Assembly: GCA_050633245.1 (NCBI GenBank)
Contig: JBOEGD010000024.1
Location: 199,787-263,786 of the forward strand
DNA: 64,000 nt
Source of the DNA: Calditrichia bacterium
GTDB lineage: Bacteria; Calditrichota; Calditrichia; RBG-13-44-9; J075
Reading direction: 5' to 3'
In this document: in pieces, positions 1 through 64,000 of the stretch
Numbering within the stretch: the first letter of the stretch is position 1
How the letters are laid out: each line of letters opens with the position of its first letter
Position numbers and translations under genes: made by a program
The notes under the pieces: generated by a model
Database searches by the model: none
What the model saw: the letters and a program-made list of their open reading frames with translations, nothing else
Told to the model about the DNA's origin: nothing

Positions 1-80
1 TGGCAGTGAAAGCTGCCTTGTCTTTTGTCGATCGCAAACCTAACCAATAATGGGTTGCCGTAAACTCACTTGCACACGTA

Positions 81-428
81 ATGGAGTATCACCATATGAA
101 ATTAATCGTTTTGAATCTTGCACGTAAAACAACTGAAAAAGAATTAAGAAACCTTTTTAGAGAGTTTGGATATGTAAAATCCTGCGATTTGGTGTTAGAT
201 AAAGCTACCGGCGCCTCTAAAGGTTTTGGTTTCGTTGAGATTTCGAAACGTAAGGATGCCGAGCTTGCCATAGAAACCTTAAACAACAGAATGCTCGGCG
301 GTAGTAAAATTCGTGTAAAAGAAGCAAAAAAAGAGAAGAAAGCGAAGAAGCAGAAGAAGGAGAGGAAGGAGAGGAAGGAAAAGAATGAGCAGAATGAGCA
401 GAATGAGCAGAATGAGCAGAAGAGCTAA
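81..428 (+). CDS. RRM-type RNA-binding protein with a Lys/Glu-rich C-terminal tail. The true start is probably the ATG at 96 (MKLIVLNL).
   Basis: RNP-like motifs (KLIVLNL ... KGFGFVEI) typical of bacterial RRM proteins. The C-terminal KEKKAKKQKKERKERKEK low-complexity tail ends in NEQNEQNEQNEQ. Confidence 0.7.
   Translation: MEYHHMKLIVLNLARKTTEKELRNLFREFGYVKSCDLVLDKATGASKGFGFVEISKRKDAELAIETLNNRMLGGSKIRVKEAKKEKKAKKQKKERKERKEKNEQNEQNEQNEQKS
383..418 (+). repeat. 4 x 9-bp perfect tandem repeat (gaatgagca) inside the RRM gene, encoding the (NEQ)4 tail
   Basis: Four identical 9-mers, read directly from the sequence. Confidence 0.85.
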
Positions 429-505
429 TCTGCTAACTCATTGGACATATAGAACACCGTGCAATTGACGGTTTTAATATCGGCTCTGTTCGAGATGATT
501 GGGCG

Positions 506-847
506 GTGATTTCAACATTAGGTGCGAGGAAAAAAATGAGCACTGAATTTACAAAATTGAATAACTCTATAATTACACCCATTATGAAAGCAAAAGGCTT
601 TCGCAAGATTGGCAAGTATCATTATGGAGCAACTTTTGACAAGGCATTTTACAAATCTCCAGAAAAAGAATGCCAGATCATATATTCAGTACATCCCTCT
701 GACTATCCAATTCTTGGTATTCGGTTTGAGGAAATATCAAATGGCAAAGTAGTCTTCAAAAAACAATATTTGCTTGAAGGTCGTGATTTGGGTGGTCTGG
801 TTAAAACCTTGGCTGGCGATTTAGAAGCGGGGAACATAACTATCTGA
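506..847 (+). CDS. hypothetical protein
   Basis: A 113-aa ORF with no recognisable motif. The start may be the internal Met at 536. Confidence 0.35.
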   Translation: MISTLGARKKMSTEFTKLNNSIITPIMKAKGFRKIGKYHYGATFDKAFYKSPEKECQIIYSVHPSDYPILGIRFEEISNGKVVFKKQYLLEGRDLGGLVKTLAGDLEAGNITI

Positions 848-1129
848 TCGTGAATCGTTGTGCTGATCGGGTAATTTTATACTGGACAAACGTGCCTTAC
901 AATAAATCGGATCTTGCAGCCTTTCTTCAAATAACTTTCAATCCTCCCGCCCTGTTGATCTATAACGTTAACTTTTCTCCATAATTCTCGTAAAATACTT
1001 TGGCAAGCATAGCCTGCAGCAATAAACCCTGGATTCTAAAATTATTGAAGCAACTGTTGCTAATCGCTTGAATGGGCTTGCTGTTTATTTTCATACTTCC
1101 AAATGTTCCATTGATAACCAGAGCAAAGA

Positions 1130-2608
1130 ATGAGTTGCCATAAATTGACGATAGGCAGATTATTTTCAATAGGGTATTCGCTCCACCGAGCCTTAGCCGG
1201 ACTGGTAATGGCTATCCTATCGCTTTCTGTATCTGCGGTGTATGGTCAGGAACCTTTACCCTCAGTTGACTATTCAACCTACTATGGGGGCACTGGAACC
1301 GATGACGCCGATGTGGTTGCGATTGACCCGTTCGGGAACATTTATCTCGGTTGCCACTCGACTTCTCCGAGTTTGCCTGGGGTAAATGAAAATCATTTTA
1401 CACTCAAAGGCGGGATGGATGCATTTGTTGTAAAGTTGAATGAAAAAGGCTCAGAGGTTGGCTACGTGACGCATCTGGGTGGAGCAAACTGGGATGCCGT
1501 TCAGGGGTTGGTGTCGGATTCAGCCGGTAGCATCTATGCGATAGGAACAACATATTCAGAAGACTTTCCGATAGACCCTAATGGATTTCAATCTACCTTT
1601 GCAGGCGAGAGTGATGCCTTCGTTCTCAAACTGAATACAAATGGGGAAGTTGTTTGGTCAACTTTTCTGGGCGGTAGCGGTGATGAAGACGGGAGGGGGA
1701 TTATCGTTGACCGACATGGGGTTATCCATATTATCGGCCGCACCAAGTCGAACGATTTTCCTACCGTAGCTGGTGCATTGCAGCCACAGTCAGCCGGCGG
1801 AGTAGATGCATTTATAGCTACACTTGATCCTGACGGGAAAGTGATTGCCTCAACCTACCTGGGGGGAGCAGAGGATGATATTGGTTTTGCGATTGCACTG
1901 GACAGCGTGGGGCGCCGTTATATTACAGGTACGACCAACTCAGCAGATTTTCCAGTGCGCAACGGGGTTCAGATGACGCACAATGGCGAGAACGATCTCT
2001 TTGTTGTCGTAGTCGATTCAATGGGGTCAAATCTTGAGTTTGCCAGCTACCTGGGCGGTAGTGGAGCGGATCAGGCCTACAGTCTCGCTCTTGGTCCGGC
2101 AGGAGATATTTATGTCATGGGCGTAACAAACTCTCCGGACCTTCCGGCAACCAAGGGAGCGTTTCAGCAGGAACCGGCTGGAGAGCGCGATGCTTTCGTT
2201 GCTCGGCTGAATCTGCAGACGCGGAGTCTTGTCTATGCGACCTATGTTGGTGGAGAGAACGACGACAACCCAAGAAATCTTGTTGTTGATAGTGCAGGAA
2301 GAGCATGGATTGTCGGGAACACTAGTTCGCACAATTTCCCGGTTTTAAGCAAGCAGAACACAGCCGTGCGAGGGCGTGCAGATGCATTCGTTACAATTCT
2401 TGATCCGACAGGAGAGCTCCTTGAATATTCAACGCTGCTGGGTGGAGACGGCTTTGAGATATTCGAAGGTGCTGCTCTCGGAGCTGATGGCTCGCTGACG
2501 GTGTCGGGATTGACGGACTCTGCTAACTTTCCAAGGGTGAATCCACTACAACACAACTTTATGGGTGGCCGATTCGATATCGTCGTGGCGCGCTTTACAA
2601 TGCCTTAG
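1130..2608 (+). CDS. secreted SBBP (beta-propeller) repeat protein
   Basis: N-terminal signal-like hydrophobic segment. About 9 repeats of the SBBP-type unit (DAFVxKLN..G..VxSTYLGG.G.D.g..Ia.D..G..YvtG.T.S.dFP). No T9SS C-terminal domain. Confidence 0.65.
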   Translation: MSCHKLTIGRLFSIGYSLHRALAGLVMAILSLSVSAVYGQEPLPSVDYSTYYGGTGTDDADVVAIDPFGNIYLGCHSTSPSLPGVNENHFTLKGGMDAFVVKLNEKGSEVGYVTHLGGANWDAVQGLVSDSAGSIYAIGTTYSEDFPIDPNGFQSTFAGESDAFVLKLNTNGEVVWSTFLGGSGDEDGRGIIVDRHGVIHIIGRTKSNDFPTVAGALQPQSAGGVDAFIATLDPDGKVIASTYLGGAEDDIGFAIALDSVGRRYITGTTNSADFPVRNGVQMTHNGENDLFVVVVDSMGSNLEFASYLGGSGADQAYSLALGPAGDIYVMGVTNSPDLPATKGAFQQEPAGERDAFVARLNLQTRSLVYATYVGGENDDNPRNLVVDSAGRAWIVGNTSSHNFPVLSKQNTAVRGRADAFVTILDPTGELLEYSTLLGGDGFEIFEGAALGADGSLTVSGLTDSANFPRVNPLQHNFMGGRFDIVVARFTMP

Positions 2609-2746
2609 CTGAAGTAAGAGTCAGCAAAAGCATTGAAATAGATTTTGATAAGTTTAAAAATGAAGGTACTAGACCTAATCAACACGAATGGGAAGTATGA
2701 GCTGAAGTCAAAATAATCATACGTACGCTATAGCCGAGGAAAGCTG

Positions 2747-3142
2747 ATGATACCGACCATCCATTTTAAGACATCTATGTTCGATGTGACCAAAGAGAAG
2801 GAGAATCCCTTTAATCCTATCTACGGTCTGTCTCTTTTGGAGTGGCTAAAAGAGGAACTGAAGGGTAAGCTGGAGCTTACGGAGCCCGATGCGGAGGATT
2901 GGGGTTGGTATAGCGAACTGGAGTTTGAAGGCAATTCCTATATGATCGGCTCCTGCGCACTGATAGAAGAGAAAGAAGATCCAACCTCTGAGTTGGAATG
3001 GGTACTTCAGGTTCACAAGCATCGCAGTATCAAAGAAAAGTTGTTGGGTAGAAATAAGATGTCTGATTCCGATAGCTGCTTTGTCTTTTTCAAGAAGTTG
3101 TTTATCATGCACCCGGATATTAACGATGTACAAGTTGGGTAA
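2747..3142 (+). CDS. hypothetical protein
   Basis: ORF only; acidic, no motif recognised. Confidence 0.35.
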   Translation: MIPTIHFKTSMFDVTKEKENPFNPIYGLSLLEWLKEELKGKLELTEPDAEDWGWYSELEFEGNSYMIGSCALIEEKEDPTSELEWVLQVHKHRSIKEKLLGRNKMSDSDSCFVFFKKLFIMHPDINDVQVG

Positions 3143-3288
3143 TCTCGAATTGATATTTTATTCGGACCGAAAAAAATGGTTTCATAGCACACCAGAAGCG
3201 TCAGTTAAACAAAGGAATCAAGGCGGGCATTTGTAATGGTTTGCATCTATCTGTTTAGCCAGGCGTTATACTTTGGGAGTATGATCTG

Positions 3289-3699
3289 ATGAAAGCTACA
3301 TTCTTTTACGGACTTTTTATGGATGAAGCGCTTTTGCGAGACAAGGGATGTCATCCTACCAAACCAATTCGTGGCTATGCTGGAGGTTATGGTTTAAGAA
3401 TTGGTGAAAGGGCAACACTTGTTAAATCTGCTGATGAGCGCGCATATGGTACCATTATGTCACTAAGTGAGCTGGATCTGGAATGTCTTTACGGCGAACC
3501 GAGTGTTGAGGACTATCTTCCTGAAACGATAGTTGCTACAACGTTTGAAAATGAAGCAATAGAGGTTCTTGTCTACAATTTACCGGTGGAGAAACTTACC
3601 GGGCAAAATAAAAAGTATGCGATGTCTTTGGCTACTGTCGCAAGTGACTGTGGATTACCGAAAGAATACATTCAAATAATTGAGGCGTTTGCCAGGTAG
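3289..3699 (+). CDS. gamma-glutamyl cyclotransferase (AIG2/GGCT-like) family protein, putative
   Basis: The N-terminal FFYGLFMD..L motif and the size (136 aa) resemble the AIG2/GGCT fold. Weak call. Confidence 0.4.
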   Translation: MKATFFYGLFMDEALLRDKGCHPTKPIRGYAGGYGLRIGERATLVKSADERAYGTIMSLSELDLECLYGEPSVEDYLPETIVATTFENEAIEVLVYNLPVEKLTGQNKKYAMSLATVASDCGLPKEYIQIIEAFAR

Positions 3700-3900
3700 T
3701 GTGCATAACTCAATACTGAGCGAGATGTAAGGAAAACGTCAGCAAAATTAAAGAAAGCTAACAAGTAATGATTGACCAGGATATAGACATCCGCACCAAC
3801 GACGGTGTGATGAATACGTCTATCACGCATTCCGAAGAGAATGGCCCGCATTACAACGTGTGCTTCTTAACCTGTTGTTGAGCTGAGATGAGAGGTAAGA

Positions 3901-4602
3901 ATGAGCAATTTAGACACCTACCTACAGAAGCACTTTCTGAATGCTGAGCAGTTTGCGGTCAAATGCAATATATCTGTAGATAAACTTGAGGATTTAGTCC
4001 GGAGGCACCTGGTACCTGCACCATCTTATGTCGTTTCAGACTCGTCCACGGTTAGTTCCTTTGTGTTTGGAGAAATGGCGGCGAAAGAATCCAAACCGGG
4101 TCAATATTTTCATCCGGCTAATGTTGTTTGGGTCGGTGTCGCACGTGGAATAATTGAAACGCATGGTGAAGAAAAAGCGAGTGAAATAATAAGGAATAGG
4201 TTTTATCAAAATTTCCAGGCAGCACTTTCGGATCTGAATCAAACAACAATGCGCTTGCCGGATAGTTTTACAGACGAAGGTGCCCCCATCGCGGCTGGAG
4301 TGGGAGCTCGAACGGACTTGGTCTGGAAGCATTTTCTTAAAGGAACATTTGGGTTGTGTGTTGCTAACCCAATTTCGGAGGCAGCCATTGCGCGGAAAGA
4401 AGTGTTGCAGGAAAAGCTGAGCCAGCAAAGCGATAATGGAATGCGGACAGAGTATTCTCCAGAAGAAGTGAGTGCTATTTTAGAATTAGTTAATGAATTT
4501 GCCGCGGTGGCAATGCCGTTTTCACCAATAGAGTATCACTTGAGTAGCAGAAAAATCCTGGTCGATGATATGCGTGATCGACTCGGAGCAGTGGGATATT
4601 AA
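3901..4602 (+). CDS. hypothetical protein
   Basis: 233-aa ORF; no motif recognised. Confidence 0.4.
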   Translation: MSNLDTYLQKHFLNAEQFAVKCNISVDKLEDLVRRHLVPAPSYVVSDSSTVSSFVFGEMAAKESKPGQYFHPANVVWVGVARGIIETHGEEKASEIIRNRFYQNFQAALSDLNQTTMRLPDSFTDEGAPIAAGVGARTDLVWKHFLKGTFGLCVANPISEAAIARKEVLQEKLSQQSDNGMRTEYSPEEVSAILELVNEFAAVAMPFSPIEYHLSSRKILVDDMRDRLGAVGY

Positions 4603-4698
4603 AACCCACAAGATGTCATCCAAACGGCAGTGGGATAGATTGCTGTCCTTTTACAAGCGTTGCTTGTAGCTCTCTTCTGTTAGCATTGGAATTTAATT

Positions 4699-5556
4699 AT
4701 GCAATACCCTGAAGTAACGTACAGATTAGTTAAAGCTCTGAAACAACGTTCAGATGTCCACGCCGTTGCCGTAGTCGGTAGCTATGCTTCGGGTACACAG
4801 CGTCCGGATTCAGATATAGACATTTGTGCTTTTTATCGATCTGATCTTGATGTTGTCGCTCTCGCAGATTGTATTTGTGGTGAATTTGGTTTGACATCAT
4901 CAGAGGTCCAACTAACTACTCCTGGTGGTTGGGGAAATTGGGTAGATGGTGGTGGATGGTTGACACTTGAAGGGCAGCGTGTCGATATCGTTTATCGGTG
5001 CATCGACCGGCTTGAAAAAGAATTAGACCACATTTGGGCTGGTGAAATCGAATTAGATTATTTGCAAGCACCAGCTTTTGGCTATTTTAATTTTACCTGG
5101 GCGGCCGAGCTTCGGTCTACTGATCCAATCTTCGACCCTGATGGAAACATTGCAGCCCTGATTAAGCGCATGGACACATTTCCTGAAGTGCTGAAAATAA
5201 AGGGTTCATCTATATTTCTGCACGCAGCACAATTTGCATCTGTTATCGGTAAGAAAGCGTTAGCCAATGAAAACTGGTTTACGGCCCGGCCGTGCTGTGA
5301 TAGGGCAATATGGGCAATTTGCCTCGCACTCTATTCTGCAAATGGGGTTTGGATACCTGCGGAGAAAAGAGTTATGAAAGAAATTGTAAACCTGAAATAT
5401 GTTCCTGATCGTCTAGTTGATCGTTTTATCACGATACAGAGTTCTAAGCTCACTGCACACTCATTTAAGACTGTCGATTCAGTTATTCAGGAGGCGACCG
5501 AGCTATCCCAAAAGGCGCTTCAGAGAAAATCTGCTGCTGATAGTGGAGGTGATTGA
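4699..5556 (+). CDS. nucleotidyltransferase (Pol-beta-like NTase) domain protein
   Basis: Motif VAVVGSYASGTQRPDSDIDICAFY, a GS...DxD minimal nucleotidyltransferase signature, followed by a roughly 180-aa helical C-terminal domain. Confidence 0.6.
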   Translation: MQYPEVTYRLVKALKQRSDVHAVAVVGSYASGTQRPDSDIDICAFYRSDLDVVALADCICGEFGLTSSEVQLTTPGGWGNWVDGGGWLTLEGQRVDIVYRCIDRLEKELDHIWAGEIELDYLQAPAFGYFNFTWAAELRSTDPIFDPDGNIAALIKRMDTFPEVLKIKGSSIFLHAAQFASVIGKKALANENWFTARPCCDRAIWAICLALYSANGVWIPAEKRVMKEIVNLKYVPDRLVDRFITIQSSKLTAHSFKTVDSVIQEATELSQKALQRKSAADSGGD

Positions 5557-5880
5557 ATGTCTAAAAGGGGTTGTTTTTCGGCTTTTGAAATTCCTGAGGC
5601 GTCAAAGCCCGTAGGGGCGGAATGTCTTCCCCTTAACTGAAGCAGAACAATTCCAAAAATTATCCAGAATCTTGTGAAAATACTGCGAATACTAGTACGT
5701 AATAAAGTTGTTTGCTTCTTCTATTGGCAATGAGCATAAATTTTTAATGCCCGGATTAAAGATCTTGAAAATATGAGGCATCCCGGTCTTGCAAGAGTGT
5801 CTGTAAGACATCTGGCCCACTATCCGTAAACAAGGTATTTGTGGAGTAAATAAATTTGTAGATATGTTGCGACCCTCTTA

Positions 5881-6207
5881 ATGGTGTATTTGCTTTTGGG
5901 ATGTAATTTAGAATTCCCTGTGGCTGATCAGAAGTTTGGAACCCAGAACTTTGTTTCCGCTGTCTCAATTATTGAACTACATAAATTGAGAAATGGCACC
6001 TATCCTAAGAGTCTAATCGATTTAGAGTTTTTGGGCGATTGGGATGGTATCTGGCTTTCTGCTGTCCGTTATGAAATTAATGATGATGGCTATAACTTAT
6101 ATCTGGAGCGTGGCTGGGCCGGTACAGCGAATTTAGAGTTTCCAGTTAAATTCAAGCAGGGGCTTGGTATCAAGGAAAGCAATGTTAAGTGGTCTGACTC
6201 TGAATAA
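5881..6207 (+). CDS. hypothetical protein (start uncertain)
   Basis: ORF only. A very short LLLGC segment at the N-terminus suggests the real start is upstream or non-ATG. Confidence 0.3.
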   Translation: MVYLLLGCNLEFPVADQKFGTQNFVSAVSIIELHKLRNGTYPKSLIDLEFLGDWDGIWLSAVRYEINDDGYNLYLERGWAGTANLEFPVKFKQGLGIKESNVKWSDSE

Positions 6208-6264
6208 ATAGTATAAAGGAATATTGTATTGTGCTACGTACTGGAAATAATGATGGGGAATTGA

Positions 6265-6675
6265 ATGGATAAGAACAATAAAGACAAAATTAAGTATGCT
6301 ATGCATGGGCTTATTGAACAAGGCAATCTGGAAACCATAGATGAAGTATTTGCAGCTGATTACGTTGCCCATGCCGCCGGCAAGGAATTCAGTGGCCATT
6401 CTTTCTTAAAACGATTCACAAAACAACTTCGCAAGGCGATACCGGATATACGAGCCGTTGAAATAAAGTTTTTTGCTGTAGAAGGTGATACGATTGCCTG
6501 GCAACGTACTATGGAAGGAACGCATAAAGTAAAAATGCAGGGTATACCGGCTTCCGGAAAGAAATTTAAATGGGTGGAAATGGTTGTCACTCGCTTTAAA
6601 AATGAAAAAATAGCTGAAGAGTGGGTCGTATCAGAGCTTATGGGAGAAATGTTATTAAGAGTGCCTCGTAAGTAA
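6265..6675 (+). CDS. SnoaL-like / ester cyclase (NTF2-fold) family protein
   Basis: The 136-aa size and pattern (G.LE.IDEVFA.DYV.H..G) resemble predicted ester cyclases of the SnoaL-like superfamily. Confidence 0.5.
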   Translation: MDKNNKDKIKYAMHGLIEQGNLETIDEVFAADYVAHAAGKEFSGHSFLKRFTKQLRKAIPDIRAVEIKFFAVEGDTIAWQRTMEGTHKVKMQGIPASGKKFKWVEMVVTRFKNEKIAEEWVVSELMGEMLLRVPRK

Positions 6676-6773
6676 TTGTATCTATGGATAGGTTAAAGCA
6701 GAGGAACGGGTTCATTATAGCCGCTTCTAATGAAATTGATACACTATTTTGACTGCTAAAAAAGGAGAAAAAA

Positions 6774-7139
6774 ATGACGAGCACAGCCCATCACGACGAA
6801 CGAATTGCAAAAATGACCTTTGCCTCGGTTTATCCGCACTATGTAACCAAGGTTGAAAAGAAAGAGCGAACAATAGAGGAACTGCATCAGGTAATTGAGT
6901 GGCTGACTGGGTTCGATGAATCCCGTTTGCAAAAACTCATTGAAGAGAAAGCAACCTTTGAAGAGTTCTTTCAACAGGCTACGATACACCCCAATGCACA
7001 TCTTATTACCGGCGTGATTTGTGGCTATCGTGTAGAGGAGATTGAAAATACGCTTACGCAGCAGGTTCGATATTTAGACAAGGTGGTGGATGAGTTAGCC
7101 AAAGGACGGAAGATGGAGAAAATATTGCGAGCCGTGTAG
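6774..7139 (+). CDS. DUF2200 family protein
   Basis: Motif MTFASVYPHYVTKVEKKERT.EEL..VI.WLTG, as remembered for DUF2200. Confidence 0.5.
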   Translation: MTSTAHHDERIAKMTFASVYPHYVTKVEKKERTIEELHQVIEWLTGFDESRLQKLIEEKATFEEFFQQATIHPNAHLITGVICGYRVEEIENTLTQQVRYLDKVVDELAKGRKMEKILRAV

Positions 7140-7191
7140 AGCAAACGGTATGTTTCTTGACCGTAACCTTTAACGAGAAGGACAAACACAT

Positions 7192-9003
7192 ATGAAGAAT
7201 CGATATTTGTTTTCAGTACAAGGAAAAACGGCCCTAATTCCATTGTTGATTGTTCTTTTGTTCCCGTTTTTTTCGGCATCTATGCAAGCACAGGATTTAC
7301 TGTGGGGTAACCGGTCGGGTGGGGGATCCAGTGACTCAGGTCTTGATATTGCAGTCGACGCTTCCGGTAATAGTTATGTCACCGGCCACTTTGAGGGAGA
7401 AGCAACCTTCGGAGAGGGGCAAGCGAATGAAACCATTTTAAATAGTGTTGGCTTTTTGGATATCTTTGTGGCCAAATACGATCTTAACGGTTTGCTGATG
7501 TGGGTCAGACAGGCTGGTGGCCTTGAACTTGCTCAAGGCCTTCATATTTCAGTTGATGCATCCGGCAGCAGTTCTGTAACCGGTGTTTTTGATGGAATGG
7601 TCACCTTTGGAGTAGGTGAAGCCAACGAAACAACCTTAACCAGTTCAGGTTCTACGAATATCCACGATATTTTTATTGCCAGATACGACGCGAATGGTAT
7701 GTTGGTGTGGGCTACACGAGCGGGCGGTCAAAACTCAAATGATGTTGGTTCGTCAATCGCTGTTGATGACTTTAATAACAGCTATATAGCGGGGTATTTT
7801 AGTGATTCCACTATCTTTGGTGAGGGTGAAGCCAATGAAACCACTCTCAGCGGATTCGGTTCGTTTGACATCTTCATTGCTAAGTACGACGCAAATGGTT
7901 TATTACATTGGGCCAAGGAAGCTGGTGGTATTTCTTTCGAGGTAGGGTTAGGTATTGCCGTGAATTCTTCCAGTCAGAGTTATATAACTGGTTTGTTCGA
8001 AGGCGCAATTACTTTAGGATCTGGTGAAGCCAATGAAACAGTTCTGACCAGTGTGGATGGACGTGATGTTTTTGTCGCAAAGTATGACGCCGATGGCTTG
8101 CTGCTTTGGGCAAAGCGGGCTGGTGGGCCGGGAAATGATGAAGGTTTTGGCATTGAAGTTGGGCTGGCTGGCAGTAATTATATAACTGGCAAGTTTGAAG
8201 ACACTGCTACATTTGGGATGATTGGAACGAACGAGACCATCTTAAATAGTCAAGGGGCTAATGACGTTTTTGTGGCAAAGCTTGCTGCAGATGGAACACT
8301 GCTCTGGGCCAAACAGTCCGGAGGCTCTGGTAACGACCAGGGAGCTGAAATAATTGTTGATGCTTCCGGCAATGGTTATCTAACCGGTCTATTTGAAGGC
8401 GTTGCAACTTTTGGAGCGGGTGAAGCCAACGAAACTATTGTGACCAGTGCAGGCGCGACCGATATCTTCGTGACAAAATACGACTCCGACGGCTTGGTGC
8501 TTTGGGCTAAACAGGCTGGTGGGCCATCAGGTGACTTTAGTGAAGGCATTGGGGTCGATGCATTTGGTAACAGTTATATCGCTGGTCAATTCGAAGGGTT
8601 TGCAACCTTTGGTGCAGGTGAAGCCAACGAAACCATTTTAACCAGCGCAGGCTCGGCCGATATCTTTGTGGCTAAATATCAGAACAATTCACCATCGAGT
8701 GTGGGAGAAACGTTAACTCAGATAGACAATTTCAATTTAGCTCAGAACTATCCCAATCCTTTCAATCCCGTAACCGTAATTACTTTTGAAGTGCCAAAAG
8801 CTGTTCAAAGCACACTGGCTATTTATAACTTGCGCGGCCAATTAATACGTATTTTAACTTCAGGAAAAATTCTGCAAGGCCAACATCAGGCAATCTGGAA
8901 TGGCACAGATGACACTGGTCGAGAAATGGCGAGTGGAATTTATTTCTATAGATTAAATGCCGGTGAGTTTAGCGCTACAAAGAAAATGATACTTCTTCAA
9001 TAG
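7192..9003 (+). CDS. secreted repeat protein with T9SS (Por) C-terminal sorting domain
   Basis: Signal peptide. About 8 tandem 67-aa repeats (G.GEANETxLxSxG..DIFVAKYD.NGLL.WAK.AGG...D.G..I.VD.SGNSYxTG.FEG.ATFG); the DNA also repeats at about 201-bp period (ggtgaagccaa[c/t]gaaac at 7615, 7822, 8024, 8417 and 8619). C-terminus NYPNPFNP...IYNLRGQLIRIL matches the type-A T9SS C-terminal domain. Confidence 0.8.
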   Translation: MKNRYLFSVQGKTALIPLLIVLLFPFFSASMQAQDLLWGNRSGGGSSDSGLDIAVDASGNSYVTGHFEGEATFGEGQANETILNSVGFLDIFVAKYDLNGLLMWVRQAGGLELAQGLHISVDASGSSSVTGVFDGMVTFGVGEANETTLTSSGSTNIHDIFIARYDANGMLVWATRAGGQNSNDVGSSIAVDDFNNSYIAGYFSDSTIFGEGEANETTLSGFGSFDIFIAKYDANGLLHWAKEAGGISFEVGLGIAVNSSSQSYITGLFEGAITLGSGEANETVLTSVDGRDVFVAKYDADGLLLWAKRAGGPGNDEGFGIEVGLAGSNYITGKFEDTATFGMIGTNETILNSQGANDVFVAKLAADGTLLWAKQSGGSGNDQGAEIIVDASGNGYLTGLFEGVATFGAGEANETIVTSAGATDIFVTKYDSDGLVLWAKQAGGPSGDFSEGIGVDAFGNSYIAGQFEGFATFGAGEANETILTSAGSADIFVAKYQNNSPSSVGETLTQIDNFNLAQNYPNPFNPVTVITFEVPKAVQSTLAIYNLRGQLIRILTSGKILQGQHQAIWNGTDDTGREMASGIYFYRLNAGEFSATKKMILLQ

Positions 9004-9122
9004 ATTTGTGCTTTGAGAATGCCAACATGGTATTTATTTGAACACTGAAGATAATCAGGTTGAAAAGATTCTAAGAAAAATTCAATCAACAATCTTGCTT
9101 AATTCCGGTTGCCCTATAGTCG

Positions 9123-10067
9123 GTGCAGAACAACAATATGATGAACCACCAAGCCTTTAGCCAAATCGATCACCGACCCTGGGCGTGTCCCGGCAGACCC
9201 TGGCTCATGCGTCAGTCGTGGTGCGATCTTCTTTTTGCGCATTGGCCTGTCCCGGCATCACTCCTTCGTCCGTTAGTGCCGTCCAGCCTGGAAATTGATG
9301 AATTCGACCATACGTCGTGGGTCGGGGTGGTACCATTTCGTATGGAAGGCGTTTCGCTAAGATATGCACCTGACGTTCCGGGGCTATCGGCATTTCCTGA
9401 GATTAACCTGCGACTGTATGTCTCGGCCAACGGAAGGCCGGGTGTATGGTTCCTGAGTCTGGACGCAACAAACGCGTTGGCAGTTTGGGCCGCTCGCCGC
9501 TTCTTCTATCTTCCCTATTTCAATGCCAGGATATCGATCTCGCATTCAGGTCCGAACTTGCATTACAGATCGGTCCGGTCGGATGGCGAACAGTCTGCGG
9601 TATTTTCAGCTACTTATGGCCCGAAAGGCGACGTCTACCTGGCAAAACCGGGTAGTCTTGAGCACTGGCTGACGGAGAGGTATTGTCTTTACGCTGAAGA
9701 CAAAAACGGGCGCATTCTTCGAACCGAAGTGCATCATCGTCCGTGGCCACTTCAATCTGCTGATGCATTGATTGAGGAGAATACTGTTGGGAATGTTCAT
9801 GGAATAGAACTTGATTGCCATCCAGCGCTTGTTCATTTTAGTAAGCGAATTGACGTGGTTGCGTGGAGACCGAGAGACGTACGTTTGTCTGCTGATTACT
9901 TGGTAATGAGTTGTTTTACATTGAGAAGAAAATGTTCAGAAAATTGTGTCTATTTAGAGAATGATGTGTATATATGCACGCTTTCTTTAAGTAATAAAGA
10001 GAATGACTTATCTCCGTTGAATGGAATGTTAGCCGGGCGAAGTAATCATGAAAATCTATCTCGATGA
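9123..10067 (+). CDS. DUF2071 (YqjF-like) family protein. The C-terminus is longer than typical for the family.
   Basis: N-terminal W.....W.DLLFAHWPV..... pattern characteristic of DUF2071. The last ~70 aa are low-complexity-looking and overlap the next gene by 20 nt. Confidence 0.5.
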   Translation: MQNNNMMNHQAFSQIDHRPWACPGRPWLMRQSWCDLLFAHWPVPASLLRPLVPSSLEIDEFDHTSWVGVVPFRMEGVSLRYAPDVPGLSAFPEINLRLYVSANGRPGVWFLSLDATNALAVWAARRFFYLPYFNARISISHSGPNLHYRSVRSDGEQSAVFSATYGPKGDVYLAKPGSLEHWLTERYCLYAEDKNGRILRTEVHHRPWPLQSADALIEENTVGNVHGIELDCHPALVHFSKRIDVVAWRPRDVRLSADYLVMSCFTLRRKCSENCVYLENDVYICTLSLSNKENDLSPLNGMLAGRSNHENLSR

Positions 10068-10359
10068 TGAGCGAACTCCGCCGCCAGGCTGGTTGCTGTT
10101 ACGTTGGCCGGACGAAGTTATCGAAAAGCTTAAATTGGGTAATGTTACACATTTGAGTCTCGATCATGATCTTGGCGATGATGAGCGAGGCACAGGCTAC
10201 GATGTTGTATTGTGGTTGGAAGAGGCTGTGGCAACTCGCGGTTTTGTTCCGCCAACAACATTGAAGGTTCACTCAGCAAACAGCTCCGCTCGCCTGAAGA
10301 TGGAAGCGGGTCTTAAATCTATCCGACGGTTGGCTGCTGAAGGTAAAAACGTTAGCTGA
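10048..10359 (+). CDS. stand-alone CPR (cyclic-phosphate processing receiver-like) domain protein
   Basis: MKIYLDDERTPP.GW......E....L......LSLDHDLGD...TGYDV..WLEE matches the remembered CPR signature (LDDxR ... DHDLG ... GYD..W). Confidence 0.5.
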   Translation: MKIYLDDERTPPPGWLLLRWPDEVIEKLKLGNVTHLSLDHDLGDDERGTGYDVVLWLEEAVATRGFVPPTTLKVHSANSSARLKMEAGLKSIRRLAAEGKNVS

Positions 10360-10451
10360 CTACTTGCTACAGCAGGTGCGGAACATATCATCTGCTTGAT
10401 AGCGTCATCGGGGCGCAACCGAGCTTCATTCGTTAGTCAGGAGTATGACTC

Positions 10452-10874
10452 ATGCTGATCCCAACCAGCTATAAGGCGAAGATTTCCAGAGAGCTTTCCT
10501 ACCCGGTTGGGGCAAAGATGGTGTCAGAAGGCCTCAATGGGTGCCCCCAGTTTGAGGAACTTGAGCTTTGGTTTTGGGCAATTGGTGGCCCGGGCCCAGA
10601 CAAGATAAAGGCACTTTCAACCTCCGGTAGGTCTCTCGTTATTCTGAGCGCAAGTTATTGTCAGAACCAAGTAGTAGAATGGACGGTGACTATAAACGCT
10701 ATATTGTCGGTGAATAAGGACGTCGCGCGTGCAGCTATCTGCAATGAAGGATTGTTGCTTGTGAAGAGATGGCTTGAAACTCCGAGGAGTCAGGTTTGGC
10801 TGCAAAACGGTAGAAAAACCTGCTACTTTCGGTGGAATCCTTCCACAGGTGAGACGGATTTTAGTGAAAGGTAG
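10452..10874 (+). CDS. hypothetical protein
   Basis: 140-aa ORF; Trp/Cys-containing, no motif recognised. Confidence 0.35.
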   Translation: MLIPTSYKAKISRELSYPVGAKMVSEGLNGCPQFEELELWFWAIGGPGPDKIKALSTSGRSLVILSASYCQNQVVEWTVTINAILSVNKDVARAAICNEGLLLVKRWLETPRSQVWLQNGRKTCYFRWNPSTGETDFSER

Positions 10875-10921
10875 CTCTAATTTGGTTTATTGTGTGGTGT
10901 AATAATGTGGCATATTAATGA

Positions 10922-11773
10922 GTGAATAAACAAAAAAAGAGCTCGCTCGCTGTAACAACACATAACAAATGGCTTAGCAATGATGGTATCTTCGCTGGAT
11001 TATTGGAATATTATGCAGCTTATAGCAAAAGGCAATTACACTTGAACTCAAAACGAATTGGTCAAATCAAAAAATTGGTGCGCTATCCGGTTAAGTCGAT
11101 GGCCGGTATCGAGATGGACGAAGCGCTGCTTGGCTGGCATGGATTGACAGGTGATCGCCGTTTTGGTGTCCGTAAGGTAGACAAAGCCGGAGATTTTCCC
11201 TGGCTTACCGCCGGCAGAATGCCGGAACTACTTTTGTATAAGTCAGTTGAATTTGACGCAAATCTTCTTCCGAAAAAAGTACAGACACCCTCCGGCGAAT
11301 TACTGGATATAACGAGCAAGGAGCTGCGCGCCGAGATTCATCGACAGTCTGGTCATCAGGTCGAGCTAATGGCACTGAAGCACGGAATCTTCGATGATGC
11401 CGTTATTTCCCTAATTGCATCTGCAACTGCAGCACATGTTTGCAGCGAAGCCGGAGTTTCGGCAGACAGCAGACGATTTCGCGCAAATATTGAAATCAGC
11501 TGCGACCAACCCTCTCCGTTCGCTGAAGACGATTGGGTGGGAAGCGTTATCTCTTTTGGAGAATCCGCCAATGCACCCGCCGTCCATATCACCAAGCGCG
11601 ACATAAGATGTAAAATGATCAGCCTTGATCCGGATACGGCAGAGCACAGTCCAATAGTTTTAAAAACTGCAGTGCAGTTAAATGATAACAATGCGGGTGT
11701 GTATGGAACGGTTATTCGAACGGGCACCATAAAAGTTGGTGACGCATTGCTTCTACTGAATTGTGCAGAATAA
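10922..11773 (+). CDS. MOSC domain protein (MOSC_N beta-barrel plus MOSC)
   Basis: LVRYPVKSMAGIE....L...GL.GDRRFGV is the MOSC N-terminal beta-barrel signature. The C-terminal half is consistent with a MOSC sulfur-carrier domain. The annotated ATG may be upstream of the real start. Confidence 0.6.
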   Translation: MNKQKKSSLAVTTHNKWLSNDGIFAGLLEYYAAYSKRQLHLNSKRIGQIKKLVRYPVKSMAGIEMDEALLGWHGLTGDRRFGVRKVDKAGDFPWLTAGRMPELLLYKSVEFDANLLPKKVQTPSGELLDITSKELRAEIHRQSGHQVELMALKHGIFDDAVISLIASATAAHVCSEAGVSADSRRFRANIEISCDQPSPFAEDDWVGSVISFGESANAPAVHITKRDIRCKMISLDPDTAEHSPIVLKTAVQLNDNNAGVYGTVIRTGTIKVGDALLLLNCAE

Positions 11774-11923
11774 CCGACGGGCACATAGTATCGATAGCAA
11801 TTCGAATTCCGTTGTGCACACGTTTGCTGCTGAAGCGAGATGCTTTTCCCTAACTCTTGTCTTGTCCCTCCAAAAGTTAGTTAGTACTATTTGACACACT
11901 CTTAATAAAACAGGGTAATTATT

Positions 11924-12328
11924 ATGAATAATAAAAATAATCAAAACAAAAAATTTTTACCCATTTGGGTATGGGGAATCGCGCTTGTACAACTTCTTTT
12001 GGTTCTTTTCTTTGCAGCTGGAACAGCAATGAATCCGGAAAATTTTATACCAGGGATTTCAGAATTGGATTATGTGACGCAACTTTATATTACGCGGAAT
12101 GTAACGGTAGTGCTTGGGATAGTTGTTGCTTTGCTCCTTCGGAGTCATAAAGCACTATTTGCAATGTTAATCGTTAGGGTATTGACGGACATATCCGATG
12201 TTATTACGGTATATGCCTTTAATGTAGGAGTAATTAAATCAAGTGTACCGATGGTCGTTGTCATACTTATTATTCCTGCTCTACTAGCTCTCGGGTATTT
12301 GTGGAAGAGAATTAGTCAAGAAAGTTAG
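11924..12328 (+). CDS. small integral membrane protein
   Basis: Four predicted hydrophobic helices. Confidence 0.45.
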   Translation: MNNKNNQNKKFLPIWVWGIALVQLLLVLFFAAGTAMNPENFIPGISELDYVTQLYITRNVTVVLGIVVALLLRSHKALFAMLIVRVLTDISDVITVYAFNVGVIKSSVPMVVVILIIPALLALGYLWKRISQES

Positions 12329-12426
12329 TAAGAAACGCACAAGGCGCTGCAGAGGATGCAGTTTCGCGCTGCTATGTGTAGTTCAAAGGTAGCACTGCAT
12401 ATCGATAGTACGATTAAGGTATAGTA

Positions 12427-12963
12427 ATGGATTTCTCCTCTTATAAAGAAGCAGAAAAAACAGAAATTAGGCGGCTTTTTCATGACGTGTTCTCCCAATC
12501 TGAAGGGCCATCCGAAGGCGCGTTAATAGCAAAGCTGGTGCTCGATCTAATTAATACCACAACGACCCCGGATATCTTTGGGTTCGTTGCTAAGGACGAA
12601 GAGAAGCTCATCGGCAGCATCTTTTTTACACGACTCAGCTTCGATACGCAGATAGAAGCATTTATCCTATCTCCCGTGGCGGTTCACTCAGACTATCAGA
12701 GCAAAGGTATTGGCCAGAAGCTAATTACCCATGGACTTGAACAGTTGAAGAACGCGGGAGTGGAACTGGCGTTTACCTATGGTGATCCGAATTATTATTC
12801 CAAAGTCGGTTTTCAACAGGTTTCGGAAGAAATTATTCAAGCTCCGCTAAAAATGTCACAGCCTGAAGGCTGGTTATGCCAATCGCTTGTTGGAAATGAA
12901 ATTTTGCCGATACAAGATAAACCACGCTGTGTGCCAGCACTGAATGACCCGGTGTATTGGTAG
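12427..12963 (+). CDS. GNAT family N-acetyltransferase
   Basis: Acetyl-CoA binding motif QSKGIGQKLITHGLEQLKNAGVELAFTYGD.NYYSKVGF. Confidence 0.7.
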   Translation: MDFSSYKEAEKTEIRRLFHDVFSQSEGPSEGALIAKLVLDLINTTTTPDIFGFVAKDEEKLIGSIFFTRLSFDTQIEAFILSPVAVHSDYQSKGIGQKLITHGLEQLKNAGVELAFTYGDPNYYSKVGFQQVSEEIIQAPLKMSQPEGWLCQSLVGNEILPIQDKPRCVPALNDPVYW

Positions 12964-13114
12964 GGGATAGACTCTCGCCACAGAGCGGCGAGATATTCAG
13001 TAGGATTAGCCAGCTAGATAAAATAAGAAAAGCCTGCAAGGTTTCTTGCTGATACGAATAAATTAACCTGCTGATTTTGCCTCAATAGCTTAACTTTCAA
13101 CGTGCCGTTCTCTG

Positions 13115-13152
13115 AACCCTTCGGCGTCGCTCAGGATTAACTCCGCTGAAGG
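13115..13152. repeat. copy (inverted orientation) of a ~40-bp recurring extragenic motif (CGGAGnTTATCCTGAGC core)
   Basis: gctcaggattaactccg matches 15/17 positions of the reverse complement of cggagcttatcctgagc at 21084..21100. Confidence 0.4.
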
Positions 13153-13254
13153 TAAAGTGCCAATTGACCTCTTCGCCCAATGAAGAAGTCGTTACCGGCC
13201 AAAATCTTCTTGTAAGTATCTGAGCGTTGTAGTATGTTGTTGCATATTATTCCT

Positions 13255-13344
13255 GAAATTTGGAATAACACACTAAAAACCTCTATCCATAATTATTCTT
13301 TAACAGACTATTTTGTGCTGAAACCACTTCGGTTTTTAATCTCG
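13255..13344 (+). repeat. direct repeat R1 (~90 bp) upstream of the metallophosphoesterase gene
   Basis: ggaataacacactaaaaac...ttctttaacagactattttgtgctgaaaccacttcggtttttaatctcg aligns with 14990..15074 (ttctttaacagactgttctgtgctgaaataccttggtttttgaaaccg). Confidence 0.7.
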
Positions 13345-13562
13345 ATTTGAGACCAGGTTTCATGTAGCTAAATAGGTTGATCTATTAGCAGTGAATTGAG
13401 GCATTCGGTTGTACTTGCGGTATTAGACGGAAGGGATCGGCCTCTATTGACTTGGCGTATTTGTAAAAAACAGGATAAAAACTTAGATAAGCTTAAGAGC
13501 ACCTGTAAGGTTCACTTTGGCTATTAAGAATTCACTCACAACAAGCGAAGGGATCCACCAAT

Positions 13563-14822
13563 ATGTATGACATTGCAAGACTTCAAAAGGCCCTTAAGGA
13601 GATGTGGTCTAAACTAGCACCGGAAGAGCGCGCAAAACTTGAAAAGCAGGCAATTGCCGGCCATGAGTATCTACTTTCTATCCGCTCAGGGGCAGCACCT
13701 GAGATGAAGGCTCCGGTACCGCGCGAGCTATTACTTCTCTACAGCCTGCTTCATGATGACCCGGATGGATTGCTGAAGGATGCTGCTTCGCTCGACTCTG
13801 AAGTAACACATGTTGGAGCTGATGGTGAAGTGTACTTCGGCAATGTTGACTTCGACTCCACCGATCCCAAGTGGGCGTACTGCCCTTGGGCTTGGTATGA
13901 GACCGGACCGACAGTGCCTTTCGCCGCACCTCCGGCTACACCTCCAGCTGTCGTAGAAATCCCTGATACGGCGACTCTGGCAATCCTTGGTGACTGGGGA
14001 GGGAATAACGCTCCGGCGCAGCAGGTTGCCGCCGCTGTTAGAAACATCGAAGCCGACTATTTTGTGCATCTTGGAGACGTCTACTATGCAGGTACGAACG
14101 AGAATGGATTGGTCGAAACTAACTATCAAGAGGAGAATTTTTTAGGCCCATGGCCCGGTACGTCTGGCAAGTCTTTTAACCTGAATTCGAATCATGATAT
14201 GTATGCCCATGCTATCGGATATTTTAATACTGCATTAGCATCTCCAATGTTTTCTGCGCAGGCCGGTTGTAGTTACTTTGCTCTTTTCAACAGTAGCTTT
14301 CGCTTTGTTGGCCTCGATACCGCTTACTTCGACCCCGATCAGAGTGGAACGGGTTTTATGACTGGAAACTTGAATTCCGGACAGGAAGAATTTCTTCTGG
14401 CGCAGGCAAGGAGTGCCGCTCAGCAAAATCAGAAACTCATTCTATTCACGCATCATAATGGATTGTCGATGGACGGAGAGACGAAGTTGTCACTATGGAA
14501 TCAGATTGTCGCTCAGTTGACTCCATTGAATGGACAGTCGGTTATCTGGTATTGTGGCCATGAACATGTTGGAGCGGTATATCAGCCACAAACGGCGGGA
14601 CAAGTCACAATTCTTCCAAGATGCTGCGGTCATGGCTGTATCCCTTGGGGCATACCATCGAATCTTCAGGGAAAAAGTCAAGTACTGTGGTTTGAGGATG
14701 AGGTTCTTGGCCCGGGATCTAATTATTTTGTAACCAACGGCTTTGCGACATTAAGTCTCAATGGAGCTTCGATCACAGAGACTTTTTACAATCAGAGTGG
14801 CGATGCTCACTGGACCAGCTAA
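13563..14822 (+). CDS. calcineurin-like metallophosphoesterase
   Basis: Motifs ILGDWGG, HLGDVYY(A)G and NHD. About 130 aa of N-terminal extension. Confidence 0.65.
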   Translation: MYDIARLQKALKEMWSKLAPEERAKLEKQAIAGHEYLLSIRSGAAPEMKAPVPRELLLLYSLLHDDPDGLLKDAASLDSEVTHVGADGEVYFGNVDFDSTDPKWAYCPWAWYETGPTVPFAAPPATPPAVVEIPDTATLAILGDWGGNNAPAQQVAAAVRNIEADYFVHLGDVYYAGTNENGLVETNYQEENFLGPWPGTSGKSFNLNSNHDMYAHAIGYFNTALASPMFSAQAGCSYFALFNSSFRFVGLDTAYFDPDQSGTGFMTGNLNSGQEEFLLAQARSAAQQNQKLILFTHHNGLSMDGETKLSLWNQIVAQLTPLNGQSVIWYCGHEHVGAVYQPQTAGQVTILPRCCGHGCIPWGIPSNLQGKSQVLWFEDEVLGPGSNYFVTNGFATLSLNGASITETFYNQSGDAHWTS

Positions 14823-14989
14823 TGTAGAGGCTGAAGCCGTCGAAAGCGCATGAATCTGCTACTACGCCATCGGAAAGTGTGACAGATTCATGCAAACTTT
14901 TTAATACTTTGTTGGAGTTGTTACAAAGCTGAAGGTTTTCTGGCGTTTTGCAGATCACTTTATTATGTTATTAGACGTTCTTCTCGGAG

Positions 14990-15074
14990 TTGGGAAAAAC
15001 ACAACAAACTCCCCACTATAAAAACGTTCTTTAACAGACTGTTCTGTGCTGAAATACCTTGGTTTTTGAAACCG
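14990..15074 (+). repeat. direct repeat R2, paralogous to 13255..13344
   Basis: See R1. It contains a small palindrome, GGTTTttgAAACC. Confidence 0.7.
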
Positions 15075-15247
15075 GGTGCTCCAAAAAGCATGTGACTAGT
15101 TGTTGAGCGGTTATCGGATTGAAAAAAATCAGAAAAAAGTATCTATATAATTAACAGTTTAATGCACTAAATACCAAGTCGCACCACCTCCGGCATTCTC
15201 TGCCGGGCTGGAAGTAACCTTGCTCTGCTTATGTATGCGGAGCGAAG

Positions 15248-15658
15248 TTGATACGCGCTAGAAAGAGAATGATTTATGAAGAATTTGATGATCTACAAGA
15301 GCTGTTTTTTATGGGCCCTGAACTCGAAAGCCGACACGCATGGTGGCACTGGGTCTATTTTTTAATGATGCCTGTCTTAGATATTACAGGCCCCTTGTCG
15401 CATATTTTCTCAACGGGGCAATGTGATTACACTTACAAAGATGATGAGCGATTTCCCGGTGTGCGTAATCCGATTACTTTTTACGCCTGGGCTAAGTCTT
15501 ACCATCTCGAATATGACCGTATGGTTGCAACCTTCTTACCCCGGACTCCGGCTCAACGTCGGGATTTAGCTGCGATGAGAGAATATAGTGATATCATTGC
15601 GAAGGCTTTAAGAGAGGCACGCGATATACTGAATGAATCAGATAGTAGTGATGAGTAA
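15248..15658 (+). CDS. hypothetical protein
   Basis: 136-aa ORF. Its 3' end overlaps the degraded YcaQ copy. Confidence 0.35.
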   Translation: MIRARKRMIYEEFDDLQELFFMGPELESRHAWWHWVYFLMMPVLDITGPLSHIFSTGQCDYTYKDDERFPGVRNPITFYAWAKSYHLEYDRMVATFLPRTPAQRRDLAAMREYSDIIAKALREARDILNESDSSDE

Positions 15659-16351
15659 CCCCATGAATATCTCCCTCTCGCTTCAACAAGCCCGTAAGCT
15701 GGCCCTGTTATCGCAGCGACTACCGCCGGTAAATCAAGCCGGTAGCGCAACGGCTGCTACTTTGGCGGCGATTGAGCAGCTCGGTTATATTCAGATCGAT
15801 ACGATCTCCGTCATTCAGCGTGCTCATCACCACACCCTGTGGAATCGCAATCCGCGTTACAAAGCTGTGCAGCTAAGTCAGCTGATTACTGAGAAAAAAG
15901 TGTTCGAATACTGTCTCATGCCGCGGCTTACCTGCCGATGCGCGACTACCAGTTTAGCTTCGTGTGCAAGCATGCCCTTGCAACTGGCACGCTAAAGCAA
16001 TGGTATAAGCGCGATGATAAGATGATAAAGCTGGTGCTGGATCGTATTGCCGGCGAAGGCTCGCTAATGGCCAGAGATTTTGAGCACATTGGTAAAAAGA
16101 TCGGTGACTGGCGAGCCAAGCCGGCCAAGCAGGCACTGGAATATCTGTTTATGCAGGGTGACCTGATGATAGCGAGCCGCGTAAATTTTCACAAGGTGTA
16201 CGACCTTACCGAGCGGGTGCTGCCGGAAGGAATTGGAAGCATTTCAATAGATGCACCGGACTTGTGTTACACCGAACCTCGCCAAAAACGGTTAAACCGG
16301 AGCTGCAGGTGTTGATGGGGAATTTGGCGGGACGCTTGGTGTAATTGAGCC
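15633..16351 (+). pseudogene. degraded duplicate of the YcaQ-family (DUF1006 winged-helix) gene, with frameshifts and a ~570-bp internal deletion
   Basis: Two ORF pieces (15633..15995 and 15938..16315) are about 95% identical in nucleotide sequence to 19813..20390 of the intact gene. A 1-nt deletion (tattggtctcatg becomes tactgtctcatg) breaks the frame. The homologous N-terminal ~190 codons are joined directly to the last ~20 codons (aaccggagctgcaggtgttgatgggg), with another frame change. Confidence 0.75.
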
Positions 16352-16360
16352 GCATTTCGC

Positions 16361-16402
16361 TCCCCTCGGCGGAGTTTATCCTGCCCCTCGGCTCCGCTCG
16401 GG
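16361..16402. repeat. copy of the ~40-bp extragenic motif downstream of the degraded YcaQ copy
   Basis: cccctcggcggagtttatcctgcccctcggctccgctcgg compared with cctctcggcggagcttatcctgagcacctcgactccgctc at 21074..21113. Confidence 0.6.
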
Positions 16403-16534
16403 GAACGGTACTTCTTTCCGCTAGGGGAATGTAAGAGCACGCACCACTGAGTCTCAAACTTCCAGGAGCTCGGTAAATTTTGATCTAAAAGTGGAAAGAA
16501 ATAGAGGTAGAATTGACGGAAACCAATCGTTGAT

Positions 16535-16783
16535 TTGCATAAAAGCTTCTACAGCCCCAAAGCGATATCGATTTCCACATTTTTGGGTGGACCATTGGCC
16601 GCAGGCTACCTAATGGCGCGCAATCTCAAGGCCCTGGGCGATAAGGAATACTGGAAGGATTTTGAAGTTACTAATTATTTTAAGAACTTGAATGTGTCAC
16701 TCAATCAAAGCAATGCGCCAAAACAGATAAAAATTACTCTTTTAATTTATGGCTTTAACGGGCTGGAGAAATATCCGCTCTAA
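16535..16783 (+). CDS. small hypothetical protein
   Basis: 82-aa ORF only. Confidence 0.25.
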   Translation: MHKSFYSPKAISISTFLGGPLAAGYLMARNLKALGDKEYWKDFEVTNYFKNLNVSLNQSNAPKQIKITLLIYGFNGLEKYPL

Positions 16784-16863
16784 CAAACGCATTTAGTGAG
16801 AGAGCAATCCCGTCACGTCGAGTGTGAAGAGAAACAAGTATCGCGCCAGAGCAGCTACACCTG

Positions 16864-18291
16864 ATGCTCGGCGTTATAAGAAGGGGGCTGTCTGTGAATA
16901 AAAAGGAATACCGAATATTTCTACTGGGTGTTGTTGTGCTTGGTGGTTTTTTCGGCACAATCATCTTTTATAATGCCCCCGAAATATGGATGCCGGCACC
17001 AGGTTGGAGCATTCTGAGTTCACTGGTAGCGTCTTTGCTACTTGCCCCGATTATCATTTTTTCTTATCGTCCAAAAACCGGGTTTAAACCTCGAATATTT
17101 CTTGCGCTACTCGTGCTTTGTGGCGCTCTGGTAATGTGGATCGATGCTGCGTATAATGTTCCCGGACCTATCGGGAATTCAGATTCAGGAGTTGCCTCAC
17201 TTTTAATAAATATTCAAACAACGAGTTCCTGGGCATATCGTCTTTTCATTTTAATCCCAATTATTTTTACCGTGTTTGCTCTATGGGTTTGCGGTATGTT
17301 TTCGCTGTCCCTGGCGCGTGGTGTAACCAAGGCAAAAAAAGATTCCCCGAACTATTCGCTAATCACTTTGTCAATAAGCAGCGTAGGCGTTGTATTGCTT
17401 GTAATAATGACCATCGCGAGTGTAATGTTTATCAAAAGTGGGCCAGTCTATGTTCTGTATGCCAACGAATTAAATTTTCCAAAATATAAGTGGGACGAGA
17501 AAGTACTCCAGCTAAAGGAAGATATTCTTACGCGCAGTGATGATGTAAAATCGATTGAAGTTTATCAAGGCTATGTGGATGTCGAGCATACGTTGGCTAA
17601 ATCTATTTTCGAAAAATATGTATTATTGGAACTAACCCAGCAAAAACGTCTGCGACGAGGAAAATTGAGAGCGTCGCTAATTCATGGACTTAAACGCTAT
17701 GAAAGTTCTTTAATATCCATATATGATGACCCGGATCGACCGGCGGTGCCATCTGAGGAAACGTATACATTTGTCGAAAATAATTTTGTTCTGGATCAAA
17801 AAGTGCTCTCGAAATTAGGAATAGATACGGCTGAGTTACCTGATGATGCCGCTGCAAAGCTTCGAATGTCGTCAGAAAAAAGTCTGCCTGAAATAACCAT
17901 AGACATTGCAAATCTAACCATTCCTCTCACCGCGATAGGATCTATCGAGAAAGTTCAGACAGAATATCAGGAAGCGGACTTGCCTACGCCCCGCTGGGAA
18001 TTGTTCTCATTGATTCAGAAAGACTCACCAACCGGAGTTTTAGTCTCTCTTAATGAGCATTATATTAGAAGCTTTGGTCTAAGCTTGAGCGCTATAGAAA
18101 CCACCATTATGGAATATATCGGGGCGCAGACTCTCCCAATTGATATTCGCTCATTTGAAGAGATCGTGCTTGCAAGTTCTGATAATGGACAGAAGATAAG
18201 ACTTCGTGATATTGCCAGGGTGGATCGTAGCGAGCTCAACGATCGCTATCGTACTATTAACGGTCGTTTCTACGATATTCGGTTGCAATAA
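16864..18291 (+). CDS. membrane protein with an N-terminal polytopic domain (~5 TM) and a C-terminal soluble domain of unknown function
   Basis: Hydrophobic helices in the first ~200 aa. AT-rich gene. Confidence 0.5.
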   Translation: MLGVIRRGLSVNKKEYRIFLLGVVVLGGFFGTIIFYNAPEIWMPAPGWSILSSLVASLLLAPIIIFSYRPKTGFKPRIFLALLVLCGALVMWIDAAYNVPGPIGNSDSGVASLLINIQTTSSWAYRLFILIPIIFTVFALWVCGMFSLSLARGVTKAKKDSPNYSLITLSISSVGVVLLVIMTIASVMFIKSGPVYVLYANELNFPKYKWDEKVLQLKEDILTRSDDVKSIEVYQGYVDVEHTLAKSIFEKYVLLELTQQKRLRRGKLRASLIHGLKRYESSLISIYDDPDRPAVPSEETYTFVENNFVLDQKVLSKLGIDTAELPDDAAAKLRMSSEKSLPEITIDIANLTIPLTAIGSIEKVQTEYQEADLPTPRWELFSLIQKDSPTGVLVSLNEHYIRSFGLSLSAIETTIMEYIGAQTLPIDIRSFEEIVLASSDNGQKIRLRDIARVDRSELNDRYRTINGRFYDIRLQ

Positions 18292-18409
18292 AATGCAGAT
18301 CGGCGCGGATATCACGGCCTCTGCACATGGCCAGGCTGTGTTGATAATAGTGACATCCCAAGAAACCAAACTAAATATGCCTCCCCGCAGGGGCTAAAAA
18401 GCCAGCTCG

Positions 18410-18919
18410 GTGATCGTGGTCGTCAGGAGACCACAGGAGAATATGGAATCGTCCTATAAAAGCTATATAAAACGATATTTTGTAGTATTGCTCCTTGATA
18501 GCGAGGAAGAATATTCATCACTAATAGAAAAGCTTTCAGAATATCTATTGCAGAAGAGTCGTGATGCAATTGCATATCACAATCGAGGTCTGGCTTATCT
18601 TGAAATGGGGAATGAGAAGGGTTTAAAAGACATTGAACGAAGTATCTCGATTGATGGTAATAGAAAAGAGCCCTACAAAGTTTTAGGTCTATTTTGGGAA
18701 CGAAACTTGGATTTAAAGCAGGCTTTGGCGTATTTTACTAAAACAATTGAAGCAGATGTTAATGATGCTAAAAACTATAGATGTCGAGCTTCAGTTCAGG
18801 AAGCGCTTGGTGATTTAGATAGCGCTATAAGCGATCTAAATAAAGCAATAGAACTTGAACCGACATTTGAATACACAATAAAGCTGCGAGATAAATTACA
18901 ATCACGTGCAAGCTCTTGA
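18410..18919 (+). CDS. TPR repeat protein
   Basis: Three to four 34-aa TPR-like units (AIAYHNRGLAYLEMGN ... ALAYFTKTIEAD ... AISDLNKAIELEP). Confidence 0.6.
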   Translation: MIVVVRRPQENMESSYKSYIKRYFVVLLLDSEEEYSSLIEKLSEYLLQKSRDAIAYHNRGLAYLEMGNEKGLKDIERSISIDGNRKEPYKVLGLFWERNLDLKQALAYFTKTIEADVNDAKNYRCRASVQEALGDLDSAISDLNKAIELEPTFEYTIKLRDKLQSRASS

Positions 18920-18998
18920 CAAGGCGCTGCGCTCCCAATTTGCGCCGAGCACGGCGTTATGAATATCAATCTTGCCATTTGAACATTGAGTATCATTC

Positions 18999-19667
18999 AT
19001 GAAGTGGTTCAAAAAATTTTTTACATTGAGTATCTTTCGTGACACCCAAACCACGGAAAATAGCACTGAACAGATTGCATCGTCCGAGATAAAGGATATT
19101 GACTTATACGTGGACGAATATCTTGCCAGGTTCAATGTGAATGTAGACTATTCTGGTGATCAGAGAGATCACCAGCTTTTAGATAAAATCCGCAGAGATG
19201 CAGCCGACCAGGAAGATGATATTGTCCTTTCAGCTTTGCTAAACGGCCTTGAGAAAACAGCGAAATTCGGGATACTTTCGTTTGAGGGAAAGTCCTTCCT
19301 TAAGGCCATCGGGCAGCTCGGTGATCGAAAGGCTGTCGGCCCCCTGCGGTTGCTTTTTGATAGTTTTGTTGACCCCAAGAAACGCGCAGACCGTGATTTA
19401 GTTACCTTAACGCTATTCTCACTAGGGGATTTAAATTGGATTAAAGAACGAGTCTCTTTGCAAGATCTGGTCATGATGCTCGTTGTGTCTAAAATTAATA
19501 CTGATGGTTCAATTCGGTTCACGCACCATTTGAGTGGTGCCACAATTGTTGAAGCTGGAGAGCTCTTGCAAAGAGATGGTGATTTTCACGCGCTCTTGGA
19601 GTTGACGATGGCACACAATAGTTATGCTGAGCAAGAAGTGGTTGTAAAAGCAATCAGCACAACTTAG
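18999..19667 (+). CDS. hypothetical protein
   Basis: 222-aa ORF. Confidence 0.4.
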   Translation: MKWFKKFFTLSIFRDTQTTENSTEQIASSEIKDIDLYVDEYLARFNVNVDYSGDQRDHQLLDKIRRDAADQEDDIVLSALLNGLEKTAKFGILSFEGKSFLKAIGQLGDRKAVGPLRLLFDSFVDPKKRADRDLVTLTLFSLGDLNWIKERVSLQDLVMMLVVSKINTDGSIRFTHHLSGATIVEAGELLQRDGDFHALLELTMAHNSYAEQEVVVKAISTT

Positions 19668-19812
19668 AGCTGTATTAGCGCAGAGTCTTTTTGTCGCACC
19701 TGATCACCATACACCAAACGTATATCAAGCGCATGCAGTCGGACAAATTGCCCGCTTCGCGCACCTTGCTGCTCGATGCTGCTCGATTCCACCCATTGGA
19801 AACTGTTGACCT

Positions 19813-21015
19813 ATGAAAGAATCGCTATCTATTCAACAAGCCCGAAAACTGGTGCTGCTATCGCAGAAACTGCCGCCTACAAAGCAGACCGGTGGCGCAA
19901 CAGCAGCCACCCTGGCTGCAATTGAACACCTCGGCTATATTCAGATCGATACGATTTCCGTCATTCAGCGTGCCCATCACCATACTCTGTGGAATCGCAA
20001 TCCGCGTTACAAAGCTGTGCAGCTAAGTCAGCTGATTACTGAGAAAAAAGTGTTCGAGTATTGGTCTCATGCCGCAGCTTACCTGCCGATGCGTGACTAC
20101 CGGTTTAGCTTGGTGCGCAAGCATGCCCTTGCAACTGGCACGCTAAAGCAATGGTATAAGCGCGATGATAAGATGATAAAGCTGGTGCTAGACCGTATTG
20201 CCGGCGAAGGCCCGTTGATGGCCAGAGATTTTGAGTATACCGGTAAAAAGGTCGGTGACTGGCGAGCCAAGCCGGCCAAGCAGGCGCTGGAATATCTGTT
20301 TATGCAGGGTGACCTGATGATAGCAAGCCGCGTGAATTTTCACAAGGTGTACGACCTTACCAAGCGGGTGTTGCCGGAAGGAATTGATACCACATTGCCG
20401 GAACCGGAGGAATACGCCCGATTTCTGATTACGCAGTATTTACGCGCGAATGGTCTGGGACAACCCGCCGAAATGGCTTATTTGTTGACCAATACCAAGC
20501 GACGTGTTACCGCTACTGTGCAGGAAATGGTTGAGGCCGGAGAGCTGCTGCAGGTTTCCGTTGCCGATAACAGCTACTATGTGCTGCCGGAATCACTGGA
20601 GCTGCTAAGTAAACCGTTGGCGCGTAGCAAGTTGAAGATTCTGTCGCCATTCGACAATCTGCTCATCCAGCGGAAGCGAATGCAGGCGCTGTTTGAATTC
20701 GACTATCTAATTGAATGCTATGTGCCGCAGGTCAAGCGCCAATACGGCTATTTCTCTCTGCCCATTCTATGGGATGGCAAGCTGGTCGCGCGAATGGACT
20801 GCAAAGCAGACCGGAAGACAACGCTGCTGCATATTCATAATCTTGCCATAGAACCCACGGTAAAGAAAACCGACGTGCTTTTCAACGCGCTGCGTAAGGA
20901 ACTGGAAGCCTTCCTACATTTTAATGACTGTACCGGGCTGGTACTGCACAAGACTTCGCCTGCAAAAGTTAAATCGGAGCTGCAGGTTTTGATGGGGGAT
21001 CTTCTCGCTTCTTGA
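19813..21015 (+). CDS. YcaQ-family winged-helix protein (DUF1006; interstrand-crosslink repair DNA glycosylase family)
   Basis: 400 aa. N-terminal IQIDTISVIQRAHHHTLWNR.PRY pattern. Length and overall pattern fit the YcaQ family. Confidence 0.65.
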   Translation: MKESLSIQQARKLVLLSQKLPPTKQTGGATAATLAAIEHLGYIQIDTISVIQRAHHHTLWNRNPRYKAVQLSQLITEKKVFEYWSHAAAYLPMRDYRFSLVRKHALATGTLKQWYKRDDKMIKLVLDRIAGEGPLMARDFEYTGKKVGDWRAKPAKQALEYLFMQGDLMIASRVNFHKVYDLTKRVLPEGIDTTLPEPEEYARFLITQYLRANGLGQPAEMAYLLTNTKRRVTATVQEMVEAGELLQVSVADNSYYVLPESLELLSKPLARSKLKILSPFDNLLIQRKRMQALFEFDYLIECYVPQVKRQYGYFSLPILWDGKLVARMDCKADRKTTLLHIHNLAIEPTVKKTDVLFNALRKELEAFLHFNDCTGLVLHKTSPAKVKSELQVLMGDLLAS

Positions 21016-21073
21016 ACGAAGCAGAAGGGGTGAGAGGATGCTATGTTAATTATCTCTAAGTGTTTTATACCAG

Positions 21074-21113
21074 CCTCTCGGCGGAGCTTATCCTGAGCAC
21101 CTCGACTCCGCTC
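21074..21113. repeat. copy of the ~40-bp extragenic motif downstream of the intact YcaQ gene
   Basis: cctctcggcggagcttatcctgagcacctcgactccgctc. A partial fourth copy, cttcgactccgctc, is at 47117..47130. Confidence 0.6.
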
Positions 21114-21160
21114 TGTGTGACAATTCCATTTCGACTCAATACTTTCTGGCGATTTTATCA

Positions 21161-21207
21161 AAAAGGTGCAAATGTAATATTTCATGTTACATTTGCACCT
21201 TTTTTAC
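21161..21207 (+). terminator. rho-independent terminator (17-bp perfect stem)
   Basis: aaaaggtgcaaatgtaa - tatttcatg - ttacatttgcacctttt followed by ttact. It lies downstream of the YcaQ gene. Confidence 0.6.
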
Positions 21208-21386
21208 TCTGTCCTTTTCTATTGCTGTAATTCCTTCGTTATTTTTTTGAATAACAGAGTACCTCTTGGAATTTGTATTCCTATATTTCCAACTGCTGCA
21301 TTTGATTGGCTTTGCTTTTTGGTTAATCAAGTTCATCACGTATATCCATGTCGAATTTATCCAATTCATCCATGTTTGGTTAATCC

Positions 21387-22517
21387 ATGCAACATAGCTA
21401 TGACATCCTAGTTCTCGGCCTTGGCGGTATGGGCAGCGCAATTGCTTACGAGCTGTCCAAGCGCGGCGTATCCGTGGGCGGGGTTGAGCAGTTTGAACCG
21501 CTACACAACAAGGGCGGCACCCATGGTGAGAGTCGGATTATTCGCAAGGCCTACCCGGAGAAGCCGGATTATGTGCCGCTGCTGAATCGCTCGTATGAGC
21601 TATGGGATGAATTGGAGCAGCATGCCGACAGAAAGCTGCGCAATGAATGTGGCTTTCTGGTTGCCGGCCATAGAGATTCTCCTTACCTACAGGATTTGGA
21701 TAACGCCTATCAACATTATCCGCTTACACATGAACGCTGGAGCGCAACTGAGTTAGCGCAGCATTTTCCTCAGTTCAACCTTCCCGAAGACTATCGCGCA
21801 TATTTTGATCCCTTTGGTGGATTTCTGTATGTCGATCGCTGCCTGCAGGCGCATCAGGATTTAGCTGTTCGCAATGGCGCGACGCTTTGTTTCAATGAAA
21901 AAGTGCGATCCTGGCAACATAACGGCGATTGCGTCGTGCTGAAAACGGATAAGCAAACGCTGCATGCAAAAAAACTGATTATCGCCTCGGGTGCCTGGAT
22001 GAAGCCGGAGCTTGCCAAACTCGATATCGAACTGCGCATCTGGCGTCGCGTTATTTTTTGGTATGGTCAGCAGCAAACATTTTCTCCGGAGAAATTTCCA
22101 TCCTTTGTTATTGAGCATCAGAATACCGGATTTTACGGATTGCCCGCCTTGGGAGAGCAGGGCGTAAAAATCGGCGAACACAATATTCCATTTGATATTG
22201 CAGTGCCGGAAGACTCAACCCAGCCGGTTACGCAAGCAGAGGAGGAGGTAATAGAACGATGTGTGTGGGACATTTTTCCGATGTTAGGTAAAAAAATAGA
22301 GCGCATTAAAACCTGCCTCTATGCCGTTTCGCCTGATCGTCATTTTATTCTCGATCATCATCCCGAACATAAGCATGTTTTACTGGCCGGTGGTTTTTCG
22401 GGACACGGCTATAAGTTTGCCACTGCTATTGGGGAGGTCATGGCTGATTTGGCGCTGGAGGGTAAGACGAAACATCCGATAGACTTTCTATCCCTGAAAC
22501 GCTTCCAATCCAAATAG
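21387..22517 (+). CDS. solA: FAD-dependent N-methyl-L-tryptophan / sarcosine oxidase (monomeric, MTOX-like)
   Basis: The dinucleotide-binding motif DILVLGLGGMGSAIAYEL, the length (376 aa) and the C-terminal GHGYKFA motif are typical of SolA/MSOX. Confidence 0.7.
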   Translation: MQHSYDILVLGLGGMGSAIAYELSKRGVSVGGVEQFEPLHNKGGTHGESRIIRKAYPEKPDYVPLLNRSYELWDELEQHADRKLRNECGFLVAGHRDSPYLQDLDNAYQHYPLTHERWSATELAQHFPQFNLPEDYRAYFDPFGGFLYVDRCLQAHQDLAVRNGATLCFNEKVRSWQHNGDCVVLKTDKQTLHAKKLIIASGAWMKPELAKLDIELRIWRRVIFWYGQQQTFSPEKFPSFVIEHQNTGFYGLPALGEQGVKIGEHNIPFDIAVPEDSTQPVTQAEEEVIERCVWDIFPMLGKKIERIKTCLYAVSPDRHFILDHHPEHKHVLLAGGFSGHGYKFATAIGEVMADLALEGKTKHPIDFLSLKRFQSK

Positions 22518-22574
22518 TTTGTCAATATCGCATCAAAACACTAAGTTCCGGGACTCAATAACTCAGGTTCGATC

Positions 22575-24245
22575 ATGCCGCTGAATGCGACAAGCTCTCC
22601 GCCAGCTCCACCAAAACGAAATTTTATTAAAAAGCTACTGCCGTTTATGGGGCTGTTTGGGCTACTGGTTTGCTTTAACCTTGTTTACAATATTAATCCT
22701 TTTAGTGGAATACAGTGGAGCGATCTCTTACCGGCTCCCGAGCTGTTTTTGCTGTTTTTACTGCTTTGTTTAACGATCGATCTGAATCTCCGCTTACCGG
22801 TATTGTTCTGGGGGGCAATTCTGACGACGCTGTGGTTTTTGCGCATCTTTGGTTTGGCCGATCAGGCAATGCCGTACTATTTTGACCGTCAGTTTAATCT
22901 ATATATAGACACTGGTTATGCGCTGGACTTGCTGGATCTGTTTTACCTCACCACATCTTTGGGAGGATTTCTCCTGACAATCCTTCTGAGCATTTCAACG
23001 GTTGTCGGTTTTGTTTATTTATCCTGGCGCGGACTATTCAAGCTGAAGAAATTATTGCATGAGGTGACGCTACGGCGATCCGTTCTTGCTCTGCTATTGC
23101 TATTAGCCTTTAGCGGATTTGTCGTAACGAAAATGAGCACACAACAGAGAATGCTCTCGATAAGTGGTTACCTGCCTCGCTTTTCAGAAGAAGTTCGATT
23201 TATCTCGGAGGTGCAAAAAATTGGGCGAGAATTCAACGCCGAGCTTGAAGCGGTGCGTTTTGAGGCCGCCAAGCTGCCGCAGGATTTGGTTGGCTTGAAT
23301 GAGAGCAATGTCTTACTGTTTTTTGTCGAGTCCTACGGCCATTCTTCTCTTACACATGCCGAATATGGACCATTAGTCCAACCAGCTTTACAAGAAATGC
23401 AGACGTCGCTGGGCGCAGCGGGATTTGAGATGGTCTCCAGCTATATGGGATCGCCGACTTATGGCGGCACCTCCTGGCTGGCACATGGTGCATTTAGCAG
23501 CGGAGTGGCGGTACACGATCAACTTCGTTTTGATATGCTATTGAAGTCAGATGTAAAAGCGCTGCCGCGTTACTTTGACCATGCGGGCTACCGAACAATC
23601 TGCGTAATGCCCGGCACGCGTTATGCTTGGCCGGAAGGTGCCTGGTTTGGCTATCAGGAGAAGATCTTTGCCGATGATTTTGCCTATGCCGGACCGACAT
23701 ACGGCTGGTCTCCCATGCCCGATCAGTTTGTAATCGATCGTGTGCATCGCAAGCATTTAGCCGAGAGCCCTTCACCGATTTTTGCCGAGTTTGTTTTGGT
23801 CTCCAGCCATGCTCCGTTTCATATTCAGCCACCATACGTTGTGGATTGGTCGCGAATCGGAAATGGAGCCATTTATGACGACCTTCAGCCGCTTCGCTAT
23901 AATATAGAATGGCCTAAGATGGAGAATGCTGCGGAAGGCTATTCGCGTTCCATTAGCTATGTGCTGAAGAGCCTGGAAGAGTATCTGCTGCAGTTTATCG
24001 ATGACAATTCACTGATTATCATTCTCGGTGACCATCAGCCGAACCTGGCATTAACCGGTCCGAACCAGCCGTGGTCGGTGCCGATTCACGTCATCAGTCG
24101 GAATACGGAACTGTTGAAGCCGTTTCGTGCGCGCGACTATATTTCGGGAATGATTCCCAATCAGCAGTGGCCGCATCCGGGAATGGAGTCTTTTTTGCCG
24201 AATTTCCTGCTGGATTTCTCCGGTTCAAATCGCCTCGCGGATTGA
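22575..24245 (+). CDS. alkaline-phosphatase-superfamily membrane protein (LTA-synthase / phosphotransferase-like sulfatase domain)
   Basis: N-terminal 5-6 TM helices. C-terminal domain with VLLFFVESYG (metal-binding Glu region), GTSWLAHG and SSHAPF motifs. Confidence 0.5.
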   Translation: MPLNATSSPPAPPKRNFIKKLLPFMGLFGLLVCFNLVYNINPFSGIQWSDLLPAPELFLLFLLLCLTIDLNLRLPVLFWGAILTTLWFLRIFGLADQAMPYYFDRQFNLYIDTGYALDLLDLFYLTTSLGGFLLTILLSISTVVGFVYLSWRGLFKLKKLLHEVTLRRSVLALLLLLAFSGFVVTKMSTQQRMLSISGYLPRFSEEVRFISEVQKIGREFNAELEAVRFEAAKLPQDLVGLNESNVLLFFVESYGHSSLTHAEYGPLVQPALQEMQTSLGAAGFEMVSSYMGSPTYGGTSWLAHGAFSSGVAVHDQLRFDMLLKSDVKALPRYFDHAGYRTICVMPGTRYAWPEGAWFGYQEKIFADDFAYAGPTYGWSPMPDQFVIDRVHRKHLAESPSPIFAEFVLVSSHAPFHIQPPYVVDWSRIGNGAIYDDLQPLRYNIEWPKMENAAEGYSRSISYVLKSLEEYLLQFIDDNSLIIILGDHQPNLALTGPNQPWSVPIHVISRNTELLKPFRARDYISGMIPNQQWPHPGMESFLPNFLLDFSGSNRLAD

Positions 24246-25022
24246 GCGCACAAATGATTCAACATTCGAACAAGCCGTTGGCAAATCCTTGCTATCGCGG
24301 ATCGTATTAATCACTGCGCTTCCGATAATCACGCCGTCACCATACTCCGCCATTGCTTTGGCCGTCTCCGTATTTGAAATACCGAAGCCAATCAAAACCG
24401 GCAGATCGGTCATGCGTTTCAATCGCTTCAAAAATATGCCGGTTTCTTCCGGCAGGCTTTGTCGCGCGCCGGTTACTCCGGTTAATGAAACCGCGTAGAT
24501 AAATCCACGACTGTTCTTCAGCACATTATTCACCCGTGCCTCAGGTGTATTTGGGCTTACCAGATATATAAGATCCAGCCCGTTTTTCAACGCCTCCTGA
24601 TCAAGCAGTTCACTTTCCTCCGGTGGAAGGTCGGGAATGATAAATCCTGAGGCGCCTGCTTCTACTGTATCTGCACACAGTTTCTCCCAACCATAGCGAT
24701 AGAATGGATTGGCATATCCCATCAGAATTACCGGTACATCAGATTCTTTGCGAAACTCCCGAAGCAGATCCAGCGTTTTCTCCAGCGTAATACCCGCTTC
24801 CAGTGCTTGCTGTGAGGCAGCCTGTATTGTAGGACCATCCGCAAGCGGATCGCTGAATGGAACGCCCAGTTCAATTAACTCTGCACCGCCTTTTACCAGG
24901 CTGCTCAGTAGGGGAAGCGTCGCATCTAAGTTCGGATAGCCTGCTGTTAGATAAATTGATACAATTTTACGGTTTGCCGCGCGTTTTTCCATCAAATACT
25001 GACTAAGTGTTGAAGTGCTCAT
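24225..25022 (-). CDS. trpA: tryptophan synthase alpha subunit
   Basis: IYLTAGYP...ELGVPFSDPLADGPTIQ. The start ATG at 25022..25020 overlaps the trpB stop. Confidence 0.9.
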   Translation of the reverse strand: MSTSTLSQYLMEKRAANRKIVSIYLTAGYPNLDATLPLLSSLVKGGAELIELGVPFSDPLADGPTIQAASQQALEAGITLEKTLDLLREFRKESDVPVILMGYANPFYRYGWEKLCADTVEAGASGFIIPDLPPEESELLDQEALKNGLDLIYLVSPNTPEARVNNVLKNSRGFIYAVSLTGVTGARQSLPEETGIFLKRLKRMTDLPVLIGFGISNTETAKAMAEYGDGVIIGSAVINTIRDSKDLPTACSNVESFVRSIREAI

Positions 25023-25023
25023 A

Positions 25024-26232
25024 TTAGTTTCCCTCCAGCAGTACCGAAACGGTTTCCATGTCTTTGTCACCGCGCCCGCTAAGGCAAATTATCAGTGATT
25101 CCTCCGGCGCCATTTCCGGTGCGACTTTCAGCGCGTGTGCTACGGCATGTGCAGTTTCGAGCGCAGGAATGATGCCTTCACACTGTGAAAGCAATGCCAG
25201 CGCATCCAGCGCTTCGCTATCGGTTGCAGAGGTGTATTCGACTCGTCCACTCTTCATCAGAAAAGAGTGCTCAGGTCCAACACCGGGATAGTCCAGCCCG
25301 GCGGAGACAGAGTGTACATCACCGACCTGCCCGTCATTTGTTTGAATAAGATAGGTTTTCATACCGTGCAAAATCCCTGGTTCGCCATATGTTAGTGTCG
25401 CGGCATGGTCGCCAACATTGCCACCGCGTCCACCCGCTTCAATGCCAATAAGCCGAACGTTCTCATCATCCACGAACGGAGCAAACATACCCATGGCGTT
25501 CGAGCCGCCACCCACGCAGGCAAGAACGGCATCGGGTAAGCGTCCCTCCTTCTCCAGATGCTGCTGTCGTGTTTCTACTCCGATAATCGCCTGAAAATCA
25601 CGCACCATTTGCGGATAAGGATGTGGACCAACCACCGAGCCGATGCAGTAAAAGGTGTTGTGCACATTAGTTACCCAGTCGCGGATAGCTTCATTTATCG
25701 CATCTTTCAGTGTTCTGCTACCGCTGGTAACCGGTACAACCGTTGCCCCGAGCAGCTTCATGCGAAACACGTTTAAGCGTTGACGACGAATATCTTCTGC
25801 GCCCATATATACGATGCATTCCATGCCGAATTTAGCCGCAACGGTTGCTGTTGCCACGCCGTGCTGCCCGGCACCGGTCTCGGCAATAATGCGCTTCTTG
25901 CCCATTTGTTTTGCCAATAACAGTTGACCCAGCACATTGTTGATTTTATGTGCCCCGGTATGATTCAAGTCTTCACGCTTTAAATAGATTCTTGCTCCGC
26001 CAAGCTTATCGGTCAAGCGGTCGGCGAACGTGAGTGGATTGGGTCGACCGGCATATTCGCGCAGATAATAGCCGAATTCCTGTTGAAATGATTCGTCCTG
26101 TTGCGATGTCAGATAGGCTGTTTCGAGTTCATCAATAACCGGTATTAAGACTTCTGGAATAAACTTGCCGCCAAACTGACCGAAACGGCCATTTTTATCG
26201 GGTAATTCGGCTGTTTTAGTGCGATGTTCCAT
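25024..26232 (-). CDS. trpB: tryptophan synthase beta subunit
   Basis: PLP-enzyme motifs ([15 protein letters not shown]). Confidence 0.95.
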
Positions 26233-26845
26233 CCATACACTCCTTTATATTATCAAATAATTTTCTGAGTTTATGATGCGACTTCTTCCCGGGAGATTCC
26301 TCAACGCCGCTGTTTACATCCAACATCCAGGGGTTTACCTCCTGAATAGCCGCGCAAATATTATCCGGATTTAGTCCGCCGGCAAGAATGATTCGCCCAT
26401 ACTTTTTGGCCGCGGTTGCAAGCTGCCAATTGAAGGTCTCGCCGGTTCCACCATGTTGTCCGGCTTTGTAAGTATCGAGCAAAACGGCAACAGCGTTTCG
26501 ATAATTGCCAATGCTTTCCGGCGCGAACTGTTGATGAACAGGCACGGCGTAGATCAGCCTTCGCCCGCCAAGCTGTTTGAGCTCCGGCAGGTGTTCCCCA
26601 TGAACCTGTGCGATATCCATTTTTGAGGATGCAAGAAGATGTTGAACGTGTACAAGAGTAGGGGAGACAAAAACGCCAATTCTCTTAACTTCCGCGGGTA
26701 GCTGTTTTGTAATCTCAGCTGCATCTTCAGGGAAAATAAATCTTGGGCTTTTTGGGTGGAAGATAAACCCCAGGGCATGTGCACCGAGTTCTACTGCAAG
26801 CAGCGCATCTTCCAGGCGGGTGATGCCGCAAATTTTTATCTGCAT
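26216..26845 (-). CDS. trpF: phosphoribosylanthranilate isomerase
   Basis: [14 protein letters not shown] start; 209 aa. Confidence 0.85.
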
Positions 26846-27633
26846 GTCTGCATCTCCGCACGGAATTGTTTTAGTGCAAGACCAGGATTAGCATGCCGCA
26901 TGAAATGGCTGCCGATTAAAACGGCCTGCGCACCGGCCTGCTGCATTCTTACGCCGTCCATTCCGGTAGCCAAACCGCTCTCAGCAACCAGGCAGGTGCT
27001 CTTCGGAAGCAATTCTGCCAGCCTTTCTGTTGTTGCCAGATCGATTGAGAATGTAGCAAGATCGCGATTGTTCACGCCGATGATTGGCGCGTTGCAGCGG
27101 AGCGCTACGTCTGCTTCCTCCTCACTGTGTACCTCAACCAATGCTTCCATATTGAGCGAATAGCAAAGTCCCATTAATTCCCTGAGCTCCGATTCTTCCA
27201 ATGCGGCAACAATGAGCAGAATGGCGTCGGCATGATTTGCCCGGGCTTCATACACCTGGTAGGAGTCGATAATGAAGTCTTTCCGCAGTAGTGGAACATC
27301 ACTCATTTTACGCAGGCGTTTCAGATACTTTAGAGACCCTTGAAAAAAGTGGGAGTCTGTTAACACGGATAACGCAGTGGCACTGTAGTTCAAATAGGAT
27401 GCTGCCAGCTCTTCTACCACAAACGGCTCGCGAATGACGCCTGCGGATGGGGATGCTTTTTTCAGCTCGGCAATAATTGCCAGCTCGTCTCCACTCAGCG
27501 CTGCCTTTAGCGAACGCGTTTCGGGAGCCTGGGAAATCGCCTCCTGCAGCTGAGAAAGTGACATTGACTTACGGGCTGCCGCAACCTCATCGCGTTTGAA
27601 CTTTAATATCTTGTCGAGTATGGTAGCAGCCAT
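26836..27633 (-). CDS. trpC: indole-3-glycerol phosphate synthase
   Basis: ILDKI...EVAAA N-terminus and IIAELKKASPS motif. Confidence 0.9.
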   Translation of the reverse strand: MAATILDKILKFKRDEVAAARKSMSLSQLQEAISQAPETRSLKAALSGDELAIIAELKKASPSAGVIREPFVVEELAASYLNYSATALSVLTDSHFFQGSLKYLKRLRKMSDVPLLRKDFIIDSYQVYEARANHADAILLIVAALEESELRELMGLCYSLNMEALVEVHSEEEADVALRCNAPIIGVNNRDLATFSIDLATTERLAELLPKSTCLVAESGLATGMDGVRMQQAGAQAVLIGSHFMRHANPGLALKQFRAEMQTCR

Positions 27634-28649
27634 TAGTTTGATTGTCCTTTGGTGAAATCAATAAGTGCATCGAGCTTTTTCTTTGCAGCACCGCTATCAA
27701 TGCTTTCGGCAGCCAGCTTTGCAGCCTCAGAAAAAGATGCAGCTCTTCCACCGATTATTAACCCTGCAGCCGCATTCAAAATAACCACATCACGATAAGC
27801 AGACGCTTCACCGGAGAGAACGCTTCGCATGATGTTTGCATTTTCGACAGCATCTCCACCTTCCAGGCTGGCTGCGCTTCGCGTTATGCCAAAGTCTTCC
27901 GGTTGAATCGTCTGTTCTCTGATATGTCCATCTTTTAGCTCAGCAACAAAGGTTGGAGCTGCCAGTGATATCTCATCCATGCCGTCTTCGCTGTGCACCA
28001 GCATCACGTGCTCGGAGCCCAGCTGTCTGAGAACTTCAGCAAGGAGCGGCGCGAGTGGTTTTTCGTAGACGCCGATCAGCTGACGCTTCACGCCAGCCGG
28101 GTTGGTAATTGGGCCTAAAATGTTAAATACCGAGCGAACCCCAATCTCTCGCCGAGGGCCGATTGCGTATTTCATTGCGGGATGAAGACCGGGAGCAAAC
28201 AAAAATGCAATGCCGGTTTCGGCAAGGCAGGCAGACATTTGATCTGCAGAGAGCTGTAGCTTTACGCCGAGTTCTTTTAGCACATCTGCGCTGCCGCATT
28301 TGCTGGAAACTGATCGATTGCCGTGCTTGGCAACGGGCAATCCTGCGCCTGCCGCAACAAACGAGGCTGTCGTGGTGATGTTAAACGTATGCTTACCGTC
28401 TCCACCGGTTCCTACAAGATCGACGGTTTCCGGAGTAGTGAGTTCTACGCGTCGTGCCTTTCCACGCATCGACTTGGCAAGTCCTGCAATTTCCTCCGGC
28501 TGTTCACCCTTCATGCGCATGGCAATTAAGAAGGCTCCGATTTGTGCATCGGTTGCCTCGCCGCTCATAATGGTTTCCATCGCATCAAATGACTCTTGCC
28601 TAGTCAGGTCGCTGGCGTTCAGAATGGTGTTAATGGCTTTCTTAAGCAT
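27633..28649 (-). CDS. trpD: anthranilate phosphoribosyltransferase
   Basis: GTGGDG and KHGNRSVSS motifs. Confidence 0.9.
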   Translation of the reverse strand: MLKKAINTILNASDLTRQESFDAMETIMSGEATDAQIGAFLIAMRMKGEQPEEIAGLAKSMRGKARRVELTTPETVDLVGTGGDGKHTFNITTTASFVAAGAGLPVAKHGNRSVSSKCGSADVLKELGVKLQLSADQMSACLAETGIAFLFAPGLHPAMKYAIGPRREIGVRSVFNILGPITNPAGVKRQLIGVYEKPLAPLLAEVLRQLGSEHVMLVHSEDGMDEISLAAPTFVAELKDGHIREQTIQPEDFGITRSAASLEGGDAVENANIMRSVLSGEASAYRDVVILNAAAGLIIGGRAASFSEAAKLAAESIDSGAAKKKLDALIDFTKGQSN

Positions 28650-29253
28650 GAGCGTTCTCCTTTGTCCTTACCGAAACCGGCTTGCAGTATTGCTCGACAA
28701 AGTTGCGCAAAATCCCTCTTCCAGACTCGGTTAGAAAAGACTCCGGGTGAAACTGTACGCCACAAATTGGAAGTGAGCGATGTGCCAATGCCATGATAGT
28801 ACCGTCTTCGCTGCGCGCTGTAATTTCGAGACAGTCTGGAAAACTGGGTTCTTCGGCAATCAAGGAGTGATAGCGTGTTGCTTTAAGTGGATTTGGCAGA
28901 TCTTGAAATAGACCCGAATTGTTGTGCTGAATGGCAGATGTTTTACCATGCATTAATTCGTTCGCCCGGACAATCTTACCTCCAAACGATTGCGCGATTG
29001 ACTGATGTCCTAAACAAACGCCGAGAATTGGGAAAGCCGAGCCGAGCTCTGCTATAATTTGCAGTGAAAGTCCTGCACTGTCCGGTTTACCCGGTCCCGG
29101 AGAAATCACGATTCCATCGGGTGCCATTTTGCGGATTGCACTCAGAGAAATTTCATCGTTGCGACGGACTGTAAGCGAAAGGCCAAGCTCGCCGAGAAAT
29201 TGCTCCAGGTTGTAGGTGAAGCTATCGTAGTTGTCTATAATTAAAATGTGCAT
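28642..29253 (-). CDS. trpG: anthranilate synthase component II (glutamine amidotransferase)
   Basis: ILIIDNYDSFTYNL and GVCLGHQ triad motifs. Confidence 0.9.
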   Translation of the reverse strand: MHILIIDNYDSFTYNLEQFLGELGLSLTVRRNDEISLSAIRKMAPDGIVISPGPGKPDSAGLSLQIIAELGSAFPILGVCLGHQSIAQSFGGKIVRANELMHGKTSAIQHNNSGLFQDLPNPLKATRYHSLIAEEPSFPDCLEITARSEDGTIMALAHRSLPICGVQFHPESFLTESGRGILRNFVEQYCKPVSVRTKENAHA

Positions 29254-29262
29254 TGTTTTCCT

Positions 29263-30738
29263 CTAGCTTTTCAGGCCTTTTTCTGCAACCGCCAGAGCGG
29301 TTCGCAGGGCATTGGATTTGTGAATGGTTTCTTCGTATTCTTTTTGCGGATCGGAGTCTGCAACAATGCCGGCGCCAGCCTGGAAATACGCTATTCCATC
29401 ACGAACCTCAAGCGTTCGGATTGCGATACAGGTGTCCAGATTCCCGGAAAAATCGAGGTAGCCAACCGCACCGGAATAGAGGCCTCGTCTTTCCGGCTCC
29501 AGCTCCTCGATAATCTCCATGGCGCGTACTTTGGGAGCTCCGCTAACTGTTCCGGCAGGGAAACCAGCCTTAAATGCATCAATCGCATCATATCCTTCCC
29601 GAAGTTTTCCGCGTACCTCGGAAACGATGTGCATAACGTGGCTGTACCGCTCAATGTTCATATTCTCGGCAAGTGTGACGCTGCCATATTCGGACACGCG
29701 CCCCACGTCATTTCTGCCAAGGTCGACCAGCATAACGTGCTCGGCTCGCTCTTTTTCGTCTTCTAACAGATCCGTAGCGAGACGGTCATCTTCTACAGGA
29801 TCAGAACCACGCGGGCGCGTTCCGGCAATTGGTCGAACTGCTACCTCACCATTTTCTACGCGCACAAGAAGTTCCGGACTAGAGCCAATTATGCTTTGGC
29901 GTTTTCGTCTAACGTAAAAGAGATAGGGCGATGGATTGATTTGTCGAAGGGCTCTGTAGATGTAAAAAGGAGGAACGTTTACTTTGCAGGAAAATTGTTG
30001 CGATAGGACGACCTGAAAAATATCGCCTGCCTGGATGTATTTCTGTGCGCGTGTTACCGCTTGTTGAAACTGTTGCGGTTCGAAATTCGAATGAATCTCC
30101 GCGGCCTCTCTTTCTTCGCCCTCAATAAGGTCGATAGGGCGCTGTAGGATTTGACGATAGCTCTCGATGCGTCGGATGGCCTGATCGTAGCTTCGCCTTA
30201 AGTCATCATCTTTTTCGAGGATAATATTGGTGATAATCAAAATGCGATGTTTCAGGCGATCGAAGGCCAGAATGGTGTCGTACAGACCAAAACCGGCAAG
30301 TGCTGTATTTTCGAGCGGCGCGTTTTCTTCGGGCAGCTTTTCAATGAAACGAACGGTATCATAACCGAAAAATCCGACTAATCCACCCGAAAAACGGGGT
30401 AGCTCGGGATCATTGACAAACGTATAAGAAGCCAATTTCTCTTTTAGAAAAGCGAAGATATCGCCGGTATGCGATTCTGAAGAATCGTCTGTGCTAACGA
30501 CGATTTTCTCTCCGTCGAACTCAATGTATTCGCGTGGATTGCAACCGAGAAAAGAATAGCGAGCGACGTGCTCTCCACCTTCAACAGATTCGAACAAAAA
30601 ACCATCATCATTCCCGGGGCAAAGTTTCAAAAAGGCAGACACCGGTGTTAGCAAATCGGCAACAATTGAGCGGGCAATCGGAATTACGTTGCCTTTTTTC
30701 GCTTGTTCTGTAAAGCGTTCAAATGATATAGGTTGCAT
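29263..30738 (-). CDS. trpE: anthranilate synthase component I
   Basis: Chorismate-binding C-terminal motifs (GYLDFSGNLD, IRTL). Confidence 0.95.
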   Translation of the reverse strand: MQPISFERFTEQAKKGNVIPIARSIVADLLTPVSAFLKLCPGNDDGFLFESVEGGEHVARYSFLGCNPREYIEFDGEKIVVSTDDSSESHTGDIFAFLKEKLASYTFVNDPELPRFSGGLVGFFGYDTVRFIEKLPEENAPLENTALAGFGLYDTILAFDRLKHRILIITNIILEKDDDLRRSYDQAIRRIESYRQILQRPIDLIEGEEREAAEIHSNFEPQQFQQAVTRAQKYIQAGDIFQVVLSQQFSCKVNVPPFYIYRALRQINPSPYLFYVRRKRQSIIGSSPELLVRVENGEVAVRPIAGTRPRGSDPVEDDRLATDLLEDEKERAEHVMLVDLGRNDVGRVSEYGSVTLAENMNIERYSHVMHIVSEVRGKLREGYDAIDAFKAGFPAGTVSGAPKVRAMEIIEELEPERRGLYSGAVGYLDFSGNLDTCIAIRTLEVRDGIAYFQAGAGIVADSDPQKEYEETIHKSNALRTALAVAEKGLKS

Positions 30739-30778
30739 GATTATCCTTCTATTTCGTCGTTTTTAGTCAATTTTGGGC

Positions 30779-30806
30779 AAAAAAAAACCCGCCATGAAGG
30801 CGGGTT
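30779..30806 (-). terminator. trp attenuator terminator
   Basis: Minus strand reads AACCCGCC-uucau-GGCGGGUU followed by U9. It sits 28 nt after the leader stop and ~40 nt before the trpE ATG. Confidence 0.75.
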
Positions 30807-30833
30807 AAATATCTAGCAGCTGAAAAATCAGCG

Positions 30834-30941
30834 CTATGCAGCACACATTGCTCCACCACCTTCTTTGATATAGGAATACCACCACTGCCAGCTTTGCCAG
30901 TCTTGTGAGAATGAAGGTTGTGTGGAACGTACGCGTGTCAT
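30834..30941 (-). CDS. trpL: trp operon leader peptide (35 aa, Trp-rich)
   Basis: Minus-strand ORF MTRVRSTQPSFSQDWQSWQWWYSYIKEGGGAMCAA. Four Trp codons fall within seven residues (W-Q-S-W-Q-W-W). Confidence 0.65.
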   Translation of the reverse strand: MTRVRSTQPSFSQDWQSWQWWYSYIKEGGGAMCAA

Positions 30942-30988
30942 GTTTTTCTCGTTTTGTGTTGGCGAAATATGGAAAAGAGTTCTCTGTT

Positions 30989-31017
30989 TGTCAAGAAAAT
31001 TGTGCGTTTTGTTAAAA
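30989..31017 (-). promoter_or_regulatory. candidate sigma70-type promoter for the trp leader
   Basis: Minus strand reads TTGACA - 17 nt - CATATT, about 30 nt upstream of the leader ATG. Confidence 0.35.
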
Positions 31018-31029
31018 AAACTTGGATTC

Positions 31030-31545
31030 TTAGCGCGTCATTTTACCTAGGTTCACTGCTTGAAAGCCGTGAAAATCGATGTTGCGAACGTACTTCAGGT
31101 TTTTCCAGAGAAGCGAATATCCCTTCAACATTCGCAGTGCCCCAATGCGTTTTTCGAACCGTGCAACCTCACGTTCAGTTGCTTCCCGGCGTGGGCCGGC
31201 AGTTCCGAAAAGCCGCACAGCCGGTGGAGTAGCAAACTTTCCTGATATTAGAGATCTTAACCAAAATAGCTTTCCGCTGTTCACAAACTGGATGGTTATT
31301 TCCGGATTTGCATCCAGATTTTTACTAAGCTGGGAAGCAAAGATGTCAAAGTAGAATCCATTCATATCTGACCTTAATATGAGTGAGCCGATGGGGGTCA
31401 GGTTTGCGCGTCCTTCACTATCGATCGTTCCCATAGTAACGTGCGAGTTAGCCTTGTAAGCACCTTTGTACCAGCCTCTTATTTGCGACCAGTGATCTTG
31501 CAAATTTTGAGTGGCATTATTGGGTAAACGTGTTGTTACCGGCAT
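31030..31545 (-). CDS. pyridoxamine 5'-phosphate oxidase-like FMN-binding split-barrel family protein
   Basis: GTIDSEGRANLTP...GFYF pattern of the PNPOx-like fold. Confidence 0.55.
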   Translation of the reverse strand: MPVTTRLPNNATQNLQDHWSQIRGWYKGAYKANSHVTMGTIDSEGRANLTPIGSLILRSDMNGFYFDIFASQLSKNLDANPEITIQFVNSGKLFWLRSLISGKFATPPAVRLFGTAGPRREATEREVARFEKRIGALRMLKGYSLLWKNLKYVRNIDFHGFQAVNLGKMTR

Positions 31546-31554
31546 AAATTCTCC

Positions 31555-32112
31555 TTAGCTGCTTTCGTTTAAGCGAGGAATAACGGCTAATTTTTTTATG
31601 TAATTGTAGATTGCTTTTAGTTCCGTTTGCTCGATGGGAGGGATAATCTGTTGTGCCCCGACGTAGATTGCAAAAAGCGCCTGTGCAAGTAGCCTTGCCT
31701 CAGCTTTCCCGCCGGGAATCTGACGTGTTAATTTTATAAGATAGGCAAGTCGCTGCTCGTCTACTCTCTGTTGAAAATTTTTTACGACGGGATTAACCAG
31801 TGCCCAGGCGCGTATCGCAACTTCCAGCTGAATGGCGATTTTGCTGGTGGTAAGATCTGTAAGCTCCTCAATGCGCTCCAGGAGAGTTGCTTTGCTATTA
31901 CTTGTTTCGATAATATCACGCGTCAGCGTGTCTTCCCAATAGGTGAGAAGCGCTTCAACATACGATTGCTGATTTTTAAAATGATGATAGAAAGACCCCT
32001 TCGTTACGCCTAAACTAACGCAAAGTGCCTGAATCGTCAGTTTTTCCGGCCCTTGTATGGCGAGCTGTTTCATTCCGTGTTTTAACCAGTCTAATCGTTC
32101 CAGTCTTGCCAT
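31555..32112 (-). CDS. TetR/AcrR family transcriptional regulator
   Basis: N-terminal HTH (IQALCVSLGVTKGSFYHHFKNQ). Confidence 0.8.
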   Translation of the reverse strand: MARLERLDWLKHGMKQLAIQGPEKLTIQALCVSLGVTKGSFYHHFKNQQSYVEALLTYWEDTLTRDIIETSNSKATLLERIEELTDLTTSKIAIQLEVAIRAWALVNPVVKNFQQRVDEQRLAYLIKLTRQIPGGKAEARLLAQALFAIYVGAQQIIPPIEQTELKAIYNYIKKLAVIPRLNESS

Positions 32113-32130
32113 AAATAATCCTTGTTAGAA

Positions 32131-32163
32131 TTGAAACATACCATACTGTATGGTATGTTTCAA
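32131..32163. promoter_or_regulatory. perfect 15+15 palindrome, probable TetR operator
   Basis: TTGAAACATACCATAC-TG-TATGGTATGTTTCAA, about 20 bp upstream of the TetR start. It lies between the ABC ATPase gene and the TetR gene. Confidence 0.55.
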
Positions 32164-32203
32164 TATAATTAAATAACTTAAAATGTCAAGCGTTTTTGAG
32201 ATG

Positions 32204-33682
32204 TTACTCGGATATGGTTAGGTTGTAGACGTTTTCGGAAGGGATTAGCGTATCAAAAATCTCTTCATTATGCGAGATCAACAGAATGCCTTTGCCACGT
32301 GCAGTTGCCTGCTGCATAGCCACTATAATGCGCTGAATGCTCTTAAAATCAAGCCCGTTAAGCGGTTCATCGAGAATCAACAACGGCGTATCCAGGCAAA
32401 ATGTGCGTAGCAGATTAAGGCGCTGTTTTTGTCCACCACTGAGAAGCTTTACCGGTTTATCCCAAAAAGCATCCGTTACGCTCATCTGAAACCATTCTTC
32501 CAGCTGTGCTTTTAGCTGGCTATCGCTCAGGCGTAGTTCTTTGGGAAGGCCGTTAAACACATCGCTCACGGTTGCATTGAGATTCAATGCCTCATCTGCA
32601 TGCTGAAAGACCATTCCGGCTTGTCTGCCCCAGATCTGTTTGCGCCACAGTGTTTCTGGTGTTTTTTCAGTAATTGAAATATCACTGAGCATTAGCTGCA
32701 CCTTTTGCGCCCTTGTTAATCCCATTGCGATTTTTGCCAGCGTTGTTTTGCCAACGCCACTTGCAGCCTTTACATAGACGATTTCACCACCGTGAAGCGT
32801 TAGCGGGCATACTGTCTCCGAGTTGCTTTTGCTAATTCGCATGGTTTTATCGAAAACCCGATAACCGCTCTCTATCCGTAGCAGAGAATTGGTTGAGGCA
32901 GAGGAGGACGGTGTATCTGCTGCTGCTGTTCTAAGCCACGATAAATAGGCTGCCGGTTCGAAATCGGTCATTTGAAGTTTCTGCTGTCGCGTCAGCTCCT
33001 TAAAGGCAATGTCGGATTTCAAGTCGGGATGTTGCTGATAAATTTCAGTGATTATAGAGTAGTCGTGGGTAATGATGAGACCGGAAAAAGGCGTTTTCCG
33101 ATAGGCATCGAAGAGCATCTTTAGAAAAATATTTCTGAAATTATTATCCAAACTGCCGGTTGGCTCATCAAAAACAAACAGTTCGCCATCTTGACCATTT
33201 TGCAATGTGCTAAGTTTCTTAAACGCCATTGTCAGCAACATGCGCTGCTTCTCGCCACCACTTGGCCGATAGGGGCGTGGAAAAATATCCAGCAGTTCCT
33301 GAATTGGTTCCTGGTTTTCCGTATTCCATAACTGCTTTAGAACTTCAGCTTCATTTGTCGCCGGAGCGAGGGCACCTTCATTGAGCTGTTCCTTCAGCAG
33401 GAGGAGTGGGTTTAAATGGGATGAGGGTTCTTGAAAGACAAAAAAACCGTGCTCCTGTTTTTTCTGCGCAATACTGTTTTTTAAATATTCATGATACGTG
33501 TGGCCATTAATAGTAATGTCCAGTGTGTTCGGATCGAGCAAGCCATAAACTGCCCGGGTTAAGATCGATTTGCCGATTCCAGATTCCCCAAACAGAAGGA
33601 CAATTTTGTCTTCGGGGAGAGAAAAGTTCTCTATTTCAACAATTGTTTTTCCGCGTTTGGAAATTTGTATTTCGTAGTTCAC
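32204..33682 (-). CDS. ABC-type ATPase with two tandem nucleotide-binding domains and no transmembrane domain
   Basis: Two Walker A motifs (GESGIGKS, SGVGKTT) and two ABC signatures (LSGGEKQR, LSGGQKQR). Confidence 0.75.
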   Translation of the reverse strand: MNYEIQISKRGKTIVEIENFSLPEDKIVLLFGESGIGKSILTRAVYGLLDPNTLDITINGHTYHEYLKNSIAQKKQEHGFFVFQEPSSHLNPLLLLKEQLNEGALAPATNEAEVLKQLWNTENQEPIQELLDIFPRPYRPSGGEKQRMLLTMAFKKLSTLQNGQDGELFVFDEPTGSLDNNFRNIFLKMLFDAYRKTPFSGLIITHDYSIITEIYQQHPDLKSDIAFKELTRQQKLQMTDFEPAAYLSWLRTAAADTPSSSASTNSLLRIESGYRVFDKTMRISKSNSETVCPLTLHGGEIVYVKAASGVGKTTLAKIAMGLTRAQKVQLMLSDISITEKTPETLWRKQIWGRQAGMVFQHADEALNLNATVSDVFNGLPKELRLSDSQLKAQLEEWFQMSVTDAFWDKPVKLLSGGQKQRLNLLRTFCLDTPLLILDEPLNGLDFKSIQRIIVAMQQATARGKGILLISHNEEIFDTLIPSENVYNLTISE

Positions 33683-33851
33683 CAGTAACCTGTTTTTATT
33701 TTTTGTTCAAATCAACTTATTTGAAACTGGAGGAGTTTGCCAGAACTATTTGTGATGTCAAAGTATTTTTTGCCAAAAAAGATAAGGTTTAAATTGATTT
33801 GTCGAACATTAACTAAACCATTGTTTCTCTTCTCAATAGGAAGTAGGGGGC

Positions 33852-35996
33852 ATGGTTCAAAGGGATTTGGGAAAGGGAAGAGGGATGAACTTTTCGCATA
33901 CGCGATCGAATGCCGCTTCAGAGATGCGCATTTTATATAAAATATCGATGTCGATCGGTACCAGTCTGGATTTAGATAAGATGCTACAGGCATGTTTGTC
34001 TACTTATATTCGTCAACTAAATGGACTTGCGGCCGCGGTATTTAGCTATGCAAAGCATTCCGAAAGTAAATACGCCTATCGGTTGCGTTATTCTATTCCA
34101 CGTCAAATTGAAGTAGTGAGGCCGTTTCAGCAATTATTGGATGCAATCCCTGAAGAACTTTCCGAGGAGGAGTGGCTTGATTTCGAAGACCGTCTACCGC
34201 TTAACCGCGTTGTCGCAGGGAAAAGCCACGGATACCTTCTAAAATTGCCTGGATTTGGGGTTTTAGTTTTGCTTTGTAAGGGAAAATTGCCAAGACAACT
34301 TGTCGATCTGATAAATGACCTCAGTCTGAAACTCGCGAGCGCCTGTAGTGCTTGCTTGCAAAATGAAGAATTAAAGCAATCTCACATACAGCTAATTGCA
34401 ACAAATGAAGAAGTAACATCCCGAAAACGAGAGTTAGAAATTTCTCGCGAGAAGCTGGTTTTTGCAATGACAGAGCTTACCGGGGCGAAAGATGCGGCAG
34501 AGGCTGCGAGTCGGGCAAAGAGTGAATTCCTCGCTAACATTAGTCACGAGCTGCGTACTCCACTCAACTCTATCCTTGGATTTTCCTCACTTCTGAAAAA
34601 CTTATCGCAGAATAAGGTCGCTGAAGAATATCTCGAGGCGATATCGTCGAGTGGCAAGAGTTTATTAATGCTCATAAATGATATTCTTGACCTGTCAAAA
34701 ATTGAAGCCGGGGCATTGGAATTGATGTGCAGACCGGTAAATCCGCGAGAACTGTTTTTAGATGTCGGTCGCATCTATCACTTTAAGGCAAATGAGAAGG
34801 ACCTGACTTTTAAACTGTCGCTTTCCAAGCGTATGCCCAATGAACTTATGCTGGATGAAATTCGACTTCGTCAGGTCTTAATAAACCTGGTTGGTAATGC
34901 CATCAAATTCACCGATCGTGGATTTGTCGCTATTTCTGCCTCTGTTAAGATTTTAGACCCGGCAGAACAAATGGCGAATTTGATTATCGAGGTATCAGAC
35001 AGTGGAATAGGAATTCCTCCGGAACAGGCACAGCGGGTGTTTCAGGCATTTGTGCAGCAGAGTGGGCAAGATAATCGCGAGTATGGGGGAACGGGTCTGG
35101 GATTGGCGATAACAAGGCGATTGGTCGAAATGATGGATGGCCAGGTATCACTTACGAGTAAGAGTGGTCATGGCTCGACATTTCGAGTGGAAATTCCGAA
35201 CATTCTGATTGTCGATTCGGGGCCCGACTCCGGTGAATTTACTACGGAAGACAAGGTGGTTATGCCGGAGCAACTGGCTGGGGGGCACATTTTGCTTGTA
35301 GAAGATAATCCATTGAATCGACGGTTGATAAAAGAATTTTTGAAAACGAGTTCAGTGAGAATTAGCGAGGCTGAACACGGCTTTGAGGCATTGAAACTTG
35401 CCATAGAAGATCCACCAGACCTCGTGCTTATGGATTTGCAGATGCCGCAGATGGATGGCTATGAAGCGACCAAAAAATTTCGAAAGCATCCAGATCTTCA
35501 GGACATTCCGATTATTGCGCTTTCGGCAAATGCGTTGCGCGATCAGCAACGTAGAGCGCTTGAGTCAGGTTGTACAACATTTCTTGCAAAGCCGGTATCA
35601 CAGGAAGATCTGGTTCGCCTGATTAGTGATTACCTGCCGCTAAAGGAAGATTTAGAGACCGAGTATTCTCCGGTCGAAGAAGTTGAGCAAGAGGAAATGA
35701 CGCTACATGGGGATTTGGAATTACTGGTAACATTGCTTCAGGGAGAGCGATATGACGAATGGCAGAGCGTATCGGAAACGATGATTATGTCTGATATTGC
35801 GGATTTCGGTAAGCAAATATCCAGTTTGTCAGATGAGTATGGGGTGGAGCTCCTCAAAAGTTGGGGAGCCAAAGTTACTGAATGTGCTCAGGCATTTCAG
35901 GTAGAAAGATTGAATGAGATTTTGCCCGGCTTTTCTGAAGTCGTTGAAAAAGTTGTCGAAAGTGTAAACAGACAAGGAAGTGTTCAGAAAGTGTAG
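33852..35996 (+). CDS. hybrid sensor histidine kinase (N-terminal sensory region, HisKA, HATPase_c, REC)
   Basis: H-box [16 protein letters not shown]-box [14 protein letters not shown], and a receiver segment [13 protein letters not shown]...[16 protein letters not shown]. Confidence 0.85.
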
Positions 35997-37305
35997 TACG
36001 TTCAGGGAGGACGTGATGGCTGCATTTAGCCCGGAAATAGATATAAAAGATTCACTGATTCTAATTGTTGATGACATTCCTCGTAATATTCAGCTACTGG
36101 GGAATATCCTTTCGAAAGATGGCTTTAAGGTCGCTGTTGCAAATCATGGTAAGCAAGCTCTTACGATTATTGATAAGCGGCAACCCGATCTAATTCTGCT
36201 TGATGTTATGATGCCGGAATTAAACGGTTATCAGGTTTGTGAACGAGTTAAGAGCTCTGAGGCAACGGCAGACATTCCGATAATTTTTCTTACTGCAAAA
36301 AATGATGTTGAGGACAAACTACGCGGCTTCGCTGTAGGCGGTGCGGACTTTGTTACAAAACCATTTGAGCCGGCAGAGGTCATTGCCCGGGTGCATACTC
36401 AACTTCGTCTAAAAAAAATGTCCGACCTTCTCAAGCTCCACAATACCCAATTGGAGGAGATGCTGGAAAACCGAACTCAGGCTCTCATTCGATCTGAGCG
36501 TCATTCTGCATTCAGCCTTATGATTCAGGGAATTATTCATAACCTTAAAAACCCTCTCAACCTTATTTATGCGGGTTGCCAGTTTATTGAAATGGAAAAG
36601 CCACAGATAAATATGATTATGCAGCGTCTTCCAGAGCGGCAGGCAGAGCCACTTAATCAGCGATTGGAGTATATCTGGAAAAGCGCAGTTATGATTGATA
36701 AAGGTTCCAAGCAACTGCTGGAGATGGTGGATTCCATGATGGCTAAAAGCCGCAGTGATCAGCAGGAAAATCTGAATAAGATAGATCTGAATGTGTTGGT
36801 TCAGCAGGAATATGAGTTTCTGTTATCCGACCCTGATTTTCGTCATGGTATTGGTCGTAAGCTGGAGGTTTGCAGCAGCTACTTACCAGTTTGCATTGTT
36901 CCAGCCGAGATCGCACAGGTGTTACAAAATTTGATTCGAAATTCCCTCGATGCGTTGCGCGGTAGACCTCAACCCAATATTTCTGTAAAAACCGGGAAGT
37001 CTGAAAATACAGCATGGATCGAAGTGGAAGATAATGGAACAGGTATTCCGGCAGATTACCTTAGTAAAGTATTTGAACCCTTTTTTACAACAAAACCTGC
37101 TGCAGGTAAAGCACGTGAAGGTGAACCGTCCGGTACCGGATTGGGATTGCATATTTGTAAGGCGATGGTAGAAGCCCATCATGGTAAAATCAAAATCACC
37201 AGCAAACTAAACATCGGAACGTGTATTCGAGTTGAACTTCCTTTGGTTGTCACCGAGATGGGCGAGAAAGTGGAATATCATCCAGAGAAGGTAACCAGCC
37301 TCTAG
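35980..37305 (+). CDS. response-regulator receiver fused to a histidine-kinase-like ATPase (REC-HK)
   Basis: N-terminal REC ([11 protein letters not shown]...[16 protein letters not shown]) and C-terminal HATPase_c ([18 protein letters not shown]). It overlaps the upstream kinase gene by 17 nt. Confidence 0.8.
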
Positions 37306-37658
37306 AAAATTGATTGTTTCTCGACAAAAAAAATGTAACTTCTTGTATTACTCTGCGTAATGATTTGTAAGCAGCAAAGGTAGAATTTAAGAGACTAGAC
37401 TCTCCCTTCAAATCTGCTTAACACAATATGCTACAGATCTATTTGTTACACCAGAAATTCTCCCCCCGGAATCTGGTTCGTTCTGTAGACAAGTTTTATC
37501 TATGCTACATCCCCGCAAGGCATAGAGTGGGCACATTATACTCAAGTTATTAATGAAATAGTATTTGCTGATAGCAACTCCGGCAATTTCACTTGCCAAT
37601 CGGTAAAATTCTATGGCGTCAAATTGCTCTGGATACTGTAACCATGTGAGGTCTAATT

Positions 37659-38330
37659 ATGAGAGAAGTTTTCGACGTCTCTTTAACTGGCGCGAATTTA
37701 CCCTACACAATCTTACTCGGATTGGTTCTGCTTTACTGGATCAGCGTTATTATCGGCGCTCTGGATATCAGTTTTTTGGATGTTGATATTGATGCAGACG
37801 CTGATATTGATGTTGATATTGATGCAGACGTCGAAGCAGATATCGAAGGAGCGGAAGGTGCTTTCTCTGCTCTGGACACCCTCCTAACGTTTATGAATTT
37901 GCGCGACATTCCCTTTATGATCGTCTTCAGCATCTTTTCATTGATTCTTTGGATGGGAGCGCTGATAGGTAATCATTTAGTTGGTGGACAATCCTGGCTG
38001 TTTTATTTACTGGCCTTTTTCCCGAATATCCTGGGTTCAATGCTAATAACTAAAGTAGTAACCACGCCACTTCGCCCGCTATTTAGAGCTTTCAAGGACA
38101 CCGGCGATGCGCGAGTTGAAGTGGTGGGACAAATTTGTACTATTGTCAGCCCTGCAGACTCTCAGCGATTAGGGCAAGCCGAAATAACGCTTTCGGGAGC
38201 CCCGCTGCTGCTGAATGTGAAAACCTGGAAAGAGAATGCCCTTGGGAAAGGTAAGCGCGCGATTGTGATTGAAAAAAGTAAAGATGGTGACTATTACATT
38301 GTAGAAGAATTTAACGAATGGGAGAACTAG
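37659..38330 (+). CDS. YqiJ/NfeD-like membrane protein with a C-terminal OB-fold
   Basis: Two TM segments. An acidic DVDIDADADIDVDIDADVEADIEG repeat is encoded by a 30-bp tandem duplication at 37779..37838. The C-terminal beta-rich ~80 aa resemble an NfeD OB-fold. It lies immediately upstream of the flotillin gene, the canonical nfeD-floT arrangement. Confidence 0.6.
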   Translation: MREVFDVSLTGANLPYTILLGLVLLYWISVIIGALDISFLDVDIDADADIDVDIDADVEADIEGAEGAFSALDTLLTFMNLRDIPFMIVFSIFSLILWMGALIGNHLVGGQSWLFYLLAFFPNILGSMLITKVVTTPLRPLFRAFKDTGDARVEVVGQICTIVSPADSQRLGQAEITLSGAPLLLNVKTWKENALGKGKRAIVIEKSKDGDYYIVEEFNEWEN

Positions 38331-40409
38331 ATGAACTTCATTACAGACGTATTATTTTCGGGAGGGTTAATCCTTCTGATATTGGGAGTTGGCGTATTCG
38401 CCTGGCTTGTCCAGCGCTATAAGAAAATAGACCAGGGAATGGCCATTGTTCGCAATGGGATTGGCGGATCGAAAGTCAGTTTTACCGGCATGTTTGTTTT
38501 TCCTGTTCTGCATCGCGGAGAATACCTCGACATCTCGGTTAAACGAGTAGAGATTGAGCGCTCAGGCAAGGATGGGCTTATTTGTGAAGACAATATTCGT
38601 GCAGATATAAAGGTTGCATTTTTTGTACGCGTAAATAAAACTGAGGAAGATGTGCTTAAAGTAGCGCAATCACTCGGCACATCACGTGCATCCGATCAGC
38701 AGGCACTCATCGATTTTTTTGACGCCAAGTTTTCAGAAGCTCTGAAAACCGTCGGTAAGCAGTTTGCCTTTGTCGATCTATACAATTCGCGTGAACGCTT
38801 TAAGAGTGAAATTCTGCAAACGATCGGTACCGATCTCAACGGTTATGTGCTCGATGATGCGGCCATTGATTATCTTGAACAAACGCCTTTGGATTTCCTG
38901 AGCGCAGACAATATTCTCGATGCCCAGGGTATTAAGAAGATCACCGATATTACCGCGCAGCAAAGCATCTTATCTAATCAGATCGCTCGCAATAAGGAAA
39001 AAACAATTACCCAGCAGGATGTTGAAGCACGCGAGGCGATTCTTGAGCTTAACCGCCAGCTGGCTGAAACGGAAGAACGTCAGAAGCGCGAGATTGCCTC
39101 TATTAAGGCACGTGAAGAAGCCGAGGCAGCGCGGGTAGAACATGAAGAAAGATTGAAGTCTGAGCGAGCTCGCATTCTAACGGAAGAAGAACTGGCGGTT
39201 GCTGAAGAGAATAAGCTGAGACAGGTCATTGTTGCTGCGAAAAGCAAAGAACGCACCGATGCTGTAGAGAACGAGCGTGTACTGAAAGATAAGTTTCTTG
39301 AGCAAAACGAACGCGAGCGCGTAGTATCATTAGCGCAGATTGAAAAAGAGCGTGCGATTGAAGAAGAACGCAAAAACATTCAGGAAGTTATTCGTGAACG
39401 AATAGCGGTTGAAAAGTCGGTGGTGGAAGAAGAAGAGCGCATCAAGGATACACGCGCCATTGCTGAAGCTGATCGCAAGAAGCAGGTTGCACTGACCTTT
39501 GCAACACAGGAGGCTGAAGAGGCAAAAACCCGTGAAGTTATTGCTGCTGATGCTGCCCGCGAAGCGGCTCGAATGAAGGCCGAGCAGGATGTTATTGAAG
39601 CCGAAGCCTCAAAAGAAGCAGCTACTAAAGAAGGTGAAGCTCGCAAAACACTTGCTGAAGCACAAGCTGCTGAAGAAGCAACGCTCGGACTCTCGGAAGT
39701 GCAGGTGCTGGAAGCAAAAGCGAATGCAATCGAAAAACAGGGATCTGCTGAGGCGAATGTGCTTGAAATGAAGGCTACCGCTGAAGCCCGTGGCATTGAA
39801 GCAAAGGCTGTTGCACTCGAAAAGGAAGGAACGGCAGAAGCAACGGTGATGTCGAAAAAGTTCTCTGCTGAAGCGCAAGGCATTGAAGATAAGGCCGCAG
39901 CCATGAAAAAGCTGGACGGCGTTGGAAAAGAGCACGAAGAGTTTAAGTTGCGCCTGGATGTAGACAAGCAGGTGAAGCTGGCAAAAATTCATGTTCAAAA
40001 GGATATCGCGGAGGCACAGGCATCTGTGATTCGGGAAGGCTTGCAGGCAGCGAATATCGATATCGTTGGTGGCGAAAGTATGTTTTTCGATAAGATTGTC
40101 GGTTCCATAAGCAATGGTAAAGCGATTGACAGATTCATGGAAAACAGTACGACCGTGTCGGATATCAAGGATACGTTTTTTAGCGGTGATGCCGATGAAT
40201 TCAGCAACAGACTGCAAACCTTTATCAGTCGATTTGGCATGTCATCTGCCGATCTGAAGAATCTGACCATCTCGGCGCTCATTGCAAAGCTAATGGGTTT
40301 AAGCGGAGACAATGAAATCGATACCTCTCTTCTACATCAACTACGCGACTTTGTTGAGATGAAGGGAATCGGCAGTAAGCCAGCGTCATCACTACTAAAA
40401 CGCAAGTAG
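38331..40409 (+). CDS. flotillin-like SPFH/band-7 protein (YqiK/FloT-like)
   Basis: N-terminal TM segment. SPFH domain (GMAIVRNGIGGSKVSFTGMFVFPVLHRGEYLDISVKRVE). A long Glu/Ala/Lys/Arg-rich coiled coil follows, typical of flotillins. The start is 1 nt after the preceding stop. Confidence 0.85.
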   Translation: MNFITDVLFSGGLILLILGVGVFAWLVQRYKKIDQGMAIVRNGIGGSKVSFTGMFVFPVLHRGEYLDISVKRVEIERSGKDGLICEDNIRADIKVAFFVRVNKTEEDVLKVAQSLGTSRASDQQALIDFFDAKFSEALKTVGKQFAFVDLYNSRERFKSEILQTIGTDLNGYVLDDAAIDYLEQTPLDFLSADNILDAQGIKKITDITAQQSILSNQIARNKEKTITQQDVEAREAILELNRQLAETEERQKREIASIKAREEAEAARVEHEERLKSERARILTEEELAVAEENKLRQVIVAAKSKERTDAVENERVLKDKFLEQNERERVVSLAQIEKERAIEEERKNIQEVIRERIAVEKSVVEEEERIKDTRAIAEADRKKQVALTFATQEAEEAKTREVIAADAAREAARMKAEQDVIEAEASKEAATKEGEARKTLAEAQAAEEATLGLSEVQVLEAKANAIEKQGSAEANVLEMKATAEARGIEAKAVALEKEGTAEATVMSKKFSAEAQGIEDKAAAMKKLDGVGKEHEEFKLRLDVDKQVKLAKIHVQKDIAEAQASVIREGLQAANIDIVGGESMFFDKIVGSISNGKAIDRFMENSTTVSDIKDTFFSGDADEFSNRLQTFISRFGMSSADLKNLTISALIAKLMGLSGDNEIDTSLLHQLRDFVEMKGIGSKPASSLLKRK

Positions 40410-40451
40410 GAAACCTAATGGTCGCCATGCTAAAAACAGTATTGGCGACCA

Positions 40452-43400
40452 GTGATGCGGACAGAATTTACGTTGAGGAAATCCATGACGGATAATATAC
40501 AAGAAGAGCAGCTACCGGTTGATGCACCGGAACAACAGCTTGAGGGTGGCACCTACGAGCTTATTCGCAATCGCCTGAGAGGGCAGGGTGAGGAGCTGCG
40601 CGGACGTCTTGAAAAGCTGAATGCAGAACGTAAGGAAGTGTTCGGTTCAATAGACAGCCGTTTGCTGAATACCGATCGAATTACCACCGAGCATAATTGT
40701 TTGCCGCAAGATATGGTGCCAATCGGAAACCTGTTTATCTTTGGCTACAATGTACATATCGGCTTGAAAAGCGAAACCAGCATATCGGATGTGCTTTCGG
40801 TTTATCGTTATTCGGATCATGCTTTTCATTTAACCGAACCGACTCTCCTGCAAAATCGCGAGTTTGAAGACGACTTCCGCAATCTCTATAAATACTACAA
40901 GAAAACGCGTTTTGTGAAGTTCTCGGTGATTGGCCCCTATTTATATATGGCTTTTCAAATTGGTCGTAGTACCACCGATATTAAAACTTTTAAATGGCTG
41001 ATTAGGGACAATGCGCTTGAATATGTAGACAATCGCAGTGAACATGAATTTCGCTTTCCCGCGCAGCAGGAAGTAGATTGGAAGCGTGCTACGCGAGATT
41101 TTCATCGGGATGGAGACCATCCACATGTCTCTATTGCAGATCGATTATTTGTTGAGTCGATCGGTGGTGACCTAACGATCAAGATTGAAGATAATACCGA
41201 TTCGGGTGAGGGAATATATGCCGAACCCGTAGACCATAAAGAACAGTTACTTGATGATGCTGAGATCTTTTATGCACTTGCCGGCGACTTAATTCTCCTT
41301 AAAATCAAACCGTTTCAGGAAAAAAACTTTCGCTATCTGGTGTATAGCGAAAAAAATCAGCAGGTTCGCCGTGCAGATAGTATCCAGGATTCCTGCATCT
41401 TCCTGCCGGATGATCATGGAATTGTTTTCGCCAAAGGTTATGTCTTGCAAAGCGGTACGTTCAAGCTTTTCGAGCATGAGCTACAAAATATTCGCTTCGA
41501 GAAACAATGGGCCTCACCAAACGGAGAGGATCATCTCTTCGTCTTTTTCCAGCCGGAAAGCGGAACGTATGTGTTATTGCGATACAATGTAATTGCACAA
41601 GCAGTAGATGTTCCGCTCTTATGCAGTGGTTATGCGCATTTTGAAAATGGTGAGATGGTATATTTTCGAGCGGAAGAAACACCCGGCAAACATCATGCAG
41701 CTCAGATCTGGCAAACGCCTTTTGTAAGTCCGGAATACAATCCTCCGGTTAAAAAGGGCTCGTATCTTTATAAAATAGGGAATAAGGACATCGTCCGTTG
41801 TATGTCGGAGTGTCAAGAAGTCTATAATCTGGCATTCAGAGACGATTCCTATGCGAACCTCTATGTCGATATTGTTAAGAAAAGCCGCGATATTCTCGAT
41901 TCCTACTTTTGGCTCACCGAACCGAAAGCTCAAAATTTAAGCGAACCGCTACAGTCCCTTCACGATGCCGGTGCGGCAGCTTTGGCCGAGTTCGACAAGG
42001 TAGAGCGACTACGGCGAACTGCTCGCGAAGAGCTTTTAAAAGTAAAAAAACAAACAGAGGCCATTCTTGAAGAGACAAAACGACCAGACTTTAAGACAGT
42101 AGACAAGTATGTCGAAAAACTGACTGCACTTAGAACGTTGCGAGGCGAACTGATTTCGCTGCGCGACGTTCGCTATATCGATCTTAAAGCAATTGAAGCA
42201 TTGGAAGATGCTATCTCTGAACGTAGCGATATGTTGTCTGCAGCATGCGTCGAGTTTTTACTAAAACCAAATGCCTTAGAACCATATGGAGTGAAGGTTG
42301 CTGAACTCGACAAGCGGATTCCGGACGTCAGTAAAGTTGCGGTAGGCAAGGTGCTTGCTGAGGATATCGATAAAGTTGCTGCTGAACTTGAGATGTTAAT
42401 TGAGGTTGTCAGTAATCTTAAAATAGACGATGCAACGCAAACCACCGAAATTGTGGACAGCGTTTCTACTATTTACAGTACGCTAAATCAAACGCGAGCT
42501 CGCCTGCGCAAACGAATTTCTTCCCTGCAAAGCACTGAGGCAATTGCCGAGTTTAACGCGCAGATAAAGCTGCTTGGTCAGGGACTGATTAATTATCTGG
42601 ATCTATGCGAGACCCCCGAAAAATGCGATGAATACCTAACCAGACTTATGGTGCAGCTCGAAGAGCTGGAAGGCCGATTTGCCGACTTTGATGATTTTAT
42701 CCTACAGCTCTCTGAAAAGCGTGAAGAAATTTATGGCGCTTTTGAATTGCGAAAAATTATGTTGGTCGAGTCGCGAAATAAGCGCGCTTCTACTTTACAG
42801 AGCGCAGCAGAGCGCATCCTGAAAGGCATTCAAAACAGACTATCTGCTTTCGATACGACGGCAGCAATTAATGGTTACCTGGCTTCCGACTTAATGGTGG
42901 ATAAGGTCCGGGACATCATTGAGCAACTTACCAATCTTGGCGATACCATTAAGGCCGACGATATACAAACCCGGCTCAAAACGCTGCGCGAAGATACGGT
43001 GCGGCAACTAAAGGACAAGAAAGAGCTCTTTGTAGATGGCGAGAATGTCATCAAAATGGGGGAGCGACGCTTTTCCGTAAACACGATGAAGCCGGATCTT
43101 ACTATTTTACCTCATGAAGATGGAATGGCGCTGCATCTTACCGGAACGCGGTTCTTTGAGGCGTTGGAGGATGCTGTCTTTTTGGAAACTCGTCCGGTCT
43201 GGAAGCAGGAAGTTGTTTCAGAAAGTGCCGATGTTTACCGCGCGGAATATTTGGCCTGGCAGATACTTCAGGATGTCGTTCAGTCCCGAAGCGACACTGC
43301 TTCGCTTGCTGGTAAGAAATTACTTCCAGCTGTGCAGAAGTTTATGAACACCCGTTTTGAAGAAGGCTATGTAAAAGGCGTTCATGATGCGGATGCCGCC

Positions 43401-45425
43401 TTGTTTTTAAAAAGTCTGTTAAAAATTGAAAAAGATGTGGGTCTCTTAAGATCTCCTCCGGAAGTGCGGGCTTGTGCGATGGTCTTTTGGCTGCACTTTG
43501 CAGATTCTGGCGATCGGGATCGACTTGCCGGACGACTTTCCAGCGTGGGCGAAGTATTAAATGTCTTTCCGGAAAGTGCAGAACGGCAACGTTACATTGA
43601 TGATCTCTCTGAAATGATAACGATCTGGTTAGAAGAAACCGGTTTATATAGTCTTGAGCTTGCCAAGCCTGTTGCCCGCTGCCTTTTTGAACAGCTGGTT
43701 TCGGAAAGCGATTCCTTTGTTATAAGTCATGAAGGGTCGGAACTATATGGCAGCTTTATGGCATATTTGAACAAGAAGCGTGCTCGGACTGCCTTTGATA
43801 AGTCTCTAAAGCGATTGGAGAAAGACGCACTCGGACGGATAACGCTTCTACGAGACTGGCTGATTGGTTATGCCGAGTCGCTTCCTGCTGTAATGCAGGA
43901 CGGCTATGTAGAAGAGGTTGTTGCGCTGCTTTTTTGCGACAACTATTCTGATAAGCAGGTAAAACGCGTTTCGGTGCGAGCTGAGCTGAATGGATTCCTC
44001 GGTGAACATTCTGTTCTTCAGGACAATACCTATTCGCTCGATTATCATGCGTTTAATCGCAAATTGGAAGCCTTTCATCGTCGAGAGATACCCTTGTTTC
44101 AGCGCTATCTGAAGTTGAAGAAAGAACGCATCGAGGCCTATCGTGAAGAAATGCATTTGGAAGATTTTACGCCGAGAGTGTTGACGTCTTTTGTACGCAA
44201 TAAATTGATCGATCAGCTGTATCTTCCGCTAATCGGAGATAACCTGGCTAAGCAAATCGGTGAGACCGGCGCAGCAACCCGAACGGATAGAATGGGAATG
44301 CTGCTGTTGATCTCTCCGCCGGGGTATGGTAAAACCACGCTAATGGAGTATGTAGCGAATCGACTGGGTCTGATTTTGATGAAGATCAACGGACCGGCGA
44401 TCGGGCATCATGTAACTTCACTGGATCCTGCTGAAGCGCCAAACGCTGCTGCCCGTGAAGAGGTTGAAAAACTGAATCTTTCGTTGGAGTTCGGTGATAA
44501 CGTCATGATTTATCTGGACGATATTCAGCACTGTAATCCGGAATTTCTGCAAAAGTTTATTTCGCTCTGCGATGCGCAACGGAAAATTGAAGGGGTTTAT
44601 AAAGGACGCAGTCGCACCTACGATCTGCGCGGCCGTAAGGTTTGCGTGGTGATGGCGGGGAACCCATACACCGAAAGCGGCGAGGCATTCAAAATCCCCG
44701 ATATGCTGGCCAACCGCGCCGACACCTATAATCTCGGGGATATCCTGGGCGACAATGCTGATATCTTCAAGCTGAGTTATCTGGAAAATTCACTGACCTC
44801 AAACTCAATCCTCAGCAAGCTCGCAAATAAAGAGCAAGAAGATATTTACTCGCTCATTCGCTTTGCCGAAAGCGGCGATCGCGAACAGCTGAAACTCGAA
44901 GGAAGTTATTCTGCCGATGAGGTGAAAGACTACGTTGCTGTATTTCAACGCCTGCTACGAATTCGGGACGTTATTCTTCGGGTCAACCAGGAATATATTC
45001 GCTCTGCCGGTCAGGCCGATGCTTATCGCACCGAACCGCCGTTTAAGCTACAGGGTTCCTATCGCAACATGAACAAGCTGGCAGAGAAAGTAATTCCGGT
45101 TATGAACAAGGAAGAGCTTGAATTGTTAATCGCTTCGCACTACGAGCAGGAGGCGCAAACGCTGACAACCGGTGCTGAAGCGAACCTGCTTAAGTTTCGC
45201 GAAATTAATGAATTGCTGAGTGATGAAGACGCAGAGCGTTGGGCAGACATCAAAAAAACATTCACTAAAAACCGCATGTTTGGCGGTAATGGTGGAAGTG
45301 ATCGCATGGCGCAGTTATTGGCACAGTTAGATTCATTTGGAGATGGTTTAGACGGCATTCGTGAGGTGTTGGAAAAAGCGGTAAATGCAAAACCGAAAAC
45401 AACGAAACGGAAAAAAACGCCGTAG
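40452..45425 (+). CDS. giant (1657 aa) protein with a C-terminal MoxR-like AAA+ ATPase domain. The N-terminal ~1200 aa are of unknown function.
   Basis: Walker A LLLISPPGYGKTTL (about nt 44310-44345). Walker-B-like IYLDDIQHC (about nt 44507-44535). MoxR/dynein-type sensor region CVVMAGNPYTESGEAFKIPDMLANRADTYNL. Long predicted helical and coiled-coil stretches upstream. It starts 42 nt after the flotillin stop. Confidence 0.7.
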   Translation: MMRTEFTLRKSMTDNIQEEQLPVDAPEQQLEGGTYELIRNRLRGQGEELRGRLEKLNAERKEVFGSIDSRLLNTDRITTEHNCLPQDMVPIGNLFIFGYNVHIGLKSETSISDVLSVYRYSDHAFHLTEPTLLQNREFEDDFRNLYKYYKKTRFVKFSVIGPYLYMAFQIGRSTTDIKTFKWLIRDNALEYVDNRSEHEFRFPAQQEVDWKRATRDFHRDGDHPHVSIADRLFVESIGGDLTIKIEDNTDSGEGIYAEPVDHKEQLLDDAEIFYALAGDLILLKIKPFQEKNFRYLVYSEKNQQVRRADSIQDSCIFLPDDHGIVFAKGYVLQSGTFKLFEHELQNIRFEKQWASPNGEDHLFVFFQPESGTYVLLRYNVIAQAVDVPLLCSGYAHFENGEMVYFRAEETPGKHHAAQIWQTPFVSPEYNPPVKKGSYLYKIGNKDIVRCMSECQEVYNLAFRDDSYANLYVDIVKKSRDILDSYFWLTEPKAQNLSEPLQSLHDAGAAALAEFDKVERLRRTAREELLKVKKQTEAILEETKRPDFKTVDKYVEKLTALRTLRGELISLRDVRYIDLKAIEALEDAISERSDMLSAACVEFLLKPNALEPYGVKVAELDKRIPDVSKVAVGKVLAEDIDKVAAELEMLIEVVSNLKIDDATQTTEIVDSVSTIYSTLNQTRARLRKRISSLQSTEAIAEFNAQIKLLGQGLINYLDLCETPEKCDEYLTRLMVQLEELEGRFADFDDFILQLSEKREEIYGAFELRKIMLVESRNKRASTLQSAAERILKGIQNRLSAFDTTAAINGYLASDLMVDKVRDIIEQLTNLGDTIKADDIQTRLKTLREDTVRQLKDKKELFVDGENVIKMGERRFSVNTMKPDLTILPHEDGMALHLTGTRFFEALEDAVFLETRPVWKQEVVSESADVYRAEYLAWQILQDVVQSRSDTASLAGKKLLPAVQKFMNTRFEEGYVKGVHDADAALFLKSLLKIEKDVGLLRSPPEVRACAMVFWLHFADSGDRDRLAGRLSSVGEVLNVFPESAERQRYIDDLSEMITIWLEETGLYSLELAKPVARCLFEQLVSESDSFVISHEGSELYGSFMAYLNKKRARTAFDKSLKRLEKDALGRITLLRDWLIGYAESLPAVMQDGYVEEVVALLFCDNYSDKQVKRVSVRAELNGFLGEHSVLQDNTYSLDYHAFNRKLEAFHRREIPLFQRYLKLKKERIEAYREEMHLEDFTPRVLTSFVRNKLIDQLYLPLIGDNLAKQIGETGAATRTDRMGMLLLISPPGYGKTTLMEYVANRLGLILMKINGPAIGHHVTSLDPAEAPNAAAREEVEKLNLSLEFGDNVMIYLDDIQHCNPEFLQKFISLCDAQRKIEGVYKGRSRTYDLRGRKVCVVMAGNPYTESGEAFKIPDMLANRADTYNLGDILGDNADIFKLSYLENSLTSNSILSKLANKEQEDIYSLIRFAESGDREQLKLEGSYSADEVKDYVAVFQRLLRIRDVILRVNQEYIRSAGQADAYRTEPPFKLQGSYRNMNKLAEKVIPVMNKEELELLIASHYEQEAQTLTTGAEANLLKFREINELLSDEDAERWADIKKTFTKNRMFGGNGGSDRMAQLLAQLDSFGDGLDGIREVLEKAVNAKPKTTKRKKTP

Positions 45426-45484
45426 AGGTACAATGCAGTGCGTCTCTACGGCGATAATCTTACGGCGTCACGCCGCATTTGGTC

Positions 45485-45904
45485 TTACGCGTGAACCTTT
45501 TCGGCTGCGGCTGGATTTGCAACAGCGTCCTGGGTGAGTGCGCCACTGTAGTATGGCTTATAAGCGAAGAGCAATACCAGGTTAGCAGCAGCAACGATTA
45601 GGCCGGGAGCAATGTTTGCCGGATCCAGAAAGGCGTGGAAGCCAACAATGTTTACACTGATCGGGGCTAAAAGCAGCAGTGCCAATGGCACATATTTGTT
45701 AGAAACCAACATGGCGCCAACGGCAATCTCAACAATTGCAACGATTGGCATAATGTAGCCAGTGCCAACGAGAGCCGTCATAAATGCCAGGGCATCTCCC
45801 TGAAGCTCAAAGTTTGGCAGAAAAGCAGCAAACTTATTGATACCAAAAATTAATAGAATGGCACCAAGCACTAGGCGGGTGATTTGTGGAATTCGTTCTT
45901 GCAT
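45485..45904 (-). CDS. DoxX family membrane protein
   Basis: 139 aa, four TM segments, and the ITRLVLGAILLIFGINKF pattern. Confidence 0.65.
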   Translation of the reverse strand: MQERIPQITRLVLGAILLIFGINKFAAFLPNFELQGDALAFMTALVGTGYIMPIVAIVEIAVGAMLVSNKYVPLALLLLAPISVNIVGFHAFLDPANIAPGLIVAAANLVLLFAYKPYYSGALTQDAVANPAAAEKVHA

Positions 45905-45984
45905 AATTCTTCTCCTCTGGTGTTCGTAATTATTTCACACAGTTGTCTTAAAGACCATAAAGTATACGGAAAAGAATTCACATA

Positions 45985-46890
45985 TCAATCACTCTGAAGT
46001 AACGATTTACTGTGCTTCTTGAACAATCCGTTTACTACCATTACGCCAAAAATGATGAGTGCGCAGCCAGCAAACCCGTTCCAACCTACCGATTCGTTTA
46101 ATACGACAATCCCGAGAAAAATTCCAAAGATCGGCACTAAATAAGTAACCATGGATATGTAAGTCGCACTAACGGTTTCAATAAGATGAAAGTAAACGAT
46201 AAAGGCGATTGCTGTGCCAAATACGGCAAGTGCAATCAAACTTCCCCATGCAGCAAGTGATGGATTTGCAAGGGACAACGGTTGATCAATTAATAAGGCA
46301 AATGGCAATAGCCAAAGCGTTCCGGACATCAGCTGAGCGGTTGGCGCAACTAGCTTTGGCAAACCGCGTAAATAACGTCGCGTATAGACAATTGATAAGC
46401 CGTAGCAGGCGGCTGGGATGGTGACAGCGATTAAACCCAGCGTCGTGGTTCTGGCTCCCTCAAATATCGCCGGTCCAACAATTAGCATTAATCCAATAAA
46501 TCCAATCAGCGTACCGATAGATTTTGTGCTATTCAGGCGATCATCTTCTGTAAAGAAGTGCGCAATAATTATTGTGAACAGCGGCGTCGTTCCGTTAAGA
46601 ATAGAAGCAATTGCACTATCAACGTAGATTTCCCCCCAGGAAAAAAGCGCGAATGGAATGGCGTGATTAAACAGACCTACAAAGGCAAAATGCCTCCAAA
46701 GTTGTCTTTCCCTCGGAAGCGAATTTCCCAGCCAGCGCATAATGGGATAGAGCACGAGTGCACCAAGACCAACGCGAATTGTAGAGAGCGTGATGGGAGG
46801 AAATTCCTGCACGGCAACCTTAATGAATAGAAATGATGGTCCCCAAAGTGCCGCTAAAAAGAGTAGCCAAAGAAAGTTTCGCAGCTTCAT
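45985..46890 (-). CDS. EamA/DMT-superfamily transporter
   Basis: Ten TM segments. Duplicated EamA-like halves. Confidence 0.7.
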   Translation of the reverse strand: MKLRNFLWLLFLAALWGPSFLFIKVAVQEFPPITLSTIRVGLGALVLYPIMRWLGNSLPRERQLWRHFAFVGLFNHAIPFALFSWGEIYVDSAIASILNGTTPLFTIIIAHFFTEDDRLNSTKSIGTLIGFIGLMLIVGPAIFEGARTTTLGLIAVTIPAACYGLSIVYTRRYLRGLPKLVAPTAQLMSGTLWLLPFALLIDQPLSLANPSLAAWGSLIALAVFGTAIAFIVYFHLIETVSATYISMVTYLVPIFGIFLGIVVLNESVGWNGFAGCALIIFGVMVVNGLFKKHSKSLLQSD

Positions 46891-47198
46891 AGATGTCCCC
46901 TCATAAAAAGATAAGCGGGAAATATAGAGAACTTGTATTTGCGAAACAAAAGAGGAAAAATTATAGCAAGAAAACGTATAATATGTACCGTGTTTTATAG
47001 CAGTATATTCTTCCTCATGATTGAATCGTAAACTTTTAAGTAATGCGCCAATGATATTTGACAGTTAGGGATGGTCACCTTGGGCGTAGTCGAAAGGCCT
47101 AAAAAGGCCTACATTAACTTCGACTCCGCTCAATCGGACAAAAGCAAGTCAAACTATTCTGTCAAATAATACTGGTAACTACATAAGGTAAGCACACT

Positions 47199-49640
47199 AT
47201 GAAAATCCTAAAGTTCGGTGGCACGTCCGTTGGCTCTTCAGAACGTATTGAAGTGCTTCTGGAAATTGTCTCAGCAGAATATCAGCACGATCGTAACGTC
47301 GTTGTGGTTTCTTCCGCATTCTCCGGCGTAACAAATAAGCTGGTTGAGATTGGTGAAATGGCTGCAGAGGGGAACTCTGACTATCTCCAACTGATTTCAG
47401 CGCTTCGCGAAATGCACTTGCAGGTTTGTGAAGAGCTAAAGATTGGTGAGAATACTGCGATCATGGCCACTCTCGATGAGTGGTTTGCAAATCTAACTGA
47501 CATGGCACACGGTGTTTTTCTGGTGAGAGAATTGTCCCCGCGACTACGCGATTTTATTACCAGTTTTGGAGAGCGTTTTTCCTGTCTGATCATTAGTCGT
47601 GCGTTACAGCGAATAAACGTGCCAGCCGAGTATGCAGATGCACGCGAACTCATTCGTACCGATGATCAGTTTGGCGCAGCTCAAGTGGACCGAGAGATTA
47701 CCGATCGTCAAATTGTTGCTTATTTGAAAGACAATAACTCTCTGCCAATTGTTACCGGATTTATCGCGTCGACTGCGAAGGGAGAAACAACCACAATTGG
47801 CAGAGGAGGCTCGGATTATACCGCTGCGATTTTTGGCGCGGCGCTCTCTGCCAATGAAGTGCAAATCTGGACCGATGTGGATGGCGTAATGACGGCTGAT
47901 CCACGCAAGGTGCGTGGCGCTTTTTCGCTACCCGCGATTACTTATGAGGAAGCGATGGAAATGTCGCATTTTGGTGCGAAGGTTATTTATCCGCCGACTA
48001 TACAACCATTGCTCAACAAAAACATTCCCATCCGAATCATGAACTCATTTAACCGCAGCTTTGCAGGCACGTTAATATCCGCGAGCACGGTGAACTCGAA
48101 CGATTTGATGCGTGGAATAAGCTCGGTGTCTAAGATTGGACTCATTCTTTTACAAGGCAGTGGAATGGTTGGCGTTACCGGCATTGCCGGACGCTTGTTT
48201 AGCAGTCTTGCCCGACATAAAATAAATATTCTGCTCATTTCTCAAGCATGTTCTGAACATTCGATCTGTTTGGCAATAGCACCGGAACATGTTACCGAGG
48301 CAAAGTCGGCAATCGAAACGGAGTTTCACTATGAGATGTCAGCCGGCCGTATCGATCCTCCGCAAATAGAGGACTCCGGAGCAATTGTTTCTGTTGTTGG
48401 AGATAATATGCGTCATCTTCCCGGCATCTCTGCGGAAATATTCAATGCGTTGGGACGCGAAAAAGTAAACGTTAAGGCGATTGCTCAGGGTTCAAGTGAA
48501 CGAAATATTTCCATTGTAATTGACTCTGCCGATGAGACGACCGCATTAAACTGTATTCACAATGCCTTCTTTGAGCCAAAACAGACGTTGAATCTCTTTA
48601 TGGTTGGTGTAGGATTAATCGGTAGAGAACTTTTGAGCCAGATTGCGGAACAGCAAAATAGCGAAGAACCTGAGCAGGCTATTCGAGTAGTGGGTCTGGC
48701 AAATAGTCAAAAGATGTGCCTTGGTACAGTCGACCTTAGCCGTTGGGAAGACCAGCTGAAAAATAGCTCAGAAGAGTCTTCCCTAAAGGCTTTTGTGCAG
48801 GAAATACTCGCGTTGAACCTTCCCAACAGCATCTTTGTTGACTGTACCGGTAGCGATATCACACCGCCATACTACCATCCATTGCTTAAGAATGGTATCT
48901 CGGTTGTTACACCGAATAAAAAGGCCTGTTCTGCCAGCTATGCCATGTATCGTGAGCTGCAGGATGCCGCAAGACAGGATGCTTGTTTTTTCTATGAGAC
49001 GAATGTAGGGGCTGGATTGCCGATCATTCGTACTCTGAATGATCTGAAACGTACCGGAGATCCTGTTAAAAAGATTGAGGGCGTTTTATCCGGAACGTTG
49101 AGCTATATTTTTAACAACTTTACTGCTGGAACAACATTTAGCGCCTGTGTGGAAATCGCTCAAAAACAGGGGTTTACTGAGCCCGATCCGCGAGAGGATT
49201 TAAACGGAATGGACGTGGCTAGAAAGATTCTAATTCTGGCTCGTGAGAGTGGCGTTGAGCTTGAACCTGATGATGTGAAAGTCGAAAACCTCGTCCCAAA
49301 ATCCTGTAGAAGCGCTGAAACAATCGATGCATTTTTTACGGCCCTGAAACAAGAAGACGGATCGTTTGAAGAGCGACGTGCGGCTGCAGAAAAGAATGGA
49401 GAGCGCTTACGCTATATTGCCACTTTGGAGAATGGACGGGTTCAGGTTGGCTTACGAGCAGTTAATGCTGAGCATCCGTTTTACAGTTTAGAAGGCAGCG
49501 ATAATAAGATATCCTTTACTACACGACGCTATAATGATCGCCCACTTGTTATTAGCGGACCAGGAGCCGGCGCAGCGGTTACGGCATCCGGTGTCTTTGC
49601 CGATATATTACGCGTCGCAGACGAACGTATAGGTAATTGA
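47199..49640 (+). CDS. thrA: bifunctional aspartokinase / homoserine dehydrogenase
   Basis: N-terminal MKILKFGGTSV aspartokinase motif. ACT regions. C-terminal homoserine dehydrogenase (VGVGLIG). 813 aa. Confidence 0.95.
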   Translation: MKILKFGGTSVGSSERIEVLLEIVSAEYQHDRNVVVVSSAFSGVTNKLVEIGEMAAEGNSDYLQLISALREMHLQVCEELKIGENTAIMATLDEWFANLTDMAHGVFLVRELSPRLRDFITSFGERFSCLIISRALQRINVPAEYADARELIRTDDQFGAAQVDREITDRQIVAYLKDNNSLPIVTGFIASTAKGETTTIGRGGSDYTAAIFGAALSANEVQIWTDVDGVMTADPRKVRGAFSLPAITYEEAMEMSHFGAKVIYPPTIQPLLNKNIPIRIMNSFNRSFAGTLISASTVNSNDLMRGISSVSKIGLILLQGSGMVGVTGIAGRLFSSLARHKINILLISQACSEHSICLAIAPEHVTEAKSAIETEFHYEMSAGRIDPPQIEDSGAIVSVVGDNMRHLPGISAEIFNALGREKVNVKAIAQGSSERNISIVIDSADETTALNCIHNAFFEPKQTLNLFMVGVGLIGRELLSQIAEQQNSEEPEQAIRVVGLANSQKMCLGTVDLSRWEDQLKNSSEESSLKAFVQEILALNLPNSIFVDCTGSDITPPYYHPLLKNGISVVTPNKKACSASYAMYRELQDAARQDACFFYETNVGAGLPIIRTLNDLKRTGDPVKKIEGVLSGTLSYIFNNFTAGTTFSACVEIAQKQGFTEPDPREDLNGMDVARKILILARESGVELEPDDVKVENLVPKSCRSAETIDAFFTALKQEDGSFEERRAAAEKNGERLRYIATLENGRVQVGLRAVNAEHPFYSLEGSDNKISFTTRRYNDRPLVISGPGAGAAVTASGVFADILRVADERIGN

Positions 49641-50590
49641 AAGTAGTGAGGAAAAACATGCAAAAAATAATTCGAGCATTTGCACCGGCTACTGTCGCCA
49701 ATGTTGCCTGTGGATTTGATGTTCTTGGCTTTGCATTGAGCACTCCCGGAGATATTGTAACTGTTCGCAACTCCGAGAAATCCGGCGTAGATATTCTAAA
49801 TATAATTGGGGATGATGGAAAGTTGCCGCGTGAGGCCGCACGTAATACCGCTGGAATCGCAATAATATCCTTTCTTGAAGCACTGGATATTAGGGAAGGT
49901 GTTAGTGTCGAGCTCGATAAGCAACTACCACTCTGTAGCGGGTTGGGCTCCAGTGGTGCGAGTGCCGTTGCTGCGCTGGTAGCCGTCAATAAACTTTTTG
50001 ATAATCCTCTCGAGCGCGTCGAGCTGTTGCCGTTTGCGGTAGCAGCAGAGAAACTGGCCTGCGGAGCTGCTCATGCAGATAATGTTGCGCCGTCGTTACT
50101 TGGCGGATTTACGCTTGTTCGCAATGTAGATCTGTTCGATGTCGTACGCCTCAGCTATCCTGAAGTACTCTGTTGTGCGGTGGTTCACCCCCATCTCAAT
50201 CTGGCAACAAAAGATTCGCGCGCCGCTCTACCAACGCAAATAGATTTAGCTGACTCTGTGCAGCAGTCTGCAAATTTAGGTGGCCTGGTTCACGGTCTGG
50301 CAAGCGGGGAGTTCCAGTTGATTGGCCGTTGCCTGGAAGACAGAATCGCCGAACCCAATCGGAAGCGATTGATTCCACATTTTGATGAAGTAAAAGAAGC
50401 TGCGCTCGACTCCGGAGCCCTTGGCTGTAGCCTTTCAGGCTCCGGCCCCTCGGTTTTTGCGCTTTGCCAGTCTATGGAAATCGCGCAAAGTGCCGGCCGC
50501 GCAATGAAGCGTATCTTCATTGACAATGAAATTGAAGCCGATTTATTTGTCTCCCAAATTAATAAAGATGGTGCTAGGCTACTGCCATAG
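49637..50590 (+). CDS. thrB: homoserine kinase
   Basis: GHMP kinase motif PLCSGLGSSGASAVAA. It overlaps the thrA stop. Confidence 0.85.
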   Translation: MKVVRKNMQKIIRAFAPATVANVACGFDVLGFALSTPGDIVTVRNSEKSGVDILNIIGDDGKLPREAARNTAGIAIISFLEALDIREGVSVELDKQLPLCSGLGSSGASAVAALVAVNKLFDNPLERVELLPFAVAAEKLACGAAHADNVAPSLLGGFTLVRNVDLFDVVRLSYPEVLCCAVVHPHLNLATKDSRAALPTQIDLADSVQQSANLGGLVHGLASGEFQLIGRCLEDRIAEPNRKRLIPHFDEVKEAALDSGALGCSLSGSGPSVFALCQSMEIAQSAGRAMKRIFIDNEIEADLFVSQINKDGARLLP

Positions 50591-50601
50591 ATGGAGAAGC
50601 A

Positions 50602-51897
50602 ATGCAATACTATAGCACGAAGAATAAATACCTGAATGTAGCTCTCCGCGAAGCCGTTTTGCAGGGGCTTCCGCAAGACAACGGTTTGTACATGCCGAGA
50701 CTAATTCCGAAACTACAGCCGGATTTTTTTCAAAAGTTAGCTCAGATGAGCTTTCCTGAAATGGCGTATCATATTGCCAAAGCCTTCTTTGAAGAAGATT
50801 TGCCTGACAAGACTATCCGCGAGATTGTTGAAGGAGCGATAACGTTTGATGCCCCGCTGGTAGAGTTGGAAAAGAACCTCTATTGCCTCGAACTTTTTCA
50901 TGGGCCGACGCTGGCATTTAAAGATTTCGCTGCTCGATTTATGGCGAGACTCATGGGGGACTTAATTAAAGACTCTGAACAGAAGTTGACTATTTTGGTT
51001 GCTACCTCGGGAGATACCGGAAGTGCCGTTGCGCATGGGTTTTACAATGTTCCGGGCATTGATGTTGTCGTACTTTACCCTTGCGGGAAGGTGAGCAGCC
51101 TACAGGAGAAACAGATGACCACGCTGGGCGGGAACGTCTCTGCGCTGGAAGTGGCGGGTAGTTTCGATGATTGTCAGGCCATGGTTAAACAGGCCTTTTT
51201 GGATAATGATTTGCGTAAAATACGTCCGCTTTCTTCAGCAAATTCAATAAATATTGCGCGCTTGATTCCGCAGACGTTCTATTACTTCCGAGCTATAGCT
51301 CAACTTCAAGATTCATCCTTACCGACTATTGTCTCTGTGCCCAGCGGGAACTTCGGCAACCTGACAGCCGGTGTTTTGGCAACAAAAATGGGACTGCCTA
51401 TAGACGGTTTTATTGCTGCGACCAATGCAAACGACGTGGTGCCTCGATATCTGGACAGTGGTAAATTCCAGCCGAAACCATCGATTTCAACGTTTTCAAA
51501 CGCAATGGATGTGGGAAATCCGAGTAACTTTGCACGCATGCAGGATATATTTCAGAAAGATCATGCTAAGACCATTGAGTTACTTCAGGGTAGAGCCTTC
51601 AGTGATGAAGAAACGCTCGTAGGACAACAGCTTTTAGATAAACGCTATAACTATATTGCAGACCCTCATGGCGCAATCGGCTATCTCGGACTGCAGGAAA
51701 TACTTCTTGAGGGACAGGAATGCAATCGCATCTTTCTTGGAACGGCTCACCCTGCAAAATTTCCGGACGTAGTGCATCGCGCATTGAACCGTGAACCGGA
51801 TATACCTGACCGTTTACAAGTTGTGTTGAACAAAGAAGGCCATGCCGAGAAAATTTCTGCGGACTATCAGCAGCTTAGAGGAAAATTATTGGATTAG
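50602..51897 (+). CDS. thrC: threonine synthase
   Basis: PLP-lysine region FHGPTLAFKDFA; 431 aa. Confidence 0.9.
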   Translation: MQYYSTKNKYLNVALREAVLQGLPQDNGLYMPRLIPKLQPDFFQKLAQMSFPEMAYHIAKAFFEEDLPDKTIREIVEGAITFDAPLVELEKNLYCLELFHGPTLAFKDFAARFMARLMGDLIKDSEQKLTILVATSGDTGSAVAHGFYNVPGIDVVVLYPCGKVSSLQEKQMTTLGGNVSALEVAGSFDDCQAMVKQAFLDNDLRKIRPLSSANSINIARLIPQTFYYFRAIAQLQDSSLPTIVSVPSGNFGNLTAGVLATKMGLPIDGFIAATNANDVVPRYLDSGKFQPKPSISTFSNAMDVGNPSNFARMQDIFQKDHAKTIELLQGRAFSDEETLVGQQLLDKRYNYIADPHGAIGYLGLQEILLEGQECNRIFLGTAHPAKFPDVVHRALNREPDIPDRLQVVLNKEGHAEKISADYQQLRGKLLD

Positions 51898-53315
51898 AAC
51901 CCGGAGCGGCTAAGACGGGGTGGAACGGAATCGATAGTATTGACCGTATGAAAGCGGGTTTTTCCAGCCTCAACAAAAAAACGCAGCTCCTTAGTTTCGC
52001 TTCCGCGTGCGGAGTTCAGCGTCAGAGTAACTTCTTGCTCGCCTTCCGGAAGCTGTAGCCTGGCGTAGCCAATGCTGTGAGGCAGCGTTTGCCAATTGCG
52101 CGTATCTGCTTTTTCGGTGACGGCATTGGTTAAGTTCATAATCATACCGAGCACTTCGTTCTTTTTTCGGGCCAGCCCTTCGGTTACTTGCTTTAATGCA
52201 AAGCGAAGCAACGATGTTGCCATCTCACGAACCATTCGGTCCTTCAAGGTTGCGAACGCAATCTCATTTATGTCCTGTGCCTTTTCTAGCTCCAGCTCCA
52301 CTCCATTGCTTTGCAAATATGCTGAGTTAAAGATGGGCTGACGCTGAACGTATTTTGGGAATGCTATTCTCAGAACTTTCAGATCGGTAATTTCGCTTCT
52401 TTTATCTTCATCTTCCATGTAAAAAGGAAAGGATAAACCAAGTTCTTCGTTTTCAAAAAAGAAGCGTCCCTCTTCACCACCGGTTATCAGAAAATTCAGG
52501 CTCCACTCATCTTTTACCGGTCCCAGGCCATTATTCCAGAAGACGACAATCTCGCCGCCATCGTTTTTCTGATGCTCGTAGTTAAGACCAAACTCTTCTT
52601 CAAACTGTCTGAGTTCCTCTGTAAACCCATTTAGATAGGCTGTTCGAAGTAAATCATCTTTCAATTGCTGCGGAGCGTTTAATCCAAACTCGCTATACGT
52701 TTCTGAATAGGCCTTATAGGCATTGCGATAGGAGATAAAGGCATCATTAATCTCACCGGAAGCTTCGAAAATTAATCCCATTAGATTATGAGCAAACGCA
52801 TCCTGCTTGTAGCGATTCTTGCGAAACTCATAGTGATCGTTCATTTCCGTTAGCTTAATATTAATGCGCCGACACTCAACAAGTGCTTGTTCATAACTTC
52901 CCATGTTAAGAAAATTCAGCGCCTTATAATAGTGAAGCTGTACTCGCTCAAAATCTTCACCCATATAGGTGGTGTTCATCGGATTAGTAAAAAGGCTGAT
53001 AGCACCTTCCACAATACTACCGCGTTCATCCTCGGTGAAGATATATGCTTTTTCCAGATAGGAATTGCTTGCCTCATAATCACCGAGCATTTGGTGAACC
53101 ACGCCCTGTTCAAGAAAATAGAGTAATCGAGATTTGCCCGACTCATTTTTCTTGTTTTTGGCGAGGAACTCTGCTGCCGCTTCTATGTTACCAGCGGCAA
53201 TATGCCGATGAAAGTCAACATTTTGGCGATAATAGGAAGCGCAACTGCTTAGCAAAAGCAACTGCAGGGTCAGTAGCAACCCTGCAGAACGCAATATGGT
53301 GGCTAGTCGAGGCAT
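51894..53315 (-). CDS. TPR-like lipoprotein of unknown function
   Basis: Signal peptide plus lipobox (LLLLSSC). Helical repeat content. Confidence 0.5.
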   Translation of the reverse strand: MPRLATILRSAGLLLTLQLLLLSSCASYYRQNVDFHRHIAAGNIEAAAEFLAKNKKNESGKSRLLYFLEQGVVHQMLGDYEASNSYLEKAYIFTEDERGSIVEGAISLFTNPMNTTYMGEDFERVQLHYYKALNFLNMGSYEQALVECRRINIKLTEMNDHYEFRKNRYKQDAFAHNLMGLIFEASGEINDAFISYRNAYKAYSETYSEFGLNAPQQLKDDLLRTAYLNGFTEELRQFEEEFGLNYEHQKNDGGEIVVFWNNGLGPVKDEWSLNFLITGGEEGRFFFENEELGLSFPFYMEDEDKRSEITDLKVLRIAFPKYVQRQPIFNSAYLQSNGVELELEKAQDINEIAFATLKDRMVREMATSLLRFALKQVTEGLARKKNEVLGMIMNLTNAVTEKADTRNWQTLPHSIGYARLQLPEGEQEVTLTLNSARGSETKELRFFVEAGKTRFHTVNTIDSVPPRLSRSGF

Positions 53316-53321
53316 TCTCTA

Positions 53322-53996
53322 TTAATACTCCGTAACCAGCTTTTTGATTTTCTTATCACCAATCCAGACCTTCTCATTGGTCTCGAGATTTGTGAGTTCG
53401 AGGTCTATCTGATAATAGTTTACCTTCTGACCGGCATCTCTATCAGAATCAACAATAGAGTTTACAACTCCCTGCAACATATAATCGGCACCGGTTTCCT
53501 GTCTCCAGCGCTTAATCGTTTCCGCAGAGGAATATTCCTGCTGATCGGCACGCTCATCACGAATTTCCTCGCGAAATTCTTTAGACTGAACGACGCGCAC
53601 GGTATTTGAGTTAACAAACTCTTTTTCCATGTCTTTAATAAACGTCTCGGTGTTGATATGCTCATGCGATTTGTTCTTGATGCTGCCGACAATAACAACC
53701 GGCTTATTACCTGTTGCGTTGCGATGGTTTTCCAACCAGGCGCGTGATAATACATCACTAATCATTTCTTCGGCAACGAGTCGGGAATCCGTATCGTTCC
53801 AACGACCGCTCAAATCAATCTGCTGATTAGGATTTACTCTCTCTACTTTGTTGTAGGGAGCGCAGCTGCTTATGGCAATTGCAATTAGCAAGGTAACGGC
53901 AAATAATAGCTTCATTTTTTTGTCTCCATCTATGGTTATGATACCTATTCTACGACATTGGTTGCGACAGGTTCTCAATTCCCTCACATTATACAT
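53322..53996 (-). CDS. LpoB-like (penicillin-binding-protein activator-like) lipoprotein, tentative
   Basis: Lipobox AISSC. The C-terminal pattern (GADYMLQG...IDLELTNLETNEKVWIG) is reminiscent of LpoB/DUF3897. Weak call. It lies 6 nt upstream of the TPR lipoprotein gene. Confidence 0.4.
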   Translation of the reverse strand: MYNVRELRTCRNQCRRIGIITIDGDKKMKLLFAVTLLIAIAISSCAPYNKVERVNPNQQIDLSGRWNDTDSRLVAEEMISDVLSRAWLENHRNATGNKPVVIVGSIKNKSHEHINTETFIKDMEKEFVNSNTVRVVQSKEFREEIRDERADQQEYSSAETIKRWRQETGADYMLQGVVNSIVDSDRDAGQKVNYYQIDLELTNLETNEKVWIGDKKIKKLVTEY

Positions 53997-54053
53997 GATA
54001 GAATTTCTGATAGTTATAATAAAAGCAAATTTAAATGGGTTCTCTACGAAACG

Positions 54054-56123
54054 CTACCGAATCTTTAAAACGAAAATAGTGCAGTCATCATCGAGGGCCC
54101 GCATGCCTCCCCATGAAGACCCTGCTTCCAGGAGCACGTTCAGGATATCCGCAGCTGTTTTAGAGGCGTGTTTTGTTAAAATGGAGGCGATTTTTTCATC
54201 GCCAAACTGTTCGTCTTGTTCATTAAAACGTTCGCTAAGACCATCACTTAATAAAAGTAGAACGTCATCTTTATTCAGTAAGAGAGACTGTGTTTTGTAG
54301 GGAAAGTCTGGAAAACTGCCGAGCGGCATGCCTTTTAGGTCGATTTCTTCGACGCTCTGTTCAGCAGCACGGTAAACAAGGGGAAAGGGCATTCCGGCAG
54401 AGGTAATGGTCAACTTGCGATCGTTTAGCCTGAAGATGGCAAGCGCCATATACATTTGCGAAAAGCCCATTTGTTTAAGCGCGTGGGAGGAACCGGATAA
54501 GAAGTCTAATAAGTCTGTTTCTGCGTTTAAAGAGTTAAACAGGCTTTTGGTTGCTGCTACCATAGTGCCGGCTTTCAGGCCGTGTCCGGTTGCATCACCG
54601 ACAACTGCGGTAAGGGTACTATCTTCTATTTTTAGGTCGTAGTAGTCTCCACCCACTTCACTGGCGGTCTCCATCCGAACTGCAATATCAAAGTCTGGAT
54701 GTTCTGGCAGGACATTAGGAAGCATTGAAAGCTGTAGTTCGCGAGCGCTTTCGAGCTCTTGTGATTTACGCTCATTTTCTGCCTCCAGGCGCGCTTTTTC
54801 AATTCCCTGCTGAACCGCTTCATCAGACAGGCGCTGTACTTGCTGAAGCTGTTCCTGCAGATCACTTGTTGTTTTGGCAACATTTCGTGCGAGCAAAATG
54901 GACATAGAAAGCATCATTAAGAGTACGCCATAAAAGGGGAGTGGTGTTTCCAGAAAGCTGTATTGATAAACGGGAAACCCCAGCAGCTCCAGCAGGCGAT
55001 GTATGCCAATTCCGAGCATTGGGAGCGAGCCGGCGCCAACAATCCAGCCGCCATCGAGGACCGGAGGTTCTCCTGAGCGCTTGCGCCCGATCCAGCAAAT
55101 AAAAAACTCCGGGATAGGTAGTAAGGTAATGCTCTCGACTAAAAGCACTAACATCTGTGCATTCGAGTGTGGAATCCACAAAAAGAAAAGCCCGAAGACG
55201 ATCAGAATAACGTATAAATAGAATCGCTTCTTGAGGAAATTATAAAATGTCGTATGGATAAAGGCAATCGCTGAGAGCGAGAGAAGCAGTAAGGCGCTAT
55301 TTCCCAGAAGCAACATTTGCAAATCCGATTCCGGAGTAAGGCTAAAGCGCGTTTCATAAATCGCATAAGCTGCGATAGAGCAGAAAAAACTAAATGCAGC
55401 AAACGCAAGATTTGCCCGTAAGGATGGAGAATAGAGAAATAAAAATAGGTGGATTAATGCAAATATTAGAAAGATTCCAGACAAAAAAGTTTGGCGCACC
55501 GTTATGCGTTTCCAAAACTGCAGTAGGCGTGGCATAAATTCCTGGTGCTCTGCTATTTGAAAAAATAAATAAGGAGGATATCTGGCAAACCTGGTCGATT
55601 CAAGAGTCTTCGCTGAATAGCGAACAGCAAAGGTATGTAAACTTTTAGCTGAATCGGAAGCGGGGATATAAAGTGGAATGGGATAGCGTGCGATTACCGC
55701 TTCCTCACCCGCTAACTGATCACTAACGTTTCCACTTGTATGAACATGTTTTCCATTATGATAAACTTCCGCCGCACCATTCAGTCGAATATACATAGCC
55801 AACGTTTTGCCATGCAGCGTAGAATCTATTTTTACTTCCATCCGAATCCAGCCGATGCCGTTCCATTCTTCATCAGAAATATCAAAGCGTGGCACTTTCT
55901 GCCACTCGGATAAATCAGTCTCTGCTGCAGCCCAGGCAGGATTATCTCCATTGCGAAAATACATGCTGTCTGGTAGAGGAATATTCTGACCGTAGCCGAG
56001 CGATGAGAGCATTAGAAATAATGCAAAGAGTATCTTGTGGCAATGGCTGGATTTTGAGGTTATCATCATGTATCTGTTTTTCTGTTTGCTTGCAAAATAT
56101 ACAGTAGTAAGTGGCGACATCAA
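54054..56123 (-). CDS. 7TM-DISM receptor fused to a PP2C/SpoIIE-type serine phosphatase
   Basis: Signal peptide. Extracellular 7TMR-DISM-like domain. Seven hydrophobic helices. Coiled coil. C-terminal PP2C motifs (GGDYYD, VGDATGHG, LLLSDGL). Confidence 0.75.
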   Translation of the reverse strand: MMSPLTTVYFASKQKNRYMMITSKSSHCHKILFALFLMLSSLGYGQNIPLPDSMYFRNGDNPAWAAAETDLSEWQKVPRFDISDEEWNGIGWIRMEVKIDSTLHGKTLAMYIRLNGAAEVYHNGKHVHTSGNVSDQLAGEEAVIARYPIPLYIPASDSAKSLHTFAVRYSAKTLESTRFARYPPYLFFQIAEHQEFMPRLLQFWKRITVRQTFLSGIFLIFALIHLFLFLYSPSLRANLAFAAFSFFCSIAAYAIYETRFSLTPESDLQMLLLGNSALLLLSLSAIAFIHTTFYNFLKKRFYLYVILIVFGLFFLWIPHSNAQMLVLLVESITLLPIPEFFICWIGRKRSGEPPVLDGGWIVGAGSLPMLGIGIHRLLELLGFPVYQYSFLETPLPFYGVLLMMLSMSILLARNVAKTTSDLQEQLQQVQRLSDEAVQQGIEKARLEAENERKSQELESARELQLSMLPNVLPEHPDFDIAVRMETASEVGGDYYDLKIEDSTLTAVVGDATGHGLKAGTMVAATKSLFNSLNAETDLLDFLSGSSHALKQMGFSQMYMALAIFRLNDRKLTITSAGMPFPLVYRAAEQSVEEIDLKGMPLGSFPDFPYKTQSLLLNKDDVLLLLSDGLSERFNEQDEQFGDEKIASILTKHASKTAADILNVLLEAGSSWGGMRALDDDCTIFVLKIR

Positions 56124-56218
56124 AGTGTTGTAACTTATGTTGTTCCGGCTTTTTTAAGTAACTATTTTGGCTGGAACGCTGTCTACTATTATAGAATGAA
56201 TAATACCGTGAACGAGAT

Positions 56219-57346
56219 ATGTTGAAAAAGAACAAAAAAACGCAGTCTGTCGGGCAACAACGTGAACCATTTTACGAAGCTTTGGTAGATAAGGTTGCTC
56301 TTCTTTATGTTGACGGGCTCCCGGAAAAACGTTATCCCCGCGAAGAGGAAATGCGTTCTGCCAGCGGCCTTGTTGAAAATAGGATTAAAGAGACGCTGGA
56401 AGAGGAATGGACGGCGGGTTCTGATCTTAATATGCTTGCAGAAGATCGTGCAGCAATGCGCCTGAACTTTGGGCGCTGGATAACAGAATTTCCGCTACGT
56501 ATTCCCAAGCCGCCATTGGTTGCTGAGCTAAGCGGTTGGAAGCTGGCAATTGCTGCAGTTATTGGCTGTATTCTTGGGGCTCTTATAATTTCCGGTCTGT
56601 TTAATTTGTTGATGGATGAGCCGCGAATTGGAATGATGATTGGCGGACCACTTGGTGCCGCTGCTGTTATCGTTGCGTTATTTTATGCTGCTGATAACCC
56701 GAAAATTCGCTATACTCTTCAAGCGTTGCTCGGTGCAGCAACAGTTGCTGAACTTTGGATTGGATTTAGTGCAATCGGCCTTGGCGGCGTATGGACAGCA
56801 CTAACCGGTATGGCCGGAGTCGGTGTCCTCGGCATGATGCGGCGAATTGGACTCTATATTGCCGTTATCTTCTTCTTAAAGCTCGGTGTACGCTCGCCGG
56901 TTTACGATCGTGAAGAATATCGTAAGCTTTCTCAACCCTTTATTGATTTATGGTTACGCAGTGCAGATATGTATTTTCAATTGGCCTTTCTGAAACTGGA
57001 AAAGCCCTCTGAGCAGCATGTCGAGCAAGCTGGCGATCTGGACGAATTGGGATTTTATTTGCACAAATTACATCAATGCAGTCTGGATGTGCTACCCGAG
57101 GTTGCTGCGGAACTCTTGGTTCGTGCTCGAAACTTAGGTGTCGAAGGATTGACGAAAGCGCCGCTCTTTCTTAGCGGAGAGGCATTGGAAATGGAAGAAT
57201 TTATTTGGGATGAATCTGCTGCACAAAAATACAATGCCCTGGGAGCGCTGGAAAAAGGAGACCGGGTTTTTGTTGCTGAGCAAGCAGTAGTGCGTGACGG
57301 ACGGGTGATTGAAAAGGGACTTGTGCGCAAGGTAAGGAAACGATAA
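56219..57346 (+). CDS. polytopic membrane protein of unknown function, with cytosolic N- and C-terminal domains
   Basis: Four to five Gly/Ala-rich TM helices in the middle. Its stop overlaps the start of the next gene (ATGA). Confidence 0.5.
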   Translation: MLKKNKKTQSVGQQREPFYEALVDKVALLYVDGLPEKRYPREEEMRSASGLVENRIKETLEEEWTAGSDLNMLAEDRAAMRLNFGRWITEFPLRIPKPPLVAELSGWKLAIAAVIGCILGALIISGLFNLLMDEPRIGMMIGGPLGAAAVIVALFYAADNPKIRYTLQALLGAATVAELWIGFSAIGLGGVWTALTGMAGVGVLGMMRRIGLYIAVIFFLKLGVRSPVYDREEYRKLSQPFIDLWLRSADMYFQLAFLKLEKPSEQHVEQAGDLDELGFYLHKLHQCSLDVLPEVAAELLVRARNLGVEGLTKAPLFLSGEALEMEEFIWDESAAQKYNALGALEKGDRVFVAEQAVVRDGRVIEKGLVRKVRKR

Positions 57347-59370
57347 TGGCTGAAAAAATGACGCATGTTCTTGGAATTGACTTTGGCACTGCAAACTCTT
57401 ACTTCTGTAAGTTTTTACTGGATCCGGATGGCCATAAAATTCGCACGATCGACTTTGGCAATAATCAGCTTGGCAGCGTGTCGACAACCATTCTTTATCG
57501 CGATGGTAAAGAACCTTTAGTTGGAACTATTGCCGAGGAAGAATGGGGTGATGCTTCTTCGGCAGAGCGCAAAGGATATCGTATTCGCACGCATTTTAAG
57601 CCTGATATTGTGGTTAGTCCGGAAGCGCGAGCCGATGCTGTTGAATTCCTGCGAACAATTAAAGAACAGACCGGTCGGCGTCGAATTGATTTTGCCGAGA
57701 AAGGGCAGCAGGTTGTCGTCGGAATTCCCGGTGAGGCAGATGCTGCTTATCAAGAGGCGCTGTCCACAATTTTTCGGGATGCCGGTTATGGTGGCACCCG
57801 GTTGATCGCTGAGCCGGTTGGTGCGCTCCTCTACCATCTCTACAATCATGACATTTCCCCGGCGGAGGCACAGCGCGGGGTGCTGGTAGTAGATTTTGGT
57901 GGGGGCACATGTGACTTTGCATTTATGCAGCGCCTGGAAGTGTATAAGGCCTGGGGCGACATGCTGCTCGGTGGAAGGCTTTTCGATGATCTTTTCTTTC
58001 AATGGTTTCTGGAGCAAAACCCAGACGCGTTAAAAAAGCTGCATAAGCAAGGTGATGAATATTATGTCCACTGGTTTGAATGCCGACGCATAAAAGAATT
58101 CTTCTCGGAAACAATGCTTTTGGATCGCACCGAAAGCGTGCGCGCAAAACTCGGACAAATGCAAAATTACGGTACGTTTCGCGATTTGAAATGGGATGAG
58201 TTCGAACATCGAGCTCGTAATTACACGCCACATCCAACATTTATATCGTACATGAAGCAGCGACATGTAAAAGCTAATCGCCTATTAGAGGCTAAAAATC
58301 TCGATTTGTTTGATTGGTTTCAAACGACATTGCTCGATGGTATGGAGCGAAATAATATAAAGCCGGGAGACATTCAGCAGGTTATTCTTACCGGCGGTAG
58401 TAGCCAGTGGCTCTTCGTAAAGGATATCGTTTGTGAGACGTTAAAGATAGACGAGAAGCGCTTGCTAACCAGTGAAAACCCTAAGGCCGCGATTAGTGAA
58501 GGACTCGTGGTATTGCCTTCACTGCAGAAAAAATTTGAACGCATTTCATCAACATTGCGAAAAGATTTACCAGGTTTCTTTGAAGCTCGTATAGAACCTG
58601 CAGTTAATAAACGTATTGGCGAGGTTATTTCGCATATCTTAAAAGACATCTCGACACGTCTTTACGATGGTGAGATTAGTCCGTTGCTTTATCAATTTAG
58701 AGAAGAGGGGGGCTCGATAGAGCAACTTCGGCGGAAACTGAGCCTGGTAATGGCTAAATTTGAACCGGCAATGAAGCAAATTATCGAGAAAAATTTACTC
58801 GATCTAAATACCATCTTACCGCAGCTTCTACATGAAGAGGTTACGAAATGGTTTAGTGAGAATAGCATTTCTTATTTTGGAGAAAAAGCTGATGCCCGTG
58901 CAGTTGCACCCTTGTATCGCCAGGGAAGCGTCTCAAGCGGACCACAGGAGGCTACCCGCCTCTACGATGAAATGATGAATCTGATTGGTGGTTTTGTTAT
59001 CGTTATAACAGCATCCATTGTTGCCGGAATCTCCGGTGGAGGTGGAACGGCACTTATCATGAGTGGACCAATTGGCATTGTTGTCGGAGCACTCGCGGCG
59101 GTTGCTGTAGGATTTCTCGCTCTGGAAGTAGGTAAAGAAGAAGCACGGGACATGGTTGAGAAAATCGAAATTCCTTCGGCAGTAACGCGCTTAATGTTAC
59201 GTGAAGGCAAAATTCGATCAGTTCTTTCTGAGGGTAAAGAAAAGCTAGAGGTTCAGTTGCGCGGCGAGATTGAAAAGGCTGTACAGATGCCTTTTGCCGA
59301 AATTCGTAAAAAGATTGTTGCGAATATCAAGCGGGAAATTGATGGGCTGAGCTTGATTAACCAATTATAA
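57346..59370 (+). CDS. divergent Hsp70/actin-fold ATPase with a C-terminal Gly-rich transmembrane anchor
   Basis: Hsp70 phosphate-1 motif VLGIDFGTANS, phosphate-2 VLVVDFGGGTCDF and adenosine motif VILTGGSS. C-terminal hydrophobic stretch GGFVIVITASIVAGISGGGGTALIMSGPIGIVVGALAAVAVGFLAL. Confidence 0.7.
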   Translation: MAEKMTHVLGIDFGTANSYFCKFLLDPDGHKIRTIDFGNNQLGSVSTTILYRDGKEPLVGTIAEEEWGDASSAERKGYRIRTHFKPDIVVSPEARADAVEFLRTIKEQTGRRRIDFAEKGQQVVVGIPGEADAAYQEALSTIFRDAGYGGTRLIAEPVGALLYHLYNHDISPAEAQRGVLVVDFGGGTCDFAFMQRLEVYKAWGDMLLGGRLFDDLFFQWFLEQNPDALKKLHKQGDEYYVHWFECRRIKEFFSETMLLDRTESVRAKLGQMQNYGTFRDLKWDEFEHRARNYTPHPTFISYMKQRHVKANRLLEAKNLDLFDWFQTTLLDGMERNNIKPGDIQQVILTGGSSQWLFVKDIVCETLKIDEKRLLTSENPKAAISEGLVVLPSLQKKFERISSTLRKDLPGFFEARIEPAVNKRIGEVISHILKDISTRLYDGEISPLLYQFREEGGSIEQLRRKLSLVMAKFEPAMKQIIEKNLLDLNTILPQLLHEEVTKWFSENSISYFGEKADARAVAPLYRQGSVSSGPQEATRLYDEMMNLIGGFVIVITASIVAGISGGGGTALIMSGPIGIVVGALAAVAVGFLALEVGKEEARDMVEKIEIPSAVTRLMLREGKIRSVLSEGKEKLEVQLRGEIEKAVQMPFAEIRKKIVANIKREIDGLSLINQL

Positions 59371-59723
59371 AAACCGGCCACTGCTCCGCGCAGCACGTCC
59401 CCATCACTTTAGTTATCTGCAAAGAGACAGTGGCCGGCTCTATTTCAAAATATTGCCACAGACTCACACGGATATCCCCCGTTCATTAATAATACCCATG
59501 TTCGTCTGTGGCCATCTCATTTCCATCGTCTTGTTTATCTTCCTTCTACTATACTATTCCTTAAAACCCGCAGTTTTTTGAAAAATCTTTTCATTTTGTT
59601 GATTTTATTTAAGCCTATATCTGAAAAGGGCGTAAAATCGTCGCTTAGTGACTTTGGCAATACAAATAGACCTTGACATTCCATCTACAGGTAACGAGAT
59701 TTTGCGGTAGTTTTTAGGCACTA

Positions 59724-60434
59724 TTGAGGAAAATAGAAATGACAGTGAAAAAGCCGGCAGTAATATTGTTGAGTGGTGGACTGGACTCATCAACAATCCT
59801 GGCTATTGCCCAGGAAGAAGGATTTGAGCCTTTTGCGATGAGCTTCCGCTATGGGCAGCGTCATGTTGTGGAACTTGAGGCAGCAAAGCGAGTTGCTGCC
59901 CACCAGGGCGCAAAAAATCATGTTGTAGTGGATATCGACTTAGCCATGTTTGGCGGCTCTGCGCTTACGGATAACATTGATGTGCCCAAAGATCGAACCG
60001 GAGACGAAATGGCCGATGAAATTCCGGTGACTTATGTGCCGGCGCGCAATACGGTGTTCCTCTCATTTGCGCTGGCCTGGGCTGAGGTTTTGAACTGTCG
60101 CGATATTTTTATTGGTGTGAATGCTGTTGACTATAGCGGTTATCCGGACTGTCGGCCTGAATACATTGCAGCCTACCAGAAGATGGCAAACCTTGCAACA
60201 AAGGCGGGAGTTGAGGGGGAAGGGGAAATCACTATTCATACGCCGCTCATAAGTCTTTCAAAAGCTGAAATTATTCTAAAGGGATATTCGCTCGGCGTTG
60301 ATTACAGCATTACAAATTCCTGCTACGATCCGAATGATACAGGTACTGCTTGTGGGCGTTGCGATGCTTGTCATCTCAGACTCAAAGGATTTGCTGATGC
60401 CGGGGTCAAAGATCCGGCGAAGTATAGGGTGTAG
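59724..60434 (+). CDS. queC: 7-cyano-7-deazaguanine synthase
   Basis: PP-loop [13 protein letters not shown] and a C-terminal Zn-binding Cys cluster (CGRCDAC). The start may be the ATG at 59739. Confidence 0.9.
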
Positions 60435-60706
60435 CTAGAATTATTTCCCGCCGCTATACTATTTGTGATAGTGAATTATGTATCATAATGTCCTTGTTCA
60501 TTTACCCGGAGTATTGTATGTTTAGCAAGGAGTAAATGGCAACATCTCTATCAAATTTTCCCCCGATTTTGTATTGCCATTTGCTGCAATTCCCCATTCA
60601 TAAAATATAACTTTAACAGCGTTCTTTGATCGTTCTGTCATAAACAATTCACATTGGGTGTGGATTTTTTCAAAATTAATTACTACTAACTATTCAGGGG
60701 GTTGAA

Positions 60707-61306
60707 ATGAAAAAGTTTATCTTACTACTTGGTCTCATCTTTGTATTCGTTGGTTGTGCATCGATTGTTAAAGGGAATATGCAGCTTATAACAATTAATT
60801 CTAATGTTGATGGCGCAGAAGTCTTACTCGATGGTGTGAGCGTTGGCCAAACACCATTTACTGGTGAAGTCTCTAAAAAAGGAAAAGTTTTATTGGTAAA
60901 AAAAGAGGGATACAAAGATTATAACATCGCACTTAGCAAGAACCTTGAGCCGTGGTTTTGGGGCAACATTATTACCGGTGGGACTTTTGGAAGTATTACC
61001 GATTTTGCTTCCGGGGCTGCTTGGGCCTACGGCCCATCCAGTTATCAGGTTGAACTGATAGAAAATGGAATGGGAATGTTGGAGTTTGAAGAAAATGTGA
61101 AGTTAAAGAAGTTTGCAATGATTAATATGTCTTCAATCTCTATCGATCTGGCAAATGGTGGAGGGGCACACTTAAATGCTCTTTTTGAACTTGCCAAATT
61201 AGAGAAGAATGACGTCAGTGCGAATTTAATCAGAGAGTATGTTGTTCAGGCATCCGGAGATCAGATTCGTTTTGGACAACTAATAGTTGGGATTTTAAAC
61301 TCGTAA
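60707..61306 (+). CDS. PEGA-domain lipoprotein
   Basis: Lipobox FVGC. PEGA-like segment AEVLLDGVSVGQTPFTGEVSKKGKVLLVKKEGYKDY. Confidence 0.5.
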   Translation: MKKFILLLGLIFVFVGCASIVKGNMQLITINSNVDGAEVLLDGVSVGQTPFTGEVSKKGKVLLVKKEGYKDYNIALSKNLEPWFWGNIITGGTFGSITDFASGAAWAYGPSSYQVELIENGMGMLEFEENVKLKKFAMINMSSISIDLANGGGAHLNALFELAKLEKNDVSANLIREYVVQASGDQIRFGQLIVGILNS

Positions 61307-61397
61307 ATCTCTGTAGCTGTGAGTCGGTCAGATTAAAGAGCATAATGCCATTGTCTGACCGAACTCCTACAATCCTAACTTCTGCGCGGTACACCAA

Positions 61398-62927
61398 TTG
61401 AAGACTTCTTTCCACTGCTGCCTGTTTTTTTTCTTTCTTTCCAGCTTTAATGTGCTTTCTGCTCAGTCTACAGATACAACACAAAGTTGGCCTTCCTTTC
61501 AACAAGCTTATACATTCAAAAATGCCTACATCGTTTTTGCAGGGCCCTATCCGGCAAGCCCATCTTCTTCCTTTGGACACCTATTTTTGTTACTCGAGCC
61601 CGATCGGTCACCCGATGTACCGCTACTTTTATGGAATGCCGTGAATTTTGCAGCAGTCACTAAAGATGTCGGTCCTTTTGGAAAATTTTATAAAGGGCTG
61701 TTCGGTGGGCTTACCGGGCAGCTGGATTTTCTGCCGTTTTATGAAAAGCTCCGGGACTATACGTTTATTGAATCTCGAGCGCTATGGATGTTTCCTATTG
61801 AGTTGACAGAGGTTGAGGCGGATTCGCTGTTAAAAAATCTATACCGGCGCAATAAAGTTGGTTTTCCATATCGCTTCTTTAGTAATAACTGCGCAAGTCA
61901 AATTGGACAGGTATTGCAAAAAAGTATTGATCCTGAAAACGGCAATGCGTTCTCTGGCCGTTCACCCAGAAAAGTGCTTCAAAAGTTTGCCGCAAAACTT
62001 AAGGAGCCGCTTTATGTTGAGAGTATGCAAGATAAGTTGGAAAGACTAAGAGAGCTTGAGAATAGCCGCGAGGAGCAGTTTGCTAACGATGCAATTCATT
62101 ACACTGAAAATACGGAAGAGGCGAAAATATTACTAAATCTAATGGAGTGGCGAGCCTTTCGTAAATCAGAGCATCTGGATGACGAGTCAAAACAGAATAT
62201 GAATCGTTTACGCGTTCTTCTTTCGAAGACAACTCCGCAAAGAACCGATCGCCGTATTGCAAATACCAAGCCTTTCAACATGCACCCTCCAATAAAACTT
62301 GGTGGAGGTTTGAAGTTTCAGGATCAAAAAATTGAAGAGTATCTTATACAATTCCGCCTGGGAATACATGAGTTTGCCGATCGGGGAGATGTCTTTCTAC
62401 GACACGACTTTTTTAGCCTGATGCAGGGAGAAATAGCAGTTGAAAACAAAAAAATGCGTCTTAATCAGCTTTGGCTATTTAAACAATTGAGTATAGCTCC
62501 GAATAGTTATATCAGGAAGTATAAATCTTGGCAGCTGGCGGCCGGAACCAGCAGAAAGTTCGAGTTGCCCGGTAATCCTTTGGCAACGGGGCTGCTGGCA
62601 GGCTACGGCTGGACAAAGTCTGCTTTTTCCCAGCGTCTTAATTCTACTATAATGCTCAACGTTAATTCCGTATATTTGCAGAGATCGGGATTGACTTTTC
62701 TTTTTGAGCCGGAGTTTAGAACAGGAATCCATTTTACGCGTCGAATTCGTTTGAATACGATTTTTGGGTTAACCGAGCAGGTAAGAGATAATGAGCTGCG
62801 ATTCTTTCAAAAGGCCAATGGTCATCTGACTCTCGACATGACTGCAAAATTTCAAATGCACTTCTTCGCGAATTACTATCGCAGTCGCATGATTTTTGGG
62901 TTTAGTCTAACAAGTTATTTCTATTGA
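61398..62927 (+). CDS. secreted protein, possibly DUF4105 (Lnb-like N-terminal domain) family
   Basis: Signal peptide. The YPASPSSSFGHLFLLLEP segment resembles the DUF4105 core. Weak. Confidence 0.35.
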   Translation: MKTSFHCCLFFFFLSSFNVLSAQSTDTTQSWPSFQQAYTFKNAYIVFAGPYPASPSSSFGHLFLLLEPDRSPDVPLLLWNAVNFAAVTKDVGPFGKFYKGLFGGLTGQLDFLPFYEKLRDYTFIESRALWMFPIELTEVEADSLLKNLYRRNKVGFPYRFFSNNCASQIGQVLQKSIDPENGNAFSGRSPRKVLQKFAAKLKEPLYVESMQDKLERLRELENSREEQFANDAIHYTENTEEAKILLNLMEWRAFRKSEHLDDESKQNMNRLRVLLSKTTPQRTDRRIANTKPFNMHPPIKLGGGLKFQDQKIEEYLIQFRLGIHEFADRGDVFLRHDFFSLMQGEIAVENKKMRLNQLWLFKQLSIAPNSYIRKYKSWQLAAGTSRKFELPGNPLATGLLAGYGWTKSAFSQRLNSTIMLNVNSVYLQRSGLTFLFEPEFRTGIHFTRRIRLNTIFGLTEQVRDNELRFFQKANGHLTLDMTAKFQMHFFANYYRSRMIFGFSLTSYFY

Positions 62928-63233
62928 CTTTATCGCCAAATGGATGACAGAGTCTTAAAGCAATAATCGCAATGTGCTATTTGTGGAATGACCGGTTTGA
63001 ACCTCATGCGTAGCAGCTTTTTAATTCTATTATTTTGACAGATATACATATCAAAACGATTGCACTGGCATTAGAGCATTTTTTCGATTCGTTTTCCTTT
63101 ATTCCATTCGTTGAAAAACGACTATGAATACCTTTGTCGATTCCATACATTTTGCGAAACCGGATATCACGTTGGGGCGTTTAGCGCAACATCGCGGTTC
63201 TTTGTGGAACAGGTATAGCATATAGAAGTTAGT

Positions 63234-63860
63234 ATGTACTCGATAAAAGAAATTTATTATACGCTACAGGGTGAGGGTGCAAATACGGGAAGGCCGGCAG
63301 TTTTTTGTCGCTTCGCGGGTTGTAACCTTTGGACCGGGCGAGAGCAGGATCGACATAAGGCAATTTGTCAGTTTTGTGATACTGATTTTGTTGGAACGGA
63401 TGGTCCGGGTGGCGGGAAGTTCGCAACGGCTGAAGAGCTGACACAAGCTATCCGGAGCAATTGGCCAACAGAAGGTCGCTGCCTGGTTGTCTGCACAGGT
63501 GGTGAGCCGCTACTCCAAATTGATGCGCCACTTATTGAGGCTCTACACGCACAAAATTGTGAAATTGCTATAGAAACGAATGGCACATTGCAGCCGCCTA
63601 ATGGAATCGATTGGATTTGCGTGAGTCCGAAGGCTAATGCGGGCTTTGTCTTGAAAAAAGGGCATGAACTGAAGCTGGTGTTTCCGCAGAAAGACGCGCT
63701 GCCGGAGAAGTATGCCCAACTGAACTTTGAGCATTTTTATCTCCAGCCAATGGATGGTCCGGAAGTAGTAAAGAACACCCGGCTCGCGATAGAATATTGT
63801 CTTGCAAATCCGCAATGGCGACTGAGTGTACAGACGCATAAAGTGTTGGAAATACCGTAG
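63234..63860 (+). CDS. queE: 7-carboxy-7-deazaguanine synthase (radical SAM, CX14CX2C type)
   Basis: LQGEGANTGRPAVFCRFAGCNLW...C-x14-C-x2-C cluster and the size (208 aa) fit the Burkholderia-type QueE. Confidence 0.85.
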   Translation: MYSIKEIYYTLQGEGANTGRPAVFCRFAGCNLWTGREQDRHKAICQFCDTDFVGTDGPGGGKFATAEELTQAIRSNWPTEGRCLVVCTGGEPLLQIDAPLIEALHAQNCEIAIETNGTLQPPNGIDWICVSPKANAGFVLKKGHELKLVFPQKDALPEKYAQLNFEHFYLQPMDGPEVVKNTRLAIEYCLANPQWRLSVQTHKVLEIP

Positions 63861-64000
63861 GCCATTCGGCGTTAAATCCGCGTCAGACTGAGCTCAATCT
63901 TGTGTAGGAAGGCAGGATATAAGCCCATGATTTTAGTCGTGGGTGTATGAGGCAGTGAGGCAGAAAAGAATGTGAGAAAAGAAAGTCAGAAACAGTCAGA

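What the first reader, a model, noticed from the sequence alone, without database searches (positions are those of the whole stretch)
9123..10359. Stand-alone CPR (cyclic-phosphate processing receiver-like) domain gene overlapping an extended DUF2071 gene, with MOSC and GNAT genes nearby and no RNA-repair enzymes
The 103-aa protein matches the receiver-derived CPR signature (LDDxR...DHDLG...GYD). CPR domains are reported mainly fused to, or next to, RNA-end-healing and ligation enzymes in RNA-damage/repair conflict systems. Here it stands alone. Its start lies inside the unusually long C-terminal tail of a DUF2071 (YqjF-like) ORF, with a 20-nt overlap. It is followed by a 140-aa unknown protein, a MOSC-domain protein and a GNAT acetyltransferase. 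This may be a remnant or a novel context for CPR signalling. The DUF2071 tail may be a frameshifted or fused region.
Basis: partly seen in the sequence, partly recalled or inferred. Interest (0 to 1): 0.55.

Follow-up and report, generated by a model that had tools for sequence, protein, structure and literature searches.

The report
Ordinary stand-alone cREC gene beside stop-loss neighbour
The 103-aa gene is an intact, typical member of a large, mobile family of stand-alone "cREC" receiver-like proteins whose function has never been tested, and its overlap with the neighbouring DUF2071 gene is an accident of a lost stop codon, so the locus is ordinary.

Summary
ORF 10048-10359 matches Pfam cREC_REC (PF20274) end to end at 90.8 bits. 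ORF 9123-10067 is a DUF2071/YqjF protein with a 56-aa tail that overlaps cREC by 20 nt. The 64-kb window holds no RNA-repair or NAD-processing gene.

The interpretation (remnant or novel context) is not supported:
- NCBI already names this exact protein a cREC protein (Calditrichia MAG).
- Its closest relatives (top 120 of at least 2,895 hits) are all 96-138 aa and 66-79% identical across many phyla.
- In 80 genomes, 290 first- to third-neighbour genes fall into about 280 Pfam families. None occurs more than 4 times. None of the window's neighbours recurs.
- The same clade sits on plasmids, prophages and one integron array, so it is a self-contained mobile single-gene module.

The tail is explained. 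Homology to the closest DUF2071 locus ends exactly where that locus has TAG and the window has TAC (9897-9899). The ORF then reads through AT-rich, orphan spacer.

The parts
10048..10359 (+). Stand-alone cREC (cyclic-phosphate-processing receiver-like) gene, 103 aa, intact. Predicted elements: b1 2-5, b2 15-18, helix 21-29, b3 35-38, helix 50-64, b4 71-74, helix 79-102. Putative pocket residues: D6, D7, R9, D39, D41, H75, N78.
9123..9896 (+). DUF2071 / YqjF-family gene proper (codons 1-258). The real start is probably ATG 9138 or 9141, as in homologs and in the NCBI call of 309 aa.
   Evidence: PF09844 E 1.8e-73, aa 30-243. NCBI protein P0121 is 309 aa. Alignment with 15 homologs, which all end 5-10 residues after the VVAWxP motif. 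83.6% nucleotide identity to L089 over window 9146-9898.
9897..9899 (+). TAC (Tyr259) at the position where the closest relative has its TAG stop. This is the stop-loss point and also the exact end of DNA homology with that relative.
   Evidence: DNA alignment: L089 GAT GAT TAG against window GCT GAT TAC. The blastn alignment ends at window 9898.
9900..10067 (+). Read-through tail of the DUF2071 ORF (55 codons plus TGA). It is AT-rich former spacer that probably also carries the cREC expression signals. Its last 20 nt overlap the cREC start.
   Evidence: GC is 29-33% here against 50-60% in the gene body. Codon-position GC is 0.29/0.37/0.31 against 0.60/0.45/0.51. No homolog of the tail peptide among 5.8 billion proteins. 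No DUF2071 homolog covers it. The open frame is unexpectedly rare in shuffles, 0.27%.

Best explanation
The 103-aa gene is a normal, functional member of a large clade of stand-alone cREC proteins. This clade moves between genomes as a self-contained single gene.

Shown:
- The protein has a truncated receiver (CheY-like) fold with four strands and three helices. It lacks helix 1 and the beta5-alpha5 output face.
- It has an invariant pocket. This consists of the two aspartates after strand 1 (D6, D7) plus R9, a D-x-D-L-G motif after strand 3 (D39, D41), and H75..N78 after strand 4.

Inferred, following Iyer et al. 2021/2022 and never tested:
- The pocket acts as a small phosphoesterase. It would open cyclic phosphates such as RNA 2',3'>P ends, 2',3'-cNMP or ADP-ribose 1''-2'' cyclic phosphate.
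- The substrate would be a universal cellular or phage-conflict metabolite rather than the product of a neighbouring gene.

The gene has no functional tie to DUF2071, the 140-aa ORF, MOSC or GNAT. The 20-nt overlap is a by-product. The DUF2071 gene lost its stop codon, either by a G-to-C change (TAG to TAC) or because the DNA downstream of that point was replaced. Its ORF now runs through 165 nt of AT-rich spacer to the first in-frame stop, which happens to lie 17 nt inside cREC.
For: Family and integrity:
- Full-length PF20274 match.
- Identical NCBI protein with that name.
- 35 of 103 positions are invariant among 37 homologs from several phyla.
- D6/D7/R9/D39/D41/H75/N78 are also kept in phage cRECs of only 36-44% identity.

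Fold:
- AF2 pLDDT 95.9 and pTM 0.87.
- Foldseek also finds receiver domains, weakly.

Stand-alone is the norm:
- The top 120 hits are 96-138 aa.
- There are 2,677 50%-identity cluster representatives at E<=1e-3. Of the best 150, 110 are 180 aa or shorter.
- The longer ones carry mutually unrelated extensions with sporadic domains.

No conserved partner:
- 0 of 80 genome loci have a homolog of any window neighbour.
- No neighbour cluster is shared by more than 5 of 80 loci.
- The 140 immediate neighbours give 135 Pfam families, maximum 4 per family.
- The 150 second and third neighbours give 149 families, maximum 3, with NUDIX in 2.
- PADLOC gives no hit.

Mobility:
- Three cREC cassettes with attC-like sites lie next to a tyrosine recombinase in L085/L086.
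- 31 plasmid records carry it.
- 80 IMG/VR loci at up to 67% identity carry it, forming 60 distinct groups.

Tail:
- Homolog lengths and C-termini.
- TAG against TAC at the same codon.
- Homology ends at 9898.
- Non-coding composition.
- The tail is an orphan sequence.
- The closest DUF2071 relative has an OmdA gene downstream.
Against: - No biochemical data exist for any cREC. It was still called 'experimentally uncharacterized' in 2022 (PMC9503650). The enzymatic step is inference only.
- The published rationale rests on RNA-repair and NAD-processing neighbourhoods, which this clade lacks.
- The tail stays open for 55 codons in only 0.27% of dinucleotide shuffles, while the other two forward frames carry 7 and 6 stops.
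- Only the 64-kb window was available. Partner enzymes elsewhere in the genome were not examined.
- Gene calls for the 80-genome census were made with a simple ORF heuristic, so a few neighbours may be miscalled.
Confidence: 0.75

Rival explanations
1. Novel functional pairing: DUF2071 (with its extension) and cREC form a translationally coupled two-gene system, perhaps with the 140-aa ORF, MOSC and GNAT genes. This would be a new context for cREC signalling.
For: The two ORFs overlap by 20 nt on the same strand. The tail's frame is open far more often than shuffles predict. One distant cREC relative is fused to a MOSC domain. GNAT domains appear twice among 150 second and third neighbours.
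Against: No DUF2071, MOSC, GNAT or 140-aa-ORF homolog was found within 6 kb of cREC in any of 80 genomes. The closest DUF2071 locus has a normal stop and a different downstream gene. DNA homology ends at the stop position. The tail has non-coding composition and no homolog. The single MOSC fusion and the two GNAT neighbours are at background level.
Confidence: 0.05
2. Remnant: the cREC gene is a decaying leftover of an RNA-repair or NAD-processing operon whose ligase and end-healing genes were lost.
For: No repair genes in 64 kb. In some phages cREC does sit beside an RNA ligase, a phosphoesterase and a kinase. The literature describes such contexts.
Against: The ORF is intact, with a full-model match and all invariant residues. 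It is 71-79% identical to homologs in other phyla, which indicates purifying selection. The same lack of partners holds in 80 genomes, so no operon was lost.
Confidence: 0.03
3. Non-enzymatic role: the protein is a ligand-binding 'sponge' for a nucleotide signal, or a protein-binding adaptor, immunity or anti-defence factor. Mobile elements would carry it to blunt host defence signalling, rather than it being a phosphoesterase.
For: Conservation is extremely high even at surface aromatic residues (W15, W20, W56, F66, PP68-69). It occurs as integron cassettes next to a Barstar gene and next to an Imm1 immunity gene. In prophages it sits in early regions beside an SSB and a putative adenine methylase, both identified by eye from sequence motifs and not by a family search. 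It also sits in accessory slots of temperate phages. No partner gene is needed.
Against: The invariant D-D / DxD / H..N constellation at strand ends is typical of a catalytic phosphoryl-transfer pocket. There is no PADLOC hit and no experimental anti-defence report. The window copy is chromosomal, and no phage family was detected among the ORFs of at least 100 aa in the window.
Confidence: 0.15
4. Artefact: the DUF2071 extension, and hence the overlap, comes from a base-call error at 9899 or a chimeric join at 9898 in the MAG assembly.
For: The difference from the relative's stop codon is one base. Homology ends exactly there and base composition changes abruptly. The source is a metagenome-assembled genome.
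Against: L089 is a different organism (83.6% nucleotide identity), so loss of synteny after a gene end is expected. No repeat that could cause a misjoin was seen at the junction. The contig is long, 415 kb. The cREC finding does not depend on this point.
Confidence: 0.1

Closest known systems
cREC / cRec domain (Pfam PF20274 cREC_REC; Iyer, Anantharaman, Krishnan, Burroughs & Aravind 2021, Viruses 13:63; Iyer et al. 2022, Viruses 14:1977)
   Same: Full-length profile match. It has the receiver-like fold, the conserved aspartates after strands 1 and 3, and no association with histidine kinases. It also matches phrog_1479 (unknown function), the phage counterpart.
   Different: The papers describe cREC as found 'only' in RNA-repair or 1''-2'' cADPr-processing contexts and 'mostly' in phages. 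The window's clade is 59-79% identical among cellular and plasmid copies and up to 67% identical on uncultivated viral contigs. It is under 60% identical (33-46% among the 25 records listed) to cRECs of the deposited phage genomes. It is overwhelmingly stand-alone and shows no such context in 80 genomes.
Classical receiver domains of two-component systems (CheY, Spo0A, RpfC REC; Pfam PF00072)
   Different: There is no PF00072 match. Helix 1 and the beta5-alpha5 face, with its conserved Lys, are missing. His75/Asn78 replace the Thr/Ser at strand 4. There is no kinase partner and no output domain.
2H phosphoesterases (functional analogue proposed in the literature)
   Same: The proposed chemistry is the same: resolution of 2',3'- or 1''-2''-cyclic phosphates.
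   Different: The fold and active site are unrelated. 2H activity is demonstrated, whereas cREC activity is only predicted.
DUF2071 / YqjF family (Pfam PF09844, distantly acetoacetate-decarboxylase-like)
   Same: Residues 30-243 match over the whole model, and 61-86% identical homologs exist.
   Different: It carries a unique 56-aa C-terminal extension created by loss of the stop codon.
Integron gene cassettes
   Same: In one metagenomic contig (L085/L086), three cREC genes are each followed by attC-like imperfect palindromes downstream of a tyrosine recombinase.
   Different: The window has no attC-like site at any gene boundary. Across 80 genomes such sites follow cREC no more often than in random segments (2 of 80 against 8 of 400).

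Membership tests
cREC_REC (PF20274) | Profile HMM score above the curated gathering threshold over most of the model | tested here: met
   90.8 bits against a cut-off of 27, model positions 1-87 of 88.
cREC_REC (PF20274) | Receiver-like Rossmannoid fold | tested here: met
cREC_REC (PF20274) | Conserved aspartates equivalent to the receiver active site | tested here: met
   D6, D7, D39 and D41 are invariant or nearly so in cellular and phage members.
cREC_REC (PF20274) | Never linked to histidine-kinase two-component systems | tested here: met
   No kinase is adjacent in the window. Response_reg occurs in only 3 of 150 second and third neighbours. No kinase family is among the top 25 families listed for the immediate neighbours, which reach at most 4 members each.
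cREC_REC (PF20274) | Gene-neighbourhood or fusion link to RNA-repair or NAD/ADPr-processing enzymes (the basis of the published functional prediction) | tested here: not met
   None in the 64-kb window. None is enriched among 290 neighbours in 80 genomes. The link is seen only in the phage control SKA64.
cREC_REC (PF20274) | Hydrolysis of cyclic phosphates | not testable with these tools
   No experimental data exist for any member.
Classical receiver domain (PF00072 Response_reg) | PF00072 profile match | tested here: not met
   No hit at E<=0.1.
Classical receiver domain (PF00072 Response_reg) | Five-stranded (beta-alpha)5 fold with a conserved Lys after strand 5 and Thr/Ser after strand 4 | tested here: not met
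   The model has 4 strands and 3 helices. Strand 4 is followed by H-S-A-N, and there is no strand 5.
DUF2071 / YqjF (PF09844) | Profile match over the full model | tested here: met
   247.1 bits, model positions 1-211 of 212.
DUF2071 / YqjF (PF09844) | Single-domain protein of about 245-255 aa ending shortly after the VVAWxP motif | tested here: not met
   The ORF is 314 aa. The 56 residues beyond the relatives' stop are unique to it.
Integron gene cassette | attC recombination site (imperfect palindrome with RYYYAAC...GTTRRRY-type ends) directly downstream of the ORF, in an array next to an integron integrase | tested here: not met
   A relaxed attC scan, calibrated on L085/L086, gives no boundary site in window 1-25000 and none around cREC. 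No integrase is present in the window.

The most novel reading that the evidence does not exclude
The cellular, plasmid and prophage clade to which this gene belongs may be a functionally distinct, self-sufficient single-gene module. One possibility is an enzyme or sponge that removes a cyclic-phosphate nucleotide signal, as counter-defence or as housekeeping 2',3'-cNMP turnover. This would differ from the phage RNA-repair-linked cRECs on which the family's annotation is based.

Several features would fit such a role against a universal target:
- extreme conservation (35 of 103 residues invariant across phyla);
- no partner gene;
- presence in integron cassettes, plasmids and prophage early regions.

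This would be a statement about the clade, not about this locus in particular.
Probability: 0.3. Interest if true: 0.5.

Novelty: already known. Interest (0 to 1): 0.15.

Why it matters
For this locus, very little. The gene is already annotated under the right family name, its arrangement is typical, and the odd overlap is a one-base stop loss in a neighbour.

The wider by-product is modest but useful. The largest, most conserved cREC clade lacks the RNA-repair and NAD-processing neighbourhoods from which the family's predicted function, and its name, were derived. Annotation-based inference of 'RNA repair' from a cREC hit is therefore unsafe. This small, highly conserved, mobile protein would be an easy and informative target for a first biochemical test of the family.

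Tried and rejected
1. Integron hypothesis for the window.
   - It was prompted by L085/L086 and by all genes from 81 to 24245 lying on one strand.
   - A strict attC consensus failed even on the positive control.
   - A relaxed, structure-aware scan recovered the L085/L086 attC sites. In the window it gave only 6 candidates, all inside coding sequence.
   - Across 80 genomes the rate equals the control rate. Rejected.
2. Conserved-partner search.
   - I used tblastn of the window's neighbours, de novo clustering, and Pfam censuses of the first neighbours and of the second and third neighbours.
   - No partner was found.
   - A recurrent upstream ORF of about 340 aa turned out to be confined to Undibacterium relatives.
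3. Fusion partners as functional clues. They are sporadic and mutually unrelated.
4. The tail as an independent or conserved small protein. No homolog was found. It remains an orphan.
5. Independent assemblies of the junction, to check TAC against TAG.
   - Two metagenome scans found nothing, not even the L089 control.
   - The window's own cREC protein is not on record in the contig index.
6. PADLOC gave no hit for cREC or its neighbours. Rfam gave nothing at gathering or E<=1 thresholds. A PDB sequence search found no relative.
7. Promoter and terminator scans around the junction were not above shuffle expectation.
8. The literature on E. coli 'yqjF' concerns an unrelated gene and was discarded.

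Full report
**What is in the sequence**

The two ORFs are as described: 9123-10067 (+, 314 aa) and 10048-10359 (+, 103 aa). They overlap by 20 nt.

Pfam results:
- The 103-aa protein matches cREC_REC (PF20274) over essentially the whole model: 90.8 bits against a cut-off of 27, E 9.4e-26. It matches nothing else, not even the classical Response_reg family.
- The 314-aa ORF matches DUF2071 (PF09844, E 1.8e-73) at residues 30-243.
- Downstream lie a 140-aa ORF with no family, a MOSC_N+MOSC protein, a 134-aa ORF with no family and a GNAT acetyltransferase.

NCBIfam, PADLOC and PHROGs add little. cREC falls in phrog_1479, 'unknown function'.

Pfam scans of the other ORFs of at least 100 aa in the window found trp and thr operons, two-component proteins, T9SS beta-propeller proteins and similar genes. 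They found no RtcB, RNA ligase, Pnkp, Hen1, Nudix, Macro, NADAR, sirtuin, TIR or WYL protein. The window has no tRNA and no Rfam family.

**Source and prior annotation**

The exact 103-aa protein is in NCBI from a Calditrichia bacterium MAG (415-kb contig). It is already named 'cyclic-phosphate processing receiver domain-containing protein'. The neighbouring ORF is annotated there as a 309-aa 'YqjF family protein', tail included.

**Is standing alone unusual? No.**

- A search of 5.8 billion proteins gave at least 2,895 hits. The best 120 are all 96-138 aa and 66-79% identical to the query. They come from Myxococcota, Burkholderiales, Planctomycetota and other groups.
- An exhaustive HMMER scan of 1.84 billion cluster representatives gave 2,677 representatives at E<=1e-3 and 826 at E<=1e-10.
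- Of the best 150 representatives, 110 are 180 aa or shorter.
- The 40 longer ones carry extra domains only sporadically: SpoU methylase, Pol-beta nucleotidyltransferase, MOSC, UDG and an intein, once each. Their extensions are unrelated to one another apart from three pairs.

**Is the neighbourhood meaningful? No.**

I fetched 80 genome loci with 6-kb flanks from many phyla.
- tblastn with the window's DUF2071, 140-aa ORF, MOSC, 134-aa ORF, GNAT and six other neighbouring genes gave no match for ten of the eleven. The exception was the T9SS beta-propeller protein, which matched 2 of the 80 loci.
- In de novo clustering, no neighbour family is shared by more than 5 of 80 loci. Those shared cases are within-genus synteny.
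- A Pfam census of the 140 immediate neighbours gave 135 families, none in more than 4 proteins.
- The 150 second and third neighbours gave 149 families, none in more than 3, with NUDIX in 2.

Individually annotated contexts vary widely:
- DUF4291 and Nudix
- an HTH-kinase
- Imm1 and flavin reductase
- unknown genes
- a Pseudomonas plasmid full of small hypothetical genes

As a positive control for the published context, Escherichia phage SKA64 has cREC just upstream of metallophosphoesterase, RNA ligase, kinase and MazG-like genes. Other phages do not show this: S-SKS1, Mater and Morkie.

**Mobility**

- One metagenomic contig (L085/L086) carries three 95-98% identical cREC copies in a one-strand array. 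The array lies downstream of a divergent tyrosine recombinase, and each cassette ends in an attC-like imperfect palindrome such as GCATAAC...GTTATGC.
- That prompted the idea that the window's one-strand gene run (81-24245) is an integron array. The calibrated scan rejects this. The window's six candidates all lie inside genes. Across 80 genomes, attC-like sites follow cREC in 2 of 80 loci, against 8 of 400 control segments.
- The clade also occurs on 31 plasmid records at 59-67% identity.
- It occurs on 80 IMG/VR viral loci at up to 67% identity, forming 60 distinct groups. Among these the commonest companion occurs in only 8 of 60 groups and appears to be an SSB. A putative adenine methylase and small early-region proteins also recur. 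Both identifications were made by eye from sequence motifs, not by a family search. No RNA-repair enzyme was evident.
- All 62 matching records among deposited, annotated phage genomes are below 60% identical. The 25 listed are 33-46% identical.

**The DUF2071 tail**

- Homologs are mostly 244-255 aa and cover only 71-81% of the query.
- In an alignment of 16 sequences, every homolog ends 5-10 residues after the VVAWxP motif.
- The closest relative is P0122 (86% amino-acid identity, locus L089). It ends ...REVTSYDD*, and its downstream gene encodes an OmdA-domain protein, not cREC.
- At the DNA level, L089 reads GAT GAT TAG where the window reads GCT GAT TAC (9897-9899).
- blastn homology (83.6% over 753 nt) runs from 9146 to 9898 and stops there.
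- Beyond that point GC falls to 29-33%, as in the spacer upstream of the gene.
- Codon-position GC is 0.29/0.37/0.31 in the tail against 0.60/0.45/0.51 in the gene body.
- The tail peptide has no homolog.

The extension is therefore a stop loss, not a frameshift. It arose either by a point change or because the downstream DNA was replaced from that point. The ORF then reads through spacer to the first in-frame stop, 17 nt inside cREC.

One oddity remains. Only 0.27% of dinucleotide shuffles keep 55 codons open, while the other two forward frames have 7 and 6 stops. I treat this as chance amplified by the way the locus was selected, but I record it as unexplained. Attempts to find independent assemblies of the junction failed, so a base-call error cannot be excluded.

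**What the protein looks like and how it probably works**

- No solved structure is detectable by sequence.
- An AlphaFold2 model built on 37 homologs is very confident (pLDDT 95.9, pTM 0.87). It shows beta1-beta2-alpha-beta3-alpha-beta4-alpha.
- Foldseek finds only weak receiver-domain matches.

It is thus a truncated receiver that lacks helix 1 and the beta5-alpha5 face.

Within the clade, 35 of 103 positions are invariant. Across cellular and phage members, the invariant or near-invariant set is D6, D7, R9, P12, G14, D39, D41, L42, G43, G50, E58, H75 and N78. That is the receiver acidic pocket plus a family-specific His/Asn.

The papers that defined the family predicted a cyclic-phosphate phosphoesterase from gene context alone (PMC7824862). 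In 2022 the authors still called it experimentally uncharacterized (PMC9503650). No later experimental paper was found.

I adopt that mechanism as the most likely one, but only as an inference. A non-catalytic binding or anti-defence role is the main rival.

**Verdict**

This is an already annotated, typical member of a known family, in a typical arrangement for its clade: partner-less and stand-alone. The overlap with DUF2071 is an incidental stop loss. Interest in the locus is low.

The only wider point is that the biggest cREC clade lacks the contexts on which the family's name and predicted function rest.

Noticed in passing
window 14954-15125 and 13247-13339; L089 2659-2828: A conserved non-coding element of about 110-170 nt lies in long intergenic regions upstream of genes. 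Its invariant core is TTCTTTAACAGACT.TT.TGTG.TGAAA. It is 79% identical between the window and the related metagenomic contig L089 and is present twice in the window. It has no Rfam match, and three copies are too few to test a structure. It could be a lineage-specific regulatory RNA, a promoter module or a small repeat element.
   Followed up: partly
L085 / L086 (ENA ERZ21869602, contig ctg93808l): An integron-like cassette array lies next to a tyrosine recombinase. It contains three 95-98% identical cREC cassettes, a Barstar gene and several unknown ORFs, with clear attC-like sites. A group II intron reverse transcriptase lies further downstream.
   Followed up: partly
window 15633-16315 versus 19813-21015: Two short ORFs with AlkZ-like DNA-glycosylase fragments are 84-94% identical at the DNA level to the 5' part of an intact AlkZ-like gene 4.15 kb downstream. 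This looks like a partial, disrupted duplicate, that is, a pseudogene.
   Followed up: no
window 9900-10064: The read-through tail has no stop in 55 codons, whereas the other two forward frames have 7 and 6. Only 0.27% of dinucleotide shuffles do as well. A 53-codon Cys-containing ORF starting at ATG 9906 lies in this frame, but it has no homologs.
   Followed up: yes
window 81-24245: All ORFs of at least 100 aa that appear to be genes in the first 24 kb lie on the + strand and are functionally heterogeneous: RRM protein, two T9SS SBBP beta-propeller proteins, AIG2-like, DUF6058, nucleotidyltransferase, SnoaL, DUF2200, DUF2071, cREC, MOSC, GNAT, metallophosphoesterase, AlkZ-like, TPR, DAO and sulfatase. 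Comparison with L089 shows different genes after DUF2071. The region looks like a variable accessory stretch, but it is not an integron.
   Followed up: partly
window 37659-45425: This is a same-strand trio: a YqiJ_N-like membrane protein (223 aa), a 692-aa protein with no family (its region has strong AT skew), and a 1,657-aa protein with DUF3686 ('ATPase involved in DNA repair'), DUF7902 and a C-terminal AAA domain. It may be an uncharacterised large ATPase system.
   Followed up: no
window 7192-9003 and 1130-2608: Two SBBP beta-propeller proteins. The one at 7192-9003 has a T9SS C-terminal sorting domain and is built from 198-nt (66-aa) tandem-like repeats that are 60-78% identical at the DNA level.
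   Followed up: no
IMG/VR loci L114-L117, L122-L124, L128, L143 and others: In prophage-sized viral contigs (40-55 kb), the cREC gene repeatedly lies within the last 5-10 kb of the contig. Its companions appear to be an SSB, a putative adenine methylase (both identified by eye, not by a family search) and small early-region ORFs. This suggests an accessory, possibly anti-defence, slot.
   Followed up: partly

What the first reader, a model, noticed from the sequence alone, without database searches (positions are those of the whole stretch)
15633..21015. YcaQ-family gene present as an intact copy plus a degraded, internally deleted duplicate bracketing a low-GC four-gene insert
15633..16351 is about 95% identical in nucleotide sequence to the 5' 580 bp of the intact YcaQ-family gene (19813..21015). 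It carries a 1-nt frameshift and a ~570-bp internal deletion that joins the N-terminal region directly to the last ~20 codons. The same ~40-bp extragenic motif follows both copies. The four genes in between are visibly more AT-rich than their surroundings: a small ORF, a membrane protein, a TPR protein and a hypothetical protein. The geometry looks like a duplication-and-insertion scar, consistent with horizontal acquisition of the insert or a target-site event. No recombinase is present.
Basis: seen in the sequence. Interest (0 to 1): 0.6.

Follow-up and report, generated by a model that had tools for sequence, protein, structure and literature searches.

The report
Broken second copy of YcaQ gene
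A Calditrichia genome carries one working DNA-crosslink-repair gene (YcaQ type) and, 4 kb upstream, the wreck of a second, anciently diverged copy whose middle was later made the same by recombination; this is an ordinary recombination scar, not a new kind of system.

Summary
The window comes from a Calditrichia MAG. It has an intact YcaQ-like glycosylase gene (B, 19813-21015) and a dead copy (A, 15663-16345). A carries a 1-nt deletion, a 518-nt deletion between AAGGAAYTG repeats, and an 8-nt deletion. A is not a fresh duplicate of B. The first 123 nt are 73% identical, which is no closer than homologues from other phyla. The next 448 nt are 94% identical, and the tail is 78% identical (breakpoint permutation p<1/5000). 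A 38-nt motif follows both copies.

The "four-gene low-GC insert" is three conserved genes plus one ORF that is broken in the only relative. Its GC is 42.4% against a window mean of 45.6%, so it is low but within range. The YcaQ copies are the GC-rich outliers.

The only relative found is a 7.9-kb metagenome contig. It shares the three-gene block and the region upstream of B, but its left flank is unrelated. No recombinase was found among the window's ORFs of 150 aa or more.

The best reading is homologous (Campbell-type) integration of foreign DNA that carried a diverged YcaQ allele and the block, at the resident YcaQ, followed by decay of one chimeric copy. The main rival is neighbouring paralogues with later gene conversion. 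Interest is low.

The parts
15248..15658 (+). 136-aa ORF with no known relatives. Its stop codon lies 4 nt before the ATG of copy A, so A sits in an operon-like position without an upstream region of its own.
   Evidence: No Pfam, NCBIfam or PADLOC hit. No relative found in the metagenome scan.
15663..15785 (+). Copy A (pseudogene), anciently diverged 5' segment. It is 73% identical to B 19813-19935, and 21 of 41 third codon positions differ.
15786..16233 (+). Copy A, recombination (conversion) tract. It is 94% identical to B 19936-20384. It contains the Q-I-D catalytic motif region and the 1-nt deletion at 15912/15913.
   Evidence: (family D1).
16227..16239 (+). Deletion junction in copy A. 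AAGGAATTG is followed by GAAG, joining B 20386 to B 20905 (518 nt lost between imperfect 9-nt direct repeats). An 8-nt deletion follows immediately.
16240..16345 (+). Copy A, C-terminal remnant of about 35 codons in its native frame (HFNRCTGLVLHRTSPKTVKPELQVLMGNLAGRLV*). It is 78% identical to B and has its own distinct C-terminus.
   Evidence: (family D3).
16362..16399 (+). 38-nt extragenic motif downstream of copy A.
16400..16470 (.). Synteny breakpoint zone. Homology to the relative L081 begins at about 16465-16470. To the left of that point L081 carries unrelated genes.
16535..16783 (+). It is frameshifted and stopped in L081, so it is probably not a gene, or is itself a remnant.
16864..18291 (+). 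Membrane protein (475 aa as ORF; annotated as 465 aa from 16894). It belongs to a rare family. It is 88% identical at the protein level to the L081 copy, and differences by codon position are 42:19:77.
18410..18919 (+). TPR-repeat protein (likely start 18443, 158 aa). It has the lowest GC3 in the window (28.8%).
18999..19667 (+). 222-aa hypothetical protein. It is conserved in L081 at 81% amino-acid identity.
   Evidence: Structure prediction was uninformative.
19668..19812 (+). Upstream region of copy B. It is shared with L081 up to that contig's end (window 19802). The last ~23 nt resemble the segment proximal to the ATG in YcaQ homologues from other phyla.
19813..21015 (+). Copy B, the intact YcaQ-like (YQL) DNA glycosylase gene. 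It has the Q44-I45-D46 motif.
   Evidence: The motif definition is from PMC9040887.
21074..21113 (+). The same extragenic motif downstream of copy B.
21160..21204 (.). Perfect 21-bp hairpin flanked by an A-run and a T-run. It looks like a bidirectional terminator closing the B unit.
   Evidence: pair I2.: -27.4 kcal/mol, z -8.0.

Best explanation
The locus is the scar of a homologous, recombinase-independent insertion at a resident YcaQ gene.

Before the event, a resident YcaQ gene (R) sat directly behind the 136-aa ORF and was followed by solA. Foreign DNA then arrived carrying a diverged YcaQ allele (I), its upstream region, and the three-gene block. That DNA was circular or circularly permuted. 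It crossed over with R inside the gene, in the stretch that is most conserved at nucleotide level.

A single crossover of this Campbell type leaves two reciprocal chimeras in direct orientation with the imported DNA between them. Copy A would be R 5' end, then exchange tract, then I 3' end and flank. Copy B would be I upstream region and 5' end, then exchange tract, then R 3' end. The heteroduplex or conversion tract at the crossover makes the middle of the two copies alike, while both ends keep the old R-versus-I divergence. One glycosylase gene is enough, so copy A decayed: a 1-nt deletion, a 518-nt slippage deletion between 9-nt repeats, and an 8-nt deletion. That deletion also shortened the direct repeat that could otherwise delete the insert.

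Shown: the two copies, the lesions, the mosaic identity with its breakpoint, the boundary of the block in a relative, and the absence of a recombinase.

Inferred: the order of events, the circular intermediate, and which segments came from R and which from I.
For: - Geometry. The two copies lie in direct orientation 4.15 kb apart and bracket the block. None of 80 other YcaQ loci from many phyla has a second copy or remnant within 10 kb. Adjacency therefore needs a mechanism, and homology-targeted integration provides one.
- Mosaic identity. 27% of positions differ before A 15785 and 5.8% after it (permutation p<1/5000; third positions 21/41 versus 17/149). The tail is again 22% different. Constraint does not explain this, because B is equally distant (about 25%) from other homologues in the 5' and middle segments.
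- Breakpoint position. The 5' breakpoint sits at the start of the family's most nucleotide-conserved stretch (B 19933-19992), where exact runs of up to 40 nt are shared even with other phyla.
- Reciprocal affinity, in the direction this model predicts. At sites where A and B differ, the family consensus sides with B 20:9 in the 5' end but with A 9:5 in the tail (Fisher p=0.052).
- The relative. L081 carries the block contiguous with the region upstream of B. To the left of about 16470 it has unrelated genes, which is where a circle junction would lie.
- Upstream context. A has no upstream region of its own, with its ATG 4 nt after the preceding stop. B has a 145-nt upstream region.
- No integrase, transposase or other recombinase domain was found in any ORF of 150 aa or more in the 64 kb.
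Against: - The reciprocal-chimera prediction is only borderline (p=0.052, on 14 tail sites). A second test was not decisive. Distances to the closest clade, normalised by reference family members, gave tails of 1.29 for A and 1.31 for B. B's 3' half was 1.14-1.16, where 1.35 would be expected if it came from the A-type lineage.
- Recombination between sequences about 75% identical is inefficient.
- A 4.15-kb circular or permuted intermediate is postulated, not observed.
- The tract is 94% identical, not 100%, so the event is old, and long direct repeats should tend to delete the insert.
- There is only one comparator contig. It ends 10 nt before the B start codon, so what follows the block there is unknown.
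- No genome with an empty site was found.
Confidence: 0.4

Rival explanations
1. There were two long-standing YcaQ paralogues or xenologues. One stood behind the 136-aa ORF. The other stood behind the three-gene block. They came to lie 3.3 kb apart through an unrelated rearrangement or insertion at a variable left border. Later, an ectopic gene-conversion event copied about 450 bp or more of one copy into the other, probably from A into B. The redundant copy A then decayed.
For: - The mosaic pattern of diverged ends and a 94% identical centre is the classic footprint of an internal conversion tract.
- The tract is A-type in both copies. Normalised distance to the closest clade is 1.39 for B and 1.44 for A in the tract, and 1.35 for A in the 5' end, but 1.01 for B in the 5' end.
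- L081 shows that the block and the region upstream of B are contiguous in a second lineage, while the left side varies.
- Some genomes do carry several copies of this gene, for example two Acaryochloris plasmids and two contigs each in two MAGs.
Against: - It needs two independent events, and the adjacency and direct orientation are left to chance.
- No other locus among 80 has two copies within 10 kb.
- It does not predict the reversal of consensus affinity between the 5' end and the tail. That signal is weak, however.
Confidence: 0.3
2. A recent tandem duplication of one YcaQ gene occurred, possibly as a target-site type event. A foreign four-gene cassette was then inserted between the copies, and one copy decayed.
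For: - The copies are direct repeats that bracket the block.
- A 448-nt stretch is 94% identical.
- The shared 3' motif is present after both copies.
- The block has slightly low GC.
Against: - Both ends of A are 22-27% different from B, with differences biased to third codon positions (8:4:20 and 5:2:10). Decay of a pseudogene cannot make its ends four times more diverged than its middle.
- 33 of 79 homologues from other phyla are closer to B than A is at the 5' end.
- Homology does not extend upstream of the ATG.
- There is no target-site duplication and there are no terminal repeats around the block.
Confidence: 0.05
3. The arrangement is an assembly artefact. The MAG contig joins pieces from co-existing strains or genomes at a repeated YcaQ sequence, so the tandem arrangement does not exist in any cell.
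For: - The source is a metagenome-assembled genome.
- The relative contig L081 stops 10 nt before the YcaQ start, which is typical of a contig break at a repeat.
- The 1-nt deletion lies in a GG dinucleotide and could be a sequencing error.
Against: - A join inside the shared tract would produce a chimeric full-length gene. It would not produce a copy with its own diverged 5' end, a microhomology-flanked 518-nt deletion, its own tail and stop codon, and a 3' motif, followed by 70 nt of unique sequence before the block.
- The contig is 415 kb long.
Confidence: 0.07

Closest known systems
YcaQ-like (YQL) subfamily of the HTH_42 / AlkZ-like DNA glycosylases (E. coli YcaQ; Pfam PF06224)
   Same: - B gives a full-length PF06224 match (E 2.8e-78).
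- Both B and the remnant A have the Q-Phi-D motif (Q-I-D) that defines YQL proteins, as opposed to the (Q/H)-Phi-Q motif of AlkZ-like proteins (PMC9040887).
- B matches the solved chain 9zd6_A at E 1.2e-47.
   Different: - In Streptomyces, YQL genes are reported to have highly conserved neighbourhoods (PMC9040887). Here the clade has no conserved neighbourhood across 80 loci. It occurs on Acaryochloris plasmids. It is 67-77% identical across many phyla.
- Enzyme activity was not tested.
Campbell-type (single-crossover, ends-in) integration by homologous recombination, as with non-replicating plasmids that carry a chromosomal fragment
   Same: - Direct repeats of the homologous gene flank the inserted DNA.
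- No site-specific recombinase is needed.
- The copies are expected to be reciprocal chimeras with a conversion patch at the crossover.
   Different: - The partners were only about 75% identical outside the tract.
- No vector or replication genes are present.
- The circular intermediate is hypothetical.
- Chimerism is only weakly indicated.
Ectopic gene conversion between paralogues within one genome (for example the duplicated tuf genes of enterobacteria; from my own knowledge)
   Same: There is an internal tract of high identity bounded by diverged sequence, with a breakpoint in a conserved stretch.
   Different: In those cases both copies stay functional and are repeatedly homogenised. Here one copy is dead and the tract has already diverged by 6%.
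Genomic islands integrated by tyrosine recombinases into the 3' end of a gene, leaving a partial duplicate of the target
   Same: There is an intact gene on one side of an accessory block and a partial copy on the other.
   Different: - There is no integrase.
- The repeat covers the whole gene from the ATG to the 3' flank, rather than a short att core.
- The orientation and extent of the repeat do not fit attL/attR.

Membership tests
YQL subfamily of AlkZ-like/HTH_42 DNA glycosylases (copy B) | Full-length AlkZ-like domain (PF06224) | tested here: met
   Residues 37-370 match profile positions 1-329 of 329. E 2.8e-78, 264 bits against a cut-off of 25.9.
YQL subfamily of AlkZ-like/HTH_42 DNA glycosylases (copy B) | Catalytic Q-Phi-D motif (AlkZ-like proteins have (Q/H)-Phi-Q instead) | tested here: met
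   Q44-I45-D46 lies in GYIQIDTISV and aligns with vIQIDSvnV of PDB 9zd6_A. The motif definition is from PMC9040887.
YQL subfamily of AlkZ-like/HTH_42 DNA glycosylases (copy B) | Glycosylase activity on N7-alkylguanine lesions or interstrand crosslinks | not testable with these tools
   This needs biochemistry.
Pseudogene (copy A) | Homology to a functional gene along with lesions that prevent a full-length product | tested here: met
   A has a 1-nt deletion, a 518-nt deletion and an 8-nt deletion. The reading frame is broken twice. The longest ORFs are 120 and 125 aa.
Recent tandem duplicate of the intact gene | Roughly uniform, high identity over the whole duplicated unit | tested here: not met
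   Identity is 73%, 94% and 78% in the 5' end, middle and tail. Breakpoint permutation p<1/5000.
Integrase-mediated genomic island or integrative element | Site-specific recombinase gene in or beside the insert | tested here: not met
   No recombinase, integrase or transposase domain was found in any ORF of 150 aa or more in the window. Smaller ORFs were not all scanned.
Integrase-mediated genomic island or integrative element | Short att or target-site direct repeats at the two ends of the insert | tested here: not met
   The repeat finder on 14000-23000 reports no short direct repeats bounding 16470-19802. It reports only the gene-length YcaQ repeats and the 3' motif.
Campbell-type homologous integration scar | Homologous sequences in direct orientation on both sides of the insert | tested here: met
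Campbell-type homologous integration scar | The two copies are reciprocal chimeras of a resident and an incoming allele | tested here: inconclusive
   Consensus affinity reverses between the 5' end (B 20: A 9) and the tail (A 9: B 5), p=0.052. Normalised distances do not separate the two tails.
Campbell-type homologous integration scar | An empty site (single gene, no insert) in related genomes | not testable with these tools
   No relative carrying the flanking genes was found. The best match to the 419-aa flank is 65% identical, and the best match to solA is 40%. The neighbourhoods of the 419-aa protein's homologues are unrelated.
Phage or defence island cargo | Block proteins match phage or defence families | tested here: not met
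   PADLOC gave no meaningful hit. The viral contig scans found no relatives.

The most novel reading that the evidence does not exclude
This clade of YcaQ-like glycosylase genes may behave as a free-standing, frequently transferred cargo. It moves between phyla without any mobility gene of its own and installs itself by homeologous recombination with whatever resident copy it meets. On that reading, the window caught an allele replacement in progress: incoming and resident alleles recombined, the incoming DNA brought three neighbouring genes along, and the surplus chimera is being erased. If this is general, conserved DNA-repair genes could serve as landing pads that carry adjacent foreign genes into distant genomes.
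Probability: 0.2. Interest if true: 0.45.

Novelty: new member of a known kind. Interest (0 to 1): 0.2.

Why it matters
Mostly it does not. A decaying redundant gene copy and a recombination tract are everyday genome evolution.

The modest value is as a worked example. Two features separate recombination between diverged alleles from simple duplication: the mosaic identity, and a breakpoint placed in the most conserved stretch of the gene. The example also shows that a gene-length repeat bracketing accessory genes can arise without any recombinase.

There is a side observation with more promise. This YcaQ clade is spread across many phyla at 67-77% protein identity. Two MAGs, one binned as a cyanobacterium and one as a planctomycete, share 90% nucleotide identity. 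This suggests unusually active horizontal transfer of a DNA-crosslink repair gene, which could reflect selection by environmental genotoxins.

Tried and rejected
Searches for related genomes:
- Exact-protein look-ups of B, solA and the MAG's own proteins found nothing on record.
- The plasmid collection gave no match to 12000-25000.
- A concatenated query of the 419-aa flank and solA found no close relatives (best 65% and 40%) and did not return the MAG's own proteins. Absence in that database is therefore weak evidence.
- A metagenome scan for the last 28 nt of L081, meant to walk the assembly graph, found nothing, not even L081 itself.
- A metagenome scan with the 136-aa ORF found no relative.
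- Viral scans with the 475-aa and 222-aa proteins found none.
- Neighbourhoods of homologues of the 419-aa protein (L082-L084) and of distant homologues of the 475-aa protein (L085-L087) contain no YcaQ, TPR or 222-aa gene.

RNA and regulatory elements:
- There are no tRNA genes.
- There are no Rfam matches except a chance miRNA-like hit on the terminator hairpin.
- The upstream region shared by many homologues has no consensus RNA structure. Its identity simply tracks third-codon-position identity. I therefore read it as co-transferred DNA rather than a constrained element. Only about 23 nt next to the ATG are recognisable upstream of B.
- The promoter and terminator scan found no more sites than in shuffles.

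The extragenic motif:
- It was considered as a dispersed or mobile repeat. A third copy at 13132-13150 on the minus strand matches only a 21-nt core and is marginal.
- Folding of the motif is not better than shuffles.
- An integron attC reading was considered and dropped. There is no integrase, and I saw no attC-like core sites on reading the motif; no attC model was run.

Structures:
- Structure predictions for the 222-aa and 475-aa proteins had pLDDT of about 36. No fold search was run on them.

A retracted note:
- A 51-nt stretch identical to L081 (19694-19744) first looked special. Longer exact runs occur in the coding parts, so it is not.

Full report
**Source and setting**

The intact gene product is 100% identical to a protein of a Calditrichia bacterium MAG on a 415-kb contig. 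The next best database protein is 78% identical. The 64-kb window has a mean GC of 45.6%. All large ORFs from 1 to 24 kb are on the + strand. To the right of the locus lie solA, an N-methyl-L-tryptophan oxidase equivalog (E 5e-123), then a sulfatase-like membrane protein, then a complete trp operon on the opposite strand. To the left lie accessory-looking genes: a metallophosphoesterase of 419 aa, a 136-aa ORF without relatives, a GNAT, and MOSC and DUF2071 proteins.

**Checking the observation**

- Copy B (19813-21015, 400 aa) is a full-length AlkZ-like/YcaQ protein (PF06224, E 2.8e-78). It has the Q-I-D motif that defines the YcaQ-like subfamily.
- Copy A begins at ATG 15663, which is 4 nt after the stop codon of the 136-aa ORF.
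- A runs collinear with B to 16233. It lacks one base at 15912/15913 (TGG to TG).
- A then jumps to the equivalent of B 20905. In B, the missing 518 nt are bounded by AAGGAATTG and AAGGAACTG. This points to slippage or microhomology-mediated deletion.
- A further 8 nt are missing just after the junction.
- About 35 C-terminal codons remain readable in their native frame. They end at A's own stop codon at 16343-16345, with a C-terminus different from B's.
- A 38-nt motif follows both copies: 34 of 38 identical, score 48 against a maximum of 24 in 500 shuffles. It lies 17 nt after A's stop codon but 59 nt after B's.

**The key new fact: the similarity is mosaic**

- Up to A 15785 there are 33 differences in 123 nt. 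After it there are 26 in 448 nt. The maximum chi-square breakpoint was never matched in 5000 permutations.
- At third codon positions the contrast is 21/41 against 17/149.
- The tail is again 22% different.
- Different constraint does not explain this. B is about 25% different from homologues of other phyla in both the 5' and the middle segments.
- Over the first 123 nt, 33 of 79 homologues from other phyla are closer to B than A is.
- Differences in all three segments are concentrated at third positions: 8:4:20, 7:2:18 and 5:2:10. The divergence therefore accumulated while the sequences were coding.
- A pseudogene cannot decay four times faster at its ends than in its middle.

A is therefore not a recent duplicate of B. 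Two old, diverged alleles or paralogues exchanged their central part. The 5' breakpoint lies at the start of the stretch that is most conserved at nucleotide level in the whole family (B 19933-19992). There, exact runs of up to 40 nt are shared even with other phyla. That is a plausible place for recombination between diverged sequences.

**The DNA in between**

- The 475-aa membrane protein has only one close relative in 5.8 billion proteins (89% identical). An exhaustive HMMER search found 18 representatives in 1.84 billion proteins.
- That close relative sits on a 7.9-kb metagenome contig, L081. L081 matches the window from 16470 to 19802 at 88.5% identity and nowhere else.
- The three genes (membrane protein, TPR protein, 222-aa protein) are conserved between the window and L081, with third-position-biased differences.
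- To the left of the shared block, L081 carries unrelated genes. One is a KAP-like NTPase that matches a candidate defence family.
- L081 ends 10 nt before the B start codon, inside the upstream region of B.
- The left edge of the block, about 70 nt beyond A's 3' motif, is therefore a true synteny break. The block is contiguous with the region upstream of B in a second lineage.

**Composition**

The block is 42.4% GC, the 2.8th percentile of 3.3-kb windows. This is within the range of the window (minimum 41.6%). The TPR gene has the lowest GC3 (28.8%) and B the highest (57.9%) of 43 ORFs. The visible contrast owes at least as much to the GC-rich YcaQ copies as to an AT-rich insert.

**Mobility genes**

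Pfam scans of every ORF of 150 aa or more in the window found no integrase, transposase or other recombinase. There are no tRNA genes. No short repeats bound the block. There are no phage or defence hits for the block proteins.

**Mechanism**

Two models remain.

- *Model 1, Campbell-type homologous integration.* DNA carrying a diverged YcaQ allele, its upstream region and the block crossed over with the resident YcaQ. This left two reciprocal chimeras around the imported DNA, with a conversion patch at the crossover. One copy later decayed.
  - A single event accounts for the adjacency, the direct orientation, the mosaic, the lack of a recombinase, the L081 boundary, and the fact that only B has an upstream region of its own.
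  - Adjacency needs explaining, because none of 80 other loci has a second copy within 10 kb.
- *Model 2, neighbouring paralogues with later ectopic gene conversion.* This explains the mosaic equally well, but leaves the geometry to chance.

I tried to separate the two models.

- At sites where A and B differ, the family consensus sides with B in the 5' end (20:9) and with A in the tail (9:5). Model 1 predicts this reversal, but p is only 0.052.
- Distances to the closest clade, normalised by other family members, show that the shared tract is A-type in both copies (1.39 and 1.44, against 1.01 for the 5' end of B). They do not separate the two tails (1.29 and 1.31).

The segments are too short to decide. 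I give model 1 a confidence of 0.4 and model 2 a confidence of 0.3. A literal recent duplication followed by an insertion is contradicted by the mosaic. A misassembly is unlikely given A's unique ends and its deletion junction, but it cannot be excluded without reads.

**Comparison with what is known**

B is a member of the YcaQ-like subfamily by domain and catalytic motif. Its activity is untested. The locus as a whole is an instance of well-known processes: homologous integration or gene conversion, followed by pseudogene decay. It is not an integrase-type island, an integron cassette or a transposon, because the defining features of those were tested and not met.

**Verdict**

There is an insertion or recombination scar with horizontally shared DNA and no recombinase. 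The degraded copy is not a duplicate of the intact gene, and the compositional argument is weak. I rate it as a new member of a known kind, with low interest (0.2). The more interesting thread is the wide cross-phylum spread of this YcaQ clade, which is recorded under things noticed in passing.

Noticed in passing
Loci L001-L080 (YcaQ at about 10001-11200 in most): This YcaQ clade is 67-77% identical in protein to copy B across cyanobacteria, Planctomycetota, Verrucomicrobiota, Desulfobacterota, Bacteroidota, Spirochaetota, Acidobacteriota and a Methanolobus MAG. It includes isolate genomes and two Acaryochloris marina plasmids, and the neighbourhoods are unrelated. L001 is from a Leptolyngbyaceae (cyanobacterial) MAG and L002 from a Pirellulaceae (planctomycete) MAG. 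They share 90% nucleotide identity over the first 570 nt (80% at third positions), so, unless one contig is misbinned, transfer between phyla looks recent.
   Followed up: partly
About 95 nt upstream of the ATG in L001, L002, L004, L008, L010, L013, L017, L020, L022, L024, L028, L029, L031-L033, L036 and L048; window 19790-19812: Many homologues share a non-coding upstream segment (...tatcggcacgattttgattctcc...ggtccgctggagactgctgaccc ATG). Some have a shorter form that lacks about 20 nt. It has no consensus RNA structure, and its identity tracks third-position identity of the gene. It therefore looks like co-transferred promoter or ribosome-binding-site DNA. Copy B keeps only the proximal ~23 nt, and copy A has none.
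   Followed up: partly
Window 13132-13150 (- strand): This is a third, weaker occurrence of the core of the extragenic motif (16 of 19 positions). It lies between the GNAT gene and the 419-aa gene, in inverted orientation relative to the copy after A. In shuffles a match this close to the 19-nt core is rare (0.01 expected per window), but the wider local alignment scores no better than the best shuffles. The motif was not found in L081 (profile scan) and its 19-nt core has no exact match in the 80 other loci.
   Followed up: partly
L081 23-1669: In the relative contig, the genes to the left of the shared block include a 548-aa KAP-like P-loop NTPase. It matches the candidate defence family PDC-S49 (E 2.6e-21). 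It is followed by a 594-aa membrane protein, which suggests that this border is a variable or defence-island region.
   Followed up: no
L005, L012, L020, L031, L036 (starting 4 nt before the YcaQ stop codon): Several homologues have a small ORF of about 90-170 aa that overlaps the YcaQ stop codon by 4 nt, so it may be a co-transcribed partner. The window has no such ORF. It was not checked whether these small ORFs are related to one another.
   Followed up: no
Window 16864-18291: The 475-aa membrane protein belongs to a very small family, with 18 representative clusters in 1.84 billion proteins at 23-46% identity. In the three contexts examined it occurs as a solitary gene. Its C-terminal ~45 residues weakly resemble an AcrB porter subdomain (E 0.0074, below the Pfam cut-off).
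   Followed up: partly
Window 21387-30738: solA (N-methyl-L-tryptophan oxidase equivalog) lies about 1.7 kb from a complete, convergently oriented trp operon, with a sulfatase-like membrane protein gene between them. This is a functionally coherent neighbourhood, and it marks the right flank of the locus as core genome.
   Followed up: no
Window 37659-45425: A three-gene run encodes a YqiJ-like membrane protein, a 692-aa protein without Pfam hits, and a 1657-aa protein with DUF3686 ('ATPase involved in DNA repair', E 4.6e-182) and DUF7902.
   Followed up: no

Follow-up and report, generated by a model that had tools for sequence, protein, structure and literature searches.

A YqiJ-flotillin-AAA+ ATPase gene module from Calditrichota and its candidate role at the inner membrane

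Results

Organization of the locus

The locus encodes an NfeD-like membrane protein, a flotillin and a giant AAA+ protein in consecutive genes (Table 1) within a 64-kb window, the whole stretch of DNA that was analyzed. The original prediction of three tightly packed open reading frames held for the coordinates, with the third frame read as 40452-45425 (1657 aa), and the gaps were corrected to 0 nt and probably 75 nt. The YqiJ-like stop codon abuts the flotillin ATG with zero intergenic bases. There are two start candidates for the giant gene: ATG 40485, which is preceded by the Shine-Dalgarno sequence GAGGAAA at 40475-40481, and GTG 40452. NCBI lists the same protein, at 100% identity, as P0001 from a Calditrichia bacterium, under the name 'DNA repair ATPase', and the 1646-aa length of this entry agrees with the ATG. 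ATG 40485 is the more probable start and GTG 40452 a possible but less likely one, and the ATG places 75 nt rather than 42 between the flotillin and ATPase genes. The spacer contains a stable RNA hairpin (-25.6 kcal/mol, z = -3.7 against shuffles) that has no T-tract and received no call in the terminator scan. The hairpin may act on stability or stoichiometry.

Table 1. Features of the YqiJ-flotillin-ATPase module (positions in the window; aa numbering of the giant protein from ATG 40485)
Feature	Position	Strand	Evidence
YqiJ/YuaF (NfeD-like) inner-membrane protein, 223 aa	37659..38330	+	Pfam, hhalign, hydrophobic segments, synteny
YqiK-type flotillin (SPFH/band-7), 692 aa	38331..40409	+	Family-profile hhalign, NCBI name, TM segment
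RNA hairpin in the flotillin-ATPase spacer	40419..40451	+	Folding energy against shuffles
Giant soluble AAA+ protein, 1646 aa	40485..45425	+	NCBI identity, homologs
Predicted beta-propeller domain (aa 59-410), DUF3686 core	40659..41714	+	Pfam, AF2, Foldseek
Predicted all-helical spectrin-repeat-like rod (aa 427-848)	41763..43028	+	Structure model
Predicted helical middle domain with small beta element (aa about 919-1258)	43239..44258	+	AF2 model
MoxR/dynein-clade AAA+ module (aa 1272-1634)	44298..45386	+	Structural neighbors, motifs

The module is flanked by trp and thr operons and lies outside any mobile island. Directly upstream are two hybrid histidine kinases, which had been predicted and were confirmed by Pfam. 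A similar kinase occurs at just 1 of 80 related loci, at a distance of 3 kb, and the kinase pair was rejected as a part of the system because this neighborhood is not conserved.

The YqiJ-like protein and the flotillin

The first gene product scores 23.3 bits against Pfam YqiJ_N (cutoff 23). Its family profile (A5) aligns by hhalign to residues 4-197 of the 209 residues of Escherichia coli YqiJ with a probability of 96.5% and E = 7e-10. Three hydrophobic transmembrane (TM) segments (aa 17-35, 86-104 and 113-131) are followed by a soluble C-terminal tail (aa 140-223). The acidic DxD repeat noted in the original prediction is present as DVDIDADADIDVDIDADVEADIE in the loop between TM1 and TM2 (aa 36-62).

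The flotillin returned zero Pfam, NCBIfam or PDB sequence matches as a single sequence, even at E up to 1-10, and the Pfam Band_7 and Flot models were among those left unmatched, so a family profile was required. The profile (A2) aligns to residues 25-423 of E. coli YqiK, SPFH domain included, over 384 columns at 32% identity (hhalign probability 100%, E = 1.3e-40). A weak profile match to the cage structure of QmcA (8z5g) maps to the coiled-coil region of that protein. NCBI names the protein 'flotillin family protein'. It has one N-terminal TM segment (aa 7-25) followed by the SPFH domain, a long Glu/Ala-rich coiled coil visible in the translation, and a conserved C-terminal region. The profile matches to YqiK and YqiJ bear out the predicted identity of the gene pair.

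Domain architecture of the giant ATPase

Homologs of the giant protein fall into more than 4600 clusters, and identity across phyla is about 55%. No hydrophobic or TM segment was found in the protein. The roughly 1200 residues ahead of the ATPase had been described as uncharacterized, a description that does not stand: the N-terminus matches Pfam PF12458 (DUF3686) over the whole profile (1-448) with E = 4.6e-182, and the region that follows contains DUF7902 (aa 596-678). AF2 and Foldseek were used to analyze the fold. A long helix (aa 21-53) precedes a region of about 27 strands modeled at a pLDDT of about 85-94. The PDB matches of this region are beta-propellers (E = 1e-6 to 1e-3, probability about 1), and they include the WD40 domains of IFT-A and Elp1, prolyl oligopeptidase, thiocyanate dehydrogenase and CyRPA. 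The rod is modeled as consecutive helical bundles, and DUF7902 lies within it. The middle domain, for which Pfam and PDB sequence searches gave no match, is modeled with a pLDDT of mostly 85-95. The predicted order is thus a beta-propeller, a spectrin-like rod, a helical domain and a C-terminal AAA+ module of the MoxR/dynein clade.

The motifs first read from the sequence, GYGKTT and DDIQHC, are both present in the AAA+ module. Walker A spans G1280-T1285, and Walker B lies in YLDDIQHC with D1345-D1346, i.e. DD instead of the canonical hhhhDE. Both aspartates are invariant across 15 sequences from different phyla, and the catalytic residues as a whole are invariant in the alignment of cross-phylum homologs. 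N1393 is the candidate sensor 1 and R1411 the candidate Arg-finger. The replacement of DE by DD suggests that ATP hydrolysis may be slow or regulatory.

The predicted MoxR-type assignment agrees with the structural comparison, in which the closest neighbors of the AAA+ module belong to the MoxR/dynein clade and CbbQ and NorQ are the closest structures. A beta-hairpin stands ahead of sensor 1 and is followed by a helical lid. In the AF2 model this predicted hairpin occupies model residues 528-541, between a helix (513-522) and a strand (547-553), and the position of a helix-2 insert hairpin is taken by a loop. Pfam AAA_5 scored 20.2 bits (cutoff 22), and PF07728 is annotated on about half of the close homologs. 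The hhalign comparison with RavA was not significant (probability 6%), and the matches of the protein profile to PDB sequences, at the level of Walker A only, were to RuvB and p97 and are uninformative on clade.

Conservation of the gene neighborhood

A flotillin gene lies just upstream of the ATPase gene, on the same strand, at 63 of the 66 related loci with enough upstream DNA; the exceptions are L022, L025 and L034. Where a flotillin is present and the locus extends far enough, a YqiJ gene lies upstream of it (59 of 61 loci). The loci come from at least six phyla (Bacteroidota, Planctomycetota, Verrucomicrobiota, Desulfobacterota, Kiritimatiellota, Omnitrophota, Clostridia), and cross-phylum identities of about 55%, 55% and 30% for the three proteins are unusually high. 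The linkage is far above chance and near-obligate across phyla. These results support the predicted operonic attachment of the ATPase to the flotillin, which is conserved.

PspA (Pfam E = 9e-41) is encoded nearby at 21 of the 80 loci, every one from Bacteroidota, and 20 of the 21 have it no more than about 1.1 kb upstream of YqiJ. At 19 of those 20 loci it is accompanied by a gene for a CesT/Tir-YbjN chaperone (E = 3e-58), and most Bacteroidota PspA loci carry a divergent XRE-HTH regulator gene. DUF4178-family genes downstream at 4 loci are a further linkage to the phage shock protein (PSP) system. Apart from flotillin and YqiJ, joined in Bacteroidota by PspA and CesT, the 80 neighborhoods contain no conserved gene family. 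The VWA partner reported as absent is indeed missing: Pfam found no VWA domain among the window genes scanned, and none is conserved in the 80 loci. There are no PspA or CesT genes in the 64-kb window, so the PSP link of this module would hold by analogy with the Bacteroidota loci.

Discussion

Proposed function

The module is probably an abbreviated, PspA-less form of a PSP-associated operon, encoding a three-protein unit at the inner membrane, on its cytoplasmic side, in which the ATPase would remodel a flotillin/PspA scaffold. This reading draws on the synteny, gene packing, PSP linkage, family identities, domain architecture, membrane topology (3, 1 and 0 TM segments), invariant catalytic residues and genomic setting, together with the operon described by Ravi et al. 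(mSystems 2024, PMC11237479). In the proposed arrangement, the YqiK-type flotillin would be anchored by its single N-terminal TM helix and presumably forms a large membrane oligomer walled by coiled coils, as other SPFH proteins do, with the 3-TM YqiJ/NfeD-like protein as its putative membrane partner. The giant protein is soluble and presumably assembles into a MoxR-type AAA+ ring from which long spectrin-like arms would project with beta-propellers at their tips. The most likely docking site of the propellers would be the flotillin assembly, joined by PspA/ESCRT-III polymers where these are co-encoded. The scaffold would then be remodeled, disassembled or loaded at the expense of ATP during envelope stress. 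We infer the physical interaction, ring formation, remodeling target and stress role alike, and the most likely function is ATP-driven remodeling, at the inner membrane, of scaffolds made of flotillin, PspA or both. The three loci without an adjacent flotillin, the DD Walker B and the enzyme complexes that MoxR proteins usually target count against a remodeler.

A more far-reaching proposal, which we put forward tentatively, is that the giant protein is dedicated to the ATP-driven remodeling of bacterial flotillin (SPFH) assemblies, PspA/ESCRT-III polymers or both, and would be the first of its kind. Six spectrin-like arms with propeller tips would radiate from a ring of the MoxR/dynein clade, and the protein would be analogous in function to Vps4 or to FtsH in HflKC. 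If this is true, bacterial flotillins would gain a concrete energy-dependent cycle of assembly and disassembly. The proposal bears on the role of bacterial flotillins and their NfeD partners, and on the disassembly of PspA/ESCRT-III-like polymers in bacteria without Vps4. With its tie to a flotillin in about 95% of the encoding genomes and its identity of about 55% between phyla over 1,650 residues, the ATPase stands out as a strong candidate for the missing component that consumes the energy. It gives experiments direct access to the flotillin/PspA question.

Alternative functions

The usual targets of MoxR ATPases, which normally act with VWA partners, are enzyme complexes and not scaffolds. 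The common view of flotillins is that they serve as platforms for membrane complexes. The giant protein could accordingly be a classical MoxR-type maturation chaperone that inserts a cofactor into, or activates, a membrane enzyme or complex, with flotillin and YqiJ merely concentrating the client and not serving as substrate. The two closest structures fit this reading, since the Rubisco activase CbbQ and NorQ, which matures NO reductase, each serve an enzyme complex, and the platform role of flotillins is also discussed by Ravi et al. (PMC11237479). We nevertheless consider it unlikely. A VWA/MIDAS adaptor, the characteristic partner of CbbQ, NorQ and RavA, is absent, no client gene is conserved in the 80 neighborhoods beyond the families listed above, and the propeller and 400-aa rod are unlike described MoxR proteins.

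A role in anti-phage defense or conflict, as a membrane-associated sensor/effector pair with an NTPase, is very improbable. Conflict systems include large NTPases that have propeller sensors, PspA carries the historical name 'phage shock', and regulators resembling phage repressors are adjacent in some lineages (XRE-HTH in Bacteroidota; CII/CP76-like at L027, L043, L044 and L047). The PADLOC scan of the three proteins, however, gave no significant defense-model match. The ATPase produced P-loop noise only (IetA at 15-17 bits, the 17-bit match covering 29 residues), and the other two proteins were unmatched. The position between the trp and thr biosynthesis operons, the unusual cross-phylum conservation and the absence of nuclease, protease, TIR and pore-former domains also argue against defense, which was rejected on the PADLOC results and genomic context.

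A DNA repair function of the giant protein, with the adjacent flotillin irrelevant, is scarcely credible and was rejected for want of any supporting feature. The Pfam description of DUF3686 ('ATPase involved in DNA repair'), the NCBI name and a weak P-loop-level similarity to RuvB favor it. The RuvB similarity, however, spans only some 45 residues at Walker A and scores 23 bits where the cutoff is 282-299, searches for nuclease, helicase and DNA-binding domains in the protein found none, the conserved neighbors include zero repair genes, two membrane proteins are syntenic in 95% of loci, and the literature searches found no paper behind the name. The original prediction had regarded membership of the N-terminus in an annotated 'DNA repair ATPase' family of established function as evidence against a flotillin link. 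The region does belong to a family so named, but the name has no established function attached to it and the flotillin linkage is therefore not undercut. The label is probably misleading and spreading through annotations.

Relation to known systems

Literature searches on DUF3686, PF12458, flotillin with DNA repair ATPase, and YqiK with YqiJ and ATPase found no paper, and flotillin with MoxR gave irrelevant papers only. Full-text searching found one comparative-genomics paper and no experiment on any module member. That paper (Ravi et al., PMC11237479; first public on bioRxiv in 2020) describes a band-7/flotillin, YqiJ/YuaF and AAA+ ATPase operon from genome comparison as linked to envelope stress (PSP-associated). 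It links the operon to CesT/Tir-PspA in Bacteroidota, with the neighborhood of Dokdonia donghaensis ANH61663.1 as an example, notes widely distributed abbreviated operons without PspA, and proposes that the operon functions in sub-membrane dynamics and in assembly of a chaperone-like kind. The view that the system could not be attributed to any described one therefore falls. The gene order in the window matches Table S3 of that paper (YqiJ/YuaF; TM+band-7+CC+flotillin; beta-propeller+CC+AAA+), and the full operon was recovered independently in the Bacteroidota loci of the present survey. The window differs from the full form in having no PspA, CesT/Tir or XRE regulator and in carrying two hybrid histidine kinases upstream instead. 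The module is another instance, from Calditrichota, of a computationally described and experimentally uncharacterized system. New here are this instance and the assignments of the MoxR/dynein clade and the predicted spectrin-like rod, both of which were left unassigned by Ravi et al.

The yqiJ-yqiK pair of E. coli and the yuaF-floT pair of Bacillus subtilis likewise combine an NfeD-like protein with a flotillin, and the window proteins share profile homology with YqiJ and YqiK. These two operons have no ATPase gene (checked at the E. coli locus), and the window flotillin is 140 aa longer and diverges past residue 432. CbbQ, NorQ and RavA are proteins of 250-500 aa with the VWA partners CbbO, NorD and ViaA, whereas the window protein is a 1646-aa fusion with a DD Walker B and no VWA partner. 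Functional analogies for the proposed mechanism, also drawn by Ravi et al. (PMC11237479), are HflK/C-FtsH, which combines an SPFH cage with an AAA+ machine, and ESCRT-III-Vps4, in which a polymer of the ESCRT-III/PspA family is served by a dedicated AAA+ disassembly enzyme.

Gene layout and chromosomal context

The module consists of three consecutive plus-strand ORFs encoding a YqiJ-like protein, a flotillin and a giant AAA+ protein (giant ATPase), as in the original prediction. The YqiJ-like and flotillin ORFs abut directly with zero intergenic bases. The start of the giant ATPase is most likely ATG 40485, which follows a ribosome-binding site (GAGGAAA), and the identical NCBI protein has 1646 aa, the numbering used here for the modeled domains and the Walker B residues. 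The predicted tight packing stands, but the predicted gaps of 1 nt and 42 nt become 0 nt and, with this start, most likely 75 nt. The flotillin-ATPase spacer holds a stable hairpin of 13 bp (-25.6 kcal/mol, z = -3.7) that lacks a T-tract and could tune the flotillin:ATPase expression ratio or mark a site of RNA processing.

Features of the module and its flanks (aa positions refer to the encoded protein)
Feature	Position	Strand	Details
trpEGDCFBA operon	24225-30738	-	complete; one flank
Two-domain ABC ATPase gene	32204-33682	-	between trp operon and hybrid histidine kinases
Hybrid histidine-kinase genes	33852-37305		overlapping pair upstream of module
YqiJ-like gene	37659-38330	+	223 aa
Acidic DxD repeat loop	37764-37844	+	YqiJ-like aa 36-62
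Flotillin gene	38331-40409	+	692 aa
Spacer hairpin	40419-40451		
Giant ATPase ORF	40452-45425	+	1657 aa as longest ORF
Ribosome-binding site	40475-40481	+	
Long helix		+	giant ATPase aa 21-53; AlphaFold2 model
DUF3686		+	giant ATPase aa 48-486; Pfam
Beta-propeller		+	giant ATPase aa 59-410; ~27 strands; AlphaFold2 model, Foldseek
Helical middle domain		+	giant ATPase aa ~919-1258; AlphaFold2 model
Walker B DD	44517-44522	+	giant ATPase D1345-D1346
thrABC operon	47199-51897	+	other flank

The window is part of a Calditrichia MAG. The module's location between the trp and thr operons is an ordinary chromosomal context. The stretch from the trp operon to the kinases also contains a TetR regulator gene and a PNPOx-like gene. 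The predicted hybrid histidine-kinase pair is real and ends 353 nt before the module; one protein has HisKA, HATPase and REC domains and the other REC and HATPase with a weak HisKA match. The pair is not kept beside the module elsewhere among the 80 loci compared, so its role may be that of a lineage-specific regulator, or it may have no link to the module.

The three genes travel together

Genome loci carrying giant ATPase homologs (n = 80) were compared, and flotillin was counted in the 66 whose upstream sequence spans 2.4 kb or more. A flotillin homolog is located upstream on the same strand in 63 of these, and YqiJ precedes flotillin in 59 of the 61 flotillin-bearing loci that reach far enough. 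Three loci have neither gene within 10 kb upstream. The predicted flotillin-ATPase linkage is genuine and strong, and the three-gene unit is under strong selection for co-location.

PspA/IM30 genes occur near the module in 21 of the 80 loci, all Bacteroidota, linking the module to PspA in one phylum. PspA is at most ~1.1 kb upstream of YqiJ in 20 of these 21 and downstream on the opposite strand in L007. A CesT/Tir-YbjN-like chaperone gene is found in 19 PspA-bearing Bacteroidota loci, and a divergent XRE-HTH regulator in most. The position of this regulator is occupied by a phage CII/CP76-like regulator (PF06892, E = 3e-9) close upstream of YqiJ in four loci from Kiritimatiellota, Verrucomicrobiota and Opitutales; thus, the same module seems to have acquired different phage-repressor-like regulators. 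Inserts of 0.5-2.4 kb made up of small extra genes separate flotillin from the ATPase in many Bacteroidota loci and a few others (ten loci); they include a biotin/lipoyl-like protein (112-130 aa, two loci) and a second family of 140-185 aa. The 80 neighborhoods contain no VWA gene, as predicted, and no further conserved neighbors.

Giant ATPase homologs form >4600 clusters (~54-59% identity) in Planctomycetota, Bacteroidota, Desulfobacterota, Acidobacteriota and others. The N-terminal domain (751 representative clusters at 50% identity) is nearly always at the start of 1600-1900 aa proteins, and shorter proteins carrying it look like fragments. A 1711-aa homolog (55% identity) in the EukProt eukaryotic protein set may be contamination or a real transfer; Pfam also lists DUF3686 in eukaryotes.

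Two membrane proteins and a soluble ATPase

The module contains two NfeD-flotillin-type membrane proteins. The YqiJ-like protein has a marginal Pfam YqiJ_N match (23.3 bits versus a cutoff of 23), and its family profile (28 sequences) aligns to E. coli YqiJ along the whole length (hhalign probability 96.5%, E = 7e-10). The protein combines three hydrophobic stretches with a soluble tail. The predicted acidic DxD repeat is present between TM1 and TM2 and is kept in kind throughout the family, with a length of ~5 to >50 residues (alignment columns ~60-130); it resembles a low-complexity loop, a putative cation-binding element or spacer. The flotillin, labeled a flotillin family protein by NCBI, has one N-terminal TM segment and as a single sequence gave zero matches in Pfam, NCBIfam and PDB. 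A 33-sequence profile matches E. coli YqiK over residues 25-423, including the SPFH domain (probability 100%, E = 1.3e-40, 32% identity), identifying it as a divergent YqiK-type flotillin.

Hydrophobicity analysis gave no TM segment in the giant ATPase, a soluble MoxR-clade ATPase bearing a propeller on a long rod. Pfam matches are DUF3686 (E = 4.6e-182), which Pfam describes as "ATPase involved in DNA repair", along with DUF7902 and a generic AAA domain; AAA_5 is slightly under cutoff. Domain layout was read from fold searches and two AlphaFold2 models built from 37-sequence alignments (mean pLDDT 84.6 and 83.4). The propeller matches WD40, prolyl-oligopeptidase, thiocyanate-dehydrogenase and CyRPA folds (E = 1e-6 to 1e-3); sequence searches with the helical middle domain gave no match. 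DUF3686, DUF7902 and the modeled propeller overturn the view that the N-terminal ~1200 aa lack a recognizable domain. The predicted GYGKTT (Walker A) and YLDDIQHC (Walker B) motifs are present, the latter with an unusual DD in place of DE. A cross-phylum alignment of 15 sequences shows no variation in Walker A, the DD, a candidate sensor-1 Asn and a candidate Arg. The model includes a pre-sensor-1 beta-hairpin, and the MoxR-like assignment has structural support. From its sequence, the DD may indicate slow or regulated ATP hydrolysis.

Proposed role and alternatives

The flotillin would form an SPFH oligomer on the membrane inner face with YqiJ as partner. The giant ATPase may assemble into a ring whose propeller-tipped arms grip the SPFH scaffold or PspA polymers, and ATP hydrolysis would remodel or recycle the scaffold in envelope stress. 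The general picture, an ATPase with a flotillin/YqiJ membrane scaffold unit in envelope-stress remodeling, is probably correct; a dedicated role for the ATPase in remodeling flotillin/PspA is a tentative proposal. A classical MoxR chaperone maturing some membrane enzyme is improbable, because neither a VWA partner nor a conserved client accompanies the ATPase. An anti-phage role is very unlikely: the defense-system scan (PADLOC) was negative for the module, the locus is housekeeping and an effector domain is missing. DNA repair, the function in the database name, is the least credible, since likeness to RuvB is limited to the P-loop and DNA-related domains or neighbors are absent.

Relation to described systems

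Literature searches found no experimental paper on the giant ATPase. The original prediction could not attribute the module to a described system, but Ravi et al. 2024 (mSystems; bioRxiv 2020; PMC11237479) describe exactly this operon, and their Table S3 lists a Dokdonia donghaensis neighborhood with identical gene order. PspA and CesT genes are absent from the 64-kb window, making this module the abbreviated, PspA-less form. The system is already catalogued (Pfam DUF3686 and DUF7902) and published as an operon by comparative genomics, and the module is a further instance of a known, experimentally uncharacterized system. This analysis adds the MoxR/dynein-clade placement of the AAA+ module, the spectrin-like rod, the invariant DD in Walker B, the synteny counts and the case that nothing supports the "DNA repair" label. 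Four loci carry a conserved block downstream of the ATPase (a DUF4178-family gene and three genes of ~250, 290 and 520 aa) similar to the second class of PSP-associated operons that Ravi et al. describe (DUF4178, DUF350, spermine-synthase-like). The proposed scaffold remodeling is conceptually like HflK/C-FtsH and ESCRT-III-Vps4.
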